A DNA stretch of 64,000 nt from an uncultured Ruficoccus sp. (GTDB taxonomy: Bacteria; Verrucomicrobiota; Verrucomicrobiia; Opitutales; Cerasicoccaceae): assembly GCA_965140785.1 (NCBI GenBank), contig OZ223514.1, forward strand, positions 96,001-160,000, written 5' to 3'. A program made the position numbers and the translations under genes. Shown one piece after another: positions 1-64,000 of the stretch. Below the pieces are notes generated by a model. It was not told where the DNA came from and did not search any database. It saw only the letters and a program-made list of their open reading frames with translations. Each line of letters begins with the position of its first letter. Position 1 is the stretch's first letter.

Positions 1-642
1 ATAGGCACGGGGGGCGGTTCCGGCCAGCAGGTTACCCTCCGGGTCGAAGGCCAGGGCGGTGACGTGCGCCCGGTCCGTTTCGAACCACTTGACCGCCTCG
101 TCGCCGGGCTTGAAGTCGGGCTTGAGCTTGTAAATGGTGCCGCTGGCCCCGGTGGCGACGTACAGGTTGCCCTCCTGGTCAAAGACCATATCCCAGATGT
201 ATTCGTCCTCCGGGTCGAAGTAGATTTCGGGCCGCTGGCCGGGCGGGATGCGGTAAACCCGCCCCGAGGGCGAGGTGCCCACGTAAAGGTTGCCCTCGGA
301 ATCGAGCGCCAGGGCGCGGGCGAGGATTTCCTCCGGCTCGAAGACCGTCTCGACCTCACCGGAGGGCGTCATCTTATAGACCGTGCCTTCCTTGCCGGTG
401 CCGAGGTAAAGGTTGCCGTCGGCATCCGTCACGGCGCGCCAGATAATCGGGTCGTCCAGCACCGCGAGTTGCTCCAGCGAGGGGGCGAGACTGGCCTCCC
501 CGAGGTTCGAGATGGAGACGTTGACCGGCTTGCCGGCGGAGAAGGCCGCGTAGTCGGCCTGGAGCACGGAGTGTGTCTGCACGGCGGACAGCGAGCCCGC
601 GCCCAGGAGCGCGAGCGGAAGGGAGAAAAGCAGTTTCTTCAT
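1..642 (-). CDS. Secreted beta-propeller repeat protein (runs off the window edge)
   Basis: Manual translation from ATG at 642: MKKLLFSLPLALLGAGSLSA signal peptide, then repeated blades (DADGNLYLGTG, DSEGNLYVGTS, DQEGNLYVATG, DPEGNLLAGT). Absent from the ORF track because there is no stop in the window. Confidence 0.8.
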   Translation of the reverse strand, partial: MKKLLFSLPLALLGAGSLSAVQTHSVLQADYAAFSAGKPVNVSISNLGEASLAPSLEQLAVLDDPIIWRAVTDADGNLYLGTGKEGTVYKMTPSGEVETVFEPEEILARALALDSEGNLYVGTSPSGRVYRIPPGQRPEIYFDPEDEYIWDMVFDQEGNLYVATGASGTIYKLKPDFKPGDEAVKWFETDRAHVTALAFDPEGNLLAGTAPRAY

Positions 643-658
643 GGAAAGTCGGGAAAGG

Positions 659-2443
659 TTATTGGATGCGGGCCGGGAGGGTGTATTGACCATTGAATAC
701 GCCGGGCACTTCGAGCGAGGTCTCCCACAGGGTGACCGAGCGCGTGTCGGTGACCGGCGTGGGGCTGCGGTCCGAGTCCAGCAGCTCGCGCACGGAGACG
801 GGCAGCTCACCCAGGCGCTGGCCGTTGACGTTGAGTCCCTTGGACTCGCGCAGGACCTTGACGTAGACGCGCTGGTTGCTGCGCTCGTCGCGTAGGTAGT
901 TAACGATCCCGCCCAGCGAGTCGGCGGTGTTCAGGATGCCCTCGCGGTCCAGGTTGTCGGCGGCCTCGGCGTCACCGACGAAGACGGTGAGCTTCTCGCC
1001 CGAGGTACCGGCGGGAATCGGGATGGTGAAGCGGTGCCGCGTCCGCTGCTCCAGGTAGTTGTTCAGGGTGACGGCCAGCTCCAGGTCGTCGCCAGGGCGG
1101 AGTTCACCGCTGAGAATCTGGATCGAGTAGAGCGAACTGTACACCCACTCGTCGGCGATGCGGATCTCCATGGAGATCGATTTGACCTCGGCCATGCCGA
1201 AGGGGTTGTTCAGCAGCAGGTCGTAGTCGTTGAGCATCTTGAAGGCGGTGCGCATGGCGCCGGAGGGGCCGGTAGCCACGCGGTCGAACTCCAGCGGTTC
1301 GTACCCGGCGACGTCCATTTTTACATGCACATAAAAGGTCTGCTCGGCGGAAGCCTCCATGGTGTTGTTGAGGCTCTCCAGCAGGGCGATGGCGGTGATC
1401 AGGGGAGACCACTGGCGGCTTTGGTAAAGCTGACTGTTGAAGGTGCGCTCAGCCGCGCCGGGCCCGGCAATATGGATCGACACGTCGGTCATGGCGGGCG
1501 GGGTGCCGACCTCCCCGGCGATGGCCGTCAGCCGGTCCTGGTAAATGGTGCCCACGACCGGGCCGACATTGGAGAGCTTGAAGGAGCCGGGCAGACTCTG
1601 GATGACGGTGATGATTTCCGCCGGGGCCATCGGCATGTTGTCATCACCCGTGGCGAAGAAGGGGTGCCCGAAGGCCAGCACCTGGTCGCCCTCGCGCCAG
1701 GTCACCGTGCCCACCCCGGCGAACTGAAAGTCCCCCGTCATGAGCAGGCCCGCCACCGGACTGCCGGTCTGGATGTCGCTGGCACCGAGTTCGCTGGTCG
1801 TGCCCAGGGGGGCGCGCATGGGGGCGACACCGCGCTTGGCGAACTCCTCGGAGAAGGACCCGAGCGTCTCGGCGGAAACGCCGGAAATCATCAACGGGCT
1901 GGGGAGGGGCTTCAGGATCGCGTCCAGCGGCAGGCCGCTCATTTGCTCCTGCCCGCTCTGGGGCTGCCAGTGGGGAGAATTCTTGTACTGCGGGTAGCCG
2001 GCCTCCCGCGCTTTGTCGGGCTGGCGCTGGGCCTCTTTTTCAAAGGTCTCCATCATGTCGGCAATGGGGGTGATGCCGATGATGGCCTGCTCCTTGGGCC
2101 AGGTGTAGCCGTAGGCGTAGGCGCCCACGAGCTTGCCGTCGATGAAGCAGGGGCTGCCGCTCATCCCGGCGACCGGGCCGCTCAGGATTTGGCTCTCGTC
2201 CAGAGCGCGGGCGATGATAATGTCCCGCTGTGGGCCACTGAAGTTACGGGCCGTGCCCAGCACCTCAAACCGGAAGGTCTCGATCTGCGAACCGGAGATG
2301 ACGGTCTTCCACTCGCCCTGCATGCCGGGCTTGATCTCGGAAACCGGGAGGGTGGGGGCCGAAATCGGCGGCGGCTGGGCTCCCAGGGGCAGGGCCAAAA
2401 CCAGAGAGAAAACCGCCGGGAGAATTGAAAATAATCGTCTCAT
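659..2443 (-). CDS. SpoIVB-like peptidase S55 domain protein, secreted
   Basis: Signal peptide from ATG 2443 (MRRLFSILPAVFSLVLALPLGA); motifs GPVAGMSGSP and AGVGTVTW...AFGHPF. Confidence 0.8.
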   Translation of the reverse strand: MRRLFSILPAVFSLVLALPLGAQPPPISAPTLPVSEIKPGMQGEWKTVISGSQIETFRFEVLGTARNFSGPQRDIIIARALDESQILSGPVAGMSGSPCFIDGKLVGAYAYGYTWPKEQAIIGITPIADMMETFEKEAQRQPDKAREAGYPQYKNSPHWQPQSGQEQMSGLPLDAILKPLPSPLMISGVSAETLGSFSEEFAKRGVAPMRAPLGTTSELGASDIQTGSPVAGLLMTGDFQFAGVGTVTWREGDQVLAFGHPFFATGDDNMPMAPAEIITVIQSLPGSFKLSNVGPVVGTIYQDRLTAIAGEVGTPPAMTDVSIHIAGPGAAERTFNSQLYQSRQWSPLITAIALLESLNNTMEASAEQTFYVHVKMDVAGYEPLEFDRVATGPSGAMRTAFKMLNDYDLLLNNPFGMAEVKSISMEIRIADEWVYSSLYSIQILSGELRPGDDLELAVTLNNYLEQRTRHRFTIPIPAGTSGEKLTVFVGDAEAADNLDREGILNTADSLGGIVNYLRDERSNQRVYVKVLRESKGLNVNGQRLGELPVSVRELLDSDRSPTPVTDTRSVTLWETSLEVPGVFNGQYTLPARIQ

Positions 2444-2645
2444 ACCGTCTCGCACACGCGACACGCTGACGATGAGCATTGTTCCTTGAGAGGCAACTCA
2501 GAAAAAAAATGTCAAAATTCAGTATCCCCTTAATCGGCTTGCTTAATTTTTCCGATTTTGCATAGTCCCTGCCTTGGTATGGGGTAACATCTTCAATAAG
2601 TAGATGGCCGAAAGCATGTAGTTACTCATTTCTAATTACGGGCTT

Positions 2646-2867
2646 ATGCAGAGAAAGTTATCGACTCTTCTTTTAATAATTTCACTGTTCGCGACCTCCC
2701 CGCTGTGGGGGGCGGCGAATGAATCCGGCGCTGTCGCGTCTGTTCAAGACTACAATTGGCTGATCCTGATGGTGGCCGCCTTTGCGGTGGGGGTTGTGGT
2801 CATTGTGGCGCTGTGCCGCCGTCGCCGTCGCCGCAGCAAGCTCCATGGCCTCTCACACATGCTCTGA
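2646..2867 (+). CDS. Small membrane protein (signal peptide, TM helix, poly-Arg tail)
   Basis: 73 aa ORF after an AT-rich intergenic region; hydrophobic N-terminus, second TM segment followed by RRRRRR. Confidence 0.6.
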   Translation: MQRKLSTLLLIISLFATSPLWGAANESGAVASVQDYNWLILMVAAFAVGVVVIVALCRRRRRRSKLHGLSHML

Positions 2868-2922
2868 GCCGGTGGGCCGGTGGGCATTTGCTCCGCCCAT
2901 GCTGCCGGATGGGGGGCGACGT

Positions 2923-3999
2923 TTATTCCTGCCGTTGCAGGGCAAGGAGTTGTTTCTGCTGCGTGGCCATCTTCTCCTCCAGTGAAGCCAGCCGCTCAAT
3001 CAACTGGTTGTAGGCGGCCAGCGTATCGTCATTCTCAAACCAGAGGGTGTCGTCCTGCTCGTCGTAGCCCCACTGTCCCCAGTCGTCCTGCAGGAGTTTT
3101 AGGAATTTATCCAGGCTGACGGCGTACTCGGCGTTGGTCCGGTGGATCAGCATGATCAGGGCGAGTTTCTGCTGGCCGATGCCGCTGACAGTTCCCTGGG
3201 CGGCTTTCTGCGCTTCGCGGGTACTGAGGCCACCGGTTTCATACATCTGTGTCAGGTGGGGCTCAAGATCGGCATAATAGTCGTACATTTCTCTGGAGGC
3301 CTGGCCATAAGCCTGGGTTAGCTCCCGGGCTTGCCCGATCTGCTCGGGGGAAGTATAGACGGTGGCATCAATGCTGACGGCTTCGTCATCGAGGTAGGCC
3401 CCCTGCGCATCGAGCAGCACCTGTGTTTTGGCCTGGAGTTCGCGCAGAAACTGTGCGCCCACCCGGGCGGCGATGGCTTCCTTTTCATCTGAAACACTTT
3501 CGCTGTAGCTATCCAGGCCACTGACCACATTTCCCAGCTTCTCCATGGCTTCTGTGTCGAGAGCTTCCCCGGGGGGAGCGGATTCCCTGAGATCATTGAC
3601 CTGCTGCATCAGGGCCATTTGCCGGGCCTTGGCCTGGAGTCTCGGCGCGAGGAAGAGGTTCATCAACAACCCGAGGCTCATGATACCCGTCAACAGGCAG
3701 AAAACGAGATTGCCCGCCCAGCGACGGCGGCGCGAGAGCAGCCATACCAACCAGCCCAGCAGCAGCGGAAAACCGATGGCAGCCAAAAAGGTGCCGAAGT
3801 AGAAGCCGAGCTTTTCGCCACCTTCCATTTGATCTAATGCACTGCCCTGATAGCCTTGGATCGCGGCCAAAATGGCTCCCACTACCAGAAACACTATCGA
3901 CACCGGGTGCAGCTTGAAGCTTTTCGCGCGGGGTTTCTCGGGTGTGCCGCCGGGCGATTGCGGCGGAAGCTGGGGAGGGAGGGCAGGCGGTTGATCCAT
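2923..3999 (-). CDS. Hypothetical membrane protein (3 N-terminal TM helices plus helical domain)
   Basis: ORF 2923-4173; likely start ATG 3999 (MDQPPALPPQ); three hydrophobic segments. Confidence 0.65.
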   Translation of the reverse strand: MDQPPALPPQLPPQSPGGTPEKPRAKSFKLHPVSIVFLVVGAILAAIQGYQGSALDQMEGGEKLGFYFGTFLAAIGFPLLLGWLVWLLSRRRRWAGNLVFCLLTGIMSLGLLMNLFLAPRLQAKARQMALMQQVNDLRESAPPGEALDTEAMEKLGNVVSGLDSYSESVSDEKEAIAARVGAQFLRELQAKTQVLLDAQGAYLDDEAVSIDATVYTSPEQIGQARELTQAYGQASREMYDYYADLEPHLTQMYETGGLSTREAQKAAQGTVSGIGQQKLALIMLIHRTNAEYAVSLDKFLKLLQDDWGQWGYDEQDDTLWFENDDTLAAYNQLIERLASLEEKMATQQKQLLALQRQE

Positions 4000-4181
4000 A
4001 AGAGCAGGCGGTTGGAGAATGGGTAAGCGGCTTAAAGGTGTTCGTCCTGAATGCTCGTAGCCTCGCTTACGGTGTAGCTTGCCGCCGCTGTTCAGCTCCG
4101 GCAAGTCGGGATTTCCCTTTTGGAGGTCGGGATGATCAAGGGGTGGCGCTGAGTCGATGCTGGCCGCCGGCATTTTGACAC

Positions 4182-4211
4182 AAAAAAAGCCCTCGCCGGT
4201 CAGGCGGGGGC
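4182..4211 (-). terminator. Intrinsic terminator (minus-strand orientation)
   Basis: Stem gccctcgcc/ggcgggggc with A7 tract on its left side (U-tract on the minus strand). Confidence 0.65.
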
Positions 4212-4226
4212 TCGAAATTAAGAAAA

Positions 4227-4556
4227 GGGCTGGCCTAGCTCAGGACGTAAAACACGCTTAGGTTAGCAGCGGTGTATGAAAGAAAAAGCAGGCTGAGCGC
4301 TCACAAGCCGCAGCATTAGATTGAGCACTTTGTCGCAGGGACTACCGCACGTGCGGCCGCCGAGATCGTTGGAGTGCATCGCAACACAGCAATCAGCTTT
4401 TACATGAGCCGCTTCAACGGCATTAAACCAGACAACTTTTACGACTTCCTCAAGGACTGCGAATGGCGCTCCAACGCAGGCAACCACAAACAACTCCTCA
4501 GCCAGCTTAAACACTGGGTTCGAAACGCAGACAAGCACTCTTGGCTAGGTCAGTCC
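4227..4556 (+). mobile_element. Internally deleted IS1595-family (IS1016-like) element, non-autonomous
   Basis: Imperfect TIRs gggctggcctagc (4227) / gctaggtcagtcc (4544-4556). One frame reads RKSRLS..*IEHFVAGTTARAAAEIVGVHRNTAISFY joined directly to MSRFNGIKPDNFYDFLKDCEWR, the N- and C-termini of IS1016-type transposases. Confidence 0.8.
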
Positions 4557-4630
4557 GTCCATTAATCCAGATGCGATGGGCTTATTAGCGATTGTGAACA
4601 GAAAGTTAAGAATTTTTGACCAAAAACAAA

Positions 4631-4691
4631 TTGACAGACACCCTTACTAGATATTGTGTGTTCGACGTAAGCCCGTAGGCATATCTAGTGT
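4631..4691 (+). promoter_or_regulatory. nrdA promoter with tandem NrdR boxes
   Basis: TTGACA at 4631; boxes ttaCtAgATaTtGtgt (4644-4659) and taggcAtATcTaGtgt (4676-4691), 32 bp apart, matching the acaCwAtATaTwGtgt consensus. Confidence 0.8.
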
Positions 4692-4902
4692 TCGCTCTCA
4701 CAAACAGGCTTGGGGATAAGAACCAACAACTTGCCGTTGTTTTGTCCCGCCGTTTGACGATAATACGCCTGTTTTACGCAGTGCGGACACGATGTCCCGG
4801 CACTGTTTATTGATCTGGCGAGGGGAGTTTTCCCCTCTTCTCTCACCGGTTTCCCAACCTTTTCAGTACTCCTCTCAACTTCCATCAGCTCATTATTGCC
4901 TT

Positions 4903-7900
4903 ATGATTCGTAATTTCTCCTTCGATGAAGACCTCGCCCTCAAGCGTTTTGCGGCTACCCCGGCCGAGCAGAAGCCGCGCTTCAACTGGCGCGAGGTCAT
5001 AGCCGACGCCTCCGTCAAGCAACCCGCCGTCAAAATCGAGTCCGGCGGTGAGGAACGGGATTTCGACGTGGCCGATGTGGCGGAGATTATTGGCAATGCC
5101 CTGACCGACCTCATGCTCTCCCGTGAGGAGCAGGAGGAGAAAATCTTCACCGAGCAGAATCGCAGCTTCGTCGCCGGGGTCGCTCGTGCCGTGGCCGAGC
5201 GTCTGGCCCGTCAGATCAGCGACGAGACCGGCGTCAGCCTCACCCAGCGTGAAATCCACCTCATCATCGAGACCGCGCTCGTCCAGCACGATGCCCACGA
5301 CGTGGCCCGCAGTCTCGTGGCCAACTATTCCAACCACGGCGCCGACGGTACTGACGACGATGAGCCGGAAATGACCGTTCGCCTCATCCGCCGCAACCGC
5401 CAGGTCGTTCCCTGGGATCCGAACAAGATCGAGGTCGCCGTGCGCAAGGCCTTCCTCGCCCAGCAGATGGACTCGGGCGCGGCGATTGAGGTCGCCCGCG
5501 ACGTTACCGGCCGCGTGCGTAAGCTCGGCCAAGCTTTTGTGCACATCGAGGAGGTGCAGGACTTCGTTCAGGAGGCCCTGATGAAGGCCGGGCACTTCAA
5601 GGTGGCCGAGTCGTATATCCTTTACCGTGCCCACCGCCGCCGCCTGCGCGAGCTGGAGGCGCTCGACGGCGAGGGCGAAGACAGCCGCCAGGACGCCATG
5701 ATCATGGTCAAGGGTGAGGACGGCTCCTCCTATTTCTGGGACCCGGCCGAACTGCGCAAGCGTATCGAGTTCGCCTCCATCGGGCTGGACCTGTGCCTGG
5801 ACCGCGACCACATCGAGGCCGAGCTGCGCCGTTCCCTCTACGCCGAGATGACCCGCGAGGACCTCAAGCGCACCATCATCCTCAACGCCAAGGCCCTCAT
5901 GGAGAAGGACGCCGACTTCGCCCGCTTTGCCGGTCGCATCCTGTTGTCCTATATCTACGAAGAAGTGCTCGGCTGGGACATCCTCCAGGACGGAATCGAG
6001 GGCCTTCAGCGCGCCCACCAGCAGTATTTTAAAAATTATCTCAAGCGCGCCGTCGAGATCGAGCGCCTCGCTCCCGATCTGCTTGAGTACGACCTCGACC
6101 GTCTGGCCGCCGCCATCGACCCGAGCGCCGACCTCGACTTCGACTACCTGGGCATCTCCACCATGTACGACCGCTATCTGCTGGTGGACAAGACCTGCAA
6201 AACCGCCCGCCGCCTGGAGACCCCTCAGCTGTTCTGGATGCGTGTCTCCATGGGCCTCTTCCGCGAGGAAAAGGACGACCGTGAGTATTGGGTGCTCCAG
6301 CTTTATAATCTCTACAAGAGCCGTCGCTTCTGCTCCTCCACGCCCACACTTTTCAACTCCGGCACGCTCCACTCGCAGCTCTCCTCCTGCTACCTGTACC
6401 AGGTCAGCGACAGCATCGAGAGCATCATGAACCGCGGCATCGCCGAGAACGCCTTCCTCTCGAAGTGGGCGGGTGGCCTGGGCGGTTCGTGGACCAGCGT
6501 CCGCGGCACCGGCAGCTACATCAAGGGCACCAACGGCGAGTCCCAGGGCGTCATCCCCTTCCTCAAGCTCCACAATGACCAGCTCGTGGCCGTCAACCAG
6601 GGTGGCAAGCGCCGGGGCTCCGGCTGTGCCTACCTGGAAACCTGGCACAACGACATCATGGACTTCCTGGAACTGCGCCGGAATACCGGGGACGACCGAC
6701 GCCGTACCCATGACATGAACACCTCCAACTGGATTCCGGACCTCTTTATGAAGCGTCTGGAAGCCCGCGAGGACTGGACCCTTTTCCGCGCCAACGAGGC
6801 TCCCGACCTGCACGAGACTTACGGCAAGACCTTCGAGGAGAAATACCTCGACTACGAGGCCAAGGCCGAGCGCGGCGAAATCTGGGGCCAGAAGGTCAAG
6901 GCCATTGACCTGTGGAAGTCCATGCTCCGCATGCTCTTCGAAACGGGCCACCCCTGGATCACCTTCAAGGACCCGTGCAACGTCCGCAGCCCGCAGGATC
7001 ACGCCGGGGTCATTCACAGCTCCAACCTCTGCACCGAGATCACCCTCAACACCGGTCCCGACGAGACCGCCGTGTGTAACCTCGGCTCGGTCATCCTCGA
7101 CCAGCACCTCGACCGCGAGGGCAAGCTCGACTTGGAGAAACTGCGTGAGACCGTCCGCATCGCCGTGCGCGCGCTGGACAACGTGATCGACATCAACTTC
7201 TACCCGACCGATCCGGCCAAGAATGCCAACTCGCGCCACCGCCCGGTCGGCCTCGGCATCATGGGCCTGCAGAACGCCCTCTACAAGCGCGGCGTCTCCT
7301 TCGCCAGCCAGGAAGCGGTCGAGTTCAACGACGAGTTTATGGAAGCTATCGCCTACTATGCCTACGAGGCTTCCAGCGACCTGGCCGCCGAACGCGGCAG
7401 CTACTCTTCCTTCAAGGGCTCCAAGTGGGACCGCGGTCTCATGCCGCAGGACACCCTCGCCCTGCTGGAGCAGGAGCGCGGCCAGGCCATCGACGTGCCC
7501 CGCACCGCCCACATGGACTGGGACTCTCTGCGCGCCAAGATTCAGAAGCAGGGTATGCGTAACAGCAACGTCCTCGCCATCGCCCCCACCGCGACGATCT
7601 CGAACATCATGGGCACCAGCCCCTGCATCGAGCCCTACTACAAGAACCTCTACGTCAAGAGCAACCTCGGCGGCGACTTCATCGTCCTCAACCCGGCCCT
7701 GGTCAAGGACCTCAAGGCGCTCGATCTGTGGGACCAGGACATGATCGACCAGCTCAAGTACTTCGACGGCGAGCTGGATAACATCGAGGGCATCCCCGAG
7801 GATATCCGCGCCAAGTACTCCACCGCCTTCGGGATCGATTACCAGTGGTTCATCGACGCCGCCGCCCGCCGCCAGAAGTGGATCGACCAGTCCCAGAGCG

Positions 7901-8154
7901 TCAACCTCTTCCTCAGCAAGCCCGACCTGAAGACCCTCTCGCACATGTACCGCGACGCCTGGCACAAGGGCCTCAAGACCACCTACTACCTGCGCACCCA
8001 GCAGGCCTCCAATATCGAGAAGTCCACCGTCTCGGTGAAGAAGGAAGTCCGTGGCCCCGCAACCGACGAAAAACGCACCTACACCGAGGAGGAAAAAGTC
8101 GCCTGCTCGCTGGAGGCCATGCGCAACGGCGAGGAGTGCGAAGCTTGCCAGTAG
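4903..8154 (+). CDS. nrdA: Class I ribonucleotide reductase alpha subunit with multiple ATP-cone domains
   Basis: Motifs TPTLFNSG, LSSCY, SNLCTEI, VCNLGS, IAPTATIS, KTTYYLR, C-terminal CEAC; likely start ATG 4903. Confidence 0.95.
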   Translation: MIRNFSFDEDLALKRFAATPAEQKPRFNWREVIADASVKQPAVKIESGGEERDFDVADVAEIIGNALTDLMLSREEQEEKIFTEQNRSFVAGVARAVAERLARQISDETGVSLTQREIHLIIETALVQHDAHDVARSLVANYSNHGADGTDDDEPEMTVRLIRRNRQVVPWDPNKIEVAVRKAFLAQQMDSGAAIEVARDVTGRVRKLGQAFVHIEEVQDFVQEALMKAGHFKVAESYILYRAHRRRLRELEALDGEGEDSRQDAMIMVKGEDGSSYFWDPAELRKRIEFASIGLDLCLDRDHIEAELRRSLYAEMTREDLKRTIILNAKALMEKDADFARFAGRILLSYIYEEVLGWDILQDGIEGLQRAHQQYFKNYLKRAVEIERLAPDLLEYDLDRLAAAIDPSADLDFDYLGISTMYDRYLLVDKTCKTARRLETPQLFWMRVSMGLFREEKDDREYWVLQLYNLYKSRRFCSSTPTLFNSGTLHSQLSSCYLYQVSDSIESIMNRGIAENAFLSKWAGGLGGSWTSVRGTGSYIKGTNGESQGVIPFLKLHNDQLVAVNQGGKRRGSGCAYLETWHNDIMDFLELRRNTGDDRRRTHDMNTSNWIPDLFMKRLEAREDWTLFRANEAPDLHETYGKTFEEKYLDYEAKAERGEIWGQKVKAIDLWKSMLRMLFETGHPWITFKDPCNVRSPQDHAGVIHSSNLCTEITLNTGPDETAVCNLGSVILDQHLDREGKLDLEKLRETVRIAVRALDNVIDINFYPTDPAKNANSRHRPVGLGIMGLQNALYKRGVSFASQEAVEFNDEFMEAIAYYAYEASSDLAAERGSYSSFKGSKWDRGLMPQDTLALLEQERGQAIDVPRTAHMDWDSLRAKIQKQGMRNSNVLAIAPTATISNIMGTSPCIEPYYKNLYVKSNLGGDFIVLNPALVKDLKALDLWDQDMIDQLKYFDGELDNIEGIPEDIRAKYSTAFGIDYQWFIDAAARRQKWIDQSQSVNLFLSKPDLKTLSHMYRDAWHKGLKTTYYLRTQQASNIEKSTVSVKKEVRGPATDEKRTYTEEEKVACSLEAMRNGEECEACQ

Positions 8155-8213
8155 GGCGAAACGCTTTTTCAAAGCAGAGGCAGACAAACAAGACTGACTA
8201 ACAGAAAACATTC

Positions 8214-8246
8214 AGGCGGCCCCTTCAGCAAGGGCCGCCTTTTTTA
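8214..8246 (+). terminator. Intrinsic terminator after nrdA
   Basis: GC-rich stem aggcggccc/gggccgcct followed by a T tract. Confidence 0.85.
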
Positions 8247-8310
8247 TACAATCTCTTCTCCAATAATTGGCGGAGGAAACGTAACGTATAATACCGGGAA
8301 TAATATTCGT

Positions 8311-8347
8311 TGTCATTCCGAGCGAGCGTAGCGAGTCGAAGGATCTC
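8311..8347 (+). repeat. Solo GTCAT-type REP-like palindromic element
   Basis: tgtcattccgagcgagcgtagcgagtcgaaggatctc resembles the widespread TGTCATTCCGAGCG...GAATCTC extragenic repeats; only one copy seen in the window. Confidence 0.5.
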
Positions 8348-8449
8348 CCGGCGCGCTATCCGTGAGCCCGCAGGAAAACGGGAGGAGAATTTATTTCCAC
8401 TCCTGTGCTATTGCAGCCATCACCGTGTTAACTGCAAAACAAGGCGCAA

Positions 8450-8498
8450 GCTTTGCTTTGCAAAGTTTTTGTTGACATTTGACTTTGTATTGCAAAGT
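8450..8498 (+). promoter_or_regulatory. Tandem palindromic operators CTTTG-N5-CAAAG flanking a TTGACA
   Basis: gCTTTGctttgCAAAGt (8450-8466) and aCTTTGtattgCAAAGt (8482-8498), 32 bp apart; TTGACA at 8472. Confidence 0.7.
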
Positions 8499-8507
8499 AA
8501 TGTTTTC

Positions 8508-8897
8508 ATGGAAAGTCAATGCATGGGTAGGCAGACGGTCATAAAACATGGAAGAAGGCTTTGGAGACGAACCGGGCGGGGACTTGTTCGCTATGAGTGT
8601 TCCGGGCACACGGCCTTGGTGAATCCTTCCGGTAAAACGTGGGCGCAGGGCTTCCCCTACGAGGGGGAGGCGGCGGAGGTGCTCGATACGGCCGGGCTGT
8701 GGAGCCGCAGCGTGTGGATGCGCTTTTTGCTGCAAGAGGGCCAGTCGATGCCAGGGGACCGGTTGCGGTGGAGGATGGAGCGGGTACGCAAACGCGGAGG
8801 TGAGATCGTCCGCGCCGACCTGCTGGTTTACGATGAAGAGCGCCGCCTGCTGCACCGGATCGTTTTTCACCGTCGGGGAGGGCGTCGGCATGGATAA
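8508..8897 (+). CDS. Hypothetical protein, first gene of the HTH_34 operon
   Basis: ATG 8508 directly after the operators; overlaps the start of the next gene. Confidence 0.55.
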   Translation: MESQCMGRQTVIKHGRRLWRRTGRGLVRYECSGHTALVNPSGKTWAQGFPYEGEAAEVLDTAGLWSRSVWMRFLLQEGQSMPGDRLRWRMERVRKRGGEIVRADLLVYDEERRLLHRIVFHRRGGRRHG

Positions 8898-10470
8898 GGA
8901 CACTGTAGCTTACCCGGCCAATCCGCCAGCCCTGCTGGCGGTCACCGCTGACTCGATGCAGCCAACGTCATTTGTCCCGGTCGCCCGGGTAGGTCGTGTC
9001 GCGTTCAGCCTCCTGGTCCTGGTCGCGTTGGGCGACTGGCTACTGTGGGAGCAGGCTGTGGGGCTCTCATCGGGCTTGTATGCGCTGCTCCTGGCGGCGG
9101 GTATTTTGCTCAACCGCTCGGGCATGACCTGGCATTGGAGGCACGGGCTCCAGGTCGGCCTGCTCGCGCTGGCCGCTATCCAGACTGCCCTCCGCCCGAG
9201 CCTGAGTAACGCTCTGGTCTCGTGGACACTCCTGCTGGTCATCGCCGGGGACACAGCGCTGCCCGCTCTGCGCCCGGTCTGGCTGCGCTGGGGGCGGGCG
9301 GCGTTTTCCGCCCTTGGGTTCTTCGTGAGTTGGGCCGTGTTTGTACGCAGCCTTGCTTGGTGGACGAAACAGCAGCCGGGCGGAGCTGGCCGGCGCCTGG
9401 CCCGGCTCTGGAGTGTGATCTGGCTGGCCGTGCTGATGATGCTGGGGTTCGGGACGCTCCTCATTTCGGGAAACGTGATCCTGCACGGTGTATTCAAAAG
9501 ATTATACAAAAATTACATTCATGTGCTTTGGGACATCTCTTTACCACACCCGGCTCACATCGTTTTTTGGGGCATACTGGCTACGGTCGCCCTGGTGTTG
9601 CTGATGCCGCGCGTGGGAAGGTGGAGCGGCGAGCGCTGCCGCCGCGAGGTGCCGACCTTTGCGGTGACGGATCCGACGCTGGCCCGCTGGCGTTCGCTCC
9701 TCGCTCTGGGCGCGGTCAACGTCCTGTTCTTCTTCGCCAATTCCCTGGACGTGCTCTACCTGTGGGCAGAGCGTGAACTGCCGGAAGGGGTGGGCTATGC
9801 GGGCTATGTTCACCGAGGGGTATGGAGCCTGATTCTGGTTGTTCTACTTTCTGCCTTGGTGCTGACGCTGATCTTTCAGCAGGATGCCTCTGTCTCGGGC
9901 TCTCGTTGGCTCAAGGGCCTGGCCCTGCTCTGGATCGGGCAGAACCTGTTTCTCGAGCTGGGGGTGGTGATGCGGCTGACGCTCTATATAAATGCCCACG
10001 CCTACCTCACCCCGAAGCGCGTGTATGTCATGGTTTTTCTGAGTCTGGTCGCGGTCGGCTATGGCCTGCTCGTTCGCCATATTCTTTGGCGACGCAGTTT
10101 TAAACAACTGCTGCTGGGCAACGCGTTGGCGGTCTTCGGACTTTTCTATCTCTTACAGTTCATCAATGTCCCGCGCCTGGTGGCGGACTATGACTACCAG
10201 ATGTGGCTAAAAAACCCCCGGTACAACATTATGCAGAAGGATCTTTACGCCGTGCTCGGCTCCGAGATGGCGCCGCTGGCGGTGCGCGTCGCCGAGAGCG
10301 GGCTGGATGTCCCGGCGGTTTTGGACGCGCGGGAGCAGTTGCGTTTCGGGGAATGGCGCGGAATATACGGCAAAAGGTGGAGCCCCTGGGGGCCCTGGCA
10401 GTCCTGGACCTTGCGCCGGGCGCAGTTGTACCAGCTTCTCAAGGTTTACGCGGCGGAGAATTTGGATTGA
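8890..10470 (+). CDS. DUF4153/DUF4173-like polytopic membrane protein
   Basis: Many TM helices; motifs YAGYVHRGVWSL and RLTLYINAHAYLTPKRVY typical of this family. Confidence 0.75.
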   Translation: MDKDTVAYPANPPALLAVTADSMQPTSFVPVARVGRVAFSLLVLVALGDWLLWEQAVGLSSGLYALLLAAGILLNRSGMTWHWRHGLQVGLLALAAIQTALRPSLSNALVSWTLLLVIAGDTALPALRPVWLRWGRAAFSALGFFVSWAVFVRSLAWWTKQQPGGAGRRLARLWSVIWLAVLMMLGFGTLLISGNVILHGVFKRLYKNYIHVLWDISLPHPAHIVFWGILATVALVLLMPRVGRWSGERCRREVPTFAVTDPTLARWRSLLALGAVNVLFFFANSLDVLYLWAERELPEGVGYAGYVHRGVWSLILVVLLSALVLTLIFQQDASVSGSRWLKGLALLWIGQNLFLELGVVMRLTLYINAHAYLTPKRVYVMVFLSLVAVGYGLLVRHILWRRSFKQLLLGNALAVFGLFYLLQFINVPRLVADYDYQMWLKNPRYNIMQKDLYAVLGSEMAPLAVRVAESGLDVPAVLDAREQLRFGEWRGIYGKRWSPWGPWQSWTLRRAQLYQLLKVYAAENLD

Positions 10471-10493
10471 GCCAAGACCAAGGACGCTTCATC

Positions 10494-11145
10494 ATGTCGC
10501 CTATGTCCCACCCCATCCACCAGGCCCTGCGAGAGGTGCGCGAGCTACGGCAGCGCATCCTGGAGAAGCAGCGCTTCAAGGGCTACTCCGGGCGTGCCCG
10601 TGCGCTGGGCGGATGCGTCGCACTGCTGATGGCGCTCGCGCTGTCCGGGGGCGTCGTGCCAGCGACCGAACGTGTTCAACTGCTGGGGTGGGGGATCGTG
10701 CTGCTGGTCGCCCTCGCCCTGAACTTCGGGGCGCTCGTTTACTGGTTTTTATACGACCCGGAGGTGGAGCGCGACTGGCGGCGGCTCAAGCCCGTGCTGG
10801 AGATGTTGCCCGTGCTGATCGCCGGGGGGCGTGCTCACCGTGGCACTCGTGCGCGAGGACCAGCTCGACCTTTTATTCGGCCTGTGGATGATGCTCTACG
10901 GACTGGCTAATTTTACCTCCCGCCGAGTCCTGCCGCGCAACATCGCCTGGGTCGGTGCCTACTACCTGGCCGCTGGTACTGTTTGCCTGCTGGTGCCCGG
11001 CGTGGGCTTCGACCATCCGCTCGTCATGGGTGGGGTGTTTTTCATGGGCGAATGGTTCGGCGGGCTCGTCCTGCACTTCGACGAACGCGCCTCCGTCTGG
11101 GCCTTTTTCGGCCTGCCTAATCCCTTTCCCCGTCACGATGGCTAA
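10494..11145 (+). CDS. Hypothetical membrane protein (frameshift at G-run ~10824-10829)
   Basis: ORFs 10203-10910 and 10831-11145 join across gccggggggc into one multi-TM protein. Confidence 0.7.
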
Positions 11146-11509
11146 ATCATCCAACCCGATAGATAACCTCGCCCGCAGCATGCATGAGCCCAAGCGGCTC
11201 GCCATCCTGTCAACGGTGGCCGCCGAGCCCGAGGGCGTCAGCTTCGGCGAGCTCAAGGACTCGTGCGATCTGACCGACGGCAACCTCAACCGCCACCTCA
11301 AGGTGCTGGAAGAGGAAAAAATCGTGCGCCTGAAAAAAATTACCGGCGACGGACGTGCCCGCACATTGGTGATCATGACCGCCGCCGGGCGGAAAAAATT
11401 TCTCGCCTACCTCGACTCGCTGGAGGCCGCTCTCCGGCAGGCCGCACAGTCCGTGGGCCGCCCCGTGCGTGACCCGGAGGCACCCGGCCTCGCGCCGACG
11501 CACGCGTAA
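11138..11509 (+). CDS. Winged-helix transcriptional regulator (HTH_34 / ArsR-MarR-like)
   Basis: HEPKRLAILS...SFGELK..CDLTDGNLNRHLKVLEE...T.AGRKKFLAYL. Confidence 0.85.
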   Translation: MAKSSNPIDNLARSMHEPKRLAILSTVAAEPEGVSFGELKDSCDLTDGNLNRHLKVLEEEKIVRLKKITGDGRARTLVIMTAAGRKKFLAYLDSLEAALRQAAQSVGRPVRDPEAPGLAPTHA

Positions 11510-11553
11510 GCATCGGGCAGGGGATTATGCAGGCGCGCCGCGCTTCGCGCCGC

Positions 11554-12003
11554 TCACCCCTCGAAGCCGTACTCGTCGAGCATGTCGGAGACGAGGTCTT
11601 TGAGCGGGGGCTTGTTAGCCAGCGAGGGGAGGCTCTCCACACTGCAGCACAGGTAGCCGAGCATGGTCTTGAAGGCGCCGGTGCGCTGATTCTGTTCCAG
11701 CCAGTCGTAAAAATACTCCATCGCCTCCAGCCACTCCGCCAGGCCGTAGGGCGAGTCGTTGACCTGGTCGGCCAGCAGCACGAAACCATTCGGCTCATCG
11801 GGGTTTTCCTTGGCGTGCTCGTCCAGTGCCTCGATGATCATGGCGAACTGGCGCGGGCTCTCGCAGGCTTCCGCCAACTGGCTGAACGAACGCTCGCTCA
11901 GGCGGGCTTCGTCCTGTAGGGTGCGGCCCTCGGAGAGGGCGTCGAGCCACATCATATAGGGGTGGCCGGTGGCTTTGGCGCGGGTTTGGGCGAGGTTTTT
12001 CAT
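11554..12003 (-). CDS. Hypothetical protein
   Basis: 149 aa from ATG 12003 with host-like codon usage. Confidence 0.65.
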   Translation of the reverse strand: MKNLAQTRAKATGHPYMMWLDALSEGRTLQDEARLSERSFSQLAEACESPRQFAMIIEALDEHAKENPDEPNGFVLLADQVNDSPYGLAEWLEAMEYFYDWLEQNQRTGAFKTMLGYLCCSVESLPSLANKPPLKDLVSDMLDEYGFEG

Positions 12004-12086
12004 GCGATCATCGGGAGCGGCGGCTTGCCGCGTCGGGCTTGTTCTGTTCTTATTCCAAGCTTCTACCAGAACGCTACGACTTCTCA

Positions 12087-12117
12087 CTCAACTTTCAAAC
12101 CTTCAAACTCTCAATCT
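12087..12117 (+). repeat. Short ~8-bp tandem repeat (ttcaaacN), copy 1
   Basis: ctcaact-ttcaaacc-ttcaaact-ctcaatct; shares 19 bp exactly with the reverse complement of 22565-22583. Confidence 0.6.
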
Positions 12118-12122
12118 TTTTT

Positions 12123-12599
12123 ATGATCCAGCCCGGCGAAAAACTCGACACGAACCTTTCCCTTAAGGCCGTCATCGACGGTGAAAAAACCGACTGCACG
12201 CTGGCCGACCTGCTCAAGCGCCGGACGGTCCTCTCCATCTACATGCGCAACAACACGCCCGGCTGCGACCTGCAGACGCACGCTTTGGCCGCCGCTGCCG
12301 GGGATTTCGATAAACTCGGCTGGGACATCATCGCCGTGAGCAAGGACACCTGCGGCTCGCACCAGAAGTACGCGCAAAAACAGGGCATCGGCTTCACCCT
12401 CGTATCCGATCCTGAATACAAGATCGCCGGTACCGCCGACGCGGTGGTGGAGAAATCCATGTACGGGCGCAAGTACCTGGGCCCTGCCCGCTGCGCCATC
12501 CTCGTCGAGCCCGACGGCACGGTGCTTGGTGTGATCGAAAAGATCGACACCCAGGCACACGCAGAGGAACTGAAGGAACTGATCGCTAAGATCGGCTGA
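12123..12599 (+). CDS. bcp: Peroxiredoxin, BCP/PrxQ family
   Basis: NTPGC active site, LVSDP, EKSMYGRKYLGPAR. Confidence 0.8.
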   Translation: MIQPGEKLDTNLSLKAVIDGEKTDCTLADLLKRRTVLSIYMRNNTPGCDLQTHALAAAAGDFDKLGWDIIAVSKDTCGSHQKYAQKQGIGFTLVSDPEYKIAGTADAVVEKSMYGRKYLGPARCAILVEPDGTVLGVIEKIDTQAHAEELKELIAKIG

Positions 12600-12673
12600 A
12601 AACTCAGGACCTCCGGCTTTTTTTGCCTGTCCCTTCCTGTTAAATAAGCCTGACAGCACGGCATCCCCCCGCT

Positions 12674-13685
12674 ATGTCCATGCGCATGATCTTGCGTGTC
12701 CTGGTTGTCGGTGTGTGCCTGTTGACCTCCTTTGCCTGTGCGCAGCCGTACGGGCCGCGCACCTTTGAAGGGGAGGGGATGACGGCGCTTGTTACGGCCT
12801 TTGACACGGAGGTCGAGGCGGTATTGAGTCACCTGCGGAATTCTCCGGAGGCCGGACTGGGCGAGGAGTTCGTCTTCCGGGGCGTGCGCTATCGGCTCGG
12901 TACGTACCGGGGCGAGCCGATCGTGGTTTTCGCCACCGGCATCAGCATCACCAATGCCGCCATGACTACGCAGATGGCGCTCGATTACTTCCCGATCAAG
13001 CGCCCTGCTCTTCATGGGTATCTCCGGGGGGATCAATCCGCAGTGGAAGCCGGGGGACGTGGTCGTGCCGGAGGTTTGGTATTACCACGATGAAAATCTC
13101 TACGCGAACCCCGATCCGAATAACCCAGGCGGGCACATCCTGCCGCCGCATCAGATGGAGTTTTATGCCGGGCTGGCGGAGCGTGCGGAGGCCGACCCGC
13201 TGGTGCCCCGCTATGAAAATTACGGCATGGTCTATCCGCGCGAGGTAGCTATTGTCAAAGACGGGCGGCAGGCACCGACCCGCATGCCTTATTTCAAGGT
13301 TAGCCCGGAGCTATATTCCGCAGCCCAGGAAGCGGTGGCTGCGATGACGCCGCCGAAACTCGGTGAGCGGACAGTCCAGATGCAGGTCGGTGGGCGCGGG
13401 GTCACAGGGTCGGTCTTTCTCGACAACCGCGACTACCGGGAATGGGTGTGGGAAGTCTATCAGGCCGAAATTACCGATATGGAGTCCGCCGCGATCGGGC
13501 AGGTCTGCACCGTAAATGATGTGGACTGGCTCGTTATCCGTGCGGTCAGCGACCTGGCGGGCGGCCAGCACAGGGAAAACGAACTGGACATCTACAGCGT
13601 TCCGGCCTCGCGTTTTGGCACGCAACTGCTGTTCGCCGTGCTGGACCAGTTTGCCGAGCAACGCGCCGGTGCTGTGACAGATTAG
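12674..13685 (+). CDS. MTA/SAH nucleosidase (PNP_UDP_1) family protein with signal peptide (frameshift ~13003)
   Basis: TGISITNAAM, GISGGINP..KPGDVVV, DMESAAIGQV, IRAVSDLAG across two overlapping ORFs. Confidence 0.8.
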
Positions 13686-13930
13686 GACGCGTCGTAATCG
13701 AGCAGGAACTTAGCTACGAAGACCGAGCGACCGTGCTCGGCGATGCTCCAGCGCATCAGCTCGTCCAGCGTCTTCATGACGAGATCATGCTCGCCGACGA
13801 TGACCGTTGAGGTGCCGCCGGTGATACACTTGAGCCCTTCGCGTTCACTGAGCTTTTTGATGAAGCTCTTGATCTGCGGCTTCCAGTTTTCGTTGAGCGG
13901 GTACAGGCTGAGTTCGATGCTGGTGGTCAT
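13682..13930 (-). CDS. YkoF/thiamine-binding-like small protein
   Basis: 82 aa, IELSLYPL...TSTVIVGE pattern. Confidence 0.7.
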   Translation of the reverse strand: MTTSIELSLYPLNENWKPQIKSFIKKLSEREGLKCITGGTSTVIVGEHDLVMKTLDELMRWSIAEHGRSVFVAKFLLDYDAS

Positions 13931-14017
13931 GGCGTGTCGTGGATATTTGGATACACAGATAGATGGTGCTTTGAGCGAAGGTTCTGCCGGGCCTGCCCGG
14001 GGTCGAAGGCCGGACGC

Positions 14018-16718
<2,701 letters not shown>

Positions 16719-16834
16719 CGGATGGTTTGGAAGGGTGGTCCGTTTCGCCGGGCGGAGGGAAACGCCCGGGTGGCGAAAGGACGACGGTGTTGAAAATGAA
16801 AAATCGTGTCGGTCCGGTCTGTCTAGGACGCGGT

Positions 16835-17923
<1,089 letters not shown>

Positions 17924-17936
17924 GGTTAAATTTTCA

Positions 17937-17962
17937 CATCAAGATATCCGGATGGATTGATG
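17937..17962 (-). promoter_or_regulatory. Putative methionine-regulon operator (SahR/Met-box-like)
   Basis: catcaagatatccggatggattgatg: outer palindrome catcaa/ttgatg and ATCAAG-ATAT-CCGGAT core, just upstream of the metH start. Confidence 0.5.
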
Positions 17963-18045
17963 CGTTACAACTCTAAATTGAACTTTTTCTCCGGGTGTCA
18001 AGTGGACTTGAAGTGTGTCCGGTATGTCCTCATGTTCAAGGGCGG

Positions 18046-19725
18046 ATGCGTAAGAAGCTGATCATCACCGTTGTCATCGTGGCCGTGCTCATTGGCGGGG
18101 TCTGGGCGTTGGTGGGGTGGTTCAACCGCTCGCAGCAGACGGATCTGCTCCAGCGGGCCCGGTCGGATTACGAGGCGGGGCACCGCGACTGGATGGTGGA
18201 CCACCTGAACGAGGCGCTGGCCCTGGACCCGGACGACCTGGAGGCGCTTCAGGCTCAGGCCGAGCTGTTGGATAAGATTGAAGACCCGGCCTGTGTGGGC
18301 GTTTACCGGCGCCTGAGCGAACTCCAACCGGAAAATTTCGAGGCCCTGAGTGCCTGGCTGGGCGCATTGGTGCGCTACGATCGGACGGCTGACGCCGTCA
18401 GTGCCTACGAGCGGGTCGCCACCTCGGGCAGTCCGCTGGCCGGGACGGCGGCGTTCTCGCGATTGGGGGCGAACTTGGCGCAGGCGGCGGGAGATGCGGA
18501 GACGAACCTGCGTTACCTGCGCGAGGCCTACGCGCGCGATCCGCAGAACGGGGAAACCGCCTTCGATCTGTCGGTCGCCGAGGTCCGGGTGCTTCCGGTG
18601 GAGGAACTCGGGCCCACCATGAAACGCCTGGAAGGGCTGCTCAGCGACCCGGAAGTCCGCAACCAGGCGGCGATGCTCCTGCTGGAAATGCAGAGCAAGC
18701 TTGGTGACGATGAGGCGCTGATGGCGACCGCGGAGCGCATTTGGGAGGCGGGCTACGACGATGTTAATTTTCGCCTCTTTGCGCTGGAGGCGTATTACCG
18801 GTTGGACCGTGAATTGTTCGATCAGCGCCTGGCCCTGCTGCTGGAGCAGGAACAACGCGACAATCAGGATCTGACCAAGGTTTTTGACTGGCTCCTGGCG
18901 CATGAGGAGTACGACACGATTATCAAAACGGCCAACGCCGAGGGCATGCAGATGAGCAACCTCCTGCGCCCGCCGGTGGCCAACCGTGTGGCCGAGGCCA
19001 TGGTTCTCTCCGACCAGCTCAAGGCCTTGCGTGCCTACAACGCGAAGGTGGACTGGACCGGTGCGGAGGGCTTCGCCTCGCTTTTGCCGCCGCTGGCCCG
19101 GACCCTGGACCGCGAAGAAGCCCGCACCGCGCCCAACCCGGCCTTCACCCGCTGGCTCGGGTCGGCCACCTTGCCGCAGTTGCGGGAGGTTCTGCCGGTG
19201 ACGCAGCGGCTGGACTTCGAGCGCGAGCGGGCCGCCATCCTGCAGGAAATTATCCGCGACGAGCCTTGGGACCGCGACGCCTATGTGCAGCTCTACGCCC
19301 TGCGCGAGGCCAATCGTGATTCCCTCGGCATGCTCAAGCTCCTGCAGGAGTCACGCATTAATTTTCCGCAGGACCGTGCGATCCGGGACGAGTTCGCCTG
19401 GGTCGCCATGGTGCTCAACGTGGACCGCCGTGATGCCGAGCAGTTGGCGTTAAAAAATTACAGCTATGACCCGACGGACCCCCAGTACCGCGTGACCTGG
19501 GCGCTGGCCCAGTGCCTCCAGGGCGAACCGGCCAAGGCACTGGAACTGCTGGAGCCGATGGAAGGGCTTTCGCTGCGCGGGCAACTGGTCAAAGCGCTGG
19601 CCTACCGGCTGCTAGGCCAGATGGATGCCGCCACAGAAGTCCTCGACGGGATCGAGATGGACGAATTGCTGCCGGAGGAGCGGCGGCTCGTTTTGGAGTC
19701 GCGCCCGCTGCCTCGGGACGAGTAA
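18046..19725 (+). CDS. Membrane-anchored TPR-like repeat protein
   Basis: N-terminal TM helix, helical repeats such as LNEALALDPDDLEAL. Confidence 0.75.
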   Translation: MRKKLIITVVIVAVLIGGVWALVGWFNRSQQTDLLQRARSDYEAGHRDWMVDHLNEALALDPDDLEALQAQAELLDKIEDPACVGVYRRLSELQPENFEALSAWLGALVRYDRTADAVSAYERVATSGSPLAGTAAFSRLGANLAQAAGDAETNLRYLREAYARDPQNGETAFDLSVAEVRVLPVEELGPTMKRLEGLLSDPEVRNQAAMLLLEMQSKLGDDEALMATAERIWEAGYDDVNFRLFALEAYYRLDRELFDQRLALLLEQEQRDNQDLTKVFDWLLAHEEYDTIIKTANAEGMQMSNLLRPPVANRVAEAMVLSDQLKALRAYNAKVDWTGAEGFASLLPPLARTLDREEARTAPNPAFTRWLGSATLPQLREVLPVTQRLDFERERAAILQEIIRDEPWDRDAYVQLYALREANRDSLGMLKLLQESRINFPQDRAIRDEFAWVAMVLNVDRRDAEQLALKNYSYDPTDPQYRVTWALAQCLQGEPAKALELLEPMEGLSLRGQLVKALAYRLLGQMDAATEVLDGIEMDELLPEERRLVLESRPLPRDE

Positions 19726-19736
19726 TCTCTCCGCTT

Positions 19737-20410
19737 ATGTCGAGTGCTTTGGAGGAGTTGAAACCGCGCCTGCCCGCCGTCCCCGAGGCGGCTTGGGAAA
19801 AACTGGCCCAGTGGGCCGAACTGATGCGGGAATGGAACGAGCGGGTCAACCTCGTCTCGCGCAAGGACATCGACCAGCTTGAGCGCCACCACCTCGCGCC
19901 CTGCCTGGCCATCACCGGGGAGCTGAAGCTCATGAACGGCGCCCGCGTGATCGATGTCGGCACCGGCGGCGGCTTGCCGGGACTGCCCATGGCCATCTGT
20001 TACCCGCAGGCGCGCTTCACGCTGGTGGACTCGGTCGGCAAAAAAATCCGCGTGGTCGAGGACATCACGAAGCGCCTGAACCTGAAAAACGTGGAAGTGC
20101 GCAACTGCCGGGTCGAGACCCTCAAGAGCCCGTTTGATTTTGTTACGGGCCGGGCGGTAGCGGACTTGACCGCCTTCATCAACTGGGTCCGTCCTCTCTG
20201 CCGCAAGGGCAAGGCCCACTCCCTGCCCAACGGTTTGCTCTACTGGCGCGGGGAGATGTGGAGGCCGAGGCCGCCGCGCTCAAGTCGAAGCTCGCCCGCA
20301 CCGTCTCGCTGGAAGAGCGCCTGGGCGACCCGTATTTCGAAAACAAATACATCCTGCACTTCCGCGCCGAGGACCTGCGCAGCGAACCGGGTTGCACCCG
20401 GGGGCAGTGA
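19737..20410 (+). CDS. rsmG: 16S rRNA m7G527 methyltransferase (frameshift at G-run ~20250)
   Basis: WNERVNLVSR, IDVGTGGGLPG, LVDSVGKK, VTGRAV. Confidence 0.9.
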
Positions 20411-20651
20411 GGGGCTTGGCCCCTACGCCGCCAAAAGGCGGCTACCCCGGAAAAGTGTGTTTCTGCGATTTCTCAACATCGGTAACGACATCTGTTTCAG
20501 GTAGCGGCTACTGTTCCGGATCTTCTATTAGTAGCGGTTCTCTTGTTCTCAAAGTAGGTACGGTGGCATCGTGGGGCAGGAGCCTTTCCTGGCTCCGATG
20601 GGGAGGGCCCCATTTCGGTGCGAAGCACCGAGGGTGCAGGGCATGCCCTGC

Positions 20652-22401
20652 TTAAGCCTTTCCGCCTTGCCCGGCGAGGAGGTGGGCGAAGAAGCCGTCG
20701 AGCTTCGAGAGTTCGTCGAAGGACCCGCATTCCTGGATCACGCCTTTGTGCAGGACGACGATGCGGTCGGCGTCCTTGACCGTGCTCAGGCGGTGGGCGA
20801 TGGTGATGACCGTGCGGCCTTGGGCCAGGTTGGCCAGGGCGGCCTGGACCTGCCGCTCGCTTTCGTAGTCGAGGGCGGAGGTGGCCTCGTCGAGGATGAG
20901 GATGCGTGGGTTGCGCAGCAGAGCGCGGGCGATGGCGATGCGCTGGCGCTGACCGCCGGAGAGACTGACTCCGCGCTCGCCGACCTTGGTCTTGTAGCCC
21001 TCGTCAAGCTGCTCGATAAACTCGTGGGCGTAGGCGAGGCGGGCTGCCTCGCGGACTTCCTCCTCGGTCGCATTGGGACGACCGAAGCGGATGTTGTCGT
21101 AATGGAGCCCGAGAGCAGCAGGCTGTCCTGCATGACGATGGCGCAGCTGCGGCGGAACTCGGGCATGGCGATCCGCGACTGGGGCATCCCCGTCGATGCA
21201 GATGCGCCCCTCGCGCGGGGCGTACACCCCGAGGATCAGGCTGACGATCGTGCTCTTGCCCGAGCCGGAGGGCCCGACGAAGGCACGTGCTCGCCGGATT
21301 TGATCGTCAGGTTGAAATGCTTGAGCACGTCCGGCTTGTCCTGTTCGTAGGTGAAGCTCACGTCCTCGAACGCGATCTCCCCGCGCATGTGCTTAAAAGT
21401 GTAATCGCCGTTCCACTTCTCGACGTAGCCGCTGTCGAGCAGTTCGCGGATGCTGCGGTAGCTCTCCTGGCCCAGATAGTACTGCTGGCTGAAGGCCGTG
21501 ATCTGGTTGATCGGGCGCAGGATGATCGGCAGCGCCGCCTGGAAGGCGACCAGCGTGCCGATGGTGGCATGCCCGCTGATAACGAGGATCGCGCTCATGA
21601 CGATGACCGTGACCGAGAGCACTTCAGTGGAGACGAAGCTGAAGGTGCCGAAATTCTGATTGAGCAGGATCTGGCGTTCGCGCCCCTCGCGGAAGCCCTC
21701 GCTGTGCGTGTCCATGTGATTATGCACGGTCTGCTCCTCGCCCAGGCTGCGGACCAGGCGCAGGGCGGAGATGTATTCGCTGGCCGCGCCGGTCAACTGC
21801 TCGCGGGCCAGACGCACGCTGCGGTTGGTCTGCATGATGCGCTTCATGAAGATCCAGCGGATGACGAAGATGATCGGCACCACACAGACGATGACGCCCG
21901 AGAGCAGCGGATTAATAAAGGCGAGGATGATGGCCAGCGAGCCGGCGGTAAACCAGCTCAGGCATGATCTGGTGGATCATTGGGATGAGCACCCCTTCGA
22001 CCTGCTGGGTATCAAAGGCGTACTTGGACAACAGCCGCCCGGTCTTTGTCCGGTCGAGAAACCCGAAGTGCATGAACTGGAGCTTGTGGAAGATGCGCGC
22101 CCGCAGGTCCAGCACCATGCGCGGGATGCGTTTGGAAACGACCTTGTTACCGGCCTGAGCGATGACGGCGTGCAGCGCGATCAGGCACAGGATGACGCCC
22201 CCCAGTTGCAGGACCACGCTGATTTCCTTATTGGCCAGCGCGTGGTCGATGATGGCTTGGTCACCATCGGGATCGGCGCGATGGCGAGCGAGCGCACCAT
22301 CGTCAATACGAGCAATCCGCCGAGGCGCTGGCGTTCGCTCCAGATGAATTCGATCAGGCGGGTTCTTTTCGGCCCTGTGGGGCATTGGCATGTGCATTCA
22401 T
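20652..22401 (-). CDS. ABC transporter fused permease/ATPase exporter (multiple frameshifts; start approximate)
   Basis: TM domain fragments, Walker A GPSGSGKST in a shifted frame, LSGGQRQRIAIARA, ILDEATSALD, IAHRLST. Confidence 0.85.
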
Positions 22402-22555
22402 TGTCGGCGGGTCCTGAAACCGCCCGTCGGAGCCGTGGCGAGGGAGCGCTGGCGCTGGGTTTATGCTTGTGACCAGGCGCCCTGGAACGGGCTTCGACCC
22501 TCCTTTACTCTTTTAAAATGTTCCTGCCCGCCTGTCCATGGCAAGCCTTTCTGGG

Positions 22556-22591
22556 AGTTTGAACGTTTGAAGGTTTGAAAGTTTGAGAGTT
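22556..22591 (-). repeat. Short 8-bp tandem repeat (ttcaaacN), copy 2
   Basis: agtttgaa-cgtttgaa-ggtttgaa-agtttgag-agtt on the plus strand. Confidence 0.65.
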
Positions 22592-22714
22592 ACACACGGT
22601 TGCCCAATCAGGCAGACTGATCGGAGTCATTCGAAAAAGTGAAAAAGCCCGCGCCCGGTATGCCCGGCCAAGAAACGCATTGCCGGGAAGGGGAGGGGTG
22701 CACACTGTCGGGGC

Positions 22715-23260
22715 ATGACCCATCATGAACGCCTTGAGCATTATCTGAACCAGGAACCGCAGATCGACGAGACGGCCTTCGTGCACCCGAGCTCGGTCGT
22801 CATGGGCGCGGTTACGATGGCTCCCACGAGCAGCGTCTGGCCCTGCGTCGTGCTGCGCGGGGACATCAACTCGATCGAGATCGGTGAAGGCAGCAACGTT
22901 CAGGACGGGTCGGTCGTGCACCTGGCCGACGACTTCGGGGTAAAAATCGGCAAGTACGTCACCATCGGCCATATGGCCATGATCCACGCTTGCACGATCG
23001 AGGACGAGTGCCTGATCGGGATGCACGCGACCATCCTCGACGGGGCCGTCATCGGTGCGCGCTCCATCGTCGGGGCCGGGGCGCTGGTGACGAAGAACAC
23101 CCACGTCCCGCCCGGTTCGCTCGTGCTCGGCTCGCCCGCCAAGGTGGTCAAATCCCTCCCCGAAGACCAGCAGGCCGGTATCCGCCACTGGGCCGAAAAA
23201 TACGTCGAAGTGGCCGCCTTCCATAAGGCCAAGCTCTTGCGCGAGCAGGCCGGGCAGTAG
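22715..23260 (+). CDS. Gamma carbonic anhydrase family protein
   Basis: LRGDINSIEIG, NVQDGSVVH, TIGHMAMIHAC, hexapeptide repeats. Confidence 0.92.
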   Translation: MTHHERLEHYLNQEPQIDETAFVHPSSVVMGAVTMAPTSSVWPCVVLRGDINSIEIGEGSNVQDGSVVHLADDFGVKIGKYVTIGHMAMIHACTIEDECLIGMHATILDGAVIGARSIVGAGALVTKNTHVPPGSLVLGSPAKVVKSLPEDQQAGIRHWAEKYVEVAAFHKAKLLREQAGQ

Positions 23261-23376
23261 TTTTTTTTCGGACTTTTCCAGCGCTGTGGCGATGCGCGGC
23301 ATAGAGAAGGTAGGCTTAATGCTGGTCCAGCCGGACCTGCCGCGGGTGCGGGCTGTGTAAGCCCGAAAACAAAAAT

Positions 23377-24135
23377 CTACCCCAAGGCCCCGGCAACGGC
23401 GATCCGCAACGCGGTGACGTGGCCTTCACGCGGGTGGCCAGCTCGCGGGCGCTGGGGGCTTCGAGGGTATAGACTTCGGGGCAGGCGCCCTCGCCCAGAT
23501 AGAGGGCTTCGGCCCAGCCGCCGATCTCTTCGGGGCTGACTGTGCCCGGCTTGCTGGTGATGAGGCCGTTGCGGGCGGGGCGTTTCTCGATGACCGGGGT
23601 GCGGTCGATGCCGCAGATGGGCTCGACCGCCTCAAGCATGGCCCGACCCAGGCCGGGGCGTCCGTCTGCCTTGTGTTCGTAGATATAATACCCGGCGCTC
23701 TCCCAGTCCTCGTGGAGGCAGACGGCTAGTTGGTAGGTCAGGTCGAGTGCGCGCATGCAGGCTCGTTGGCGCGGATGTGGGGAGAGGCGAAGTTCAGATA
23801 GTCGCGGTTGAGGTCGCCGAACTGGGGGTGCTCGCGGGTGCCGGCACGCAGCCCTTCGGGGTTGAGCAGGGGAAGACCACCGCCCCGGCATGGGCGGGCA
23901 GGAGCTTTTCCTGTAAAAACTCGAGCACGGCGAGCGGGCCGGCCGGTTCGTCTCCGTGGATACCGGCGGAGAGGTAGAGCCACGGACAACCGGGTTCGGG
24001 CTCGCGGAGCGCATAGGGGAGGCTGAGGCCCTCGTCCTGGCCGAAGCTTTTTACCGTGAACCCCGCGTCGGTGGCGGCGGGCTCCCAACTTTTTTCGAAA
24101 GCGGTGAGGTCGAGGGCGGGTCCGGTATAAGCCAT
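23377..24135 (-). CDS. M14 family metallopeptidase / succinylglutamate desuccinylase-like (frameshifted)
   Basis: SAGIHGDEPAG, LNPEG, DLNRDY, CLHEDWES, YTLEAPS across three frames. Confidence 0.8.
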
Positions 24136-24286
24136 GCTTGTGTCTTTCGCGTTGAATCCTGAAAACCGGTGTGCAGACTGAGGGGCGTACTCAATCCTGC
24201 CCGTTCCGGGCTTTGTGTGCACTGCCTACGGAAAGTCCTGTCCCCGCCGGTTGCAAGCCGAAGGCACTAATCTCTTCTCTCTCCCC

Positions 24287-25655
24287 ATGCCTAAACAGTC
24301 CTCCTGTCTGGTCTTATCCGCACTCATCCTTTGCCTGGGGGCGGAGCTGCCGCTGCAGGCCCGCTCCCTGCCCGCGCAGGAGAAGCTGAAGGAAAGGGAA
24401 GAGGCCTCCCCAGCGGTGTCGAATGAGAATAAGTCGTCGGCGCGGGAGGAGACTCGCCCGGTCTTTACGCCGCAGGAGCGGGCCGAGCTGCAAGAGATGG
24501 CCAAGGGCAATACGAACGCCAGCGAAGAGCGGCTGCGGGAACTGCTGCGGGAGTATTCCTCGCGTTTCCCCGGTCTGATTAGCACGGCAGGGTTGACCCT
24601 GAACCAGCAACCGGGCGACTACCGCGACAAGCACAACGCCGTCATGTGGCAGTACGCCTGTGTCTCGAATGTCAACAGCATCACCGTGCAGCCGAACCCC
24701 CAGGTGGCCCTGATCGATCTGCTCACCTACACCACGCGGGCGCTGGGCTATGTGAACAGTCCCGACGGCCAGGCCTTTCTGGGCGAGTATCAGCCCGACT
24801 ACGCCGAGGTGATGAAGGAGGCGGACGAGTGGGCCTGGTGGCTGGCCGATTTCGTTCTCGGAGACAAGGACTACGCTATTCTTAAGCGTGAGGTCACCGA
24901 CTGGTGCGCCAAGAACCCGATGACGTCTTTCATGGGCCGGGAAAATATTGGCTTGCTGGCCGGGGACCGCTTCGTCCCGCCACCCCTCGCAGCAGCTCGC
25001 CGACAGCCTGTTTTTCAGCGGCCTGGAGAAAGGCATTGACAGTACCGCTGTCGAGCTCAAGCAGGCCAACCGCACCCTGGAAAACTTCTATGTCCTGATG
25101 GACTGGATGCCGGTCTATGTTTACTGGACCGGGGAGATTGCCGCTTACAAGTTTCTTGAGTCCGAGACCGGCCAATCCCTGGTCAGTTTCATCAACGGGT
25201 TGGATGAGACCCAGCAGCGCTTGAACGAAACCGCCGGTTACTTCGCCAGCCTGGATGACTTGGTCAAGCCTTTCGCCGATGAGATATCCCGGCCCGGGAA
25301 CCAGGATGTTCCGCGTAAATTCTTTGCCGCCCTGGAGCAATCCTCCGAACTGATGGAGCGCCTGGGCCAGATGGAGGAGGATGTCGAGTCCCTGCTCAAC
25401 GACGCCGACGGCTTGCCCCTGGGTGACCGGATCGCCTCCATCGACGCGAGCCTGCAGCGACTGGCCGTCGTGGGGGACCAGTTAGAGAAGCTCAGCCCGG
25501 TGATCGACGAGTTACAGAACCCTGAAAAAATGACCGAAAAGATCGAGGGCATGGCGGTCCGTGTCATCCTCGTTTTCTTTGTCTGCTTGCTGGTTTCTCA
25601 GGTCCTGGCGGCCTGGCTGGTGGAGAAAATCCGCCGAAAGGCCCCAAGTTCCTGA
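24287..25655 (+). CDS. Hypothetical exported protein with coiled coil and C-terminal TM anchor (frameshift ~24985)
   Basis: Signal peptide in ORF 24215-25039; continues in ORF 24948-25655 ending in a TM helix plus basic residues. Confidence 0.65.
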
Positions 25656-25728
25656 CCGTTATTTAGCCGGAGAAGAGTTGCCCTTTGGCGTTGACGAATG
25701 GCCCGATCAGGTACGAGTATTATAGACT

Positions 25729-26460
25729 ATGAAACTCACACCACTGATCATTCTCTCGCTCGTACCGTTTCTGCTTCATGCGGAAACTCAACTGGACAAG
25801 CAGCTCGCTGAGGCCAAGCAGGTCATCTCCACCGCGGACGATGTGCTGCAGGAAATACAGGCCAATGAAAAGACCGCCATCCCCTCTGATGTGCTTTCCG
25901 AGGCCGAGGCAGTTCTCATCGTGAAGCTCAACTCGGCCATGGTCGGGGTGGGCGGTTATGGCGGCACCGGCATCGCCATGGTCAACAACATCGACAACTG
26001 GAGCCCCCCCGCTATCTACACCGTCGGCGGCGGTAGCCTCGGGATCGAGATCGGCGCGACCGAGACCAACCTCGTGGCCCTGTTCATGAACAAGAAAGCC
26101 ATGCGCACCCTTTATGACAGCAGCATCCGCTGGGGTGTCGGCCTCTCCGTCAAGGCCGGTCCCGTCGGCGGTACCCTCGGTGCCAGCGGCTGGAAAGATG
26201 CCGACGTGCTCGTTTACCGCGTGAAAAAGGGCTTCGCCCTCGGTGCCTCCTTCTCCGGCGGCACGCTCGACTACAGCCAGGATCTCAACTCTGCGCTCTA
26301 CAAGGAGCCGGATGTTACCATCCAGGACATCCTCGGGATGCGCGTGCCGATGCCGGCTGAGGCGCTTGATGTGACCGACGAACTGCGCAAGCTCTCCTAT
26401 CAGGACAGCACGTCTGCCAGCACGAAGTCGGCGACGCCCGCCGCCAAGTCGTCCAAGTAA
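25729..26460 (+). CDS. SYLF (Ysc84-like) lipid-binding domain protein, secreted
   Basis: IPSDVLSEAEAV, GGYGGTG, WSPP, GGGSLGIEIG, AGPVG. Confidence 0.85.
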   Translation: MKLTPLIILSLVPFLLHAETQLDKQLAEAKQVISTADDVLQEIQANEKTAIPSDVLSEAEAVLIVKLNSAMVGVGGYGGTGIAMVNNIDNWSPPAIYTVGGGSLGIEIGATETNLVALFMNKKAMRTLYDSSIRWGVGLSVKAGPVGGTLGASGWKDADVLVYRVKKGFALGASFSGGTLDYSQDLNSALYKEPDVTIQDILGMRVPMPAEALDVTDELRKLSYQDSTSASTKSATPAAKSSK

Positions 26461-26484
26461 ACGGCTCGCCCGCTTAACCTTTCG

Positions 26485-26514
26485 ACCCGCCGGAGAACTC
26501 CGGCGGGTTTTTTT
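26485..26514 (+). terminator. Intrinsic terminator
   Basis: acccgccggag-aa-ctccggcgggt followed by a T tract. Confidence 0.85.
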
Positions 26515-26631
26515 GGGCTTAAAAGGCAGGCCGTGTCCGCCGCCCGCCCCAGAGGTTCAAGGAAGCACCCTTTACAGCGCGGCTTTTTTTCTCCACAGTG
26601 GGCGGTTTTTAATCACCGACTTTCCCGACCC

Positions 26632-28002
26632 ATGTCCGACGTCCGCGTTAGATTCGCCCCCAGCCCGACGGGCTTCTTCCACATCGGCAGCGCCCGCACC
26701 GCGCTGTTCAACTGGCTCTATGCCCGCCACACCGGCGGCACCTTTGTCCTGCGCATTGAGGACACCGACTCGGTCCGCAATACCCCCGAGGCCCTGCAGG
26801 CGCTGCTCGACGGGATGCGCTGGCTCGGGCTGGACTGGGACGAGGGCCCCGAAAAGGGCGGCGACTTCGGGCCGTACTTTCAGAGTGAGCGCACGGGTAT
26901 TTACGAGGACTACCTCGCCCGCCTCACCGCCGCCGGACGCACCGAGGAGCGCGACGGGGCGGTGTATTTCAAGCTCCAGGGCGAGCGCTACACGGAGTTC
27001 GACAAGTACAAGAACGCCGAACTCGAAAAAGTCCGCAGCGAGCCCGTGGTGGTCGAGGACGCCGTGCGCGGGCGCGTCGAGCGCGTGGTCGATCAGGACT
27101 TCGTCATCCGCCGCAGCAACGGCGACTTCGGCTTCCATTTCGTCAACGTGGTGGATGACCTGTCGATGAAAATCACCCACGTCATCCGCGGCGAGGACCA
27201 CCTCTCCAACACCGCCCGTCACATCGAGCTTTATCAGGCTTTTGGGGCGACCCCGCCGGTCTTTGCCCACATCCCGCTCATCCTCAAAAGCGACGGGCGC
27301 GGCAAAATGAGCAAGCGCGAGTCCGGCGCGTTGATCGAGGAGTACGTCAGCCGCCACTTTCTGGCCCAGGCCGTGCGCAACTACCTATGCCTGCTGGGGT
27401 GGAACCCGAAGGACGACCGCGAGGTCATGCCGATCGAGGAGATTATCGAGCGCTTCGACTTCGCCGGGATCAACAAGGACGGCGCCCGCTTCGACGAGCA
27501 AAAACTCGCCCACATCAACACCGAGTACCTGCGCGCCCTGCCCCTGGAAACCTTTGTCTGGATGTCCGCGCCCGTGCTCGAAAGCGCCGGCCTGATCGGC
27601 GAGGGGACCGACGAGGATTACCTCCAGAGCGTGCTCGCCCTGTGCCAGCCAAAGGCCCGTTCGCTCGAAACCATACCCGAACTGGTCGTGCCGTTTTTCA
27701 AGGACGAGCTCGAAATCGACGGGAAGGCCCGCGAGAAGATTTTCAAGAAGGGCGAGCCGCTGACGCGGCTGGCCGAGCTGATCCCCGCGCTCGAAGCGCT
27801 GGAAACGTGGAACGAGGGGGCGCTGGAGCAGGCCTTTGGCGCGGTGGCCGAGGCCAACAGCCAGAAGCCGACCGCCTACTTCCCGATCTCACGCCTCGCG
27901 GTCAGCGGACAGGGGGGCGGCGTGCCGCTCTTCGGCCTGCTCGAAGCGCTCGGACGCGAGCGTGTGCTCAGCCGCATGCGGGCGTTCGCCGCGGCCAGTT
28001 GA
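26632..28002 (+). CDS. gltX: Glutamate-tRNA ligase
   Basis: [35 protein letters not shown], anticodon-binding domain present. Confidence 0.92.
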
Positions 28003-28057
28003 GCCTGTCCGAGAAATTTGCTGACGGGCGGCAAATATCCCGATCGGCTTTTTTTTA
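28003..28057 (+). terminator. Probable terminator after gltX
   Basis: Interrupted stem (atttgctg/cggcaaat inside agcc/ggct) followed by a T tract. Confidence 0.55.
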
Positions 28058-28082
28058 GGCCGTTATAAATGCGCGGGCAGAC

Positions 28083-28111
28083 TTGATAGTTGCCCCAGGA
28101 TTGTCTAAATT
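28083..28111 (+). promoter_or_regulatory. Putative sigma70-type promoter for the lipoprotein/biosynthetic operon
   Basis: TTGATA-17 bp-TAAATT ending 7 nt before ATG 28119. Confidence 0.5.
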
Positions 28112-28118
28112 GGGGGCC

Positions 28119-28535
28119 ATGATGAAAAAAGCTGTTCTCGTTTCCTTCTTTGCTCTGCTGGGTCTTTTTGCGCTGGCAGGGTGCAACACGACGATTAGCG
28201 GCCAGGAAGATGTGGCCGCGTACAACGCTGACCCGTTGAGCATGCAAATTCCCCCCGATGTATCCGGTGAGGTGCTTGAGCGGGCGATGAGGTCAACCTT
28301 CGAAGGACGCCGGTGGACGGTCATTTCCTCCTCTCCCACCAAGGTCACGGCGGTGCTCAACCACCGGGGATTTGAGGGCAAAGCCTCAATGGTTCGCGAG
28401 GGCGACGAGGTGAAGATATATTCGGATTCAACCATGGAGAATTACAAGGACGGTGAAGATGTCGAAGCCGTGCCGCTGGGTTGGCTGGAAAACCTGCAAA
28501 AGGATTTTCCCCGTCGCTTAGCGATGGCCAAGTGA
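28119..28535 (+). CDS. Lipoprotein, probable first gene of the biosynthetic operon
   Basis: Lipobox LAGC; 19 bp gap to the next gene. Confidence 0.8.
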   Translation: MMKKAVLVSFFALLGLFALAGCNTTISGQEDVAAYNADPLSMQIPPDVSGEVLERAMRSTFEGRRWTVISSSPTKVTAVLNHRGFEGKASMVREGDEVKIYSDSTMENYKDGEDVEAVPLGWLENLQKDFPRRLAMAK

Positions 28536-28554
28536 CTCTTTTAGTTTTGATTGT

Positions 28555-29508
28555 ATGCCGGTAACCGTCCGATTTGGGGCGAGCCAGACATGTTTCGACG
28601 CGCGGGCCGGAGTGCTTGCGCTGTCGATGCCCTGGCTGGCCGGTGCGAAAGAGGAACCCCTCTGGCCGGGTGAGCTCACGTCGCTGGGTGACGGCCTGCT
28701 GGCCGGGACGGATGGGCCGTGGCGTTGCCTGGCCCTGAGCGTGCCGGTGGACGGTGCCATGACCGGGACGGCCCGGCGGATTTTTTCAACTCTGCTGGAG
28801 GCACTCGGCCCGGCCCATTTCCTGCGGATCTGGAACTTCGTCCCTGCCATCAATGCGGAGACCGACGGACTGGAAAACTACCGCGCCTTCTGTCTGGGCC
28901 GCCATGAGGCCTTTGCCGCCCATTTCGGGACGGCGGCGGACCGGTATTTCTGCGCTGCCTCGGCGGTCGGGATCGACGGGCCGCACCTGAGCGTGATCGC
29001 CCTGGCCACGGAGTTGCCCGTTACCCACCTGGAAAATCCGTTCCAGTGCCCGGCTTATCAATACCCGCAGCGCTACGGGCCGCGTCCGCCGAGCTTCAGC
29101 CGCGCCAGCGTGGTGGGAGGGGAGGAACCGGCGGTGTACATTTCCGGCACGTCGGCAGTGCTCGGATCGGCCACCGTCGCCCCGGACGAGTTGCACGGGC
29201 AGCTCGAAACCACCGGCGAGAATCTGCACCGCATGCTCGGCCAGTGTGAGCGGGAGCTGGGTGCGGAGCCCTTCGCCCGGCTGGGAGCACCCTTCTGCCG
29301 CGTGTACCTGCGCCGGGCCGGGGACGCGCCCGCTGTCACCGCCTGGCTGGAGACCCAGTCGTGGTTTTCCCCGGAGCGCGCCAGCGTGGTGCGCTCGGAC
29401 ATCTGCCGGCAGGAACTGCGGGTGGAAATCGAGTTATCCTGGCCTTCCGTGCTTGCCGGGAGCGGGGTCGGCGGCAAGGTTCACGCTCATGGCAGCGACC
29501 CGTTATGA
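28555..29508 (+). CDS. Chorismatase (FkbO/Hyg5/XanB2-like)
   Basis: RIWNF, YRAFCLGR, ENPFQCPAYQYP..YGPRPPSFSRA, ISGTSAVLG, DICRQELRVEIE. Confidence 0.85.
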   Translation: MPVTVRFGASQTCFDARAGVLALSMPWLAGAKEEPLWPGELTSLGDGLLAGTDGPWRCLALSVPVDGAMTGTARRIFSTLLEALGPAHFLRIWNFVPAINAETDGLENYRAFCLGRHEAFAAHFGTAADRYFCAASAVGIDGPHLSVIALATELPVTHLENPFQCPAYQYPQRYGPRPPSFSRASVVGGEEPAVYISGTSAVLGSATVAPDELHGQLETTGENLHRMLGQCERELGAEPFARLGAPFCRVYLRRAGDAPAVTAWLETQSWFSPERASVVRSDICRQELRVEIELSWPSVLAGSGVGGKVHAHGSDPL

Positions 29509-30742
29509 TTGTCTGGTGATCGGTGCCGGCCCCGCCGGATCGGCAGCCGCAACCCTGCTGGCGCAGGCCGGTCGGCGTGTGCTCATGGTGGAAAAGGCGG
29601 CCTTCCCCCGCTTCCACATCGGCGAGTCTCTCATCCCGGCGGCCAACCGCGTGCTGCGCAAACTGGGCATGTGGGAACGCATCGAGCGGGCCGGTTTCGT
29701 ACGCAAGGAAGGGGCGGAGTTCACCTACGGCCCCGGCGAAGCGCGGGTCCACAATCGCTTCCGCGACGGCTATGTGCCGGGCTTGGACTATACGTATCAG
29801 GTGGAGCGGGCGAAGTTCGACCAGCTCCTGCTGGAACGGGCCTGCGAGGCCGGGGCGGAGCTGCTTCAGCCCGCCGAGGCGGTGTCCGCCGAGCAAACCG
29901 GGCGCGGCTGGCGCGTCGCGCTGAAGGTGGACGACCGCACCGAAACGGTGGAGGCGGACTGGCTGCTGGACGCCGCCGGACGCGGGCGCTGGTTGGGACG
30001 ACACTTGAACATCCCGACCGATTCGGTCCCGCTGCCGAAGCGTTTCGCCGTTTACAACCATTTCAAGGGCGTGGCCCGGAGTGCGGGGCCCGAGGCGGGC
30101 AACATCGTCATCACACGCATCCCGGGCGGGTGGTTCTGGTCGATCCCGCTCGACGAGGAACGCACCTCGGTCGGGCTGGTTGCCCTTCGCGACGGCGACC
30201 GTACGCCGCCGGAAGAAGTCTTCCGCCAGCGTGTAGCGGCCAACCCCTACATGCGCGCGTGCATGGGCGGTGCCGAGGCGCTGGACCGTTTCCGGGTGGA
30301 GGCCGATTACTCCTTCCTGCACCGGCGCTTCGCCGGGGAGCGCTGGCTGATGCTGGGCGACGCGGCGGGCTTCATCGATCCGGTCTTCTCGTCCGGGGTG
30401 TACCTGGCGCTGGAATCCGCCGACCTGGCCGCGGAGGCCATCCTCTGCGCCAATCCGAAAAAGGGCCTCCGCCCCCGCGCCCAACGCCGCTATCAGGGGC
30501 AGCTTCAGGCGCGAATGCGGGTCATGCTGGCCCTGATCGAAGTCTATTACGACGAGCGCTCCTTCTCGGTCTTCATGAGCCCGACGGAGCGCTACGGCCT
30601 CTTCCCGGCAGTCAATGCCGTGGTGGCGGGCTGCACGCGGATGCCCTTCGGCTTGAAATGGCGCTTCTGGCTCTTTCTGACCATCTGTCGCCTCAATAAG
30701 CGCCTGCCCATGGTGCCGCCGGTCAACCTCGAAGGTGGATGA
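29489..30742 (+). CDS. FAD-dependent halogenase-like oxidoreductase
   Basis: GAGPAG, FPRFHIGESL, GFVRKEGA, WFWSIP, GDAAGFIDPVFSSGV; start ATG 29489. Confidence 0.85.
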   Translation: MAATRYDCLVIGAGPAGSAAATLLAQAGRRVLMVEKAAFPRFHIGESLIPAANRVLRKLGMWERIERAGFVRKEGAEFTYGPGEARVHNRFRDGYVPGLDYTYQVERAKFDQLLLERACEAGAELLQPAEAVSAEQTGRGWRVALKVDDRTETVEADWLLDAAGRGRWLGRHLNIPTDSVPLPKRFAVYNHFKGVARSAGPEAGNIVITRIPGGWFWSIPLDEERTSVGLVALRDGDRTPPEEVFRQRVAANPYMRACMGGAEALDRFRVEADYSFLHRRFAGERWLMLGDAAGFIDPVFSSGVYLALESADLAAEAILCANPKKGLRPRAQRRYQGQLQARMRVMLALIEVYYDERSFSVFMSPTERYGLFPAVNAVVAGCTRMPFGLKWRFWLFLTICRLNKRLPMVPPVNLEGG

Positions 30743-31380
30743 GCACTGAAACGGCATCGCGGCGCTGGGTGCTCTGGACGCTGGCCCTGGTGGGGGCGGG
30801 TGGCCTGTGCTGGGCGCTGGTTCTGTGGGGGGCGGACTGGCGGGCTTTTATCGAGGATCACCCCAAGTCCGGGGCGGCGGTTTTCTGCGGGCTGATGATC
30901 CTGCTGCCGCTGGTGGGGTTTCCGATTTCGGCGTTCTATGTCTTCGCCGGACTGACCTTCCGGGTGCCGGTGGCGCTGGCGGCGGGCGGGGTGGGGCTCG
31001 CCGTGAATATGAGCCTGGGCTACCTGCTGGCGCGTACCATCTGGCGCGAGCCCCTGCGGCGGCGGTTGGAGGCGCGCTGGCCCCGGCTGTTTACCCTGGA
31101 CCGCAACGCCTGCGCCCAGGTGACACTGCTCGTGCGCGCCGTGCCGGGCGTGCCCTTTACCGCGCAGAACTACCTGCTGGGCGTGCTGGCGGTGCCTTTC
31201 GGGTTGTATTTAAGCATTTCCTGGGCCGTGCAGTTTCTCTTCCTCACGGGCGTGGTGCTGACCACGCGTGGCGTGGTGGAGAGCGATGGAGCCCAGGCGC
31301 TGTGGGGCGGGGTGGCGGTGCTGGTCGTGGTGATCAGCCTGCGGCTGGCCTGGCGGCGGTGGAAACGGCGCAGCATTTGA
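30739..31380 (+). CDS. VTT/TVP38 (DedA superfamily) membrane protein
   Basis: GFPIS..AGLTF, RAVPGVPFTAQNYLLG. Confidence 0.8.
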   Translation: MSTETASRRWVLWTLALVGAGGLCWALVLWGADWRAFIEDHPKSGAAVFCGLMILLPLVGFPISAFYVFAGLTFRVPVALAAGGVGLAVNMSLGYLLARTIWREPLRRRLEARWPRLFTLDRNACAQVTLLVRAVPGVPFTAQNYLLGVLAVPFGLYLSISWAVQFLFLTGVVLTTRGVVESDGAQALWGGVAVLVVVISLRLAWRRWKRRSI

Positions 31381-31422
31381 CTTGTGGCTGCTCCTGAGTT
31401 CGCTATTTTTTAGCCGTTACCT

Positions 31423-31689
31423 ATGGGCGAAGATCTTAAAAAACGCTTAAAAACGCTGATCATCGAGGCGTTGTCTCTGGAAGATGTCGAGCCGGACGAT
31501 CTGGCCGACGACACGCCGCTGATGGAGTCCGGGCTCGGCTTGGACTCGATTGACGCCCTCGAACTGGTCGTGACCGTGGAAAAAGAGTTTTCGATCAAGA
31601 TCAAGAACAGCGAAGAGGCCCGCAGTGCCCTGCGCAGCATCGATACCCTGGCGCAATTTATCCGCGAGCGGCAGGCAGCTTCGGCTTGA
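31423..31689 (+). CDS. Acyl carrier protein
   Basis: Acidic 88 aa protein with GLDSIDALEL phosphopantetheine site. Confidence 0.93.
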   Translation: MGEDLKKRLKTLIIEALSLEDVEPDDLADDTPLMESGLGLDSIDALELVVTVEKEFSIKIKNSEEARSALRSIDTLAQFIRERQAASA

Positions 31690-31720
31690 GCCCGCCGGGG
31701 CATGGGCGTAGATTCTCTTT

Positions 31721-32827
31721 ATGGTTAGTCGTGCAGGGAGCTCTCAGGTTTACATCGATGCCTGCGACTGCCTAAGCGTGTTGGGCGATGCCGCCCAAAC
31801 CTGCGAGCGCCTCAAGGCCGGGGAAATCGCCCTTCAGCCCCATCCGGCCCTCGAAACGGACTCCGAAGCGGTGCCATTGGCACTGACGGGGCCTTTTGCG
31901 GCGACCACACCGCCGCGCTGGCTGCAACCATGTCGGGAGTTATTGGATAAAGTCCCGGACGCTCCCTGGGGCACGACGAAGTTTCCCGTCGTCATCTCCA
32001 GCAGTAACTTTGGCATCGATCAGATGCTGGCCGCCTACCAGAGCGGAGACGAGTGCTACCACCAAAACGCCACACCCGCCCATGCGGTGGCGAGCTTGGC
32101 TGAGGCCTGCGGCTGGGGGCCGAACCGCCTCATCGTGTCTAATGCCTGCGTCTCGGCTCAGCTCGCGCTCATCCAGGCGCAGCGACTGCTGGAGGCGGGG
32201 TTGGCCGAGCGGGTGCTGGTTTTCTCCTTCGACTTTCTGAGCGCGTTCGTGGCGGGCGGGTTTTACGCGCTGAAAATCCTCAACACGGATTTTCCCCAGC
32301 CCTACACGCGGCGCGAGACCGGGTCGATCGGCCTCGGAGACGGGGCCGCCTTCGCGGTCCTGAGCCGGACGCCGGGACGGTTCCGGGTGGCCGCCTCGGC
32401 GGCGCTCTCGGAGAATTTCCACATGACCGCCAACGAGACCTCCGGGGCGGGTTTCCGGGGGGTGCTTGAGCGGATCGCCCCGGCTCTGCCGCCGGGCGGC
32501 GTCTGGGTCAAAGGCCATGGCACCGGCACGCTGGAGGCCGGACGGCTGGAGGCCGAGGCCGTGGCCTGGGAACTGCCGGAAAGTCCGCTCGTCTCCTGGA
32601 AGGGCTCGCTGGGCCACACGCTGGGCTCCTGCGGACTGGTTGAGCTGGCCGTGGCTCTGGCAGCCATCCGCACCGGTGAGGCGCCGGGCACGGTCGGCGG
32701 ACAGGCGCCCTTTTTTACCGACAACGTCCACCGCGGAAACTTTCCCCTCGATCGCTTCGGCGGCGTCATCCTTTTAAGCAGCGCCTTCGGTGGCGCCCAA
32801 GCCGCGCACCTCGTCACCTGTGATTAA
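31721..32827 (+). CDS. Beta-ketoacyl-ACP synthase
   Basis: Cys-His-His triad motifs SNACVS, GHGTGT, KGSLGHTLG; SSAFGG. Confidence 0.88.
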   Translation: MVSRAGSSQVYIDACDCLSVLGDAAQTCERLKAGEIALQPHPALETDSEAVPLALTGPFAATTPPRWLQPCRELLDKVPDAPWGTTKFPVVISSSNFGIDQMLAAYQSGDECYHQNATPAHAVASLAEACGWGPNRLIVSNACVSAQLALIQAQRLLEAGLAERVLVFSFDFLSAFVAGGFYALKILNTDFPQPYTRRETGSIGLGDGAAFAVLSRTPGRFRVAASAALSENFHMTANETSGAGFRGVLERIAPALPPGGVWVKGHGTGTLEAGRLEAEAVAWELPESPLVSWKGSLGHTLGSCGLVELAVALAAIRTGEAPGTVGGQAPFFTDNVHRGNFPLDRFGGVILLSSAFGGAQAAHLVTCD

Positions 32828-33482
32828 ACGCTCCATCACCCATCTGGCTGTGGCCGACCCGTGCCGGGAACTCGACCCGGAACGGCGCAAGCACCTGCGC
32901 AAGCTGTTCAACCCGCTGGCCTCCCGGCGGATGAGCGACCTGTCCCTGCTGATCGGCGAAGTGACCGCCGGGGCTGAGCCGGGCCACCGGGACGAGTGGA
33001 TCTACGCCTCGCGCTTCGGGGGGACTCAGAGCCTGGAGCGTTACTTGAGCAGCTTCCCCACGCCCAGTCCGCTGTATTTTCAGAACTCGATCCACCCCGG
33101 CGCGTTCGACTTGGTCAGTGTGGCCCGGCGGGAGCGTTCGGGCATGCTCACGCCTTTGTGCGCGCTGGACACGCTCGTCGCCGACGCCCTGCTGGCGGCG
33201 CTGCTGGTGCCGACGGACACGGTGGCCCACCTGGTCGGTGGAGACGAGTACGAGCCGTGGTCGTCCGGCCACGGTTGGGGGGCGATCGAGACCTTTGCCT
33301 TTTACCTGCGGCTGGAGGCCGGTTCCCCCGCCGCAGCGCTGGGTGAACTGAGCTTTGATCCCGAAGAGCAGACCGGGGAAACCGTTCCGGACGTAGCCGC
33401 TTTTCATGGCGGACTCTCCGCCCGCCGGGACTGGGAGTTCCATCTGCCCGAGCGGGGAACCTTCCGTGTGGCATGGACGTGA
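32820..33482 (+). CDS. Ketosynthase chain-length-factor-like protein
   Basis: RRMS, YASRFG, PSPLYFQNSIH motifs; truncated KS fold without the catalytic triad; GTG start overlapping the KS stop. Confidence 0.78.
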   Translation: MIKRSITHLAVADPCRELDPERRKHLRKLFNPLASRRMSDLSLLIGEVTAGAEPGHRDEWIYASRFGGTQSLERYLSSFPTPSPLYFQNSIHPGAFDLVSVARRERSGMLTPLCALDTLVADALLAALLVPTDTVAHLVGGDEYEPWSSGHGWGAIETFAFYLRLEAGSPAAALGELSFDPEEQTGETVPDVAAFHGGLSARRDWEFHLPERGTFRVAWT

Positions 33483-34369
33483 AAGCCCCCAGGAACCCCG
33501 GTCCCTCGGGCGGCTACTCCTTTATCTCGGCCTGTGACCGCACGCTGCCGCGCTGGCTGTTCGCGTCCATCATGGACACTGGGACGCTGGTGGCGTTCGC
33601 CCTGATGAAGACGCAGCGCCGGTATTCGCGCGAGTACCTGGAGGCGATCCTCAAGCGTCCGGTGAACCGACGGGACAGCTTCAGGCACTTCCGCGCCTTG
33701 GCTGACATGCTCATGCTCAAGCTGCGGGCCGGGCGCGGCGAGCCGGTGCCCATCCAGTGGGCGGATGAGGAAAACCGCCTGTGCGGTAGCCTCATTCACG
33801 GCGAAGAGCCGATCCTGCTGGGGACTTTTCACGTCGGGGCCTCGGACCTGCTCGGCTTCGGGCTGGAGCAGTTTGACCGGCCTATCTGCATGGTGCGCCA
33901 GCGGGTGGGCAATTCCGGGGATATCGACCGGCTGGTGCGGCAAAGCTCCTCTCAGGTCGAGGTCATGTGGGTCAACGCCGAGAACGAGATCATCTTTGGG
34001 CTGAAGGAAGCGCTGGAGGCGGGCAAGACCCTCGCCCTGCAATGCGACCGGCTGGAACACACCTCGAAGACCGCGGCCTTCGACTTTCTGGGGGCGCGGC
34101 GGCAGTTCCCGGTCACCATTTACCGGCTCGCCGCGCTCTACCGGCGCCCGGTCCTCTTCTGCCTGGCCCTGCCCGCCTCCGAAGGGGCGGGCTACCGGGT
34201 GCATACCTGTCGCCCCTTCGTCCCTGCCGGGCGCAGCCGCCGGGAGGACATCCGGGCCGGGCGGGAGCACTTTCAGGGCGTGTTGATTTGGCTGGAGGAA
34301 CACTTGCGCCGTCACCCCTTTCAGTGGTTTAATTTCTTACCCCTGAATCCGCCCGAATCCCCCTCCTGA
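33473..34369 (+). CDS. LpxL-like acyltransferase
   Basis: FHVGASD, LQCDR, FDFLG, HPFQWFNF. Confidence 0.8.
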   Translation: MDVKAPRNPGPSGGYSFISACDRTLPRWLFASIMDTGTLVAFALMKTQRRYSREYLEAILKRPVNRRDSFRHFRALADMLMLKLRAGRGEPVPIQWADEENRLCGSLIHGEEPILLGTFHVGASDLLGFGLEQFDRPICMVRQRVGNSGDIDRLVRQSSSQVEVMWVNAENEIIFGLKEALEAGKTLALQCDRLEHTSKTAAFDFLGARRQFPVTIYRLAALYRRPVLFCLALPASEGAGYRVHTCRPFVPAGRSRREDIRAGREHFQGVLIWLEEHLRRHPFQWFNFLPLNPPESPS

Positions 34370-34376
34370 TCCTCCG

Positions 34377-35159
34377 GTGCCCAACCTTTCTCCAAAAACC
34401 AAATCCGGCGCGTCTTCCCGCTACTGGCGGTATCTCGCGATGGTGATCCTGTTCGGGCTCTGGACCCTCGCGCTGAACCTCCTGTGTGCGATCGTTCTGC
34501 TGCTGGGGCTGGAAAAACGGCGGCCCGGCCGGGTGCGCCGTCTCCTGGCCGACTCCATGGGACGCTACACGCGGCTGCTCGCATGGACCGGGGTGGGGCG
34601 GGTACGCTTTGGTGACCTGCGCGCACGGCTCCCGGAGGGCCCCTGCCTGATCGTGGCCAACCACACCGGGCTGCTCGACGCGCTCTTTCTCATGGTTGAG
34701 CTGCCCCAGATGGTGTGTGTGTTCAAGTCCGACCTGCGGCGTAACCCGTTTTTCCGCTACATGGTCAGGGAGGGGGGCTTCATCGCCAACGACGATGGGT
34801 TGGAGTCCCTTCACGCGATGGAGAAGGCGCTGGACGCGGGCCGCCAGGTGCTGGTCTTTCCCGAGGGGACGCGCACGGTCGATCCGCCGCTGAATCGCTT
34901 CAAGGCCGGGTTCGCCTGGGTGGCCAAAAAGACGCGTGCCCCCGTCTGCGCCGTGCTCATCCGCAACCCGTCCGGCCTGCTGTGCAAGCGCGGCGGGTTC
35001 CTTTACCGCTATCACTTCCCCTTTACCTGCGAGTATCGATTTTTGGATACATTCCGCCCGGGTGAGGACGAGGCGCCCCCCGCCTTCGCCCGGCGGCTGG
35101 AGAACGTTTATCGCGAAGAGCTCGCCAAGGAGGACTTTTCCCAATGGCCGCCCCGATAG
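34377..35159 (+). CDS. Lysophospholipid (PlsC-like) acyltransferase
   Basis: ANHTGLLD and FPEGTR motifs. Confidence 0.88.
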   Translation: MPNLSPKTKSGASSRYWRYLAMVILFGLWTLALNLLCAIVLLLGLEKRRPGRVRRLLADSMGRYTRLLAWTGVGRVRFGDLRARLPEGPCLIVANHTGLLDALFLMVELPQMVCVFKSDLRRNPFFRYMVREGGFIANDDGLESLHAMEKALDAGRQVLVFPEGTRTVDPPLNRFKAGFAWVAKKTRAPVCAVLIRNPSGLLCKRGGFLYRYHFPFTCEYRFLDTFRPGEDEAPPAFARRLENVYREELAKEDFSQWPPR

Positions 35160-35443
35160 TCGAACACATCACCGTAACCGAGCGCAATGGCTGCTGCGAG
35201 GGGCACTTCCCGGGGCACCCCATCGTCCCGGCGGCGGCGCAGGTGCAGTGGGCGCTGGTCGCACTGGCGCGCGAAACAGGCACGAGCCAGCGCTGGGAGT
35301 TGCGCCAGGGGAAATTCCTGCGCGAGCTGCCGCCGGGGCGAACGGTGGAGCTGCGCCTGAACCCGGAGAAACGCGGCTGGCGCGCACAGGTGATTGACGC
35401 GCAGGGGGCCTATGCGGATATGCTGTGGGTGCCGCATGAATAA
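35144..35443 (+). CDS. Hotdog-fold dehydratase (ApeI-like)
   Basis: GHFPGHPIVP, KFLRELPPG. Confidence 0.78.
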   Translation: MAAPIVEHITVTERNGCCEGHFPGHPIVPAAAQVQWALVALARETGTSQRWELRQGKFLRELPPGRTVELRLNPEKRGWRAQVIDAQGAYADMLWVPHE

Positions 35444-36212
35444 CGCCACCACCCACGTGCTCGTCCTGCCCTCGTATAATACCGGGCCCATTCTTGAGCG
35501 CACCGTGCGCGAGGCTTTGCGACACTGGCAGCCGCTCTGGCTCTTTATCGACGGCTCGACCGACGGGGCGCACGCGGTCTTTTTGCAAGAGCCGGAAGCG
35601 TGGCCGGGGCTGCGGGTCTTTGTCAGTGACACCAACCGTGGCAAGGGCGCGACTGCGGCCTGGGCGGCGGATGAGGCGGCGCGGGGGGGCTTCACCCACC
35701 TGCTGCTCATGGACGCCGATGGGCAGCACCCCGCCGATTGTGTCCCGGCCCTGATGGAGCTTTCGCAAAAGCAGCCGGAGGCGCTCGTCATGGGGCAGCC
35801 GGACTTCGGCCCGGACGCGCCCTGGGTGCGGCTGGCCGGTCGGCAGCTCAGCATCGGGCTGACGCAGTTCGAGACGCTTTGGGGCGGGCTGGCCGATCCG
35901 CTCTTCGGTATGCGGGTGTATCCGGTCGAGCCGCTGCGGCGCGTGCTGGCGCAGACGAGCTTCGCCCGCCGCTACGACTTCGACCCGGAGGTGGCGGTGC
36001 GGCTGTTCTGGGCCGGGGTGCCGCCGGTGGCCCATCGGGTCCCGGTGCGTTACGTATCCGCCGAGGAGGGCGGAGTGAGCCACTTTCACTATCTGCGTGA
36101 CAACGCCTTTATGGTCTGGCTCCATATCAGACTCCTGCTCGCGTTTTTTCCACGATGCTTTTCCGTCGCCCGACTCAGCCGCCGCTTTCGCCGTCAACGC
36201 GACGGTGCGTGA
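35436..36212 (+). CDS. Glycosyltransferase family 2
   Basis: PSYN, DGSTDG, NRGKG, MDADGQH, FGMRVYP, SHFHYLRDN. Confidence 0.9.
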   Translation: MNNATTHVLVLPSYNTGPILERTVREALRHWQPLWLFIDGSTDGAHAVFLQEPEAWPGLRVFVSDTNRGKGATAAWAADEAARGGFTHLLLMDADGQHPADCVPALMELSQKQPEALVMGQPDFGPDAPWVRLAGRQLSIGLTQFETLWGGLADPLFGMRVYPVEPLRRVLAQTSFARRYDFDPEVAVRLFWAGVPPVAHRVPVRYVSAEEGGVSHFHYLRDNAFMVWLHIRLLLAFFPRCFSVARLSRRFRRQRDGA

Positions 36213-36859
36213 GCTTCCTGTTGCTGGGGGCGGTGCTGCTGGGCGCTTCCGCCCGGGCTGAAAAAACCACCACCGCGCTGGACTCGCCGCCGGTGGATAA
36301 ACAAACCTCCGCCTCGCCAGATTCTTCCGTCCCCGACTCCGCTGCCTCGCTGAAGGCCCTAGCCTGGCCGGACGGCGACCAGGTGGCGCGGGTGTCCTTC
36401 ACCGAGGAGCGGCAATTTCCGTTTCGCCGCTTCCCCAAGCGCTTCAGCGGCACGCTCGATCGCTCGCCCGAGGGCGAGCTGATCCTGGCCTACACGCAGC
36501 CCAACCGCGAGCGCCTGCTCCTGCTGAAGGACGGGATCTACTTCGAGGACAGCGAGGGGCAGCGCCGCAAACTGCCCGCCGAGGCCGGTTATGTGCGCGT
36601 GCTGCGCGACCTGATCGGCGGCGACCAGGAGGCGCTGCGGCAGGACTGGCGAACGGAGCCGCGGCCGGACGGCTTCGCCCTCTACCCGAAATCCCCGCAG
36701 ATGGACCGTGCGCTCAAGCGGGTCGAGGTCACGGTGGACGAGGGCCGGGTGCGCACGGTGCAGGTTTTTCTCAGTGACGGGGTGGAGCGCCGCTACAGTT
36801 TCGGTCCGCTGAGCTGGGTGCCCCCGGCGCAGTTCGGCCAACCCCCGCCGCAGCCATGA
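36209..36859 (+). CDS. LolA-like periplasmic lipid carrier
   Basis: Signal peptide; FTEER..FSGTL..YTQP beta-strand pattern; operon context next to MMPL. Confidence 0.7.
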   Translation: MSFLLLGAVLLGASARAEKTTTALDSPPVDKQTSASPDSSVPDSAASLKALAWPDGDQVARVSFTEERQFPFRRFPKRFSGTLDRSPEGELILAYTQPNRERLLLLKDGIYFEDSEGQRRKLPAEAGYVRVLRDLIGGDQEALRQDWRTEPRPDGFALYPKSPQMDRALKRVEVTVDEGRVRTVQVFLSDGVERRYSFGPLSWVPPAQFGQPPPQP

Positions 36860-39186
36860 GCGGGGAAAAAGCCAGTCCCGCCCGCCGCGTGCTGACCGTG
36901 GCCATGGCCGCGCTTGTGCTGCTGGTCCTCCCGGCGCTTTACCTGCTGACGCGTGACTGGCATCGTGCGCTCAACGAGGACATCCGCGCCTCCATCCCCG
37001 AACTGGCCGAGTCGCCCCAGGCGCGAAAAATCCGGCAGGAGCTTCAGGGACAGGCCACCAACAGCGTGCTGCTCAAGGTCACCGTGCCGGGCGCGGAAAC
37101 GGACACCGTCCGCGCAGCCATCCGCGAAGCCGCCGCCGCGCAACCGGTTTGGGGCCAGGTGTTTTTCCCGGGTGACACGGATGCCATGAAAGAGCTGGGC
37201 CGCTTCATCTACGAGCACCGCGAAACACTCTTCGCGCCCGGCTGGCTGCAAGTTCACTGGCAACGCTTTCAGACCACCGGCCAGCCGCCGGCGGATTTTT
37301 CCAGTTGGCTGGCGCGGCAGACGGTGGCTGAGTTGGACGCCTTTCTCAGCCGATCCGAGGCGACCGCCTACAGCGAGCTGATCCCGAAGGACCCCTGGCT
37401 GCTCATCCCGCAGGCGCGTGAGGCCCTGCCCGAGACCACGATGAGCGACAGTGACGCCGTGCTGGCCTGGCTGCCGGCGCAGGTGGATGCCCTCAGCCCT
37501 GCCGGGCAGCAGGAGATCGCCCGCTCGCTCAGTACGCTGGAGGATGCCCTGCGCCAGCGCTGGCCGCAGGCGCGGATCGAGAGTGGCGGGGTTTATGAAA
37601 TCGCCGAGCGGACCGAGGCGCTGACCCGCCGGGTGGTCATGATGATGAATGTCTACATGGGGCTGGCGATCTTTCTGCTGCTGGCGCTGCTCCTGCGGCG
37701 CGTGGCGAACCTCCTGCTGGTGTTGATCCCGCTGGCGGCGGCTGTGCTGTGCTCGACCGCGGCGGGGCTGCTTGTTTTTGGGGAGATCCACGCGCTTGCT
37801 CTGGGGATTGCCAGCGTGGTGTTGGGGCTGGCGGTGGACTACACCGTGCACCTGGTGGCCAACCGTCAGGGAAGCGAGCCGCTGGCCGCCTGGCGGCGTA
37901 TTCGAAAACCACTACTGGCCGGCTGCCTCTCCTCGTGCCTGGGTCTGTTCTTTCTGTGGCTGGCTCCGCTCCCGGCCATCCGGCAGGTCGGGCTGATGGT
38001 GCCCGCCGGGCTGCTCGCCGCGCTGGCGGCGGTGCGCTGGATCCTGCCCTACCTGTTGCCGGGCGGGGACGAGGCTCCGCTGCGCAAGCCGCTTTACCTG
38101 AACCGTAAGCGTCCCGTTGCCCGCGTCTGGTTCTGCCTGCCGCTGGCCCTGTGGCTCGGCGCATCGCTCGTGCTGGCCGTCAGCCTGAGTTTCGACGACG
38201 AGATCGACAGCTATCAGATTCCGGTCGGCGGTGCCATGGAGCGCTATCAGGAACTGCTCAAAGAGTTCGGGCAAGGCCGGGAGGAGATCCAGAGCCGGTG
38301 GTTTACCTTCGCGGACTCGCCGGTGGCGCTGCTCGAAAACCTCAACCAGGTGCGCGCCCAGGGCGTGGAGCTGGCCGGTCCGGCCTCGCTGCTGGGGCGG
38401 GCGCAGGGCAGCGAAGCGTGGGCGGTGTTCAAGCCGCAGCGCGAGGCTTATGGCGCGGCGCTATTGGAGGAGCTTGAGGCGCAGGGTTTCGAGGCGGATG
38501 CCTTTGAGGATTTTACCGAGAGCCTGGAGGAACTGCCGGAGCAGGTTGCTGACCCGGCGGCGGATGCGGCGATCCGCGAACTGGCCGGACGCTTGCAGGG
38601 CCCCCTGCGAGGGGCGCTGATGACGGACGGGACGAACTGGGTCGGCACCTTCGGGGTCAAGGACCGGGTGCGCGTGCCCCCCGCGCTGGAGGAAACCGCC
38701 CATGTGCTGGATGAACGGGTGGAGCTCAATCACGCCCTGGCCGCGTCGCGGCGCGTGGTCCTGCGCAACGCCCTGTGGGGCATCCTTGTTGTGGGGGCTG
38801 TGCTCTGCGGCGTTTTCGGCTGGCGGCAGGGGTTGGCCGTGGCGTTACTGCCGGTGTGGGCGGTCACGCTCGGGCTGGCCGTGACGCTGATGTTGACGAA
38901 TGGCCTCAGCCTGCTGGCCGTGATTGGCGCGGTGCTGGCCTATTGCCTCGGATTGGACTACGGGGCCTTTGCCGTGCATTTTCGCGGGCAGGCGCCGGTC
39001 TCCGTCCGGGTGTCGGCGCTGACGACGGCGAGCGCGTTCGCGGTGCTGGCCTTCAGCCCGATCAAGGCCGTCGGCGACCTGGGGATCGTGGTGGCCGCTT
39101 CGGTTCTGTTTGCCTGGCTGGGGGCCGAACTCCTGGGGTTGCCACGGCGCGGCTCCTCCGCGCAAGATGACGTGAACGATGTCTGA
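36856..39186 (+). CDS. MMPL/RND-family lipid exporter
   Basis: Two TM bundles with GLAVDY and LGLDYG motifs and two periplasmic loops. Confidence 0.85.
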   Translation: MSGEKASPARRVLTVAMAALVLLVLPALYLLTRDWHRALNEDIRASIPELAESPQARKIRQELQGQATNSVLLKVTVPGAETDTVRAAIREAAAAQPVWGQVFFPGDTDAMKELGRFIYEHRETLFAPGWLQVHWQRFQTTGQPPADFSSWLARQTVAELDAFLSRSEATAYSELIPKDPWLLIPQAREALPETTMSDSDAVLAWLPAQVDALSPAGQQEIARSLSTLEDALRQRWPQARIESGGVYEIAERTEALTRRVVMMMNVYMGLAIFLLLALLLRRVANLLLVLIPLAAAVLCSTAAGLLVFGEIHALALGIASVVLGLAVDYTVHLVANRQGSEPLAAWRRIRKPLLAGCLSSCLGLFFLWLAPLPAIRQVGLMVPAGLLAALAAVRWILPYLLPGGDEAPLRKPLYLNRKRPVARVWFCLPLALWLGASLVLAVSLSFDDEIDSYQIPVGGAMERYQELLKEFGQGREEIQSRWFTFADSPVALLENLNQVRAQGVELAGPASLLGRAQGSEAWAVFKPQREAYGAALLEELEAQGFEADAFEDFTESLEELPEQVADPAADAAIRELAGRLQGPLRGALMTDGTNWVGTFGVKDRVRVPPALEETAHVLDERVELNHALAASRRVVLRNALWGILVVGAVLCGVFGWRQGLAVALLPVWAVTLGLAVTLMLTNGLSLLAVIGAVLAYCLGLDYGAFAVHFRGQAPVSVRVSALTTASAFAVLAFSPIKAVGDLGIVVAASVLFAWLGAELLGLPRRGSSAQDDVNDV

Positions 39187-39598
39187 GCCTTTCCCATCTG
39201 TCGAGGAGTTGATCCCGCATCGCGGCCCGATGTGCCTGCTGCGGCGTATCCTCGCGCTCGATGAGTCCTCGGTGATGGCGGAGACCGTGATTGAGCCGGG
39301 GGCGGTCATTTTAAACTCCGCCCCAGGGACGCAGGCCTGGTCGATCGAGATTGTTGCTCAGGCTGCTGCGGCGTTCATCGGCTGGCATCACCGCGAGCGC
39401 GGCTGGCGTTCGGGCCGCCTGATCAAGGTCGCCCGCTGGGAGATGCTCTCGGGTTCGTTGCCGCTCGGTGAGCCGTTGAAGGTGTATTCAAAACTGGATA
39501 CGTGGAGCGAAACCGGTGTTTTCCGCTTCGAGGGTAAACTGGAAAGCCCGACCGGCGCGCGGCTCGCCGGCGGGCAATTGACCATCCTCGCCTCATGA
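39179..39598 (+). CDS. Hotdog-fold dehydratase (ApeP-like)
   Basis: LIPHRGPMCLL, IEIVAQAAAA. Confidence 0.8.
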   Translation: MSEPFPSVEELIPHRGPMCLLRRILALDESSVMAETVIEPGAVILNSAPGTQAWSIEIVAQAAAAFIGWHHRERGWRSGRLIKVARWEMLSGSLPLGEPLKVYSKLDTWSETGVFRFEGKLESPTGARLAGGQLTILAS

Positions 39599-40938
39599 GC
39601 CGCGACCCCGACAACGCGCCCCTGCAAGCGGCCTGGGAGCGGGTCCGCGAGCGTCTGGCGGATCGACCCGCCGTGATGGATGCGGCCACGGGCGGGACGG
39701 TGAATTTTGCCGAGCTGGAACAACTCGCCCGTGCCTGGGAGGAACGCCTGCGCCCCTACGCCTTGCGGCGGCGGGCGGTGACGATGCGCCTGCCCAACGG
39801 CGCGGAGTGGCTGGCGGCTTTTCTCGCCCTGCGCCGGGCGGGGGCAGTTGTTGCCCCTCTCGACCGCGCCGCGCCGTCGGAGGAACTGACCGTGGCCAAC
39901 GCATTGCTGGACACGGTGCTGGAGGTGACCGAGGCGGGTATACGGGCCATGCCGGGCCAGCGCCGCTGGAAGCGTGACCTCGCGCTGGTCAAGTTGACCT
40001 CCGGCTCGACCGGCGCGCCCAAGCCGATCGCCTTTAACGAGTCGGAGCTGTACGCCGACGCGGCCAACATTCTGGCGACGATGGGCTTTGACGGGCGCGA
40101 TACGAATTTCGCGCTCCTGCCCTTCGCGCATTCCTACGCGCTGGGGAATCTGGTGGTGCCACTGCTGGCGCATGGCGTGCCGGTGGCAATCGGCAGCGGA
40201 GCTTTTCCCCACGTGATCGCCGAGGAGGTGGCCCGCAGTGGGGCGACCGTGCTGCCCACCGTTCCGGCGGTGCTGGAGGGATTGGCCCGGGCCGGGGAGA
40301 TTTCCCTCGCCCCCTTGCGGCTGATTATCTCGGCGGCGGCGCCGCTGTCGCCGGATCTGGCTAAACGTTTCTACGCGGCGACGGGGCTGCGCGTGCACAA
40401 TTTTTACGGTTCCAGCGAGACGGGCGGCATCGCCTATGACCGCGACGGCCGGGCCGGGCTGAGTGGCGAATCGGTCGGGACGGCCATGGACGGCGTCCGG
40501 CTGGAAAGAACGCCCGAGGGTCGCCTGCGGGTGATCTCGGCCGCCGTCAGCGGCTACGGGCGTCGCCGGGACAAGGGCCGGGCGGCCATTGTTTTGGCCG
40601 ATCAGGTGAGCTTCCGCGAAGGGGGCGCCCTGGTCATCCATGGCCGGGCGGACCGGATCGTGAAATGCGCGGGCGTGCGGCTCGACTTGACGCGGGTGGA
40701 GCAGGTGGCCGTGAGCGACAAAGAGGTGCGGCAGGCGGCGGCCTTTTATGAGCCCAGGGGCGAACGGGTCTTTCTGGCCTACGCGGGAAACCTCGGGCCG
40801 GAGGCGATGTTACTCGGATTAAAGGCCGCTTTCCCCCGGCTGGGGCGTCGGCTGCACGCCCGCCGCTTGGAGGCCCTGCCGCTCACCGCTCGTGGGAAAA
40901 TCGACCTGCGAGCCCTGCGCCGGGCGCTGGTGGATTGA
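39595..40938 (+). CDS. AMP-binding acyl/aryl-CoA(ACP) ligase
   Basis: LTSGSTGAPK, FYGSSETGG, GRADRIVK, TARGKID. Confidence 0.9.
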   Translation: MSRDPDNAPLQAAWERVRERLADRPAVMDAATGGTVNFAELEQLARAWEERLRPYALRRRAVTMRLPNGAEWLAAFLALRRAGAVVAPLDRAAPSEELTVANALLDTVLEVTEAGIRAMPGQRRWKRDLALVKLTSGSTGAPKPIAFNESELYADAANILATMGFDGRDTNFALLPFAHSYALGNLVVPLLAHGVPVAIGSGAFPHVIAEEVARSGATVLPTVPAVLEGLARAGEISLAPLRLIISAAAPLSPDLAKRFYAATGLRVHNFYGSSETGGIAYDRDGRAGLSGESVGTAMDGVRLERTPEGRLRVISAAVSGYGRRRDKGRAAIVLADQVSFREGGALVIHGRADRIVKCAGVRLDLTRVEQVAVSDKEVRQAAAFYEPRGERVFLAYAGNLGPEAMLLGLKAAFPRLGRRLHARRLEALPLTARGKIDLRALRRALVD

Positions 40939-41049
40939 GGCTTGGTAGCCGAGGCCCGGCCCGTCCGCACAGGATAGGCGAACGGGCCGGGTGATTGGGC
41001 TATCGCGGTTACGCGTACGGAGAGAATGGGCGGGAGGAGAATCGCGGGG

Positions 41050-41847
41050 TCAGCAGTACCGGCGCCGGAGCAGCGCGAGGGCGAGGGTGCTGATACCACC
41101 AAGAGCCGCCCAGGTGGAGGGCTCCGGCACGAGGTAAAAGGCACCCACTGCGTCGAGGTCGAAGCCCGCGCTGCCGCTCGTGGGGTAGGGGTCGTAAATG
41201 ACGTGCCCGTCGGAATCGTATTCGCTGCCGTCGCCGATCACGTCCACGATCCGGACGTACCCGATGCTGTTCAGGTCGAGAAATTCATACCCGTCCTGAC
41301 CGGCCAGGTCCGACAGGTCAAAGGGGGTGCCGTAGCCGCCCCGGTACTTGCCCGCGAAGCCGTCGATATCGGTCGCGTCCACATTTCCGAAGGCACCCAC
41401 CGGGCCCTCGGTCAGGCTGTGGGTGGCAAAGCGCACGAAGTTCTCCCCGTCGCTGGAGACCTCGACGTAGCCGAGCTCCAGAAAGGTATCGCTAAAGCTG
41501 TTTTCGAAGATGGCAAAGTCGTAGCCGTCCCCGTTGTAGAGGGCGTTATCAAAGGTCAGCGTGATCGATCCTCCCCGCCCGACGCAGACGATGCTGTTGT
41601 CGACGGTGCCGAGCCCGTGGTCCGGTGTCTGATAGGAGGCGGTGACGTTGGTGCCCGGGGAATACTCGTACCCGCTGGCCCAGCCGACGAAGTCCGAGCT
41701 GGTCTTGTTGATGGCCGTGGTATCGACGGAGCCGACCGGACCGGCGTAAATACCGGCACTCAGCGTGGAGGCGGTGGCTAGTAGAATACCAAAGGCTGCG
41801 CCTGTGCGCAGTTGCGGGAAGTTCAGGTGATGTCTTTCTAATGGCAT
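41050..41847 (-). CDS. PEP-CTERM surface protein
   Basis: Signal peptide; [18 protein letters not shown]-terminal [12 protein letters not shown]...LLRRR. Confidence 0.88.
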
Positions 41848-41900
41848 AGTTGTGTCAACTATCCATGCGCGACGGCGAGGGTGTTTGTCCAGCTTTTTAT

Positions 41901-41916
41901 TGGCATATTTATGCCA
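41901..41916. promoter_or_regulatory. Palindromic putative operator between the PEP-CTERM gene and purH
   Basis: TGGCATA-TT-TATGCCA, perfect 7-bp arms in an AT-rich divergent intergenic region. Confidence 0.45.
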
Positions 41917-42008
41917 TTAATAAGGCAAATTAAAATTGGAAGCGTGCCCGGTGGGGGCGGATCGCCTTTTGACTTGCCCCGAAGGCGCGGCCCGGCAGGG
42001 TAAAACGG

Positions 42009-43551
42009 ATGAGTAAATGGGCGCTAATTTCGGTCAGCGATAAAACCGGCCTCGTGGATTTTGCGAAGGGCCTCGTCGAGCAGCACGGCTACGGCATTCT
42101 CTCCACCGGGGGGACGGCCAAGCTCCTGCGGGAGCACGGGCTCCCCGTCACGGATGTGAGCGAGTACACGGGCTTCCCCGAGATGATGGAGGGCCGGATC
42201 AAGACCCTGCACCCGAAGGTCCACGGCGGCCTGCTGTGCCGCCGCGACAAGGACGACCACCTCGCCCAGGCCAAGGAGCACGGCATCGACATGATCGACC
42301 TGGTCTGCGTCAACTTGTACCCCTTCGAGGAAACCGTCGCCCGCCGCGACTGCACCTTTGAGGAAGCCATTGAGAACATCGACATCGGCGGCCCCTCCAT
42401 GCTCCGCAGTGCGGCCAAGAACCACGCCAGCGTGACCGTGGTCTGTGACGCGGCGGACTACACGCCCGTGCTGGAGGCTCTCGCCACCGGCGGCGACGCG
42501 CTGACGATCCTGCGCCGCAAGCTCGCCCTCAAGGTTTTCCAACGCACCTCCTCCTACGACGGGGCCATCGCCACCTATCTGGAGGGCCAGGTCTCCGAGG
42601 GCGCGAACATCGGCTTGCCCGAGCGCCTGAGCCTGGAAATGCCGCTGGCGCAAAAGCTGCGCTACGGCGAGAACCCGCACCAGCAGGCCGCGCTCTACGG
42701 GCGCTTCCACGAGTGCTTCGAGCAGCTTCAGGGCAAGGAACTTTCCTACAACAACATCATCGACATCACCGCCGCCACTTACCTGATCGGCGAGTTTGAG
42801 AAGCCCACCGTGGCCATCCTCAAGCACACCAATCCCTGCGGCGTGGCCAGCGAGATGGAACTCATCACGTGCTGGGAACAGGCCTTCGAGACAGACAAGC
42901 AGGCGCCCTTCGGCGGCATCATCGTGACCAACCGCACCATCGACGCCGACCTGGCCAAGACCATTGCCGGCATCTTCTGCGAGGTCATCATCGCCCCCGA
43001 GTTTACGCCCGAGGCGCGCGAGATTTTTTGGCAAAAAGAAAAACCTGCGCCTGATGATCGCCCGCGATTACCTCGGGGCCGATTCGCTTCAGGAGGTCAA
43101 GTCCGTCGTCGGCGGTTTCCTGCTCCAGGACCGCGACCAGTACCCGGACAAGCCCGCCGACTGGAAGGTCGTGACCGAGCGCCAGCCCACCGAGGAGGAA
43201 TGGGCCGCCCTGCGCTTTGGCTGGAAAGTCGTCAAGCACGTCAAGTCCAACGCTATCGTGTACGCCTCCGCCGAGCGCACGCTGGGCATCGGCGCCGGGC
43301 AGATGAGCCGCGTGGACAGCTCGCAGATCGCCGTGTGGAAGGCGGGCGAAGCCGGCCTCTCGCTCAAGGGCTCCATCGTCGCCTCCGACGCGTTCTTCCC
43401 CTTCCCCGACGGCCTCATCGCCGCCGCCGAGGCCGGGGCCACCGCCGCCATCCAGCCGGGCGGCTCCGTCCGCGACGAGGAGGTCATCAAGGCCGCCAAC
43501 GAACGCGGCCTGGCCATGGTCTTCACCGGCAAACGGCACTTTAAGCACTAA
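42009..43551 (+). CDS. purH: Bifunctional AICAR transformylase/IMP cyclohydrolase (frameshift at T/A runs ~43025-43043)
   Basis: [55 protein letters not shown]. Confidence 0.95.
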
Positions 43552-43633
43552 TCCTCGTAGGGCCATCTAAGCGCCTATGCTTAGGGCAGTGTCTGTGAGC
43601 GCAGACGGAGGGGCTGAACAAATAAGCCGGAAG

Positions 43634-44014
43634 ATGTACGTCCACGATTACCACCTAAAAAAGTATATCGTGGACGCATCTTCGTCTGCGATAGCCATGT
43701 ATCTGCATCGGCCCGATCAGAGCGGTATTCCTGAGAAAGTTATCCGGTTCGCTGGCGTGGCCGGATATGATTTTTCCGATGCGTTGGGAGCGATCATTTT
43801 TGATCTGACAGAGCAGGATATGGCGACCTTTCTCTTGGAGAAGCGTAGCGACTTTGAAAAAAGCTACCGGCGCATCGGTTGCCCTCGGTTCTGGGCGGAG
43901 AATACCGAAGAGGCCTCTGCCCGCCTAAAGAGTTTCAGGGTTTGGGAAATTACCTCAAGTATAGGTTTTGAGGGATGGGTCGTTGCTAAGTCGGTGGAAG
44001 AGGTTTTACTATGA
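43634..44014 (+). CDS. Hypothetical protein with visibly lower GC
   Basis: 126 aa from ATG 43634; codon usage differs from neighbours. Confidence 0.6.
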   Translation: MYVHDYHLKKYIVDASSSAIAMYLHRPDQSGIPEKVIRFAGVAGYDFSDALGAIIFDLTEQDMATFLLEKRSDFEKSYRRIGCPRFWAENTEEASARLKSFRVWEITSSIGFEGWVVAKSVEEVLL

Positions 44015-44059
44015 GCTTTTAGCTGTACGAAGATCGTTAATGCTTCATTTATTTAGAAC

Positions 44060-45442
44060 ATGGCCCTAGACCCGATCCCTTTTCTCACCAAGTACGCGAG
44101 CTTCCCGAGCGTGTCCACCGACTCGTCCTATGCCGAGGGCATGCTGGGGGCGCGCGAGTATATTAAAAACGCGCTGGCGGAGCTGGGCTTCGCGGTCGAG
44201 GAGGTGGCGACGCCGAAGCACCCGATCGTGCTGGCCGAGCGCGGACCGGACCGCGAGGACGTGCCGCACGTAATTATTTACGGGCACTACGATGTGCAGC
44301 CCGCCGATCCGTTCGACCTGTGGAAGAGCCCGGCTTTCGAGCCGGAGTTGCGCGACGGACGCCTCTACGGGCGCGGCACCGCCGACAACAAGGGTCCGCA
44401 GGCCGTGCAACTGGCCGCGCTCTCGCGCCTGCTGGAGGAGTACCCGGACCTGCCGCTGCGGATCACCTTCCTGATCGAGGGCGAGGAAGAGATGGGCAGC
44501 CCGAGCTTCCCGGGATTTTTGGAAAAATACGCCGAGCGCCTCGGCAAGGCCGACATGATCCTCCTCTCGGACACCGGCAGCCCCGGGACCGAGCAGATCG
44601 TGATCACGACCGGCCTGCGGGGGATGTTCGGGCTGGAAGTCACGCTGACCGACCCGGCCATGGACCTGCACTCCGGCGTCAACGGCGGACCCGTGCTCAA
44701 TCCGATCCAGGCCCTGGCCGAGTTGTGCGCCTCGCTCCACGACAAGGACGGGCGCGTCAATGTGCCCGGCTTTTACGACGCGGTGAACGAGCCGCTGCCC
44801 TGGGAGCGGGAGCAACTGGCGCAGCTCCCCACCAGCGAGGAGCAGTACAAGGACATCCTCGGCGTGCCGGGCTTTATCCACCCCGGTGGTGCCACCGCGA
44901 TGGAGTTGGTGCGCTTTTTCCCGACGCTGGAGTTCAACGGCATTGGCGGCGGCTACCAGGGCGAGGGGAGCAAGACCATCATCCCTGCCAAGGCTTTTGT
45001 CAAAATCACCTGCCGGCTCGTGCCCGACCAGGATGCCGAGGACATCGCGGCAAAGGTCCGCGCCGCCCTGGAGGAGCGCTGCCCGCCGCAGGTCCAGATG
45101 ACGATCAAACGCGAGCAAGGCGGCAGCCCCTACTACGTCGCGCCCCCCGGACGCCCGAACACCGCTCCGGACCTCTCGCCGGTTTTCGCCCGCGCGGCCG
45201 CGGCGGCCGAGGTCTCCATCGAGGAAGCCTTTGGTAAGAAGCCGCTCTACCTGCGCGAGGGGGGCAGTGTGCCGATCATCCGCCAGCTCAAGGACGCGAC
45301 CGGCCTGGACTCGCTCATGATCGGCCTCTTCACCCCGCGCGACAATCTGCACGCGCCCAACGAGAGCTTCGAGATCGACATGATGGAGAAGGGCATCACT
45401 GCCTACACGGGCATCCTGCGCCGCCTGGCCTTTGGCGAGTAG
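44060..45442 (+). CDS. M20 family dipeptidase/metallohydrolase
   Basis: YGHYDVQP, GRGTADNKG, EGEEEMGS, DLHSG, HAPNE. Confidence 0.9.
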   Translation: MALDPIPFLTKYASFPSVSTDSSYAEGMLGAREYIKNALAELGFAVEEVATPKHPIVLAERGPDREDVPHVIIYGHYDVQPADPFDLWKSPAFEPELRDGRLYGRGTADNKGPQAVQLAALSRLLEEYPDLPLRITFLIEGEEEMGSPSFPGFLEKYAERLGKADMILLSDTGSPGTEQIVITTGLRGMFGLEVTLTDPAMDLHSGVNGGPVLNPIQALAELCASLHDKDGRVNVPGFYDAVNEPLPWEREQLAQLPTSEEQYKDILGVPGFIHPGGATAMELVRFFPTLEFNGIGGGYQGEGSKTIIPAKAFVKITCRLVPDQDAEDIAAKVRAALEERCPPQVQMTIKREQGGSPYYVAPPGRPNTAPDLSPVFARAAAAAEVSIEEAFGKKPLYLREGGSVPIIRQLKDATGLDSLMIGLFTPRDNLHAPNESFEIDMMEKGITAYTGILRRLAFGE

Positions 45443-45525
45443 GCTGCGGATTGCGCCCGCCCGGCGTGTTAACTGCCGGATGTGGTCTTTGGTGTCGTTG
45501 AAGCCCGCAACAGAAACCCCGTCCC

Positions 45526-46494
45526 ATGCTGAATCGGATCATAGAATGGATAAAGCCGGTCTATGTCTGGTTTTTCGCCCGGCTCAACCGGCACCGACAG
45601 ATTTTTCTGCTGGGGGATGGGCGCAGTGGAACGACCTGGGTGGCGCAGGCGATAAACTTTGACCGCAGCTTTCTGGATTTTTTTGAGCCTTTTCATGGCC
45701 GCGATGCGCTGCATCTGCCGGACAGCCGTATGTATCCGACCGGCGAGGATCTTGATCGCCTGGGGCTCCGCTCGCCCCGTATCGATGATCCCGCTACGCG
45801 GAAAAAAGTCTGCCACCGGGTCCGGGTCTCGAAGAAATTCCTGCACTCGGGCATCCTGGTCAAGGATGTCGCGGCCCACCTCATCGCGGGTCGGGTGCAG
45901 GCGAGCGGGCAGAAGGTCGTCTATATCCTGAGGAATCCCGTCTCGATCGCCTTGTCGAAGGAGGCGTTCGGAGTCTGGCACTCCGAGGCGGATATCCGGC
46001 TGCTGGCAGACCTGAGCACGGACCTGACAGGGGTGGACGGCTATAACCCGTTGCACCAAAGTCAACCGTCCAAGTTTCTGGAATATATTTTTGTCTGGTG
46101 CGTGCTTACCCGTCAGGCGCTGGCGCAGCTATCGCGTGGCGAAGTGGTTGTGGTTTTTTATGAAAAGCTGCGCGACGATCCCGAGAGCGGATTCGGGGTG
46201 CTGTTCTCCCAACTGGGCATGACAGAGACATTTGACCGGCACCGGGAGCAGGTTCTGGCGGCGGTCGCCCAGCGGAGCCGCACAACGGTACAGTCTAACA
46301 CCCTCGGAGAGAATCTGTCCGACGACAACCCGTGGCGAAAGCCCAAACCTGCGGAAGAAGTCGAGGCGACCTACCGGATGTTGAAGCAGTTCGGGCTCTA
46401 TGGGATTTACGAAGGGGCGCTCGCGCCGAAGATGAGTGCCGGGGAAGTTCTGGCGCTGGCGCGCAGTTGGCCATCGCCTGCCGCCGAACAGTGA
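45526..46494 (+). CDS. Sulfotransferase family protein
   Basis: GRSGTTW (5'-PSB loop), RNPVSIALS (3'-PB), FYEKL..DP. Confidence 0.75.
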   Translation: MLNRIIEWIKPVYVWFFARLNRHRQIFLLGDGRSGTTWVAQAINFDRSFLDFFEPFHGRDALHLPDSRMYPTGEDLDRLGLRSPRIDDPATRKKVCHRVRVSKKFLHSGILVKDVAAHLIAGRVQASGQKVVYILRNPVSIALSKEAFGVWHSEADIRLLADLSTDLTGVDGYNPLHQSQPSKFLEYIFVWCVLTRQALAQLSRGEVVVVFYEKLRDDPESGFGVLFSQLGMTETFDRHREQVLAAVAQRSRTTVQSNTLGENLSDDNPWRKPKPAEEVEATYRMLKQFGLYGIYEGALAPKMSAGEVLALARSWPSPAAEQ

Positions 46495-46573
46495 GGGACG
46501 GGTTGGGCGCTGCTTGGGCGGAATGGTCGCGCGGCTTGAATAACGGTGAGACTGCGCCTATGCTGCGGGCGTT

Positions 46574-47341
46574 ATGATTGCGATCCTGACCCTGCTGTTG
46601 GCCATTGGTGTATCGATGTTGATTATCAAGGTGGCGGCAGTTGCGTTGGCGCAGACCGGCATGACGCGCGATATGGCTCGCTTTCAGGCGCGCTCGGCCT
46701 TCACCGGCGTCGGGTTTACCACCACCGCCTCGGAGAAAGTGGTGGGCCATCCGCTGCGCCGGCGCATTATTACGATCCTTATCATCATGGGCAACGCCGG
46801 TCTGGCCACGGTCATTGGCTCGTTGATCATTGGCTTCAACCGGGAAAATTCCGCGCTTCGGGGGACGCAGAACCTGATCATCCTGCTACTGGGGGTCACG
46901 CTGCTGTTTCTGCTTAGCCGCAGCATATTGGTGGATCGCTTGCTGGAGCGGAGCATTCGCCGCATCCTGCGCAAGAAGACCACCCTGGGGCGGCGCGGCT
47001 ATCATCGGCTGGTGGAGCTGGCCTTTGACTACGAGATCACCGAGGTGGACAGCAAGGAGAACTCCTGGCTGTGCGACAAAACACTGGCCGAGCTGAATCT
47101 GCCCGACGAGGGCGTGCTGGTGCTTGGGATCTGGCGCAATGCGGATACCTACCTGGGAGCTCCGCGCGGAGACTATACCATCCAGGAGGGGGACCGGGTC
47201 GTGATGTACGGCAAGGGCGAGAGCCTCGGAGAGATTGCCCGCGTGCGGGACAATCTGGAGGGCAAGGAACTCCAGCAGCACCGCAAGGAGCAGCACAGTG
47301 AGGAAATGGAGGAGCAGGACGAACAGGCCGGCGAAACGTAA
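46574..47341 (+). CDS. Membrane protein with TrkA-C (RCK-C) domain
   Basis: ARFQARSAFTGVGFTT, KTLAELNLPDEGVLVLGIWR. Confidence 0.85.
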   Translation: MIAILTLLLAIGVSMLIIKVAAVALAQTGMTRDMARFQARSAFTGVGFTTTASEKVVGHPLRRRIITILIIMGNAGLATVIGSLIIGFNRENSALRGTQNLIILLLGVTLLFLLSRSILVDRLLERSIRRILRKKTTLGRRGYHRLVELAFDYEITEVDSKENSWLCDKTLAELNLPDEGVLVLGIWRNADTYLGAPRGDYTIQEGDRVVMYGKGESLGEIARVRDNLEGKELQQHRKEQHSEEMEEQDEQAGET

Positions 47342-47470
47342 GCAGATGCTGTTGCCGACCCGGCTATGCGGCTCCCCCGTCGTATAGGCGGGAAAATCTT
47401 CGCCTGTTTGCAGATGCTCAGACAGGCAAGGTGGAAAGGTGAGCGGACATGTCATCGAGGCATACATGCC

Positions 47471-47506
47471 CACAAAAAACCTCCGCGCAGGCGGAGGTTT
47501 TTTGTG
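47471..47506. terminator. Bidirectional intrinsic terminator
   Basis: Perfect 16-bp inverted repeat cacaaaaaacctccgc/gcggaggttttttgtg between convergent genes. Confidence 0.9.
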
Positions 47507-47550
47507 ATGCCGAAAGCATCGAAAATGAGGACCAATCTTCTATCAGCCGG

Positions 47551-48111
47551 TTACTGGACCAGATACACGTCCACGCGGCGGTCGGCGATGACGCTGGGGT
47601 CGGTCTTGGGCAGGTCCTGGTCGGCTTCAAGTTCGCCGAGTGAGAGGACTTCCACGCGGGTGGGGGAGATGCCCTGTCGCACGATGTAGTCCTTGACGGC
47701 ATTGGCGCGGCGGTCACCCAGGCCGAGGTTGTACTCGGTGGTGCCGTACCAGTCGGTGTGCCCTTCGCAGATGACGCGGGCACTGGCATTGTTGTTCAGG
47801 TAGCTGACCACTTGGTCGAGCTTGCCCTGCTCGGAGGGTTGGACGGTAAATTCATCGAAGCCGAACTGAACGGTGGCCATGGCATTGCCTTGGTCGAGCC
47901 CGCCGTTCATGCTGTTGAAGGCCGGGTCGCGCATCTCCAGGGACTCTCCAGTGGAGGGGCTGATGGCGTCGGGATTGATCCAGTCTTCACGCGGTCCGCC
48001 GACGGTGCTGGAGAGCGTGTCCTCCGGTGAGGGTTCGGGGTCGGATTCGCACCCGCTGAAGAGCACGGCGCATAGACTGAGGCTGACGAGGTAAAGACTG
48101 ACCTTCTTCAT
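47551..48111 (-). CDS. pal: OmpA-family peptidoglycan-associated lipoprotein (Pal-like)
   Basis: Lipobox FSGC; EGHTD.YGT.EYNLGLGDRRA..V; DRRV. Confidence 0.8.
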   Translation of the reverse strand: MKKVSLYLVSLSLCAVLFSGCESDPEPSPEDTLSSTVGGPREDWINPDAISPSTGESLEMRDPAFNSMNGGLDQGNAMATVQFGFDEFTVQPSEQGKLDQVVSYLNNNASARVICEGHTDWYGTTEYNLGLGDRRANAVKDYIVRQGISPTRVEVLSLGELEADQDLPKTDPSVIADRRVDVYLVQ

Positions 48112-48167
48112 TTGATTCCTACTGATGTTTGAATCTTATTAACTGGGCAAGGAATTTCGTAACGCGC

Positions 48168-49019
48168 ATGTTAAAACAAGTGAAAAACCATGACAAGTCG
48201 GTTTATCTTTTAATAGATAACGGTTCCTTGCGCCCGGAGGCAACCCTTAGTCTGCGCGAACTGGCCGAAACACTCGGCAAGGCCTGCGGGCGGACGGTCC
48301 ATCCGGTCTCCCTCCTGCATGCCGACCGGGTGGAGCCGGAACAGCTCGGCGGTGAACGTGCTTGGACGTTTTTGCCCTTTTTGAAGCACCAACTGCAATT
48401 GGGAAACCGGGACTTTCGCGTGGTTCCGCTTTTTCTGGGGCCGAGCCGCGCGCTCACTCAGTATATTCCTGACCAAGTGGCGGCGTTGGAGGCGACGGAG
48501 CCGGGTTTGCACGTGCGTGTGGCACCCTGCCTGTGCCCGGCGGACGGTTCCGGAGATGCGGCGGTGACCGCGATACTGGCCCGGGCGCTCCGGGCGACTC
48601 TGCGTGAGCGTGGCTTGACGCGCCCCCGCGTGGCGCTGGTGGACCACGGCTCGCCAGTGGAGGCCGTGACGCAGGTGCGCAACCGCATGGCGGCGCGGCT
48701 GGCGGAATCACTCGGCGCTGAGGCCGAAGCAGTCGCCCCCTGCTCGATGGAGCGGCGCGAGGGCGAGAAATACGCCTTTAACGAGCCGCTGCTGGAAAAG
48801 CTCCTGCGTCAGCGCGACTGGCGTGAATCGGCGGTGGTCGTGAGCATGCTCTTTCTCCAGCCCGGTCGTCACGCCGGACCCGGCGGGGACGTGGCGGGCA
48901 TCTGCGCGGGGGCCGAGGCGGAATCGCCGGCCCTGCAAACCTGTCGCACCCCTCTGCTGGGGGAAGACCCGGCGCTGATCGAACTGCTCAGCGAGCGTCT
49001 GCGGCAGGTGAGCGCATGA
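48168..49019 (+). CDS. CbiX/SirB-like chelatase domain protein
   Basis: DNGSLR, VPLFLGPS, DHGS, FLQPGRHAG; start uncertain. Confidence 0.75.
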   Translation: MLKQVKNHDKSVYLLIDNGSLRPEATLSLRELAETLGKACGRTVHPVSLLHADRVEPEQLGGERAWTFLPFLKHQLQLGNRDFRVVPLFLGPSRALTQYIPDQVAALEATEPGLHVRVAPCLCPADGSGDAAVTAILARALRATLRERGLTRPRVALVDHGSPVEAVTQVRNRMAARLAESLGAEAEAVAPCSMERREGEKYAFNEPLLEKLLRQRDWRESAVVVSMLFLQPGRHAGPGGDVAGICAGAEAESPALQTCRTPLLGEDPALIELLSERLRQVSA

Positions 49020-49266
49020 TCTCGGAACTTTCTTGTGTGCCGGGTCTATACTCCGGATTGTCCGCCAGCGCTTTTTGTATCCACTCATTGTCACTGGCGC
49101 TCAGTCCCAGCAGGATATCTGACGGGGTATTCGGATTGCGGGCCAGGCATAGGTCAGTTCCGAGCTGACCTTTTGAATAGAGCGTTCTCAACAACGTGGG
49201 CGAAGCGTTGGGATGGCAGGCGAGATCATTGTCGAGTTGGTAGCCGAAATAAACGGTGCCCCGCAT
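48988..49266 (-). pseudogene. Short ORF or gene fragment with LRV-like repeats
   Basis: LACHPNASPTLL, LARNPNTPSDIL, LADNP repeats; lower GC; overlaps the end of the chelatase gene. Confidence 0.45.
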
Positions 49267-49337
49267 TTTAGACCTGCCGCTAGGATCGGCTGCAACGGTA
49301 AATTTCTCGGCAGATCTAGGAAAAATCCTGAAAATCC

Positions 49338-50003
49338 TCAGCCTTCGCTGCCGGAGGGCAAGACGCCTTCGATCAGGCCCTGCTGGATGGCGTAGCGGGT
49401 GAGGCTGGCTACGTCGTGCAGGTCGAGTTTCTTCATCAGGTTGGTGCGGTGGTTTTCCGCCGTTTTTACACTGATGTTAAGCTTTTGGGCGACTTCCTTG
49501 GTGCTGTGGCTTTCGGCGATGAGCTGGAGGATTTCACGCTCGCGGGCAGTGAGCACATCGACGCCCTTGCGGTTGGAGGCGTTCGGGTTGAGTACGGCCT
49601 CGCGCAGCATCTGGGCGACTTCCGGGCCGAAATAGCTGCCGCCATTGGCGACGATTTCGATACCCTTCTTCAGCTCGCTCAGGGGCGCGGACTTCTCCAC
49701 GAAGCCATGGGCGCCGGCCTGTAGCAGTTCCCGGACGAGGGAAGGATTTTGGTAGCCCGAAAAAACCAGTACACGGGTGTTCTTGAGGTGTTTGGCGAAA
49801 CGTCGGAGCACTTCGGCCCCATTCAGGCCGGGGAGCATCACGTCAAGGATGACGAAGTCGGGCTTCAGCTCCATGACAAGGTTGTAGGCTTCCTGACCGT
49901 CGCCCGGTTCGGCGACCACCTCAAAGGATGGATCGGACTGGACGATCTGGGAGATCATTTCCCGTACCGCAGTCTGATCCTCGACGATAACAACTTTCTT
50001 CAT
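49338..50003 (-). CDS. NarL/LuxR-family response regulator (no cognate kinase in window)
   Basis: [41 protein letters not shown]. Confidence 0.92.
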
Positions 50004-50220
50004 GTGAGAGCTTTATAATGACGAAAAAACACAGATAGAGGCCGCATGCGAGCCTTTTAGGGCGTCCAGACAACTCCGCATGCGCGTTTTGCCTGCATAA
50101 TCATGAGTCAAACGGTTTAGTATCATGCCCCTGTTGTAAAGGCTTTTTACGGGCTTGTTCCCGACTGGGGTTTTTTAAAAAATCCTTTACAAGAAGGTCT
50201 TGCGGAAACTGGGGGGTATC

Positions 50221-50296
50221 TGGTAGGCCGGCTGGGACTCGAACCCAGAACCAATGGCTTAAAAGGCCACTGCTCTACCGATTGAGCTACCGACCC
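50221..50296 (-). tRNA. tRNA-Lys (anticodon UUU)
   Basis: Reverse complement GGGTCGGTAGCTCAATCGGTAGAGCAGTGGCCTTTTAAGCCATTGGTTCTGGGTTCGAGTCCCAGCCGGCCTACCA, 76 nt cloverleaf with encoded CCA. Confidence 0.97.
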
Positions 50297-50384
50297 GCGA
50301 AAAGATTGAACAAAAGCCACGACAGAAGCCATGGCAAGCGCAAAAGGTTTGCAGACTCAGAGGGGGGCAGTAAAGCTCAATCTC

Positions 50385-50717
50385 ATGAAATTTCCCTCTC
50401 TCTTCATTGCCGGGCTTATCTGCGGCGGGGCCTTGATGCTGGGCGGTTGCGGCTCGCCGGTTTCCCAGGATATGTCCACTGGCGGCAAGGATTTTCAGAA
50501 CGCCATGTTCGGCTATGAGGAAACGACCTACGAGTATCCCGTGCAGGTGCCGGGTACGAACCGGTGGGTTAAGATCGTCTCGAAGGAGCCGATTGACCGT
50601 CCGGTAACTTATGAGGATTACCTCACCTGGAAGGCGCAGCAGGAAGGCACAGCGGAGGAATCCGAGCCACAGACCGCTCCGCAATCGTCCAAAGTCAACG
50701 CCCCCAACCGCAAATAA
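50385..50717 (+). CDS. Small lipoprotein
   Basis: Lipobox LGGC after a hydrophobic signal peptide. Confidence 0.7.
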   Translation: MKFPSLFIAGLICGGALMLGGCGSPVSQDMSTGGKDFQNAMFGYEETTYEYPVQVPGTNRWVKIVSKEPIDRPVTYEDYLTWKAQQEGTAEESEPQTAPQSSKVNAPNRK

Positions 50718-50729
50718 CGTCCGCCGCCC

Positions 50730-51392
50730 ATGACCTTCGCCGAAGAACTGCTCCTGCTCGCCCTGGATCCCGACACGGGTAAGTTTCACCCGCTTCCGCG
50801 CAAGTCGCTGGAGCTGTCCCTGGCCGGAGCGCTGTTGTTGGAGCTGGCTTTCCGGGAGGTTATCGACACCGATCCGGGCGTGGTCATCGTTCGCAAGGAG
50901 CAGGTCAAAAGCAGCCAGTTTCTCGACGCGGCGCTGCAAACCATCCGCGAGGGGCAGGACCGCGTGCCCTTGCAGCAGGCGCTGGCCCGTCTGGCCTTGC
51001 AGGGGCATGCGCTCATTCGCCGCACGCTGCAGCGGCTGGTGGATCAGGGCGTGCTGTCGGAGAAGGACGATTCGTTCCTGTGGATCAAGCGCCCGCTGCG
51101 CCACCCGCTGGCCGATGGCGAGACCTACGATAATGTCGTGGACCGCATCCGTGCACTGGCGCTGGACCCGGAGGAAATTCCCGACCCGCACGATGTCGTG
51201 CTGGTCGCGCTGAGCGAGGGTTGCAAGCTACACCGGTTGTTGTTCAATGTACAGGAGTACGCGCAGTGCCGGGAGCGGCTGAAGGCGATCGCCGCGATGG
51301 ACTTCGTCGGTCAGGCGATCATCGAGGCCGTGCAGACGATCGGGGAACGCTCGTTGCTGGAATTGGCTGCGGGCGAAGGAACGTCTCACTGA
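50730..51392 (+). CDS. GPP34 / GOLPH3-VPS74 family protein
   Basis: TFAEELLLLALD...LAGALLLELA...LVDQGVL pattern. Confidence 0.85.
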   Translation: MTFAEELLLLALDPDTGKFHPLPRKSLELSLAGALLLELAFREVIDTDPGVVIVRKEQVKSSQFLDAALQTIREGQDRVPLQQALARLALQGHALIRRTLQRLVDQGVLSEKDDSFLWIKRPLRHPLADGETYDNVVDRIRALALDPEEIPDPHDVVLVALSEGCKLHRLLFNVQEYAQCRERLKAIAAMDFVGQAIIEAVQTIGERSLLELAAGEGTSH

Positions 51393-51451
51393 ATGCGCCG
51401 GGCTGGTATGGCACCGGACGTATTTTAAACCGTTCGAACTCCCCTTTACGC

Positions 51452-52699
51452 TCAGCTCACGATCATCGTGCTCAGCAGCAGCACGAGGATGAGCAGGAAA
51501 AGGCCCGCCGTGGCGAACTTGACCAGCGCCGCGTGCTTTTGGAAAAACGCGGTCAGGCGCTCATTGCTCAGGCCGAAGAACGCCAGCACGATCACCACCA
51601 GCAGCGGCACGGTAAAGGCCAGGTTGTACAGCACCAGGTAGCCGAAGGCGGCGCTTTTCTGCGTGCCGGTGTGAAACATGTACAGGATGACCGGCGCGTA
51701 CACCTGACCGGTGCAGGCCAGCTCCAGCACGGAGACGACCACCCCGGCCCCGAAGGCTGCCAGCACGACCCGCCGGTGCCGCGCCCCGTGCCGGATGGCG
51801 GCGTTGATGCGCTTGCGCAAAAAGAGCGGGAGCTTCAGGGTGGTTTCACTGAGCCGTCCCCGCAGGCACAGCAGGCCGTCGCGCAGGCTCAGGATGGCCA
51901 GCACGAGCGCCGCCGCCGCGAGTATCCAGTTAAAAATGTCCGCGATCGCTCGGACTGATCCGGCCCGGCTGACCGCCTGGGCGAAGCCTACCCCGAGCGC
52001 GAGGTAGGTCAGGAAGATGGCCAGTGCGAAAGTCAGCCCGACCTGGAGCATCTGCGCGGGCGTGCGGTGGGTCACGTGCAGGTAGGATAGAAAAAACAGG
52101 ATGGTGGCGAAGGCGCAGGGGTTGATGCCGTCGAGCAGCCCGGCCACGAGCACGATCCAGCCCGTCATCCCCTCGAAGCGTTGCCGGATGTTGCTGTCGG
52201 ACTGTTCGAGTCCGGCTGTATCCGAAGATGGATACCATTCGCCGGGTGGGGCGTCGAGGGCGGCGTCGAGCAGTTCCGCCAGCGAGCCGAAGGAGATGGC
52301 GTCGCGCCCAAGCGCCCCGGCCCGTGTGAAAACCGCCGGTGCCAACAGGCGCTGGCTCTCGGGCAAACCAAAATGCTCGGCCAGGGCCTCGTTGAGCTGC
52401 ATGGCGGCGGGGTCTTGGATGTCGTGGCGCTCGATGGCCAGCTCCGGCATGGCCGCGTGCAGTTCCTCCAGCCAGGCCTGCGCCTGTGCGCACTCCCCGC
52501 AGCCGATCTGGTAGAAATACACCACCCGCACTGCATCCTCAGGCAGGGCGGGAACCTCAGAGGCGGTTGCTTCTTCGTGCGGGGTCGCACTTGTGTTTGA
52601 CGCCAGGCCATTCGCACTCGCTGCGTAAATCCAGCCCGGGAAAAACCCGGCCCCGAGCAGCGCGAATAGCAGGCAGACGTGTCGCAGGAAGGTTGGCAT
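51452..52699 (-). CDS. Thioredoxin-like domain fused to a CcdA/DsbD-like membrane domain
   Basis: Signal peptide, CGEC, GLLDGINPCA, LELACTGQVY. Confidence 0.82.
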   Translation of the reverse strand: MPTFLRHVCLLFALLGAGFFPGWIYAASANGLASNTSATPHEEATASEVPALPEDAVRVVYFYQIGCGECAQAQAWLEELHAAMPELAIERHDIQDPAAMQLNEALAEHFGLPESQRLLAPAVFTRAGALGRDAISFGSLAELLDAALDAPPGEWYPSSDTAGLEQSDSNIRQRFEGMTGWIVLVAGLLDGINPCAFATILFFLSYLHVTHRTPAQMLQVGLTFALAIFLTYLALGVGFAQAVSRAGSVRAIADIFNWILAAAALVLAILSLRDGLLCLRGRLSETTLKLPLFLRKRINAAIRHGARHRRVVLAAFGAGVVVSVLELACTGQVYAPVILYMFHTGTQKSAAFGYLVLYNLAFTVPLLVVIVLAFFGLSNERLTAFFQKHAALVKFATAGLFLLILVLLLSTMIVS

Positions 52700-52884
52700 G
52701 GAAACGCCGCATCCTGCAAGGCGTCGAGCGGGAGCGCCAGCCTCAATTATCGCACCTGGGGCGACCTGAGGCGGAGCCGCAGCGAACGGTCGGGGCGGTG
52801 TCCGGGGACGGCTCCCGGACTGGCCACCCGGTTTGACTCGCGCCCAATACTGGCTTAAGTGACAGCGATCCCTCCTCCTCTCTC

Positions 52885-54516
52885 ATGAATCGCGGCTATC
52901 TCTACTTCGTTCTGGCAGCACTGACGCTTTCGATCTGGTTCACCGGGGCTGGCTGGCCCTGGAAAGTCCTGCTCTCGTGGATCGGACTGTCGGCCTTGTA
53001 TTTCGGAATTGGATACATGACCGGGTGGGGCGAGATGATGGCCAAGTCCCGCCATGGCCGCCTGCCCTGGGCGATCAAGGTGGTGCTGCTGCCGGTACTG
53101 ATCGGCGTGGTCGTTTACCACCGCATCGCGAAAAAACTCGACCAGGCCGAGCCGTTGCACCAGATCCGCCCCGGACTTTGGCTGGGCCGGAGGCTGACCC
53201 TCTCCGAAGGCGATCTATTGAAGGAAAACGGGATAACCGCCATCCTCGACGTGACGGCGGAGTTCGATGCGCCGTGCTCGGACTTGCTGGACGAGGACAT
53301 TGCCTATTTGAACATCCCCATCTTCGACCGGCACAAGCCACGCCTCGGACAGGTCGCCGCCGCGGTCAAGTGGATCGCACGTCAGCGCGCGTGTGATCGG
53401 CAGGTGCTGGTGCATTGCGCGCTGGGGCAGGGGCGCTCCGTCACCGTGCTGATGGCCTACCTGCTTTTTTCCGAGCCGTCCCTGAAGCTGGATGAGTTAC
53501 TGAAAGAAATACAGACAATCCGCTCGGTCGCCAACCCCAACCCCCTGCAAATGCGCCTGCTGGAGCGCTTTCAGAACTCCGAGTCCCGCCGTCAGAAGTC
53601 CCGTGCGACGGTCGTTTTCAACCCCGTCTCGGGCAAGCGTGACCCCGAGACAGACCGCGCGCGGCTGGTTGAGCTGCTGGGGCCGTTTTTTAAGCTGAGC
53701 ATCCTCGAAACCCAGCCGGAGGTCGAGGCCACCGACCTCGTCCGGCGGGCGTTGGAGGAGGGAGCCGATCAGGTCATCGCGGCTGGTGGCGATGGGACAG
53801 TGGCGGCGGTGGCCGGCGCCCTGGCCTCGACCGATGTGCCGATGGGGATCATCCCGCGCGGCACCGCCAACTCCCTCGCCATGTGCCTGTACGGCGCGAG
53901 CGTGCAGGTCGATCCGGTCGGTGTCTGCTGTCGGCACATCATCTCCGGAGAGACGCGTCAGATCGATGTCGCCCGCTGCGGCGACAAAACGATGGTGCTG
54001 CTGGCCGGGATCGGGATCGAGGCGGGCATGATTGAGAAAGCCGAGCGCGAAGCCAAAAACCAGTGGGGCGCCCTGGCGTACCTGATCGGGGGCTGGCAGC
54101 AACTGGAGGAGCAGAAGCCCTTCCGGGTGCGGCTGGAGGTGGACGGGCAGGAGGAGACGTTTGAGGCGAGCTGCGTTACCGTGGCCAACGCCGCGCCGCC
54201 CACCTCAGTCTTCGCGCAGGGGAAAGGTTCTCCCGACATGGCCGATGGCCAACTCGATGTGACCGTGGTAACAGACTTTGACTCGCGGGCGCACGCCGTC
54301 GAGACCATGGGAAAACTCTTTCTGGGCACCTACAAGGAGCAGGAGAGCCGTGACCAGACCGTCCGTCACTACCACGGCAAGACCATCCGCGTGGAGACCG
54401 AGCCCGCCCAGCAGTTTATCCTCGACGGGGAAATGGCGGGCGAAACCCCGGTCACGCTAGAGGTCGTGTCCGGCGCGCTCAAGGTCTTCCTCGATGCCGA
54501 CGAGGCGGACGCCTGA
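52885..54516 (+). CDS. Membrane-anchored dual-specificity phosphatase / diacylglycerol kinase-family fusion
   Basis: N-terminal TM helices, VHCALGQGRS P-loop, NPVSG, GGDGT, PRGTAN, LDGE. Confidence 0.88.
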   Translation: MNRGYLYFVLAALTLSIWFTGAGWPWKVLLSWIGLSALYFGIGYMTGWGEMMAKSRHGRLPWAIKVVLLPVLIGVVVYHRIAKKLDQAEPLHQIRPGLWLGRRLTLSEGDLLKENGITAILDVTAEFDAPCSDLLDEDIAYLNIPIFDRHKPRLGQVAAAVKWIARQRACDRQVLVHCALGQGRSVTVLMAYLLFSEPSLKLDELLKEIQTIRSVANPNPLQMRLLERFQNSESRRQKSRATVVFNPVSGKRDPETDRARLVELLGPFFKLSILETQPEVEATDLVRRALEEGADQVIAAGGDGTVAAVAGALASTDVPMGIIPRGTANSLAMCLYGASVQVDPVGVCCRHIISGETRQIDVARCGDKTMVLLAGIGIEAGMIEKAEREAKNQWGALAYLIGGWQQLEEQKPFRVRLEVDGQEETFEASCVTVANAAPPTSVFAQGKGSPDMADGQLDVTVVTDFDSRAHAVETMGKLFLGTYKEQESRDQTVRHYHGKTIRVETEPAQQFILDGEMAGETPVTLEVVSGALKVFLDADEADA

Positions 54517-54564
54517 GTGGCTGCGCCCGTTATCTGTTTTTAACGGGAGGCAACGGGCTTGGGC

Positions 54565-56211
54565 TCAGTCCTCCCGGTCTTTATACAAAAGGAAGCTGGC
54601 GGCATGGCCAGCGGAGCCTGACGCGGTCTTGAGCAGGAAACGGTTTTTCCCGGCGCGCAGCTTTACGGGGAGAAAGTTCGGGTCGCGGACGGCGCCGTGC
54701 ATCCCGTCGAGCTCGCCCGCCAACTCGCCGTTGACCCAGAGCCGCGCGTAGTAATCGACCCGCAGCACGAGCATGCCGTCAGTGGCTTCGGGCAAGTCGG
54801 CTTCGAAGGCGACATAGGTCACGGCGGGTGCTTGGTTGCCGCTTAGCTCGCGAAAGTCGGTCATGTCGCCGGGCTTGCCGGTCGCAGCGGGCAGGGGCTG
54901 CCAGTTGGCTTCACCGTTTTCGGGGGCGTAGGGGGTTTTTAGCGACGAAAGGGCGTCCGTGGCCGCCGGATCGGCGACCGGGTAGGGGCCGGCCCAGCGT
55001 ACATTGGTGATAGCGACGGGGGTGAGGGCGAACCTACCACGCACGTCGGCGGTGGTGAACGTGTCCTGCGGACTGAGCTGATCGCTGGCGTCGGTTTCGC
55101 CGGCCAGCAGCAGGTAGCCGAGCTCCACCGGGCCGTTCAGCAGCAGCCCGGGATCGGTTTCCGGCGAGAGAACAATGCTCAGCCGGTGAAGCTGCGCGGG
55201 CAGGTCCGAGGCGAGGACCTTGTAGGTGTAGCCGTTGCGGCTGTTCGTCATTCTCAGTTGCGGTTGTTGTCCGTCGATCAGGGTGCAGAAGCTGCCATTG
55301 TTTTCATCAAGGAGATAGAGGAGGCCGACGGTGGTGCCGCGGAATGTCAAACTCAGTTCCGCTCCCGGCTCCTCGGCCTTCAGGCTGCCGTTGAAAAACC
55401 GGCTCCACCAGCCTTTCATCGGCGAGGCGTGGCTCCAGCCGGGTTGGTCCACCACACCGGTCAGCGCCGCCATGCGCCCATCGAGAATCAAGGGGCGGGA
55501 GCTCAGGGGCTTGGGCAGGGTAGGGGAGGGCGTGTTCGCCTTCGCCAGACGATTCAGATACGGGACCAGAGCGTCGCCGATCACCTCGGCGTAAAAGGCG
55601 TGTCCTTTGGCGTTGGGGTGGACGCGGTCGCCGTAAAAGGCTTTCCACGGCTTGTCGCTGGCGGCGAGTTCGGCATCTACCGCTGCCTGAAGGTCCACGT
55701 CCAGCAGGCCGTAGTGCTGGGCCACGCGCCGATGCCGGGCGAGGTTGACGCCGTCTTCAGCGGCGGCTTCCAGAATAACAATGGCCGGGGGCTGCGGCAG
55801 GCTCTTGAGCCGTACGATCAGGCTCTCCATGTAGCGGACGGCTTCCTCGTCGCTGAGGCCCCCGTCGTTGACGCAGTACTCGATCAGGACCAGATCAGGC
55901 TGGTGGGCGATGACGTCCCGTTCGACACGAAAGATACCCAGCTGACTGCCGGTGGCGCTCATGCCCGAATTGATCATTGTCACGTCGCTGTCGGGGAAGT
56001 GCTCCTGCAGCCAAGGGCCGATCCAGCCTTTCCCGGCCTGGGTGATCGACCCGCCCAGTGCTACGCAGCGTAGGGGCGCGCCTGCCTGGGCGCGGGCGAA
56101 GACCTCCGCCACGTCCGCGCCGGGAGCAGGGGTGCCGGCGTGAGAGGCCGGAGCACTCAGAAGTGATCCGGTAAGGGCGAGCAAGTAAATAAGGCGAAAA
56201 GCAGTGCGCAT
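54565..56211 (-). CDS. Secreted SGNH/GDSL hydrolase with C-terminal beta domains
   Basis: LGGSIT, EYCVND, DRVHPN; signal peptide from ATG 56211. Confidence 0.85.
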   Translation of the reverse strand: MRTAFRLIYLLALTGSLLSAPASHAGTPAPGADVAEVFARAQAGAPLRCVALGGSITQAGKGWIGPWLQEHFPDSDVTMINSGMSATGSQLGIFRVERDVIAHQPDLVLIEYCVNDGGLSDEEAVRYMESLIVRLKSLPQPPAIVILEAAAEDGVNLARHRRVAQHYGLLDVDLQAAVDAELAASDKPWKAFYGDRVHPNAKGHAFYAEVIGDALVPYLNRLAKANTPSPTLPKPLSSRPLILDGRMAALTGVVDQPGWSHASPMKGWWSRFFNGSLKAEEPGAELSLTFRGTTVGLLYLLDENNGSFCTLIDGQQPQLRMTNSRNGYTYKVLASDLPAQLHRLSIVLSPETDPGLLLNGPVELGYLLLAGETDASDQLSPQDTFTTADVRGRFALTPVAITNVRWAGPYPVADPAATDALSSLKTPYAPENGEANWQPLPAATGKPGDMTDFRELSGNQAPAVTYVAFEADLPEATDGMLVLRVDYYARLWVNGELAGELDGMHGAVRDPNFLPVKLRAGKNRFLLKTASGSAGHAASFLLYKDRED

Positions 56212-56315
56212 GGCTGTCGGATAAAAGGAGGGAAGGTCGATGGGGAACGGCTGGGGGATTTGTTCTATGTCCAACCGTCCCTACGCTAACGGGCCTGGAA
56301 AATGGCAGGCAATCT

Positions 56316-57218
56316 TCAATCTTTCAGTGGGCCGGACACCGGCAGCCTGCGCTGGGCGCGCTGCATGAAATTACGGGGCGAGCAGCCGAAGCGGCTCTTG
56401 AAGACACGGGAAAAGTGGTACGGATCCTCGAAGCCGACTTCAAGCGCGGCGGCCTTGACCAAGCTGTTGCGGCGCAGCAGGCAGGCGGCGGCGTGCTCCA
56501 TTTTTAGGCGGACGAGAAACTGGTAGGGCGTCTCCGGAGCGTGGCGTTTGAACAGCCGGGCCAGGTAGGCCGGATCGACGTGGCAACCGCGGGCAGCTTC
56601 CTCCACCGTGCGCAGAGTACGGAAATGATCCCGCAGATAATCACGGCAGCGCTTGAAGGTTCCGTAGCTGCCATTGTCCTCGACCGGGGCGAACTTGGCC
56701 TCCTCGCGCAGTTGGAGCAGAAGCAGTTCCGCCAGCAGACGGCTCATGGCGCGTTGGGTGGCGGGAGGGTAGTGGCCGCAGTCCAGGAGTTGGTCAAGAA
56801 TATCCCGTACCCAACGCGTTTGGATCAGGGTGTGCGGGCGGCCATCTGCCAAGCCGCTGGCCTTGAGTTGGGCCTCGGCCTCGTGTCCGCAAAAGTCCAG
56901 AAATAGCTTGATCAGCCGTTGCCGGGAGGGGAGCGCCCGCAGTTTGTAGGCGGTCTCGGGGCCGTAAGCGAACAGGCTCCCCGCCTCCAGCTGGTAGCGG
57001 TTGCCTGCGATTTCCAGCTCCCACAAACCCGATAAAATGTACTCCACCGCCAGGTACTGGAAGCCGTCCCGGTGGATGAAATAATCGGGCGCGCACTCCT
57101 CGCGCCCGGCGCAGGTCACAGCAAAGGCGGTGCGGGCTGGCGGGCTCAGGTCCACAAAGAGGTACTGGCTGTCCACTACCTGTTGGGAGATGAAGGCGGG
57201 CGCGATTCCGGGTTTCAT
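56316..57218 (-). CDS. AraC-family transcriptional regulator
   Basis: YLARLFK, VGFEDPYHFSRVFKSRFGCSP. Confidence 0.92.
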   Translation of the reverse strand: MKPGIAPAFISQQVVDSQYLFVDLSPPARTAFAVTCAGREECAPDYFIHRDGFQYLAVEYILSGLWELEIAGNRYQLEAGSLFAYGPETAYKLRALPSRQRLIKLFLDFCGHEAEAQLKASGLADGRPHTLIQTRWVRDILDQLLDCGHYPPATQRAMSRLLAELLLLQLREEAKFAPVEDNGSYGTFKRCRDYLRDHFRTLRTVEEAARGCHVDPAYLARLFKRHAPETPYQFLVRLKMEHAAACLLRRNSLVKAAALEVGFEDPYHFSRVFKSRFGCSPRNFMQRAQRRLPVSGPLKD

Positions 57219-57332
57219 GCTGATTAGGTCTCAAATATCCATCTATGGGTCAAGTTGATCTATTTACGCGGCGGCCCGGTTATGCTAGGTTTTCCCTCCA
57301 CACGGATTAATCTAGCAGAAAGGCCCCTACCG

Positions 57333-58373
57333 ATGAGTCATGCCCTGAGCCAACCCTTTACCTTGGACCCGGACGGTGTCGATCCCTCCACCGTGCCTTT
57401 CCGCGCCCTGAGCACTGGCGCGAAGATGCCTGCCATCGGCGCCGGGACCTTCGGCTCCGATCACGTTAGCCCGGACGAAGTTGCCGGGGCCGTGCGTGGA
57501 GCGATCGCCTGCGGCTATCGTCATCTCGACTGCGCCAGTGTTTATGGCAACGAGGACAGGATCGGAGAGATGCTCAAGGGCGTTTTCCCGGTCATCCCGC
57601 GTAAGGAGTTTTTCATTACATCGAAAGTCTGGAACGACGCGCACGCGCCGGAGGACGTCGCCGCCTCCTGCCGCCAGTCCATCGCCGATCTTGGCTGCGA
57701 GTACCTCGACCTGTATCTGGTGCACTGGCCGTTTCCGAACTTCCACCCGCCGTTTTGCGATGTGGAGAGCCGCTCGCCCGACTCGGTGCCGTTCAGCATC
57801 GAGCGCTTCATGGCCACCTGGCGGGCGATGGAGCAACTGGTGGACGAGGGCCTGGTCAAGGCCATCGGCACCTCCAACGTCACCATCCCGAAGCTGGAGC
57901 TGATCCTGCCGCAGTGCCGCATCCGGCCTGCGGTCAATGAAATGGAGCTGCACCCGCATTTCCAGCAGCCGGAGCTTTTTGACTACGTGCGAGAGCAGGG
58001 TATCGTCGTTGTGGGCTACAGTCCCATCGGCTCGCCCGCCCGTCCCGAGCGCGACAAGACGCCCACGGACACCGTCGATATGGAGGACCCGGTCATGGTG
58101 GAAATCGCTCAGGCGCACGGCATCCACCCGGCCACGCTCTGTGTCAAGTGGGCCGCTCAGCGCGGGCAGGTGCCGATCCCCTTTTCCACCAAAAAGCGCA
58201 ACTACCTGGCCAACCTGCGAAGCATTTGCTCCGATCCGCTCACGGACGAGGAGATGGCGCGCATCGCGGGCATCGACCGGGGCTGCCGCCTGATCAAGGG
58301 GCAGGTCTTCCTCTGGGAGAGCGCCCGCGGCTGGGAGGATCTCTGGGACCTCGACGGCAAGATCGCCCGCTAG
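57333..58373 (+). CDS. Aldo/keto reductase
   Basis: HLDCASVYGNE, ITSKVWN, YLDLYLVHWP, IGTSN, NEMELHP. Confidence 0.92.
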   Translation: MSHALSQPFTLDPDGVDPSTVPFRALSTGAKMPAIGAGTFGSDHVSPDEVAGAVRGAIACGYRHLDCASVYGNEDRIGEMLKGVFPVIPRKEFFITSKVWNDAHAPEDVAASCRQSIADLGCEYLDLYLVHWPFPNFHPPFCDVESRSPDSVPFSIERFMATWRAMEQLVDEGLVKAIGTSNVTIPKLELILPQCRIRPAVNEMELHPHFQQPELFDYVREQGIVVVGYSPIGSPARPERDKTPTDTVDMEDPVMVEIAQAHGIHPATLCVKWAAQRGQVPIPFSTKKRNYLANLRSICSDPLTDEEMARIAGIDRGCRLIKGQVFLWESARGWEDLWDLDGKIAR

Positions 58374-58426
58374 TCCCACATGTATTGAAAATTTAACTAC
58401 ACAAAACCCAAAAGCTTCTTTTCCCC

Positions 58427-59509
58427 ATGTGCTCGACCACTCTTCCTACCTCCATGCAGGGCGCTGTCCTGCCCGGCGACAGCAGCACGCAGCTCCGCTC
58501 CTACGCCGTGCCCACCCCCGGCCACGGCGAGGTCCTGCTCAAGATGAAGGCCTCGACCATCTGCGGGTCGGACATCCGGTGCATTTACCACGAGCACCTG
58601 GGCAAGGGCCCCGAGGGCTACCAGGGCGTCATCGCGGGGCATGAGCCCTGCGGGCAGGTCGTCGCCGTCGGTCCCGGCTGCCGCCAGTACAGGGAAGGCG
58701 ACCGGGCTATTGTTTACCATATTTCCGGCTGCGGCCTGTGCAATGACTGTCGCCGCGGTTACATGATCTCCTGCACGCACCCGACCTACCGCCGTGCATA
58801 CGGCTGGCAACGCGACGGCGGCATGGGCGAGTACATGATCGCCGAGGAGAAGGACTTGATCCACCTGCCCGGGGAGCTTTCCTATGTGGACGGGGCGCAG
58901 GTCGCCTGCGGGTTTGGCACCGTTTACGAGGGGCTGGAAAAGATCGGCATCTGCGGGAACGACGCGGTGCTCATTACCGGCCTTGGCCCGGTCGGCCTGG
59001 CCGCGGGCGCGCTCTGTCGGAAACTGGGCGCGAACAAGATCATCGGTATCGATGTGCTCGACGAGCGCCTGGCCATCGCCAAGGACATGGGCCTCGTGGA
59101 CGAGGCGCTCAAGTCCGGCCCCGACAATGTCGAGCAGGTGCGCTCCCTCACCGGGGGCCACGGTGTCGAGCGCGCGGTGGACTGCTCCGCGCACCATGTG
59201 GCCCGGTTGACCGCCATCCAGGCTACCCGCAAGTGGGGCCGGATCGTGCTCATCGGTGAAGGCGGCAAACTGGAGATGCAGCCTTCGCCAGACATGATCC
59301 ACGACCAGAAGACGCTTTATGGTTCCTGGGTCACCTCGACCTGGCGCATGGAGGAACTGGTCGAGCGCCTCGTGCGCTGGAACCTTCACCCCTCCGACCT
59401 CGTTACCCACCGCTTCCCGCTGGAAAAAGTGGACGAGGCCTACGCCCTCATGGCCTCCGGCAAGTGCGGCAAGGTCGCCGTTTGCTACGACGAGGAACTG
59501 GAGGCGTAG
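58427..59509 (+). CDS. Zinc-dependent alcohol/polyol dehydrogenase (MDR family)
   Basis: ICGSD, GHEPCG, CGLCNDC...C structural Zn site, GLGPVG. Confidence 0.92.
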   Translation: MCSTTLPTSMQGAVLPGDSSTQLRSYAVPTPGHGEVLLKMKASTICGSDIRCIYHEHLGKGPEGYQGVIAGHEPCGQVVAVGPGCRQYREGDRAIVYHISGCGLCNDCRRGYMISCTHPTYRRAYGWQRDGGMGEYMIAEEKDLIHLPGELSYVDGAQVACGFGTVYEGLEKIGICGNDAVLITGLGPVGLAAGALCRKLGANKIIGIDVLDERLAIAKDMGLVDEALKSGPDNVEQVRSLTGGHGVERAVDCSAHHVARLTAIQATRKWGRIVLIGEGGKLEMQPSPDMIHDQKTLYGSWVTSTWRMEELVERLVRWNLHPSDLVTHRFPLEKVDEAYALMASGKCGKVAVCYDEELEA

Positions 59510-59746
59510 AGCCTGTAGGCACGCCTGTTCACCTCGCGCCTTCAAATGACGGGATTGAGGGCTATCCCCGCGTGGCCATTCGGTGCGGACGTGGTGAGGC
59601 GCAGAGGTTCTTCCTGTGCGCTTACTTATGCGCCTGCCGCAAGCTCCGGCCTGGGTGCCATCGCACGGCAAATGAGCCTCGCCCGCGAATCAAGCTTTTC
59701 ATGGCAGGGCAATGATGTTTGAGTGTCATTTCTTATTATCAGACTG

Positions 59747-62139
59747 ATGAATAACGAATCTGCTGCTACCTCGCTGACCCTGAACGTTCCTGCCGGCCAG
59801 GATTGGAACTGCGCCCTGCCGGTGGGCAATGGCCGCCTCGGTGCCATGATTTTCGGAAACATTTTGAGCGACCGCATCCAGCTCAACGAGGATTCGGTCT
59901 GGAACGGCGGCCCGCAGCACCGGCATAACCCAGATGCGCAGAAGCACCTGCCGGAGATTCGTCGCCTGCTGGCCCAGGGGCGGCTCTCCCAGGCTCAATC
60001 CCTGACCAACGACGCCCTGGCCGGCATCCCGGACAGCATGCGCTGCTACGAACCGCTGGCCGATCTGCTCTTTTCCCATCAGTACGAGGGAGTCAGGACC
60101 GAGCTTAGCGCGGACGAACTGGCAGACGCCGACAGCATGATCGGGGGGGCGACCGACGCTGAACTGATCGAGGCCTACCGGCGCACGCTGGATATGCGGC
60201 AAGGTGTCGTGAAAACTGAATACACGGTACGTGGCGTCACGTACCGCCGCACGGCTCTGGCGAGCTTTCCGGACCAGGTCGTGCTCGTCCGCTTCGACGC
60301 GGACCAGCCCGGGGCGCTTTCGTTCCGGCTGCGGATGGAGCGCGGCCCGCGCTCGAGCTATTCGACCCGTTTCGCCGACGCCGTGGAGCAGATCGCTACG
60401 GACCGGTTGGGCTTGCGCGGCAAGACGAGCGGCGCCGGGGGGGTGGCCTTTGCCTGTGTCGTCGGGATCAAGGCCGAGGGTGGGGAACAAGTTCGCATCG
60501 GCGACACCCTGATCGTACGGGAAGCCGACGCGGTTACGCTCGCTTTTTCCGCCGCCACGACGTTCCGCGAAAAGGACCCGCTCGCCTATGCCGACGGTCG
60601 TGTCGAGGCAGCTTTGGCCCAGCCGTGGGAAGCCCTCCTGGAGCGGCACGGTGCGGACTTCGAAAAACTTTTCGGGCGAGTCTCACTCACTATGGGTGGC
60701 GAAGACGAGCCGACCGGCGAAGCTTCCGCCGTGGCGGCTCCGCGGGAGGCGGCCCGTTATTTCAACTTCGGGCGCTACCTGATAATTTCCTCCAGCCGCC
60801 CGGGATCGCTGCCGGCTACCTTGCAGGGTATCTGGAACCAGGACTTCTGGCCCTCCTGGGGCTCGAAGTACACGATCAACATCAACCTGGAGATGAACTA
60901 CTGGCCCGTGCTGCCCGGGGACCTGGCCGAGTGTCAGGAACCGCTGACCGAGCTGATCGAGCGCCTGGCGAAAAGCGGAGAGGAAACCGCCCGTATGATG
61001 TACGGCTGTGGCGGCTGGGTGGCCCATCACAACACCGATATCTGGGCGGACTCGTGCCCGACGGACCGCAATCTGGCCGCGACCTACTGGGTCATGGGCG
61101 GGGCGTGGCTGTGCCTCCACCTGTGGGAGCACTATCTGTTTACCCTCGACCGCGAACTGCTCGGGCGTGTCTTTCCGCTGCTCAAGGGGCGCGTGCGAAT
61201 TCTTTTTCGACTTTCTGATTGAGGACGAGCAGGGCCGCCTGGTGGTTTCCCCCAGCGTGTCTCCGGAGAATGTCTATCAGCTTCCGAACGGCGAGTTCGG
61301 CACGCTCTGCCAGGGCACAAGCATGGACAGCCAGATTCTCCACGCGCTGTTCGAAGCCGCCGCCGAGGCCGCTGAGGTGCTGACCATCGAGGCGGACTTT
61401 GCCGCGCAGTGCCGGGCCAGCCTCGAGCGCCTGCCGCAGCCGAAGGTCGGCGCGAACGGGCGCCTGCTTGAATGGCTCAATGAGGATCATGTCGAGATCG
61501 ATCCCGAGCACCGGCACATCTCGCACGCCTTTGCCGTTTATCCGGGTAAGCAAATCACTCCGGCGGCTACGCCGGAGGCCGCCGAAGGACTGCGCCAGAC
61601 GCTCCTGCGTCGCGGCGGGGGTGGTACCGGCTGGGCCATCGCCTGGAAGTCCATCCTCTGGGCCCGCTTGCTCGACGCCAAGCGCGCCGGGGAGCACCTG
61701 GGCGGGCTGCTGCAGAGAACCTCCAGTACAGCCGCGGGCGGGGTGGTCAAGCAGTACACCGGGGGCGGCAGCTACCCGAATCTTTTCTGTGCGCACCCGC
61801 CTTTCCAGATCGACGGTAATTTCGGCGGCTGCACGGCGGTGGCGGAAATGCTCCTGCAAAGCCATGAGCGTGAAGTGCTCGATGGCGAACCGGTTGGCGT
61901 CCTGCGCCTGATGCCCGCGCTCCCCGGAGGGTTGGAGCCGGGGCGAACTGAAGGGACTGCGCGCACGGGGTGACCTGTCGGTGGACCTCAGTTGGGACGA
62001 CGGTAGCCTGACGCAGGTGAAGCTTCGCAGCGGAACTGCTGCCCGCGTCCTCCTCATCTACGGCGAGAGCCGGGAAGTGGTGGAGCTTACAGTCGGGCAG
62101 GTGTGTGTGCTGGATGGCAGGCTGAAAAGCCTGGCCTGA
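59747..62139 (+). CDS. Glycoside hydrolase family 95 (alpha-L-fucosidase/L-galactosidase-like; frameshifts ~61190 and ~61950)
   Basis: [58 protein letters not shown]. Confidence 0.9.
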
Positions 62140-62169
62140 GATTCACCCGACCTCTTTCGCGGTCGCTGC

Positions 62170-63271
62170 TTATTGTTCCGGCGGACAGCACAGTAACAGT
62201 GTGCAGGGCTCGCCGTTGAGGGGTTCTAGGCGGACTTTTCCCAGCCCGGCGGGCAGCACGCATTTTTCGTACTGGTTCAGGCGGATACGGGTGGTGCCGT
62301 TGCTCAGCTCGCAGGCGCCCCTCTGTTACGATGCTAATGGTGAACTCATGGATGGGCGGCTCGCAGGGCTCGGAGAAGGTGAGCCGATCCAGGCGGAAGC
62401 GCGGTGTCTGGGCCGGGCCGATGAGCCGGTCGCGCCAGGCACCGGTGGAGAAGTCCTCGAGACGTTGCGGGCGGCAGCGCAGTTGTTGCTCAATCGTTTC
62501 CTCGCGGCAGGGCTCGGTGGCGAACACGTCCAGGCAGAAGTCCAGCCCCCGCTGCATGAAGCGCGCCGCCTCGGGCAGGGTGTAGCCCCCGCGCTCGAAC
62601 TCGAAGCGCACGACCAGGTCCGAGGCTTCCTGCAACTCGACCAGAAAGAGGTCCTCACCCAAGGCATGGGGCGTGCCTCCGGGCACGAGCAGGACGGTCG
62701 CCGGGTCGGACGCTGACGCGGTTCATCCGTTCCAGCAGGGCCGCGATATTCTGAGTCTCGATCCACTCCCTGAGTTCCTCGCGCGTCGGCGGGCGGTATG
62801 AAAGCCGAGGCACACATACGGGTCGGTGTTCTCCGGGCGGGCCTCCAGCACGTAGTAGGCTTTCCGTTTTTTTCCCACCGGCGAGTTGAGATGGAGTTGG
62901 GCGAATTCCGCCGTTGGGTGCACACTGGCAGGTGCAGCCGGATAGAGGCGTCGATAAACTTGACCAGGATGCGTGGGTCCGCCCCAAAGCGCGCGACATG
63001 AGCGGCACCGAGGAAGTACTCCGGGTCGGCTTGCATGAGCTCACGCAGGCTGCGGGTGCTTCCGGCGTACTCGACCGTTGCCAGACCATTGGGAGCCACC
63101 GACGCCTGGCGGGTTGGTGTGCTTCGGTCAGGGGAACCGATCCAGTCCTCGGGGAAGTGGCTGTCGCCGGGCTCATCGTCCCCGGAGAGCGTGTCGAGCA
63201 GTTTGTCCACCTTGATAGGTGCGCCAGACGCGATTGGGGTTGAGCTTGTAGAAAGGACGGTCGGTTTGCAT
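62170..63271 (-). CDS. Type I phosphomannose-isomerase-like cupin (many frameshifts)
   Basis: Fragments NRVWRTY.GG, PEDWIGS, LVKFID..IRLH..HP, PGGTPHALG, ELQEASDL across frames. Confidence 0.75.
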
Positions 63272-63444
63272 GGCGTATGCGGGACGTAAAAAGAAGGATC
63301 GGGTGGGAGGGTTGGAAAAGGTTAGCCGGGTACTTTTGGTTTTAACCGGGACTCAATCGTCATTCTGGCGAACGGGTCGGGAGAGTCAGGCTATTTTCCG
63401 GTTTATCGATAAATTGCAAGGGCACTGGGGCGCGGTTTGGAGCC

Positions 63445-64000
63445 TCAACGGCTGACGACGTTTTGCGGTTCGCCCTGGAGGAAGGCGCTCAGGTTGTCGG
63501 CGGTGACGCGCAGCAGCCGCATGCGGCTCGGCTCGCTGGCCCAGGCCAAGTGCGGGGTGATAAAAGCGTTGTCGGGCGATTGGAGGGGATTGTCCGCCTG
63601 CATCGGCTCGTGGGAGACCACATCCATGGCTGCGGCGGCGAGGGGGCCGGTCTTGAGCGCGCCGGCCAGGTCGGCTTCGTTGACGAGGGTGCCGCGGGCG
63701 GTGTTGACCAGAAAGCTCCCGGGCTTCATACGGGCGAGCAGGCCGGCGTTGACAAAGCCGGCGTTGTCCGGCGTCTGTGGGCAGTGCAGTGAGACAATGT
63801 CGGCCTGTTCGAAGACCTCTTCGACCGATCCGGCCCAGGAAAATTCCGGCCATTCCAGGCCGTTGCGCCGGCTCGGCGTGTACACCAGGAAACGGCAGCC
63901 GAAGGGGCGGAGGCGCTCGGCGGCGGCCTTTCCGATTTCCCCCAGGCCGACGAGGCCCACGGTCAGGTTCGTCAGCTCCCGTGGGGCCTGTAGCCAGTAG
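63445..64000 (-). CDS. D-2-hydroxyacid dehydrogenase (glycerate dehydrogenase-like), 5' part outside the window
   Basis: GLGEIG, SLHCP, VNTARG, DV...EP, TPHLAW. Confidence 0.9.
   Translation of the reverse strand, partial: YWLQAPRELTNLTVGLVGLGEIGKAAAERLRPFGCRFLVYTPSRRNGLEWPEFSWAGSVEEVFEQADIVSLHCPQTPDNAGFVNAGLLARMKPGSFLVNTARGTLVNEADLAGALKTGPLAAAAMDVVSHEPMQADNPLQSPDNAFITPHLAWASEPSRMRLLRVTADNLSAFLQGEPQNVVSR

Follow-up and report, generated by a model that had tools for sequence, protein, structure and literature searches.

A predicted aryl-polyene-type lipid operon of Opitutales that lacks a cluster ketoreductase

An operon at positions 28119–40938 of the window (the whole 64-kb stretch of DNA analysed here) is, judged from its sequence, a divergent Opitutales variant of the known aryl polyene (APE)/xanthomonadin family and not an undescribed system. 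It probably encodes a type II polyketide/fatty-acid-like pathway to an outer-membrane aryl-polyene-type lipid, in a form specific to Opitutales. Only the absent ketoreductase (KR) truly sets it apart from the known toolkit. Aryl-polyene lipids, which protect cells from oxidative stress, are products of one of the most widely distributed gene-cluster families in bacteria. To our knowledge, all characterised examples come from Proteobacteria or Bacteroidota, each with its own ketoreductase.

Results

The operon is intact and compact

An ORF survey of the window found 15 plus-strand ORFs in this interval, without internal stops. With the start codons chosen here, ten of the 14 junctions overlap by 4–58 nt; the other four are gaps of 7, 19, 31 and 42 nt. 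Each ORF can be aligned to its relatives' orthologues across nearly its whole length, so no frameshifts are evident. This agrees with an earlier note on this DNA, which described 15 co-oriented, unbroken, mostly overlapping genes with no visible frameshifts. That note took a convergent PEP-CTERM protein gene as one boundary, and the gene is found at 41050–41847 (−), followed by purH (42009–43544, +). The other proposed boundary, a gltX terminator, holds for the gene but not for the terminator. gltX lies upstream (26533–28002, +), but a consensus scan found no terminator site between its end and the operon (28002–28119). The same scan gave 11 terminator-like sites in the region against 12.4 expected. 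By inspection, a weak hairpin followed by a T run lies at about 28050–28058, between gltX and the operon.

Families were assigned with Pfam and NCBIfam profiles, using the Ape proteins of E. coli CFT073 as blastp and hhalign references. Almost all family matches of the operon proteins fall under the curated cut-offs. All functions named in the earlier note were recovered: chorismatase, halogenase, AMP-ligase, acyl carrier protein (ACP), ketosynthase (KS)/CLF, hotdog pair, acyltransferases, GT2, LolA and MMPL.

Starter supply, loading and halogenation

The product of g02 (28555–29508, +) is assigned to the FkbO/Hyg5/XanB2 family of chorismatases. It matches PF21168 (2e-21, 76.7 bits) and scores 162 bits on TIGR04444, under the cut-off of 325; it matches Hyg5 and FkbO structures in a PDB search (5ag3, E 2.8e-32; FkbO 4bps, E 3.9e-27). 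The product type of a chorismatase (3-HBA, 4-HBA or both) is not readable from sequence, according to the portion of PMC3949708 drawn on here. The ligase and carrier that form a core trait of APE/xanthomonadin systems are both present. g15 (39595–40938, +) encodes an aryl-acid AMP-ligase/ACP loader of the ApeH/XanA2/ArcT type (PF00501, 5.5e-39; ApeH by blastp, E 8.4e-12). g05 (31423–31689, +) encodes a dedicated ACP of the ApeE type, with 48% identity to E. coli ApeE (blastp, E 7.6e-21), a PP-binding match at 1.6e-9 and 67.9 bits on NF006617 (cut-off 70).

g03 (29489–30742, +) is assigned to the flavin-dependent halogenases of the phenol/pyrrole carrier-protein-substrate class. It matches Trp_halogenase at 1.3e-30, and its ten best PDB matches are halogenases or 3nix, an unnamed flavoprotein/dehydrogenase. 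The matches include ChlB4, PltA, CmlS and Bmp2-type halogenases. Its GWFWSIP stretch, which contains the W-x-W-x-I-P motif, lines up with the template structures, as does a Lys at residue 73. The match to a geranylgeranyl-type reductase is far weaker, at 3e-13 against 4.8e-61 for 8zop.

Ketosynthase, CLF-like partner and dehydratases

The KS, g06 (31721–32827, +), is closest to ApeO. Among NCBIfam models it fits NF006618 best, with 106.9 bits where the cut-off is 407 and E. coli ApeO reaches 555. The best PDB matches are 7f28_B (A. baumannii ApeO, 2.2e-16) and 6qsp_A (ApeO, 1.9e-15), ahead of FabF structures (1e-10 or weaker) and ApeR (7f27, 3e-8); the entries were identified as ApeO or ApeR from PMC8358021. 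Identity to E. coli ApeO is 32% (blastp). Cys143, His234 and His266 are invariant across 15 orthologues. A quick tree, with E. coli as the sole characterised reference, gives the KS clade a stem of 4.48 changes per column, which is very long.

Assignment of g07 (32820–33482, +) as a half-size CLF-like partner of the ApeC/Lysobacter ORF16 type is weak. It scores 22 bits on PF13723, under the cut-off of 25, where E. coli ApeC scores 225; 11 of 24 g07 orthologues match this family, the best at 6.5e-6. Profile comparison with ApeC by hhalign gives a probability of 51% (E 1.6e-4), and 7f28_A is matched in the PDB at E 0.99. The gene lies directly 3' of the KS in every locus, including 14 of 14 relatives' loci. 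An ApeO-type KS and half-size CLF pair is thus identified from the ranking of its matches and from gene order, without reaching the curated cut-offs.

The ApeI/ApeP-type hotdog dehydratase pair, another core trait, is present. g14 (39179–39598, +), of the ApeP type, passes the cut-off of 27 for the ApeP-like family PF22817 (3.9e-8, 33.5 bits) and matches ApeP by blastp (E 8.5e-11). g10 (35144–35443, +), the small ApeI-type subunit, has weak profile matches (PKS_DH_N, 1.3e-3; FabZ, 4.7e-3) and a blastp match to ApeI (E 1.7e-5).

Lipid attachment and export

The set of genes for lipid attachment and export known from these systems is present as g09, g11 with g08, g13 and g12. g09 (34377–35159, +) encodes a PlsC/lysophospholipid acyltransferase of the ApeD type (PF01553, 4e-19; 30% identity, E 9e-17 by blastp). 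ApeJ of E. coli corresponds to two genes here. Its N-terminal half is the GT2 glycosyltransferase g11 (35436–36212, +; PF00535, 2.1e-13), which matches residues 8–241 at 34% identity (blastp, E 6e-39) and has the polyprenyl-phospho-GalNAc synthase PpgS as best NCBIfam model, far under cut-off (6.7e-6). Its C-terminal half is the LpxL-like (lipid A-type) acyltransferase g08 (33473–34369, +; PF03279, 2.4e-5), which matches residues 425–546 (blastp, E 1.4e-5). g13 (36856–39186, +) encodes an MMPL/RND-type exporter (PF03176, 1.9e-10) that matches ApeM over 750 residues (blastp, E 5.5e-30).

The predicted secreted lipid carrier g12 (36155–36859, +) has no Pfam match and aligns with E. coli ApeL by hhalign (94% probability, E 1.4e-7). 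Its AF2 model (overall pLDDT 77.5; most of residues 70–230 exceed 85) has LolA proteins as top Foldseek matches, the best with E 4.2e-10 and TM 0.82 to the target. A GTG at 36209 is a possible alternative start. g01 (28119–28535, +) encodes a small lipoprotein with a signal peptide and LAGC lipobox and has no Pfam or NCBIfam match. Ten orthologues together align with E. coli ApeA over 114 columns (hhalign, 95.4% probability, E 1.9e-8); the best fold matches of its AF2 model (pLDDT 87.9), at Z 8.7, are to KA1 domains and the N-domain of BamC and are not decisive. g04 (30739–31380, +) encodes a VTT/DedA-family membrane protein (PF09335, 1.1e-8, 36 bits, cut-off 33.9), and 10 of the 14 relatives' loci have a homologue at the equivalent place. 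As a counterpart of ApeG it was rejected (hhalign probability 0.06%).

Relation to characterised clusters

The closest known systems include the E. coli CFT073 APE cluster (apeA–apeR), which has equivalents in Xenorhabdus and Acinetobacter. Counterparts in the E. coli cluster were found by blastp or hhalign for 12 of the 15 genes, and comprise ApeA, C, D, E, H, I, J, L, M, O and P. The two clusters have in common the logic of ligase, ACP, KS/CLF, heterodimeric dehydratase, lipid attachment and MMPL/LolA export. Identity is 22–48% in the pairs detected by BLAST, whereas g07 and g12 were matched by profile comparison alone. Missing relative to E. coli are ApeB, ApeF, ApeG, ApeK, ApeN, ApeQ and ApeR; the chorismatase, halogenase and DedA/VTT genes are extra.

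The second set of references was Xanthomonas pig/xan, Azoarcus sp. BH72 arc and L. enzymogenes ORF1-17, compared by family assignments and the published gene tables as far as available, not by alignments. Like these, the operon holds genes for a predicted XanB2/Hyg5-family chorismatase and a predicted flavin halogenase (PMC3949708, PMC3691225, PMC6859482). Also common to them, in those tables, are the aryl-acid AMP-ligase, one dedicated ACP, the lone KS paired with a half-size CLF-like protein, the two hotdog dehydratases, GT2, phospholipid-type acyltransferases, the LolA-like carrier and an exporter. According to the parts of these papers used, the ArcB chorismatase and ArcT ligase have been assayed (PMC3949708), and KS, half-size CLF, KR and ACP are required in Lysobacter (PMC3691225). 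The references are spread over 2 loci or 7 transcription units as tabulated, whereas the genes here form one compact operon, with the DedA/VTT gene and the ApeA-like lipoprotein as additions.

Clusters of the antiSMASH class 'arylpolyene' are already in print for Opitutales, in bins of Cephalotes ant symbionts (PMC8277422) and in Congregicoccus parvus ASA1 (PMC12193912). The portions of these two reports at hand give cluster counts only, and the likeness to the present cluster lies in predicted class and bacterial order. The ASA1 clusters are given there as under 1% similar to known clusters (PMC12193912), which fits the divergence of the present one. The earlier note rated the operon its best candidate for an undescribed system. 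This is overstated, because 12 of 15 genes have APE counterparts, the remaining genes for starter and halogenase correspond to ones known from xanthomonadin/arcuflavin clusters (PMC3949708, PMC3691225), and Opitutales 'arylpolyene' clusters have been reported. The note knew of no characterised product of this type from the lineage, and our literature search likewise found none from Verrucomicrobiota.

The cluster is conserved across the order

A KS orthologue (E < 1e-90) occurs in 15 of 40 relatives. The synteny check across Opitutales, proposed earlier, shows the cluster conserved and collinear: eight core genes (ACP, KS, CLF, LpxL-like, PlsC, GT2, MMPL and AMP-ligase) keep their order in all 14 fetched loci, and the complete 15-gene set in four. 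Protein identity among detected homologues is 30–86%, except that two proteins of the remotest locus are at 22–24%. There are 294 genome matches; of the best 80, 78 have a record title that names Verrucomicrobiota. In a sample of the phylum, the cluster was found in 12 of 200 genomes, all in the same order. Cultured carriers are Cerasicoccus arenae KCTC 12870, C. maritimus NBRC 105382, C. frondis NBRC 105381 and Pelagicoccus sp. SDUM812002.

A cluster ketoreductase is missing here and in nearly all related loci

The earlier note's reading of a xanthomonadin/APE toolkit stands, but it overlooked the absence of a cluster ketoreductase. No SDR is encoded among the 15 operon genes or anywhere in the window, nor among 36 ORFs scanned on either side of the cluster in ten relatives. 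Of 80 related loci, only 1 has an ApeQ-like gene less than 10 kb from its KS; as a control, the ApeQ query found 14 stretches in this genome. The APE-type KR model TIGR01831 gave no match over cut-off in the 15 cluster-bearing relatives or this genome. It scored over cut-off in 1 of 41 genomes, one without the present cluster type, and the control, E. coli ApeQ, scored 474.7 (cut-off 338.85). In contrast, the references have XanH/FabG3, ArcH and Lysobacter ORF13, required where tested according to the papers' accessible sections.

Further APE genes are absent. The operon has no second KS (ApeR type) and no second ACP (ApeF type). A second KS is present in 52 of 80 related loci, mostly Opitutaceae; the sole close relative in this genome of that in-cluster KS is the ACP-FabA-KS operon on C10, a type that occurs irrespective of cluster presence. 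In E. coli, an apeR mutant still made the main APE lipid, as given in the available portion of a deletion series (PMC8253772). The thioesterase ApeK, the methyltransferase ApeB, ApeN (DUF3261) and ApeG have no operon counterparts by blastp. By tblastn, ApeB, ApeN and ApeG have no match in the genome, and ApeK has a single weak one, elsewhere on C10.

Discussion

The gene set points to the following pathway. The chorismatase g02 would convert chorismate to 3- and/or 4-hydroxybenzoate, which the AMP-ligase g15 would load onto the ApeE-type ACP g05. Malonyl extension by g06 and g07 would then alternate with β-keto reduction by an enzyme encoded outside the cluster, most simply the housekeeping FabG, and dehydration by g10/g14 would yield a growing conjugated polyene. 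Ring chlorination or bromination may be the role of g03, since its closest solved relatives act on carrier-bound phenols and pyrroles, and the product is possibly halogenated. The chain would be fixed to a glycerol or sugar-phosphate lipid anchor by g09, g08 and g11; the head of the APE lipid is galactosamine-phosphate-glycerol, according to part of a preprint (bioRxiv 10.1101/2020.12.19.423268). For transfer to the outer membrane, g13 would act as MMPL pump, g12 as LolA-fold carrier and g01 as ApeA-like lipoprotein, and g04 may assist flipping of a lipid or polyprenyl-phosphate intermediate. The earlier note had likewise proposed a hydroxybenzoate-primed, possibly halogenated, (glyco)lipid-attached and exported chain, which the homologies favour; its label of undescribed does not carry over. 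By analogy with APE and xanthomonadin, the product likely protects against oxidative and light damage.

Reduction in trans is an assumption here, since Xanthomonas cannot do without its cluster KR FabG3/XanH although it has FabG1 (PMC6859482). Conservation argues that the KR-less form is functional, because the cluster is so conserved without a cluster KR. The clade-wide absence of a dedicated KR would also suit an aryl-capped lipid whose chain is less than fully conjugated. Housekeeping FabG, possibly with an enoyl reductase, would process the chain in part, leaving a saturated or partly unsaturated, maybe uncoloured omega-aryl chain, halogenated or not. The distance of the KS clade from ApeO (32% identity, long stem) is in keeping with this, as are the named cultured carriers, Cerasicoccus species and one Pelagicoccus strain; Cerasicoccus is described as pale pink, not yellow. 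We consider such a product unlikely, as the cluster retains a dehydratase pair of the ApeI/ApeP type, which is specific to systems that form polyenes, and has no enoyl reductase. Moreover, an Opitutales isolate with an 'arylpolyene' cluster, its type matched by class name alone, formed whitish-yellow colonies that turned yellow, as reported in the part of PMC12193912 used.

The toolkit is also common to flexirubin and arcuflavin, and DAR genes may occupy a separate locus, as the sections of PMC3949708 consulted indicate. A polyene esterified to a dialkylresorcinol made from elsewhere in the genome is nevertheless very improbable: no DarA/DarB-like or tyrosine ammonia-lyase gene occurs among the 15 genes or scanned flanking ORFs, and the cluster has its own lipid-anchoring acyltransferases and GT2. 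Least probable of all is a decaying or silent remnant whose product was lost with the ketoreductase, thioesterase, second KS and ACP. The operon does lack several genes present in E. coli, but all its 15 genes are intact and the catalytic Cys and His of the KS do not vary among 15 orthologues. The KR-less layout is collinear across families of the order, where detected homologues are mostly 30–86% identical, and is kept in hundreds of genomes, which is not expected of a dead cluster.

An outer-membrane aryl-polyene-type lipid thus remains the preferred product. A bolder version, which we hold doubtful, is a distinct, anciently diverged Opitutales aryl-polyene branch that lacks KR, thioesterase and, in this family, the initiating KS, and borrows FabG. 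It would make a halogenated aryl polyene or partly reduced aryl glycolipid unseen in any phylum, with DedA/VTT and the ApeA-like lipoprotein as new export parts. No new kind of biology is implied, and specialists would expect such clusters in Gram-negative phyla. The proposal is directly testable, as cultured Cerasicoccus and Pelagicoccus strains bear the cluster. If true, its product would be the first of the aryl-polyene class from Verrucomicrobiota, possibly halogenated, and a conserved reductase-less form in Opitutales would tell how far this pathway leans on primary fatty-acid enzymes.

Operon structure and boundaries

The operon consists of 15 ORFs on the plus strand (28119–40938) of a 4.36 Mb genome in 50 contigs. 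On ORF reading there are no internal stops. Ten of the 14 gene junctions overlap by 4–58 nt and the remaining four are gaps of 7–42 nt, values that depend on the start codons chosen in the analysis. The earlier note's description of 15 co-oriented, unbroken genes is thus borne out, as is the downstream boundary it gave, a convergent PEP-CTERM gene (41050–41847), beyond which lies purH. Its upstream boundary, a terminator of gltX (26533–28002), was not recovered. A consensus scan found no terminator site between gltX and the first operon gene (g01); only a weak hairpin and T run near 28050 can be seen there. Terminator-like sites were not enriched in the consensus scan (11 observed versus 12.4 expected), and a promoter scan likewise gave no enrichment. 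A GC-rich hairpin can be read in the sequence 3' of the last operon gene. The GC content of the cluster is 0.65–0.68, against 0.58–0.66 across most of the window. At 52885–54516, 12 kb downstream of the cluster and with no evident link to it, a lipid-metabolism gene encodes a 543-aa protein (NF009025, 537 bits versus a cut-off of 505) whose C-terminal half is a YegS/BmrU-type lipid kinase.

Correspondence with the E. coli aryl polyene cluster

We compared the operon proteins with those of the E. coli CFT073 aryl polyene (APE) cluster by blastp, and by hhalign for g12, g01, and g07. Nine genes were paired by blastp. The ACP g05 (PP-binding) corresponds to ApeE (48% identity) and the ketosynthase (KS) g06 to ApeO (32% identity, E 1e-20; only 7e-6 against ApeR). 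The PlsC-type acyltransferase g09 (PF01553) corresponds to ApeD, and the 99-aa hotdog protein g10, with weak matches to PKS_DH_N and FabZ, to ApeI. The GT2 g11 (PF00535) and the LpxL-like acyltransferase g08 (PF03279) match the N-terminal and C-terminal halves of ApeJ, respectively. The MMPL transporter g13 (PF03176) pairs with ApeM, the hotdog protein g14 (PF22817, over cut-off) with ApeP, and the AMP-ligase g15 (PF00501) with ApeH.

Three further pairs came from hhalign. The secreted protein g12, which has no family match, aligns with ApeL (94%); its structural model (pLDDT 77.5) matched LolA structures in Foldseek (best E 4.2e-10). The g01 product (28119–28535), a lipoprotein with an LAGC lipobox and no family match, aligns with ApeA (95%), a protein without an assigned function in E. 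coli. Its high-confidence model (pLDDT 87.9) is an alpha+beta domain, for which Foldseek gave nothing at E 0.001 or better. In VIA-align it comes nearest to the N-terminal domain of BamC, a lipoprotein, and to lipid-binding KA1 domains, at a non-decisive Z of 8.7, inside the range that the tool gives for unmatched models. The 220-aa protein g07, the putative half-size CLF-like partner of the KS, aligns weakly with ApeC (51%). It has a weak match to PF13723, a family on which E. coli ApeC scores 225 bits and which 11 of 24 g07 orthologues match. Judged by these comparisons, 12 of the 15 operon genes are ape homologues. By sequence the operon proteins are divergent, and nearly all NCBIfam matches fall far under curated cut-offs.

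The three other genes encode a VTT/DedA membrane protein (g04, PF09335), an FkbO/Hyg5-family chorismatase (g02; PDB 5ag3, E 2.8e-32), and a flavin-dependent halogenase (g03). As an equivalent of ApeG, g04 was ruled out (hhalign probability 0.06%). The ten best PDB matches of g03 are halogenases (8zop at 4.8e-61, then ChlB4, PltA, CmlS, and Bmp2-type) or an unnamed flavoprotein/dehydrogenase, 3nix; against a geranylgeranyl-type reductase it reaches only 3e-13. Its GWFWSIP stretch and Lys73, which we take to be halogenase marks, line up with the halogenase templates. Chorismatase and halogenase, extra genes here, are typical of xanthomonadin and arcuflavin clusters, and one KS paired with a half-size CLF, the apparent arrangement of this operon, is also the layout of Lysobacter and Azoarcus clusters (PMC3691225, PMC3949708).

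Relationships of the ketosynthase

Among solved structures, g06 is closest to two ApeO proteins, 7f28_B from A. baumannii and 6qsp_A from Xenorhabdus, both identified as such in PMC8358021; FabF and ApeR rank behind. The best NCBIfam model of g06 is NF006618, on which E. coli ApeO reaches 555. Cys143, His234, and His266 are invariant in 15 orthologues. The earlier note had proposed placing the KS against Ape enzymes by phylogeny. In a quick ML tree (51 rows, search unfinished, every third sequence taken: 27 of 80 g06-type and 17 of 49 second-KS-type), a branch with SH-aLRT 96 places FabF, ApeR, and the second-KS types on one side, and E. coli ApeO with the Opitutales KS clade on the other. ApeO and ApeR of E. 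coli are the sole characterised references in this tree, and a very long stem leads to the Opitutales clade. A protein search gave matches of at least 51% identity; the named ones among the matches listed were all verrucomicrobial and none was proteobacterial. Likewise, no genome among the best 80 of 294 in a scan for the g06-type KS was titled proteobacterial.

Conservation in Opitutales

Of 40 relatives, 15 have a KS orthologue (E < 1e-90): 3/4 of those in the same genus, 8/11 from the family's other genera, and 4/25 from other families of the order. The synteny comparison across Opitutales that the earlier note had proposed shows an eight-gene core collinear in all 14 loci fetched and all 15 genes collinear in four; in the remaining loci the genes for the lipoprotein, chorismatase, and halogenase are absent or sit at another place in the locus.

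A genome-collection scan found 294 relatives. Among the best 80, 78 are titled Verrucomicrobiota or taxa within it and two only "bacterium"; they include Cerasicoccus arenae, C. maritimus, C. frondis, Pelagicoccus sp., Opitutus, Lacunisphaera, Nibricoccus, Oleiharenicola, Didemnitutus, and others, the nearest being "Verrucomicrobiota bacterium JB024" (82%). Among 200 genomes sampled evenly across the phylum, an orthologue (E 1e-60 or better) was present in 12, all of the same order (10 of 15 genomes of one family and 2 of 17 of another). The cluster moves as a block, because it lies between gltX and purH in this genome and two congeners (G002 and G003) but about 180 kb from both genes in a third, G001. 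There, gltX and purH stand about 6 kb apart (G001:C1:247095–255786) and the cluster is at G001:C1:433744–446567.

Absence of a cluster ketoreductase

The E. coli cluster has a ketoreductase, thioesterase, methyltransferase, second KS, second ACP, ApeG, and ApeN, none of which is found in this operon. The ketoreductase gap is systematic across related clusters. A FabG-model search of the genome gave 22 SDR stretches, all of them outside the window, and no SDR was found among 36 ORFs scanned beside the cluster in loci from ten relatives. With the E. coli ketoreductase ApeQ as query, tblastn gave a match 10 kb or less from the KS at just one of 80 related loci (best 80 of 294); as a control, the same query matched 14 stretches in the genome under study. 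The cut-off (338.85) of the APE-type ketoreductase model TIGR01831, on which ApeQ scores 474.7, was exceeded in one of 41 genomes, G017, a relative of the same order that lacks the Opitutales-type cluster. In cluster-bearing relatives a single match reaches E 1e-55 or better; at 211–239 bits it stays under the cut-off, and in all six relatives compared by position it adjoins fabF, as housekeeping fabG would.

Beta-keto reduction, the least certain step of the predicted pathway, would then occur in trans. In Xanthomonas, the cluster ketoreductase is essential although FabG1 is present (PMC6859482), and for this reason we go no further than inferring a supply in trans. A trans enzyme distributed with the cluster was sought among the SDR paralogues that most resemble ApeQ, housekeeping FabG apart, and was rejected for the two that the search took in (C18:53697 and C43:161667), C39 and C48 being left out. 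At E 1e-50 or better these occur in 4/40 and 6/40 relatives, none of them Cerasicoccus, and do not track the cluster.

The housekeeping fabG beside fabF in this genome (G000:C34:156693–157417) is split over two frames, the N-terminal 140 residues in one and the rest in the other, with the switch at a G-run stretch near 157105. The split seems to be an error of the draft genome, made at a homopolymer during sequencing or assembly, rather than a true loss. G017 carries a canonical-looking APE trio (G017:C4:143623–146770): a KS with 31% identity to g06, a TIGR01831-type ketoreductase (360 bits, over cut-off), and another KS. With this trio present and the Opitutales-type cluster absent there, the order therefore holds two aryl-polyene cluster types.

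Second ketosynthase and accessory genes

A second, FabF/ApeR-like KS is found in 52 of the 80 loci (best 80 of 294), mostly in Opitutaceae, and is absent from this window's family. Some of the 80 add a second ACP, second halogenase, or UbiE-type methyltransferase, which this family also lacks. More distant Opitutales versions (L017:257–4999, L018:182–1714, L014:12401–15004, L019:9636–12002) have as extras a second KS and ACP, an opposite-strand second Trp_halogenase-type gene, a UbiE-type methyltransferase, and a PAP2/polysaccharide-deacetylase fusion, with genes for small outer-membrane beta-barrel and PagL-like proteins nearby.

A compact operon elsewhere in the genome encodes an ACP, a FabA-like dehydratase, and a KS (G000:C10:513083–515265; L105:9083–11265). 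Its KS shares 49–52% identity with the second KS that Opitutaceae carry inside their clusters. As a cluster-specific source of the missing KS and ACP it was rejected: orthologues of the triad occur in 26/40 relatives, 14 of them without the cluster, and two relatives (G019 and G036) have both the triad and an in-cluster second KS. The triad is a putative second fatty-acid-like system conserved in Opitutales.

The cultured Cerasicoccus arenae (L026), C. maritimus (L025), and C. frondis (L027) have g04–g15. No chorismatase, halogenase, or ApeA-like gene was found near their KS, in a search that for C. arenae took in 10 kb on both sides but upstream reached 9.2 kb for C. frondis and, at the contig end, 2.8 kb for C. 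maritimus. The starter unit of these three strains must have its source elsewhere. Among the cultured carriers, Pelagicoccus sp. SDUM812002 shows the most complete complement, with the lipoprotein, the chorismatase, two halogenase hits, and a second KS.

A variant of a known system

"Arylpolyene" antiSMASH calls are on record for ant-gut Opitutales bins (PMC8277422) and for Congregicoccus parvus ASA1, whose clusters have <1% similarity to known clusters and whose colonies are whitish-yellow (PMC12193912). In the full-text literature on aryl polyenes and xanthomonadin in the phylum, as far as its listings and extracts go, no characterised aryl-polyene product from Verrucomicrobiota was found. 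The earlier note read the operon as APE/xanthomonadin-like and as the best candidate for an undescribed system. The likeness stands on the 12 of 15 ape homologues, the chorismatase, and the halogenase; the novelty gives way to a variant of a known system. It is a variant because its genes are homologous but the cluster ketoreductase, a defining feature of the family, and several accessory genes are missing. The operon is predicted to work like an APE/xanthomonadin system, and its product is probably an aryl-polyene-type lipid of the outer membrane.
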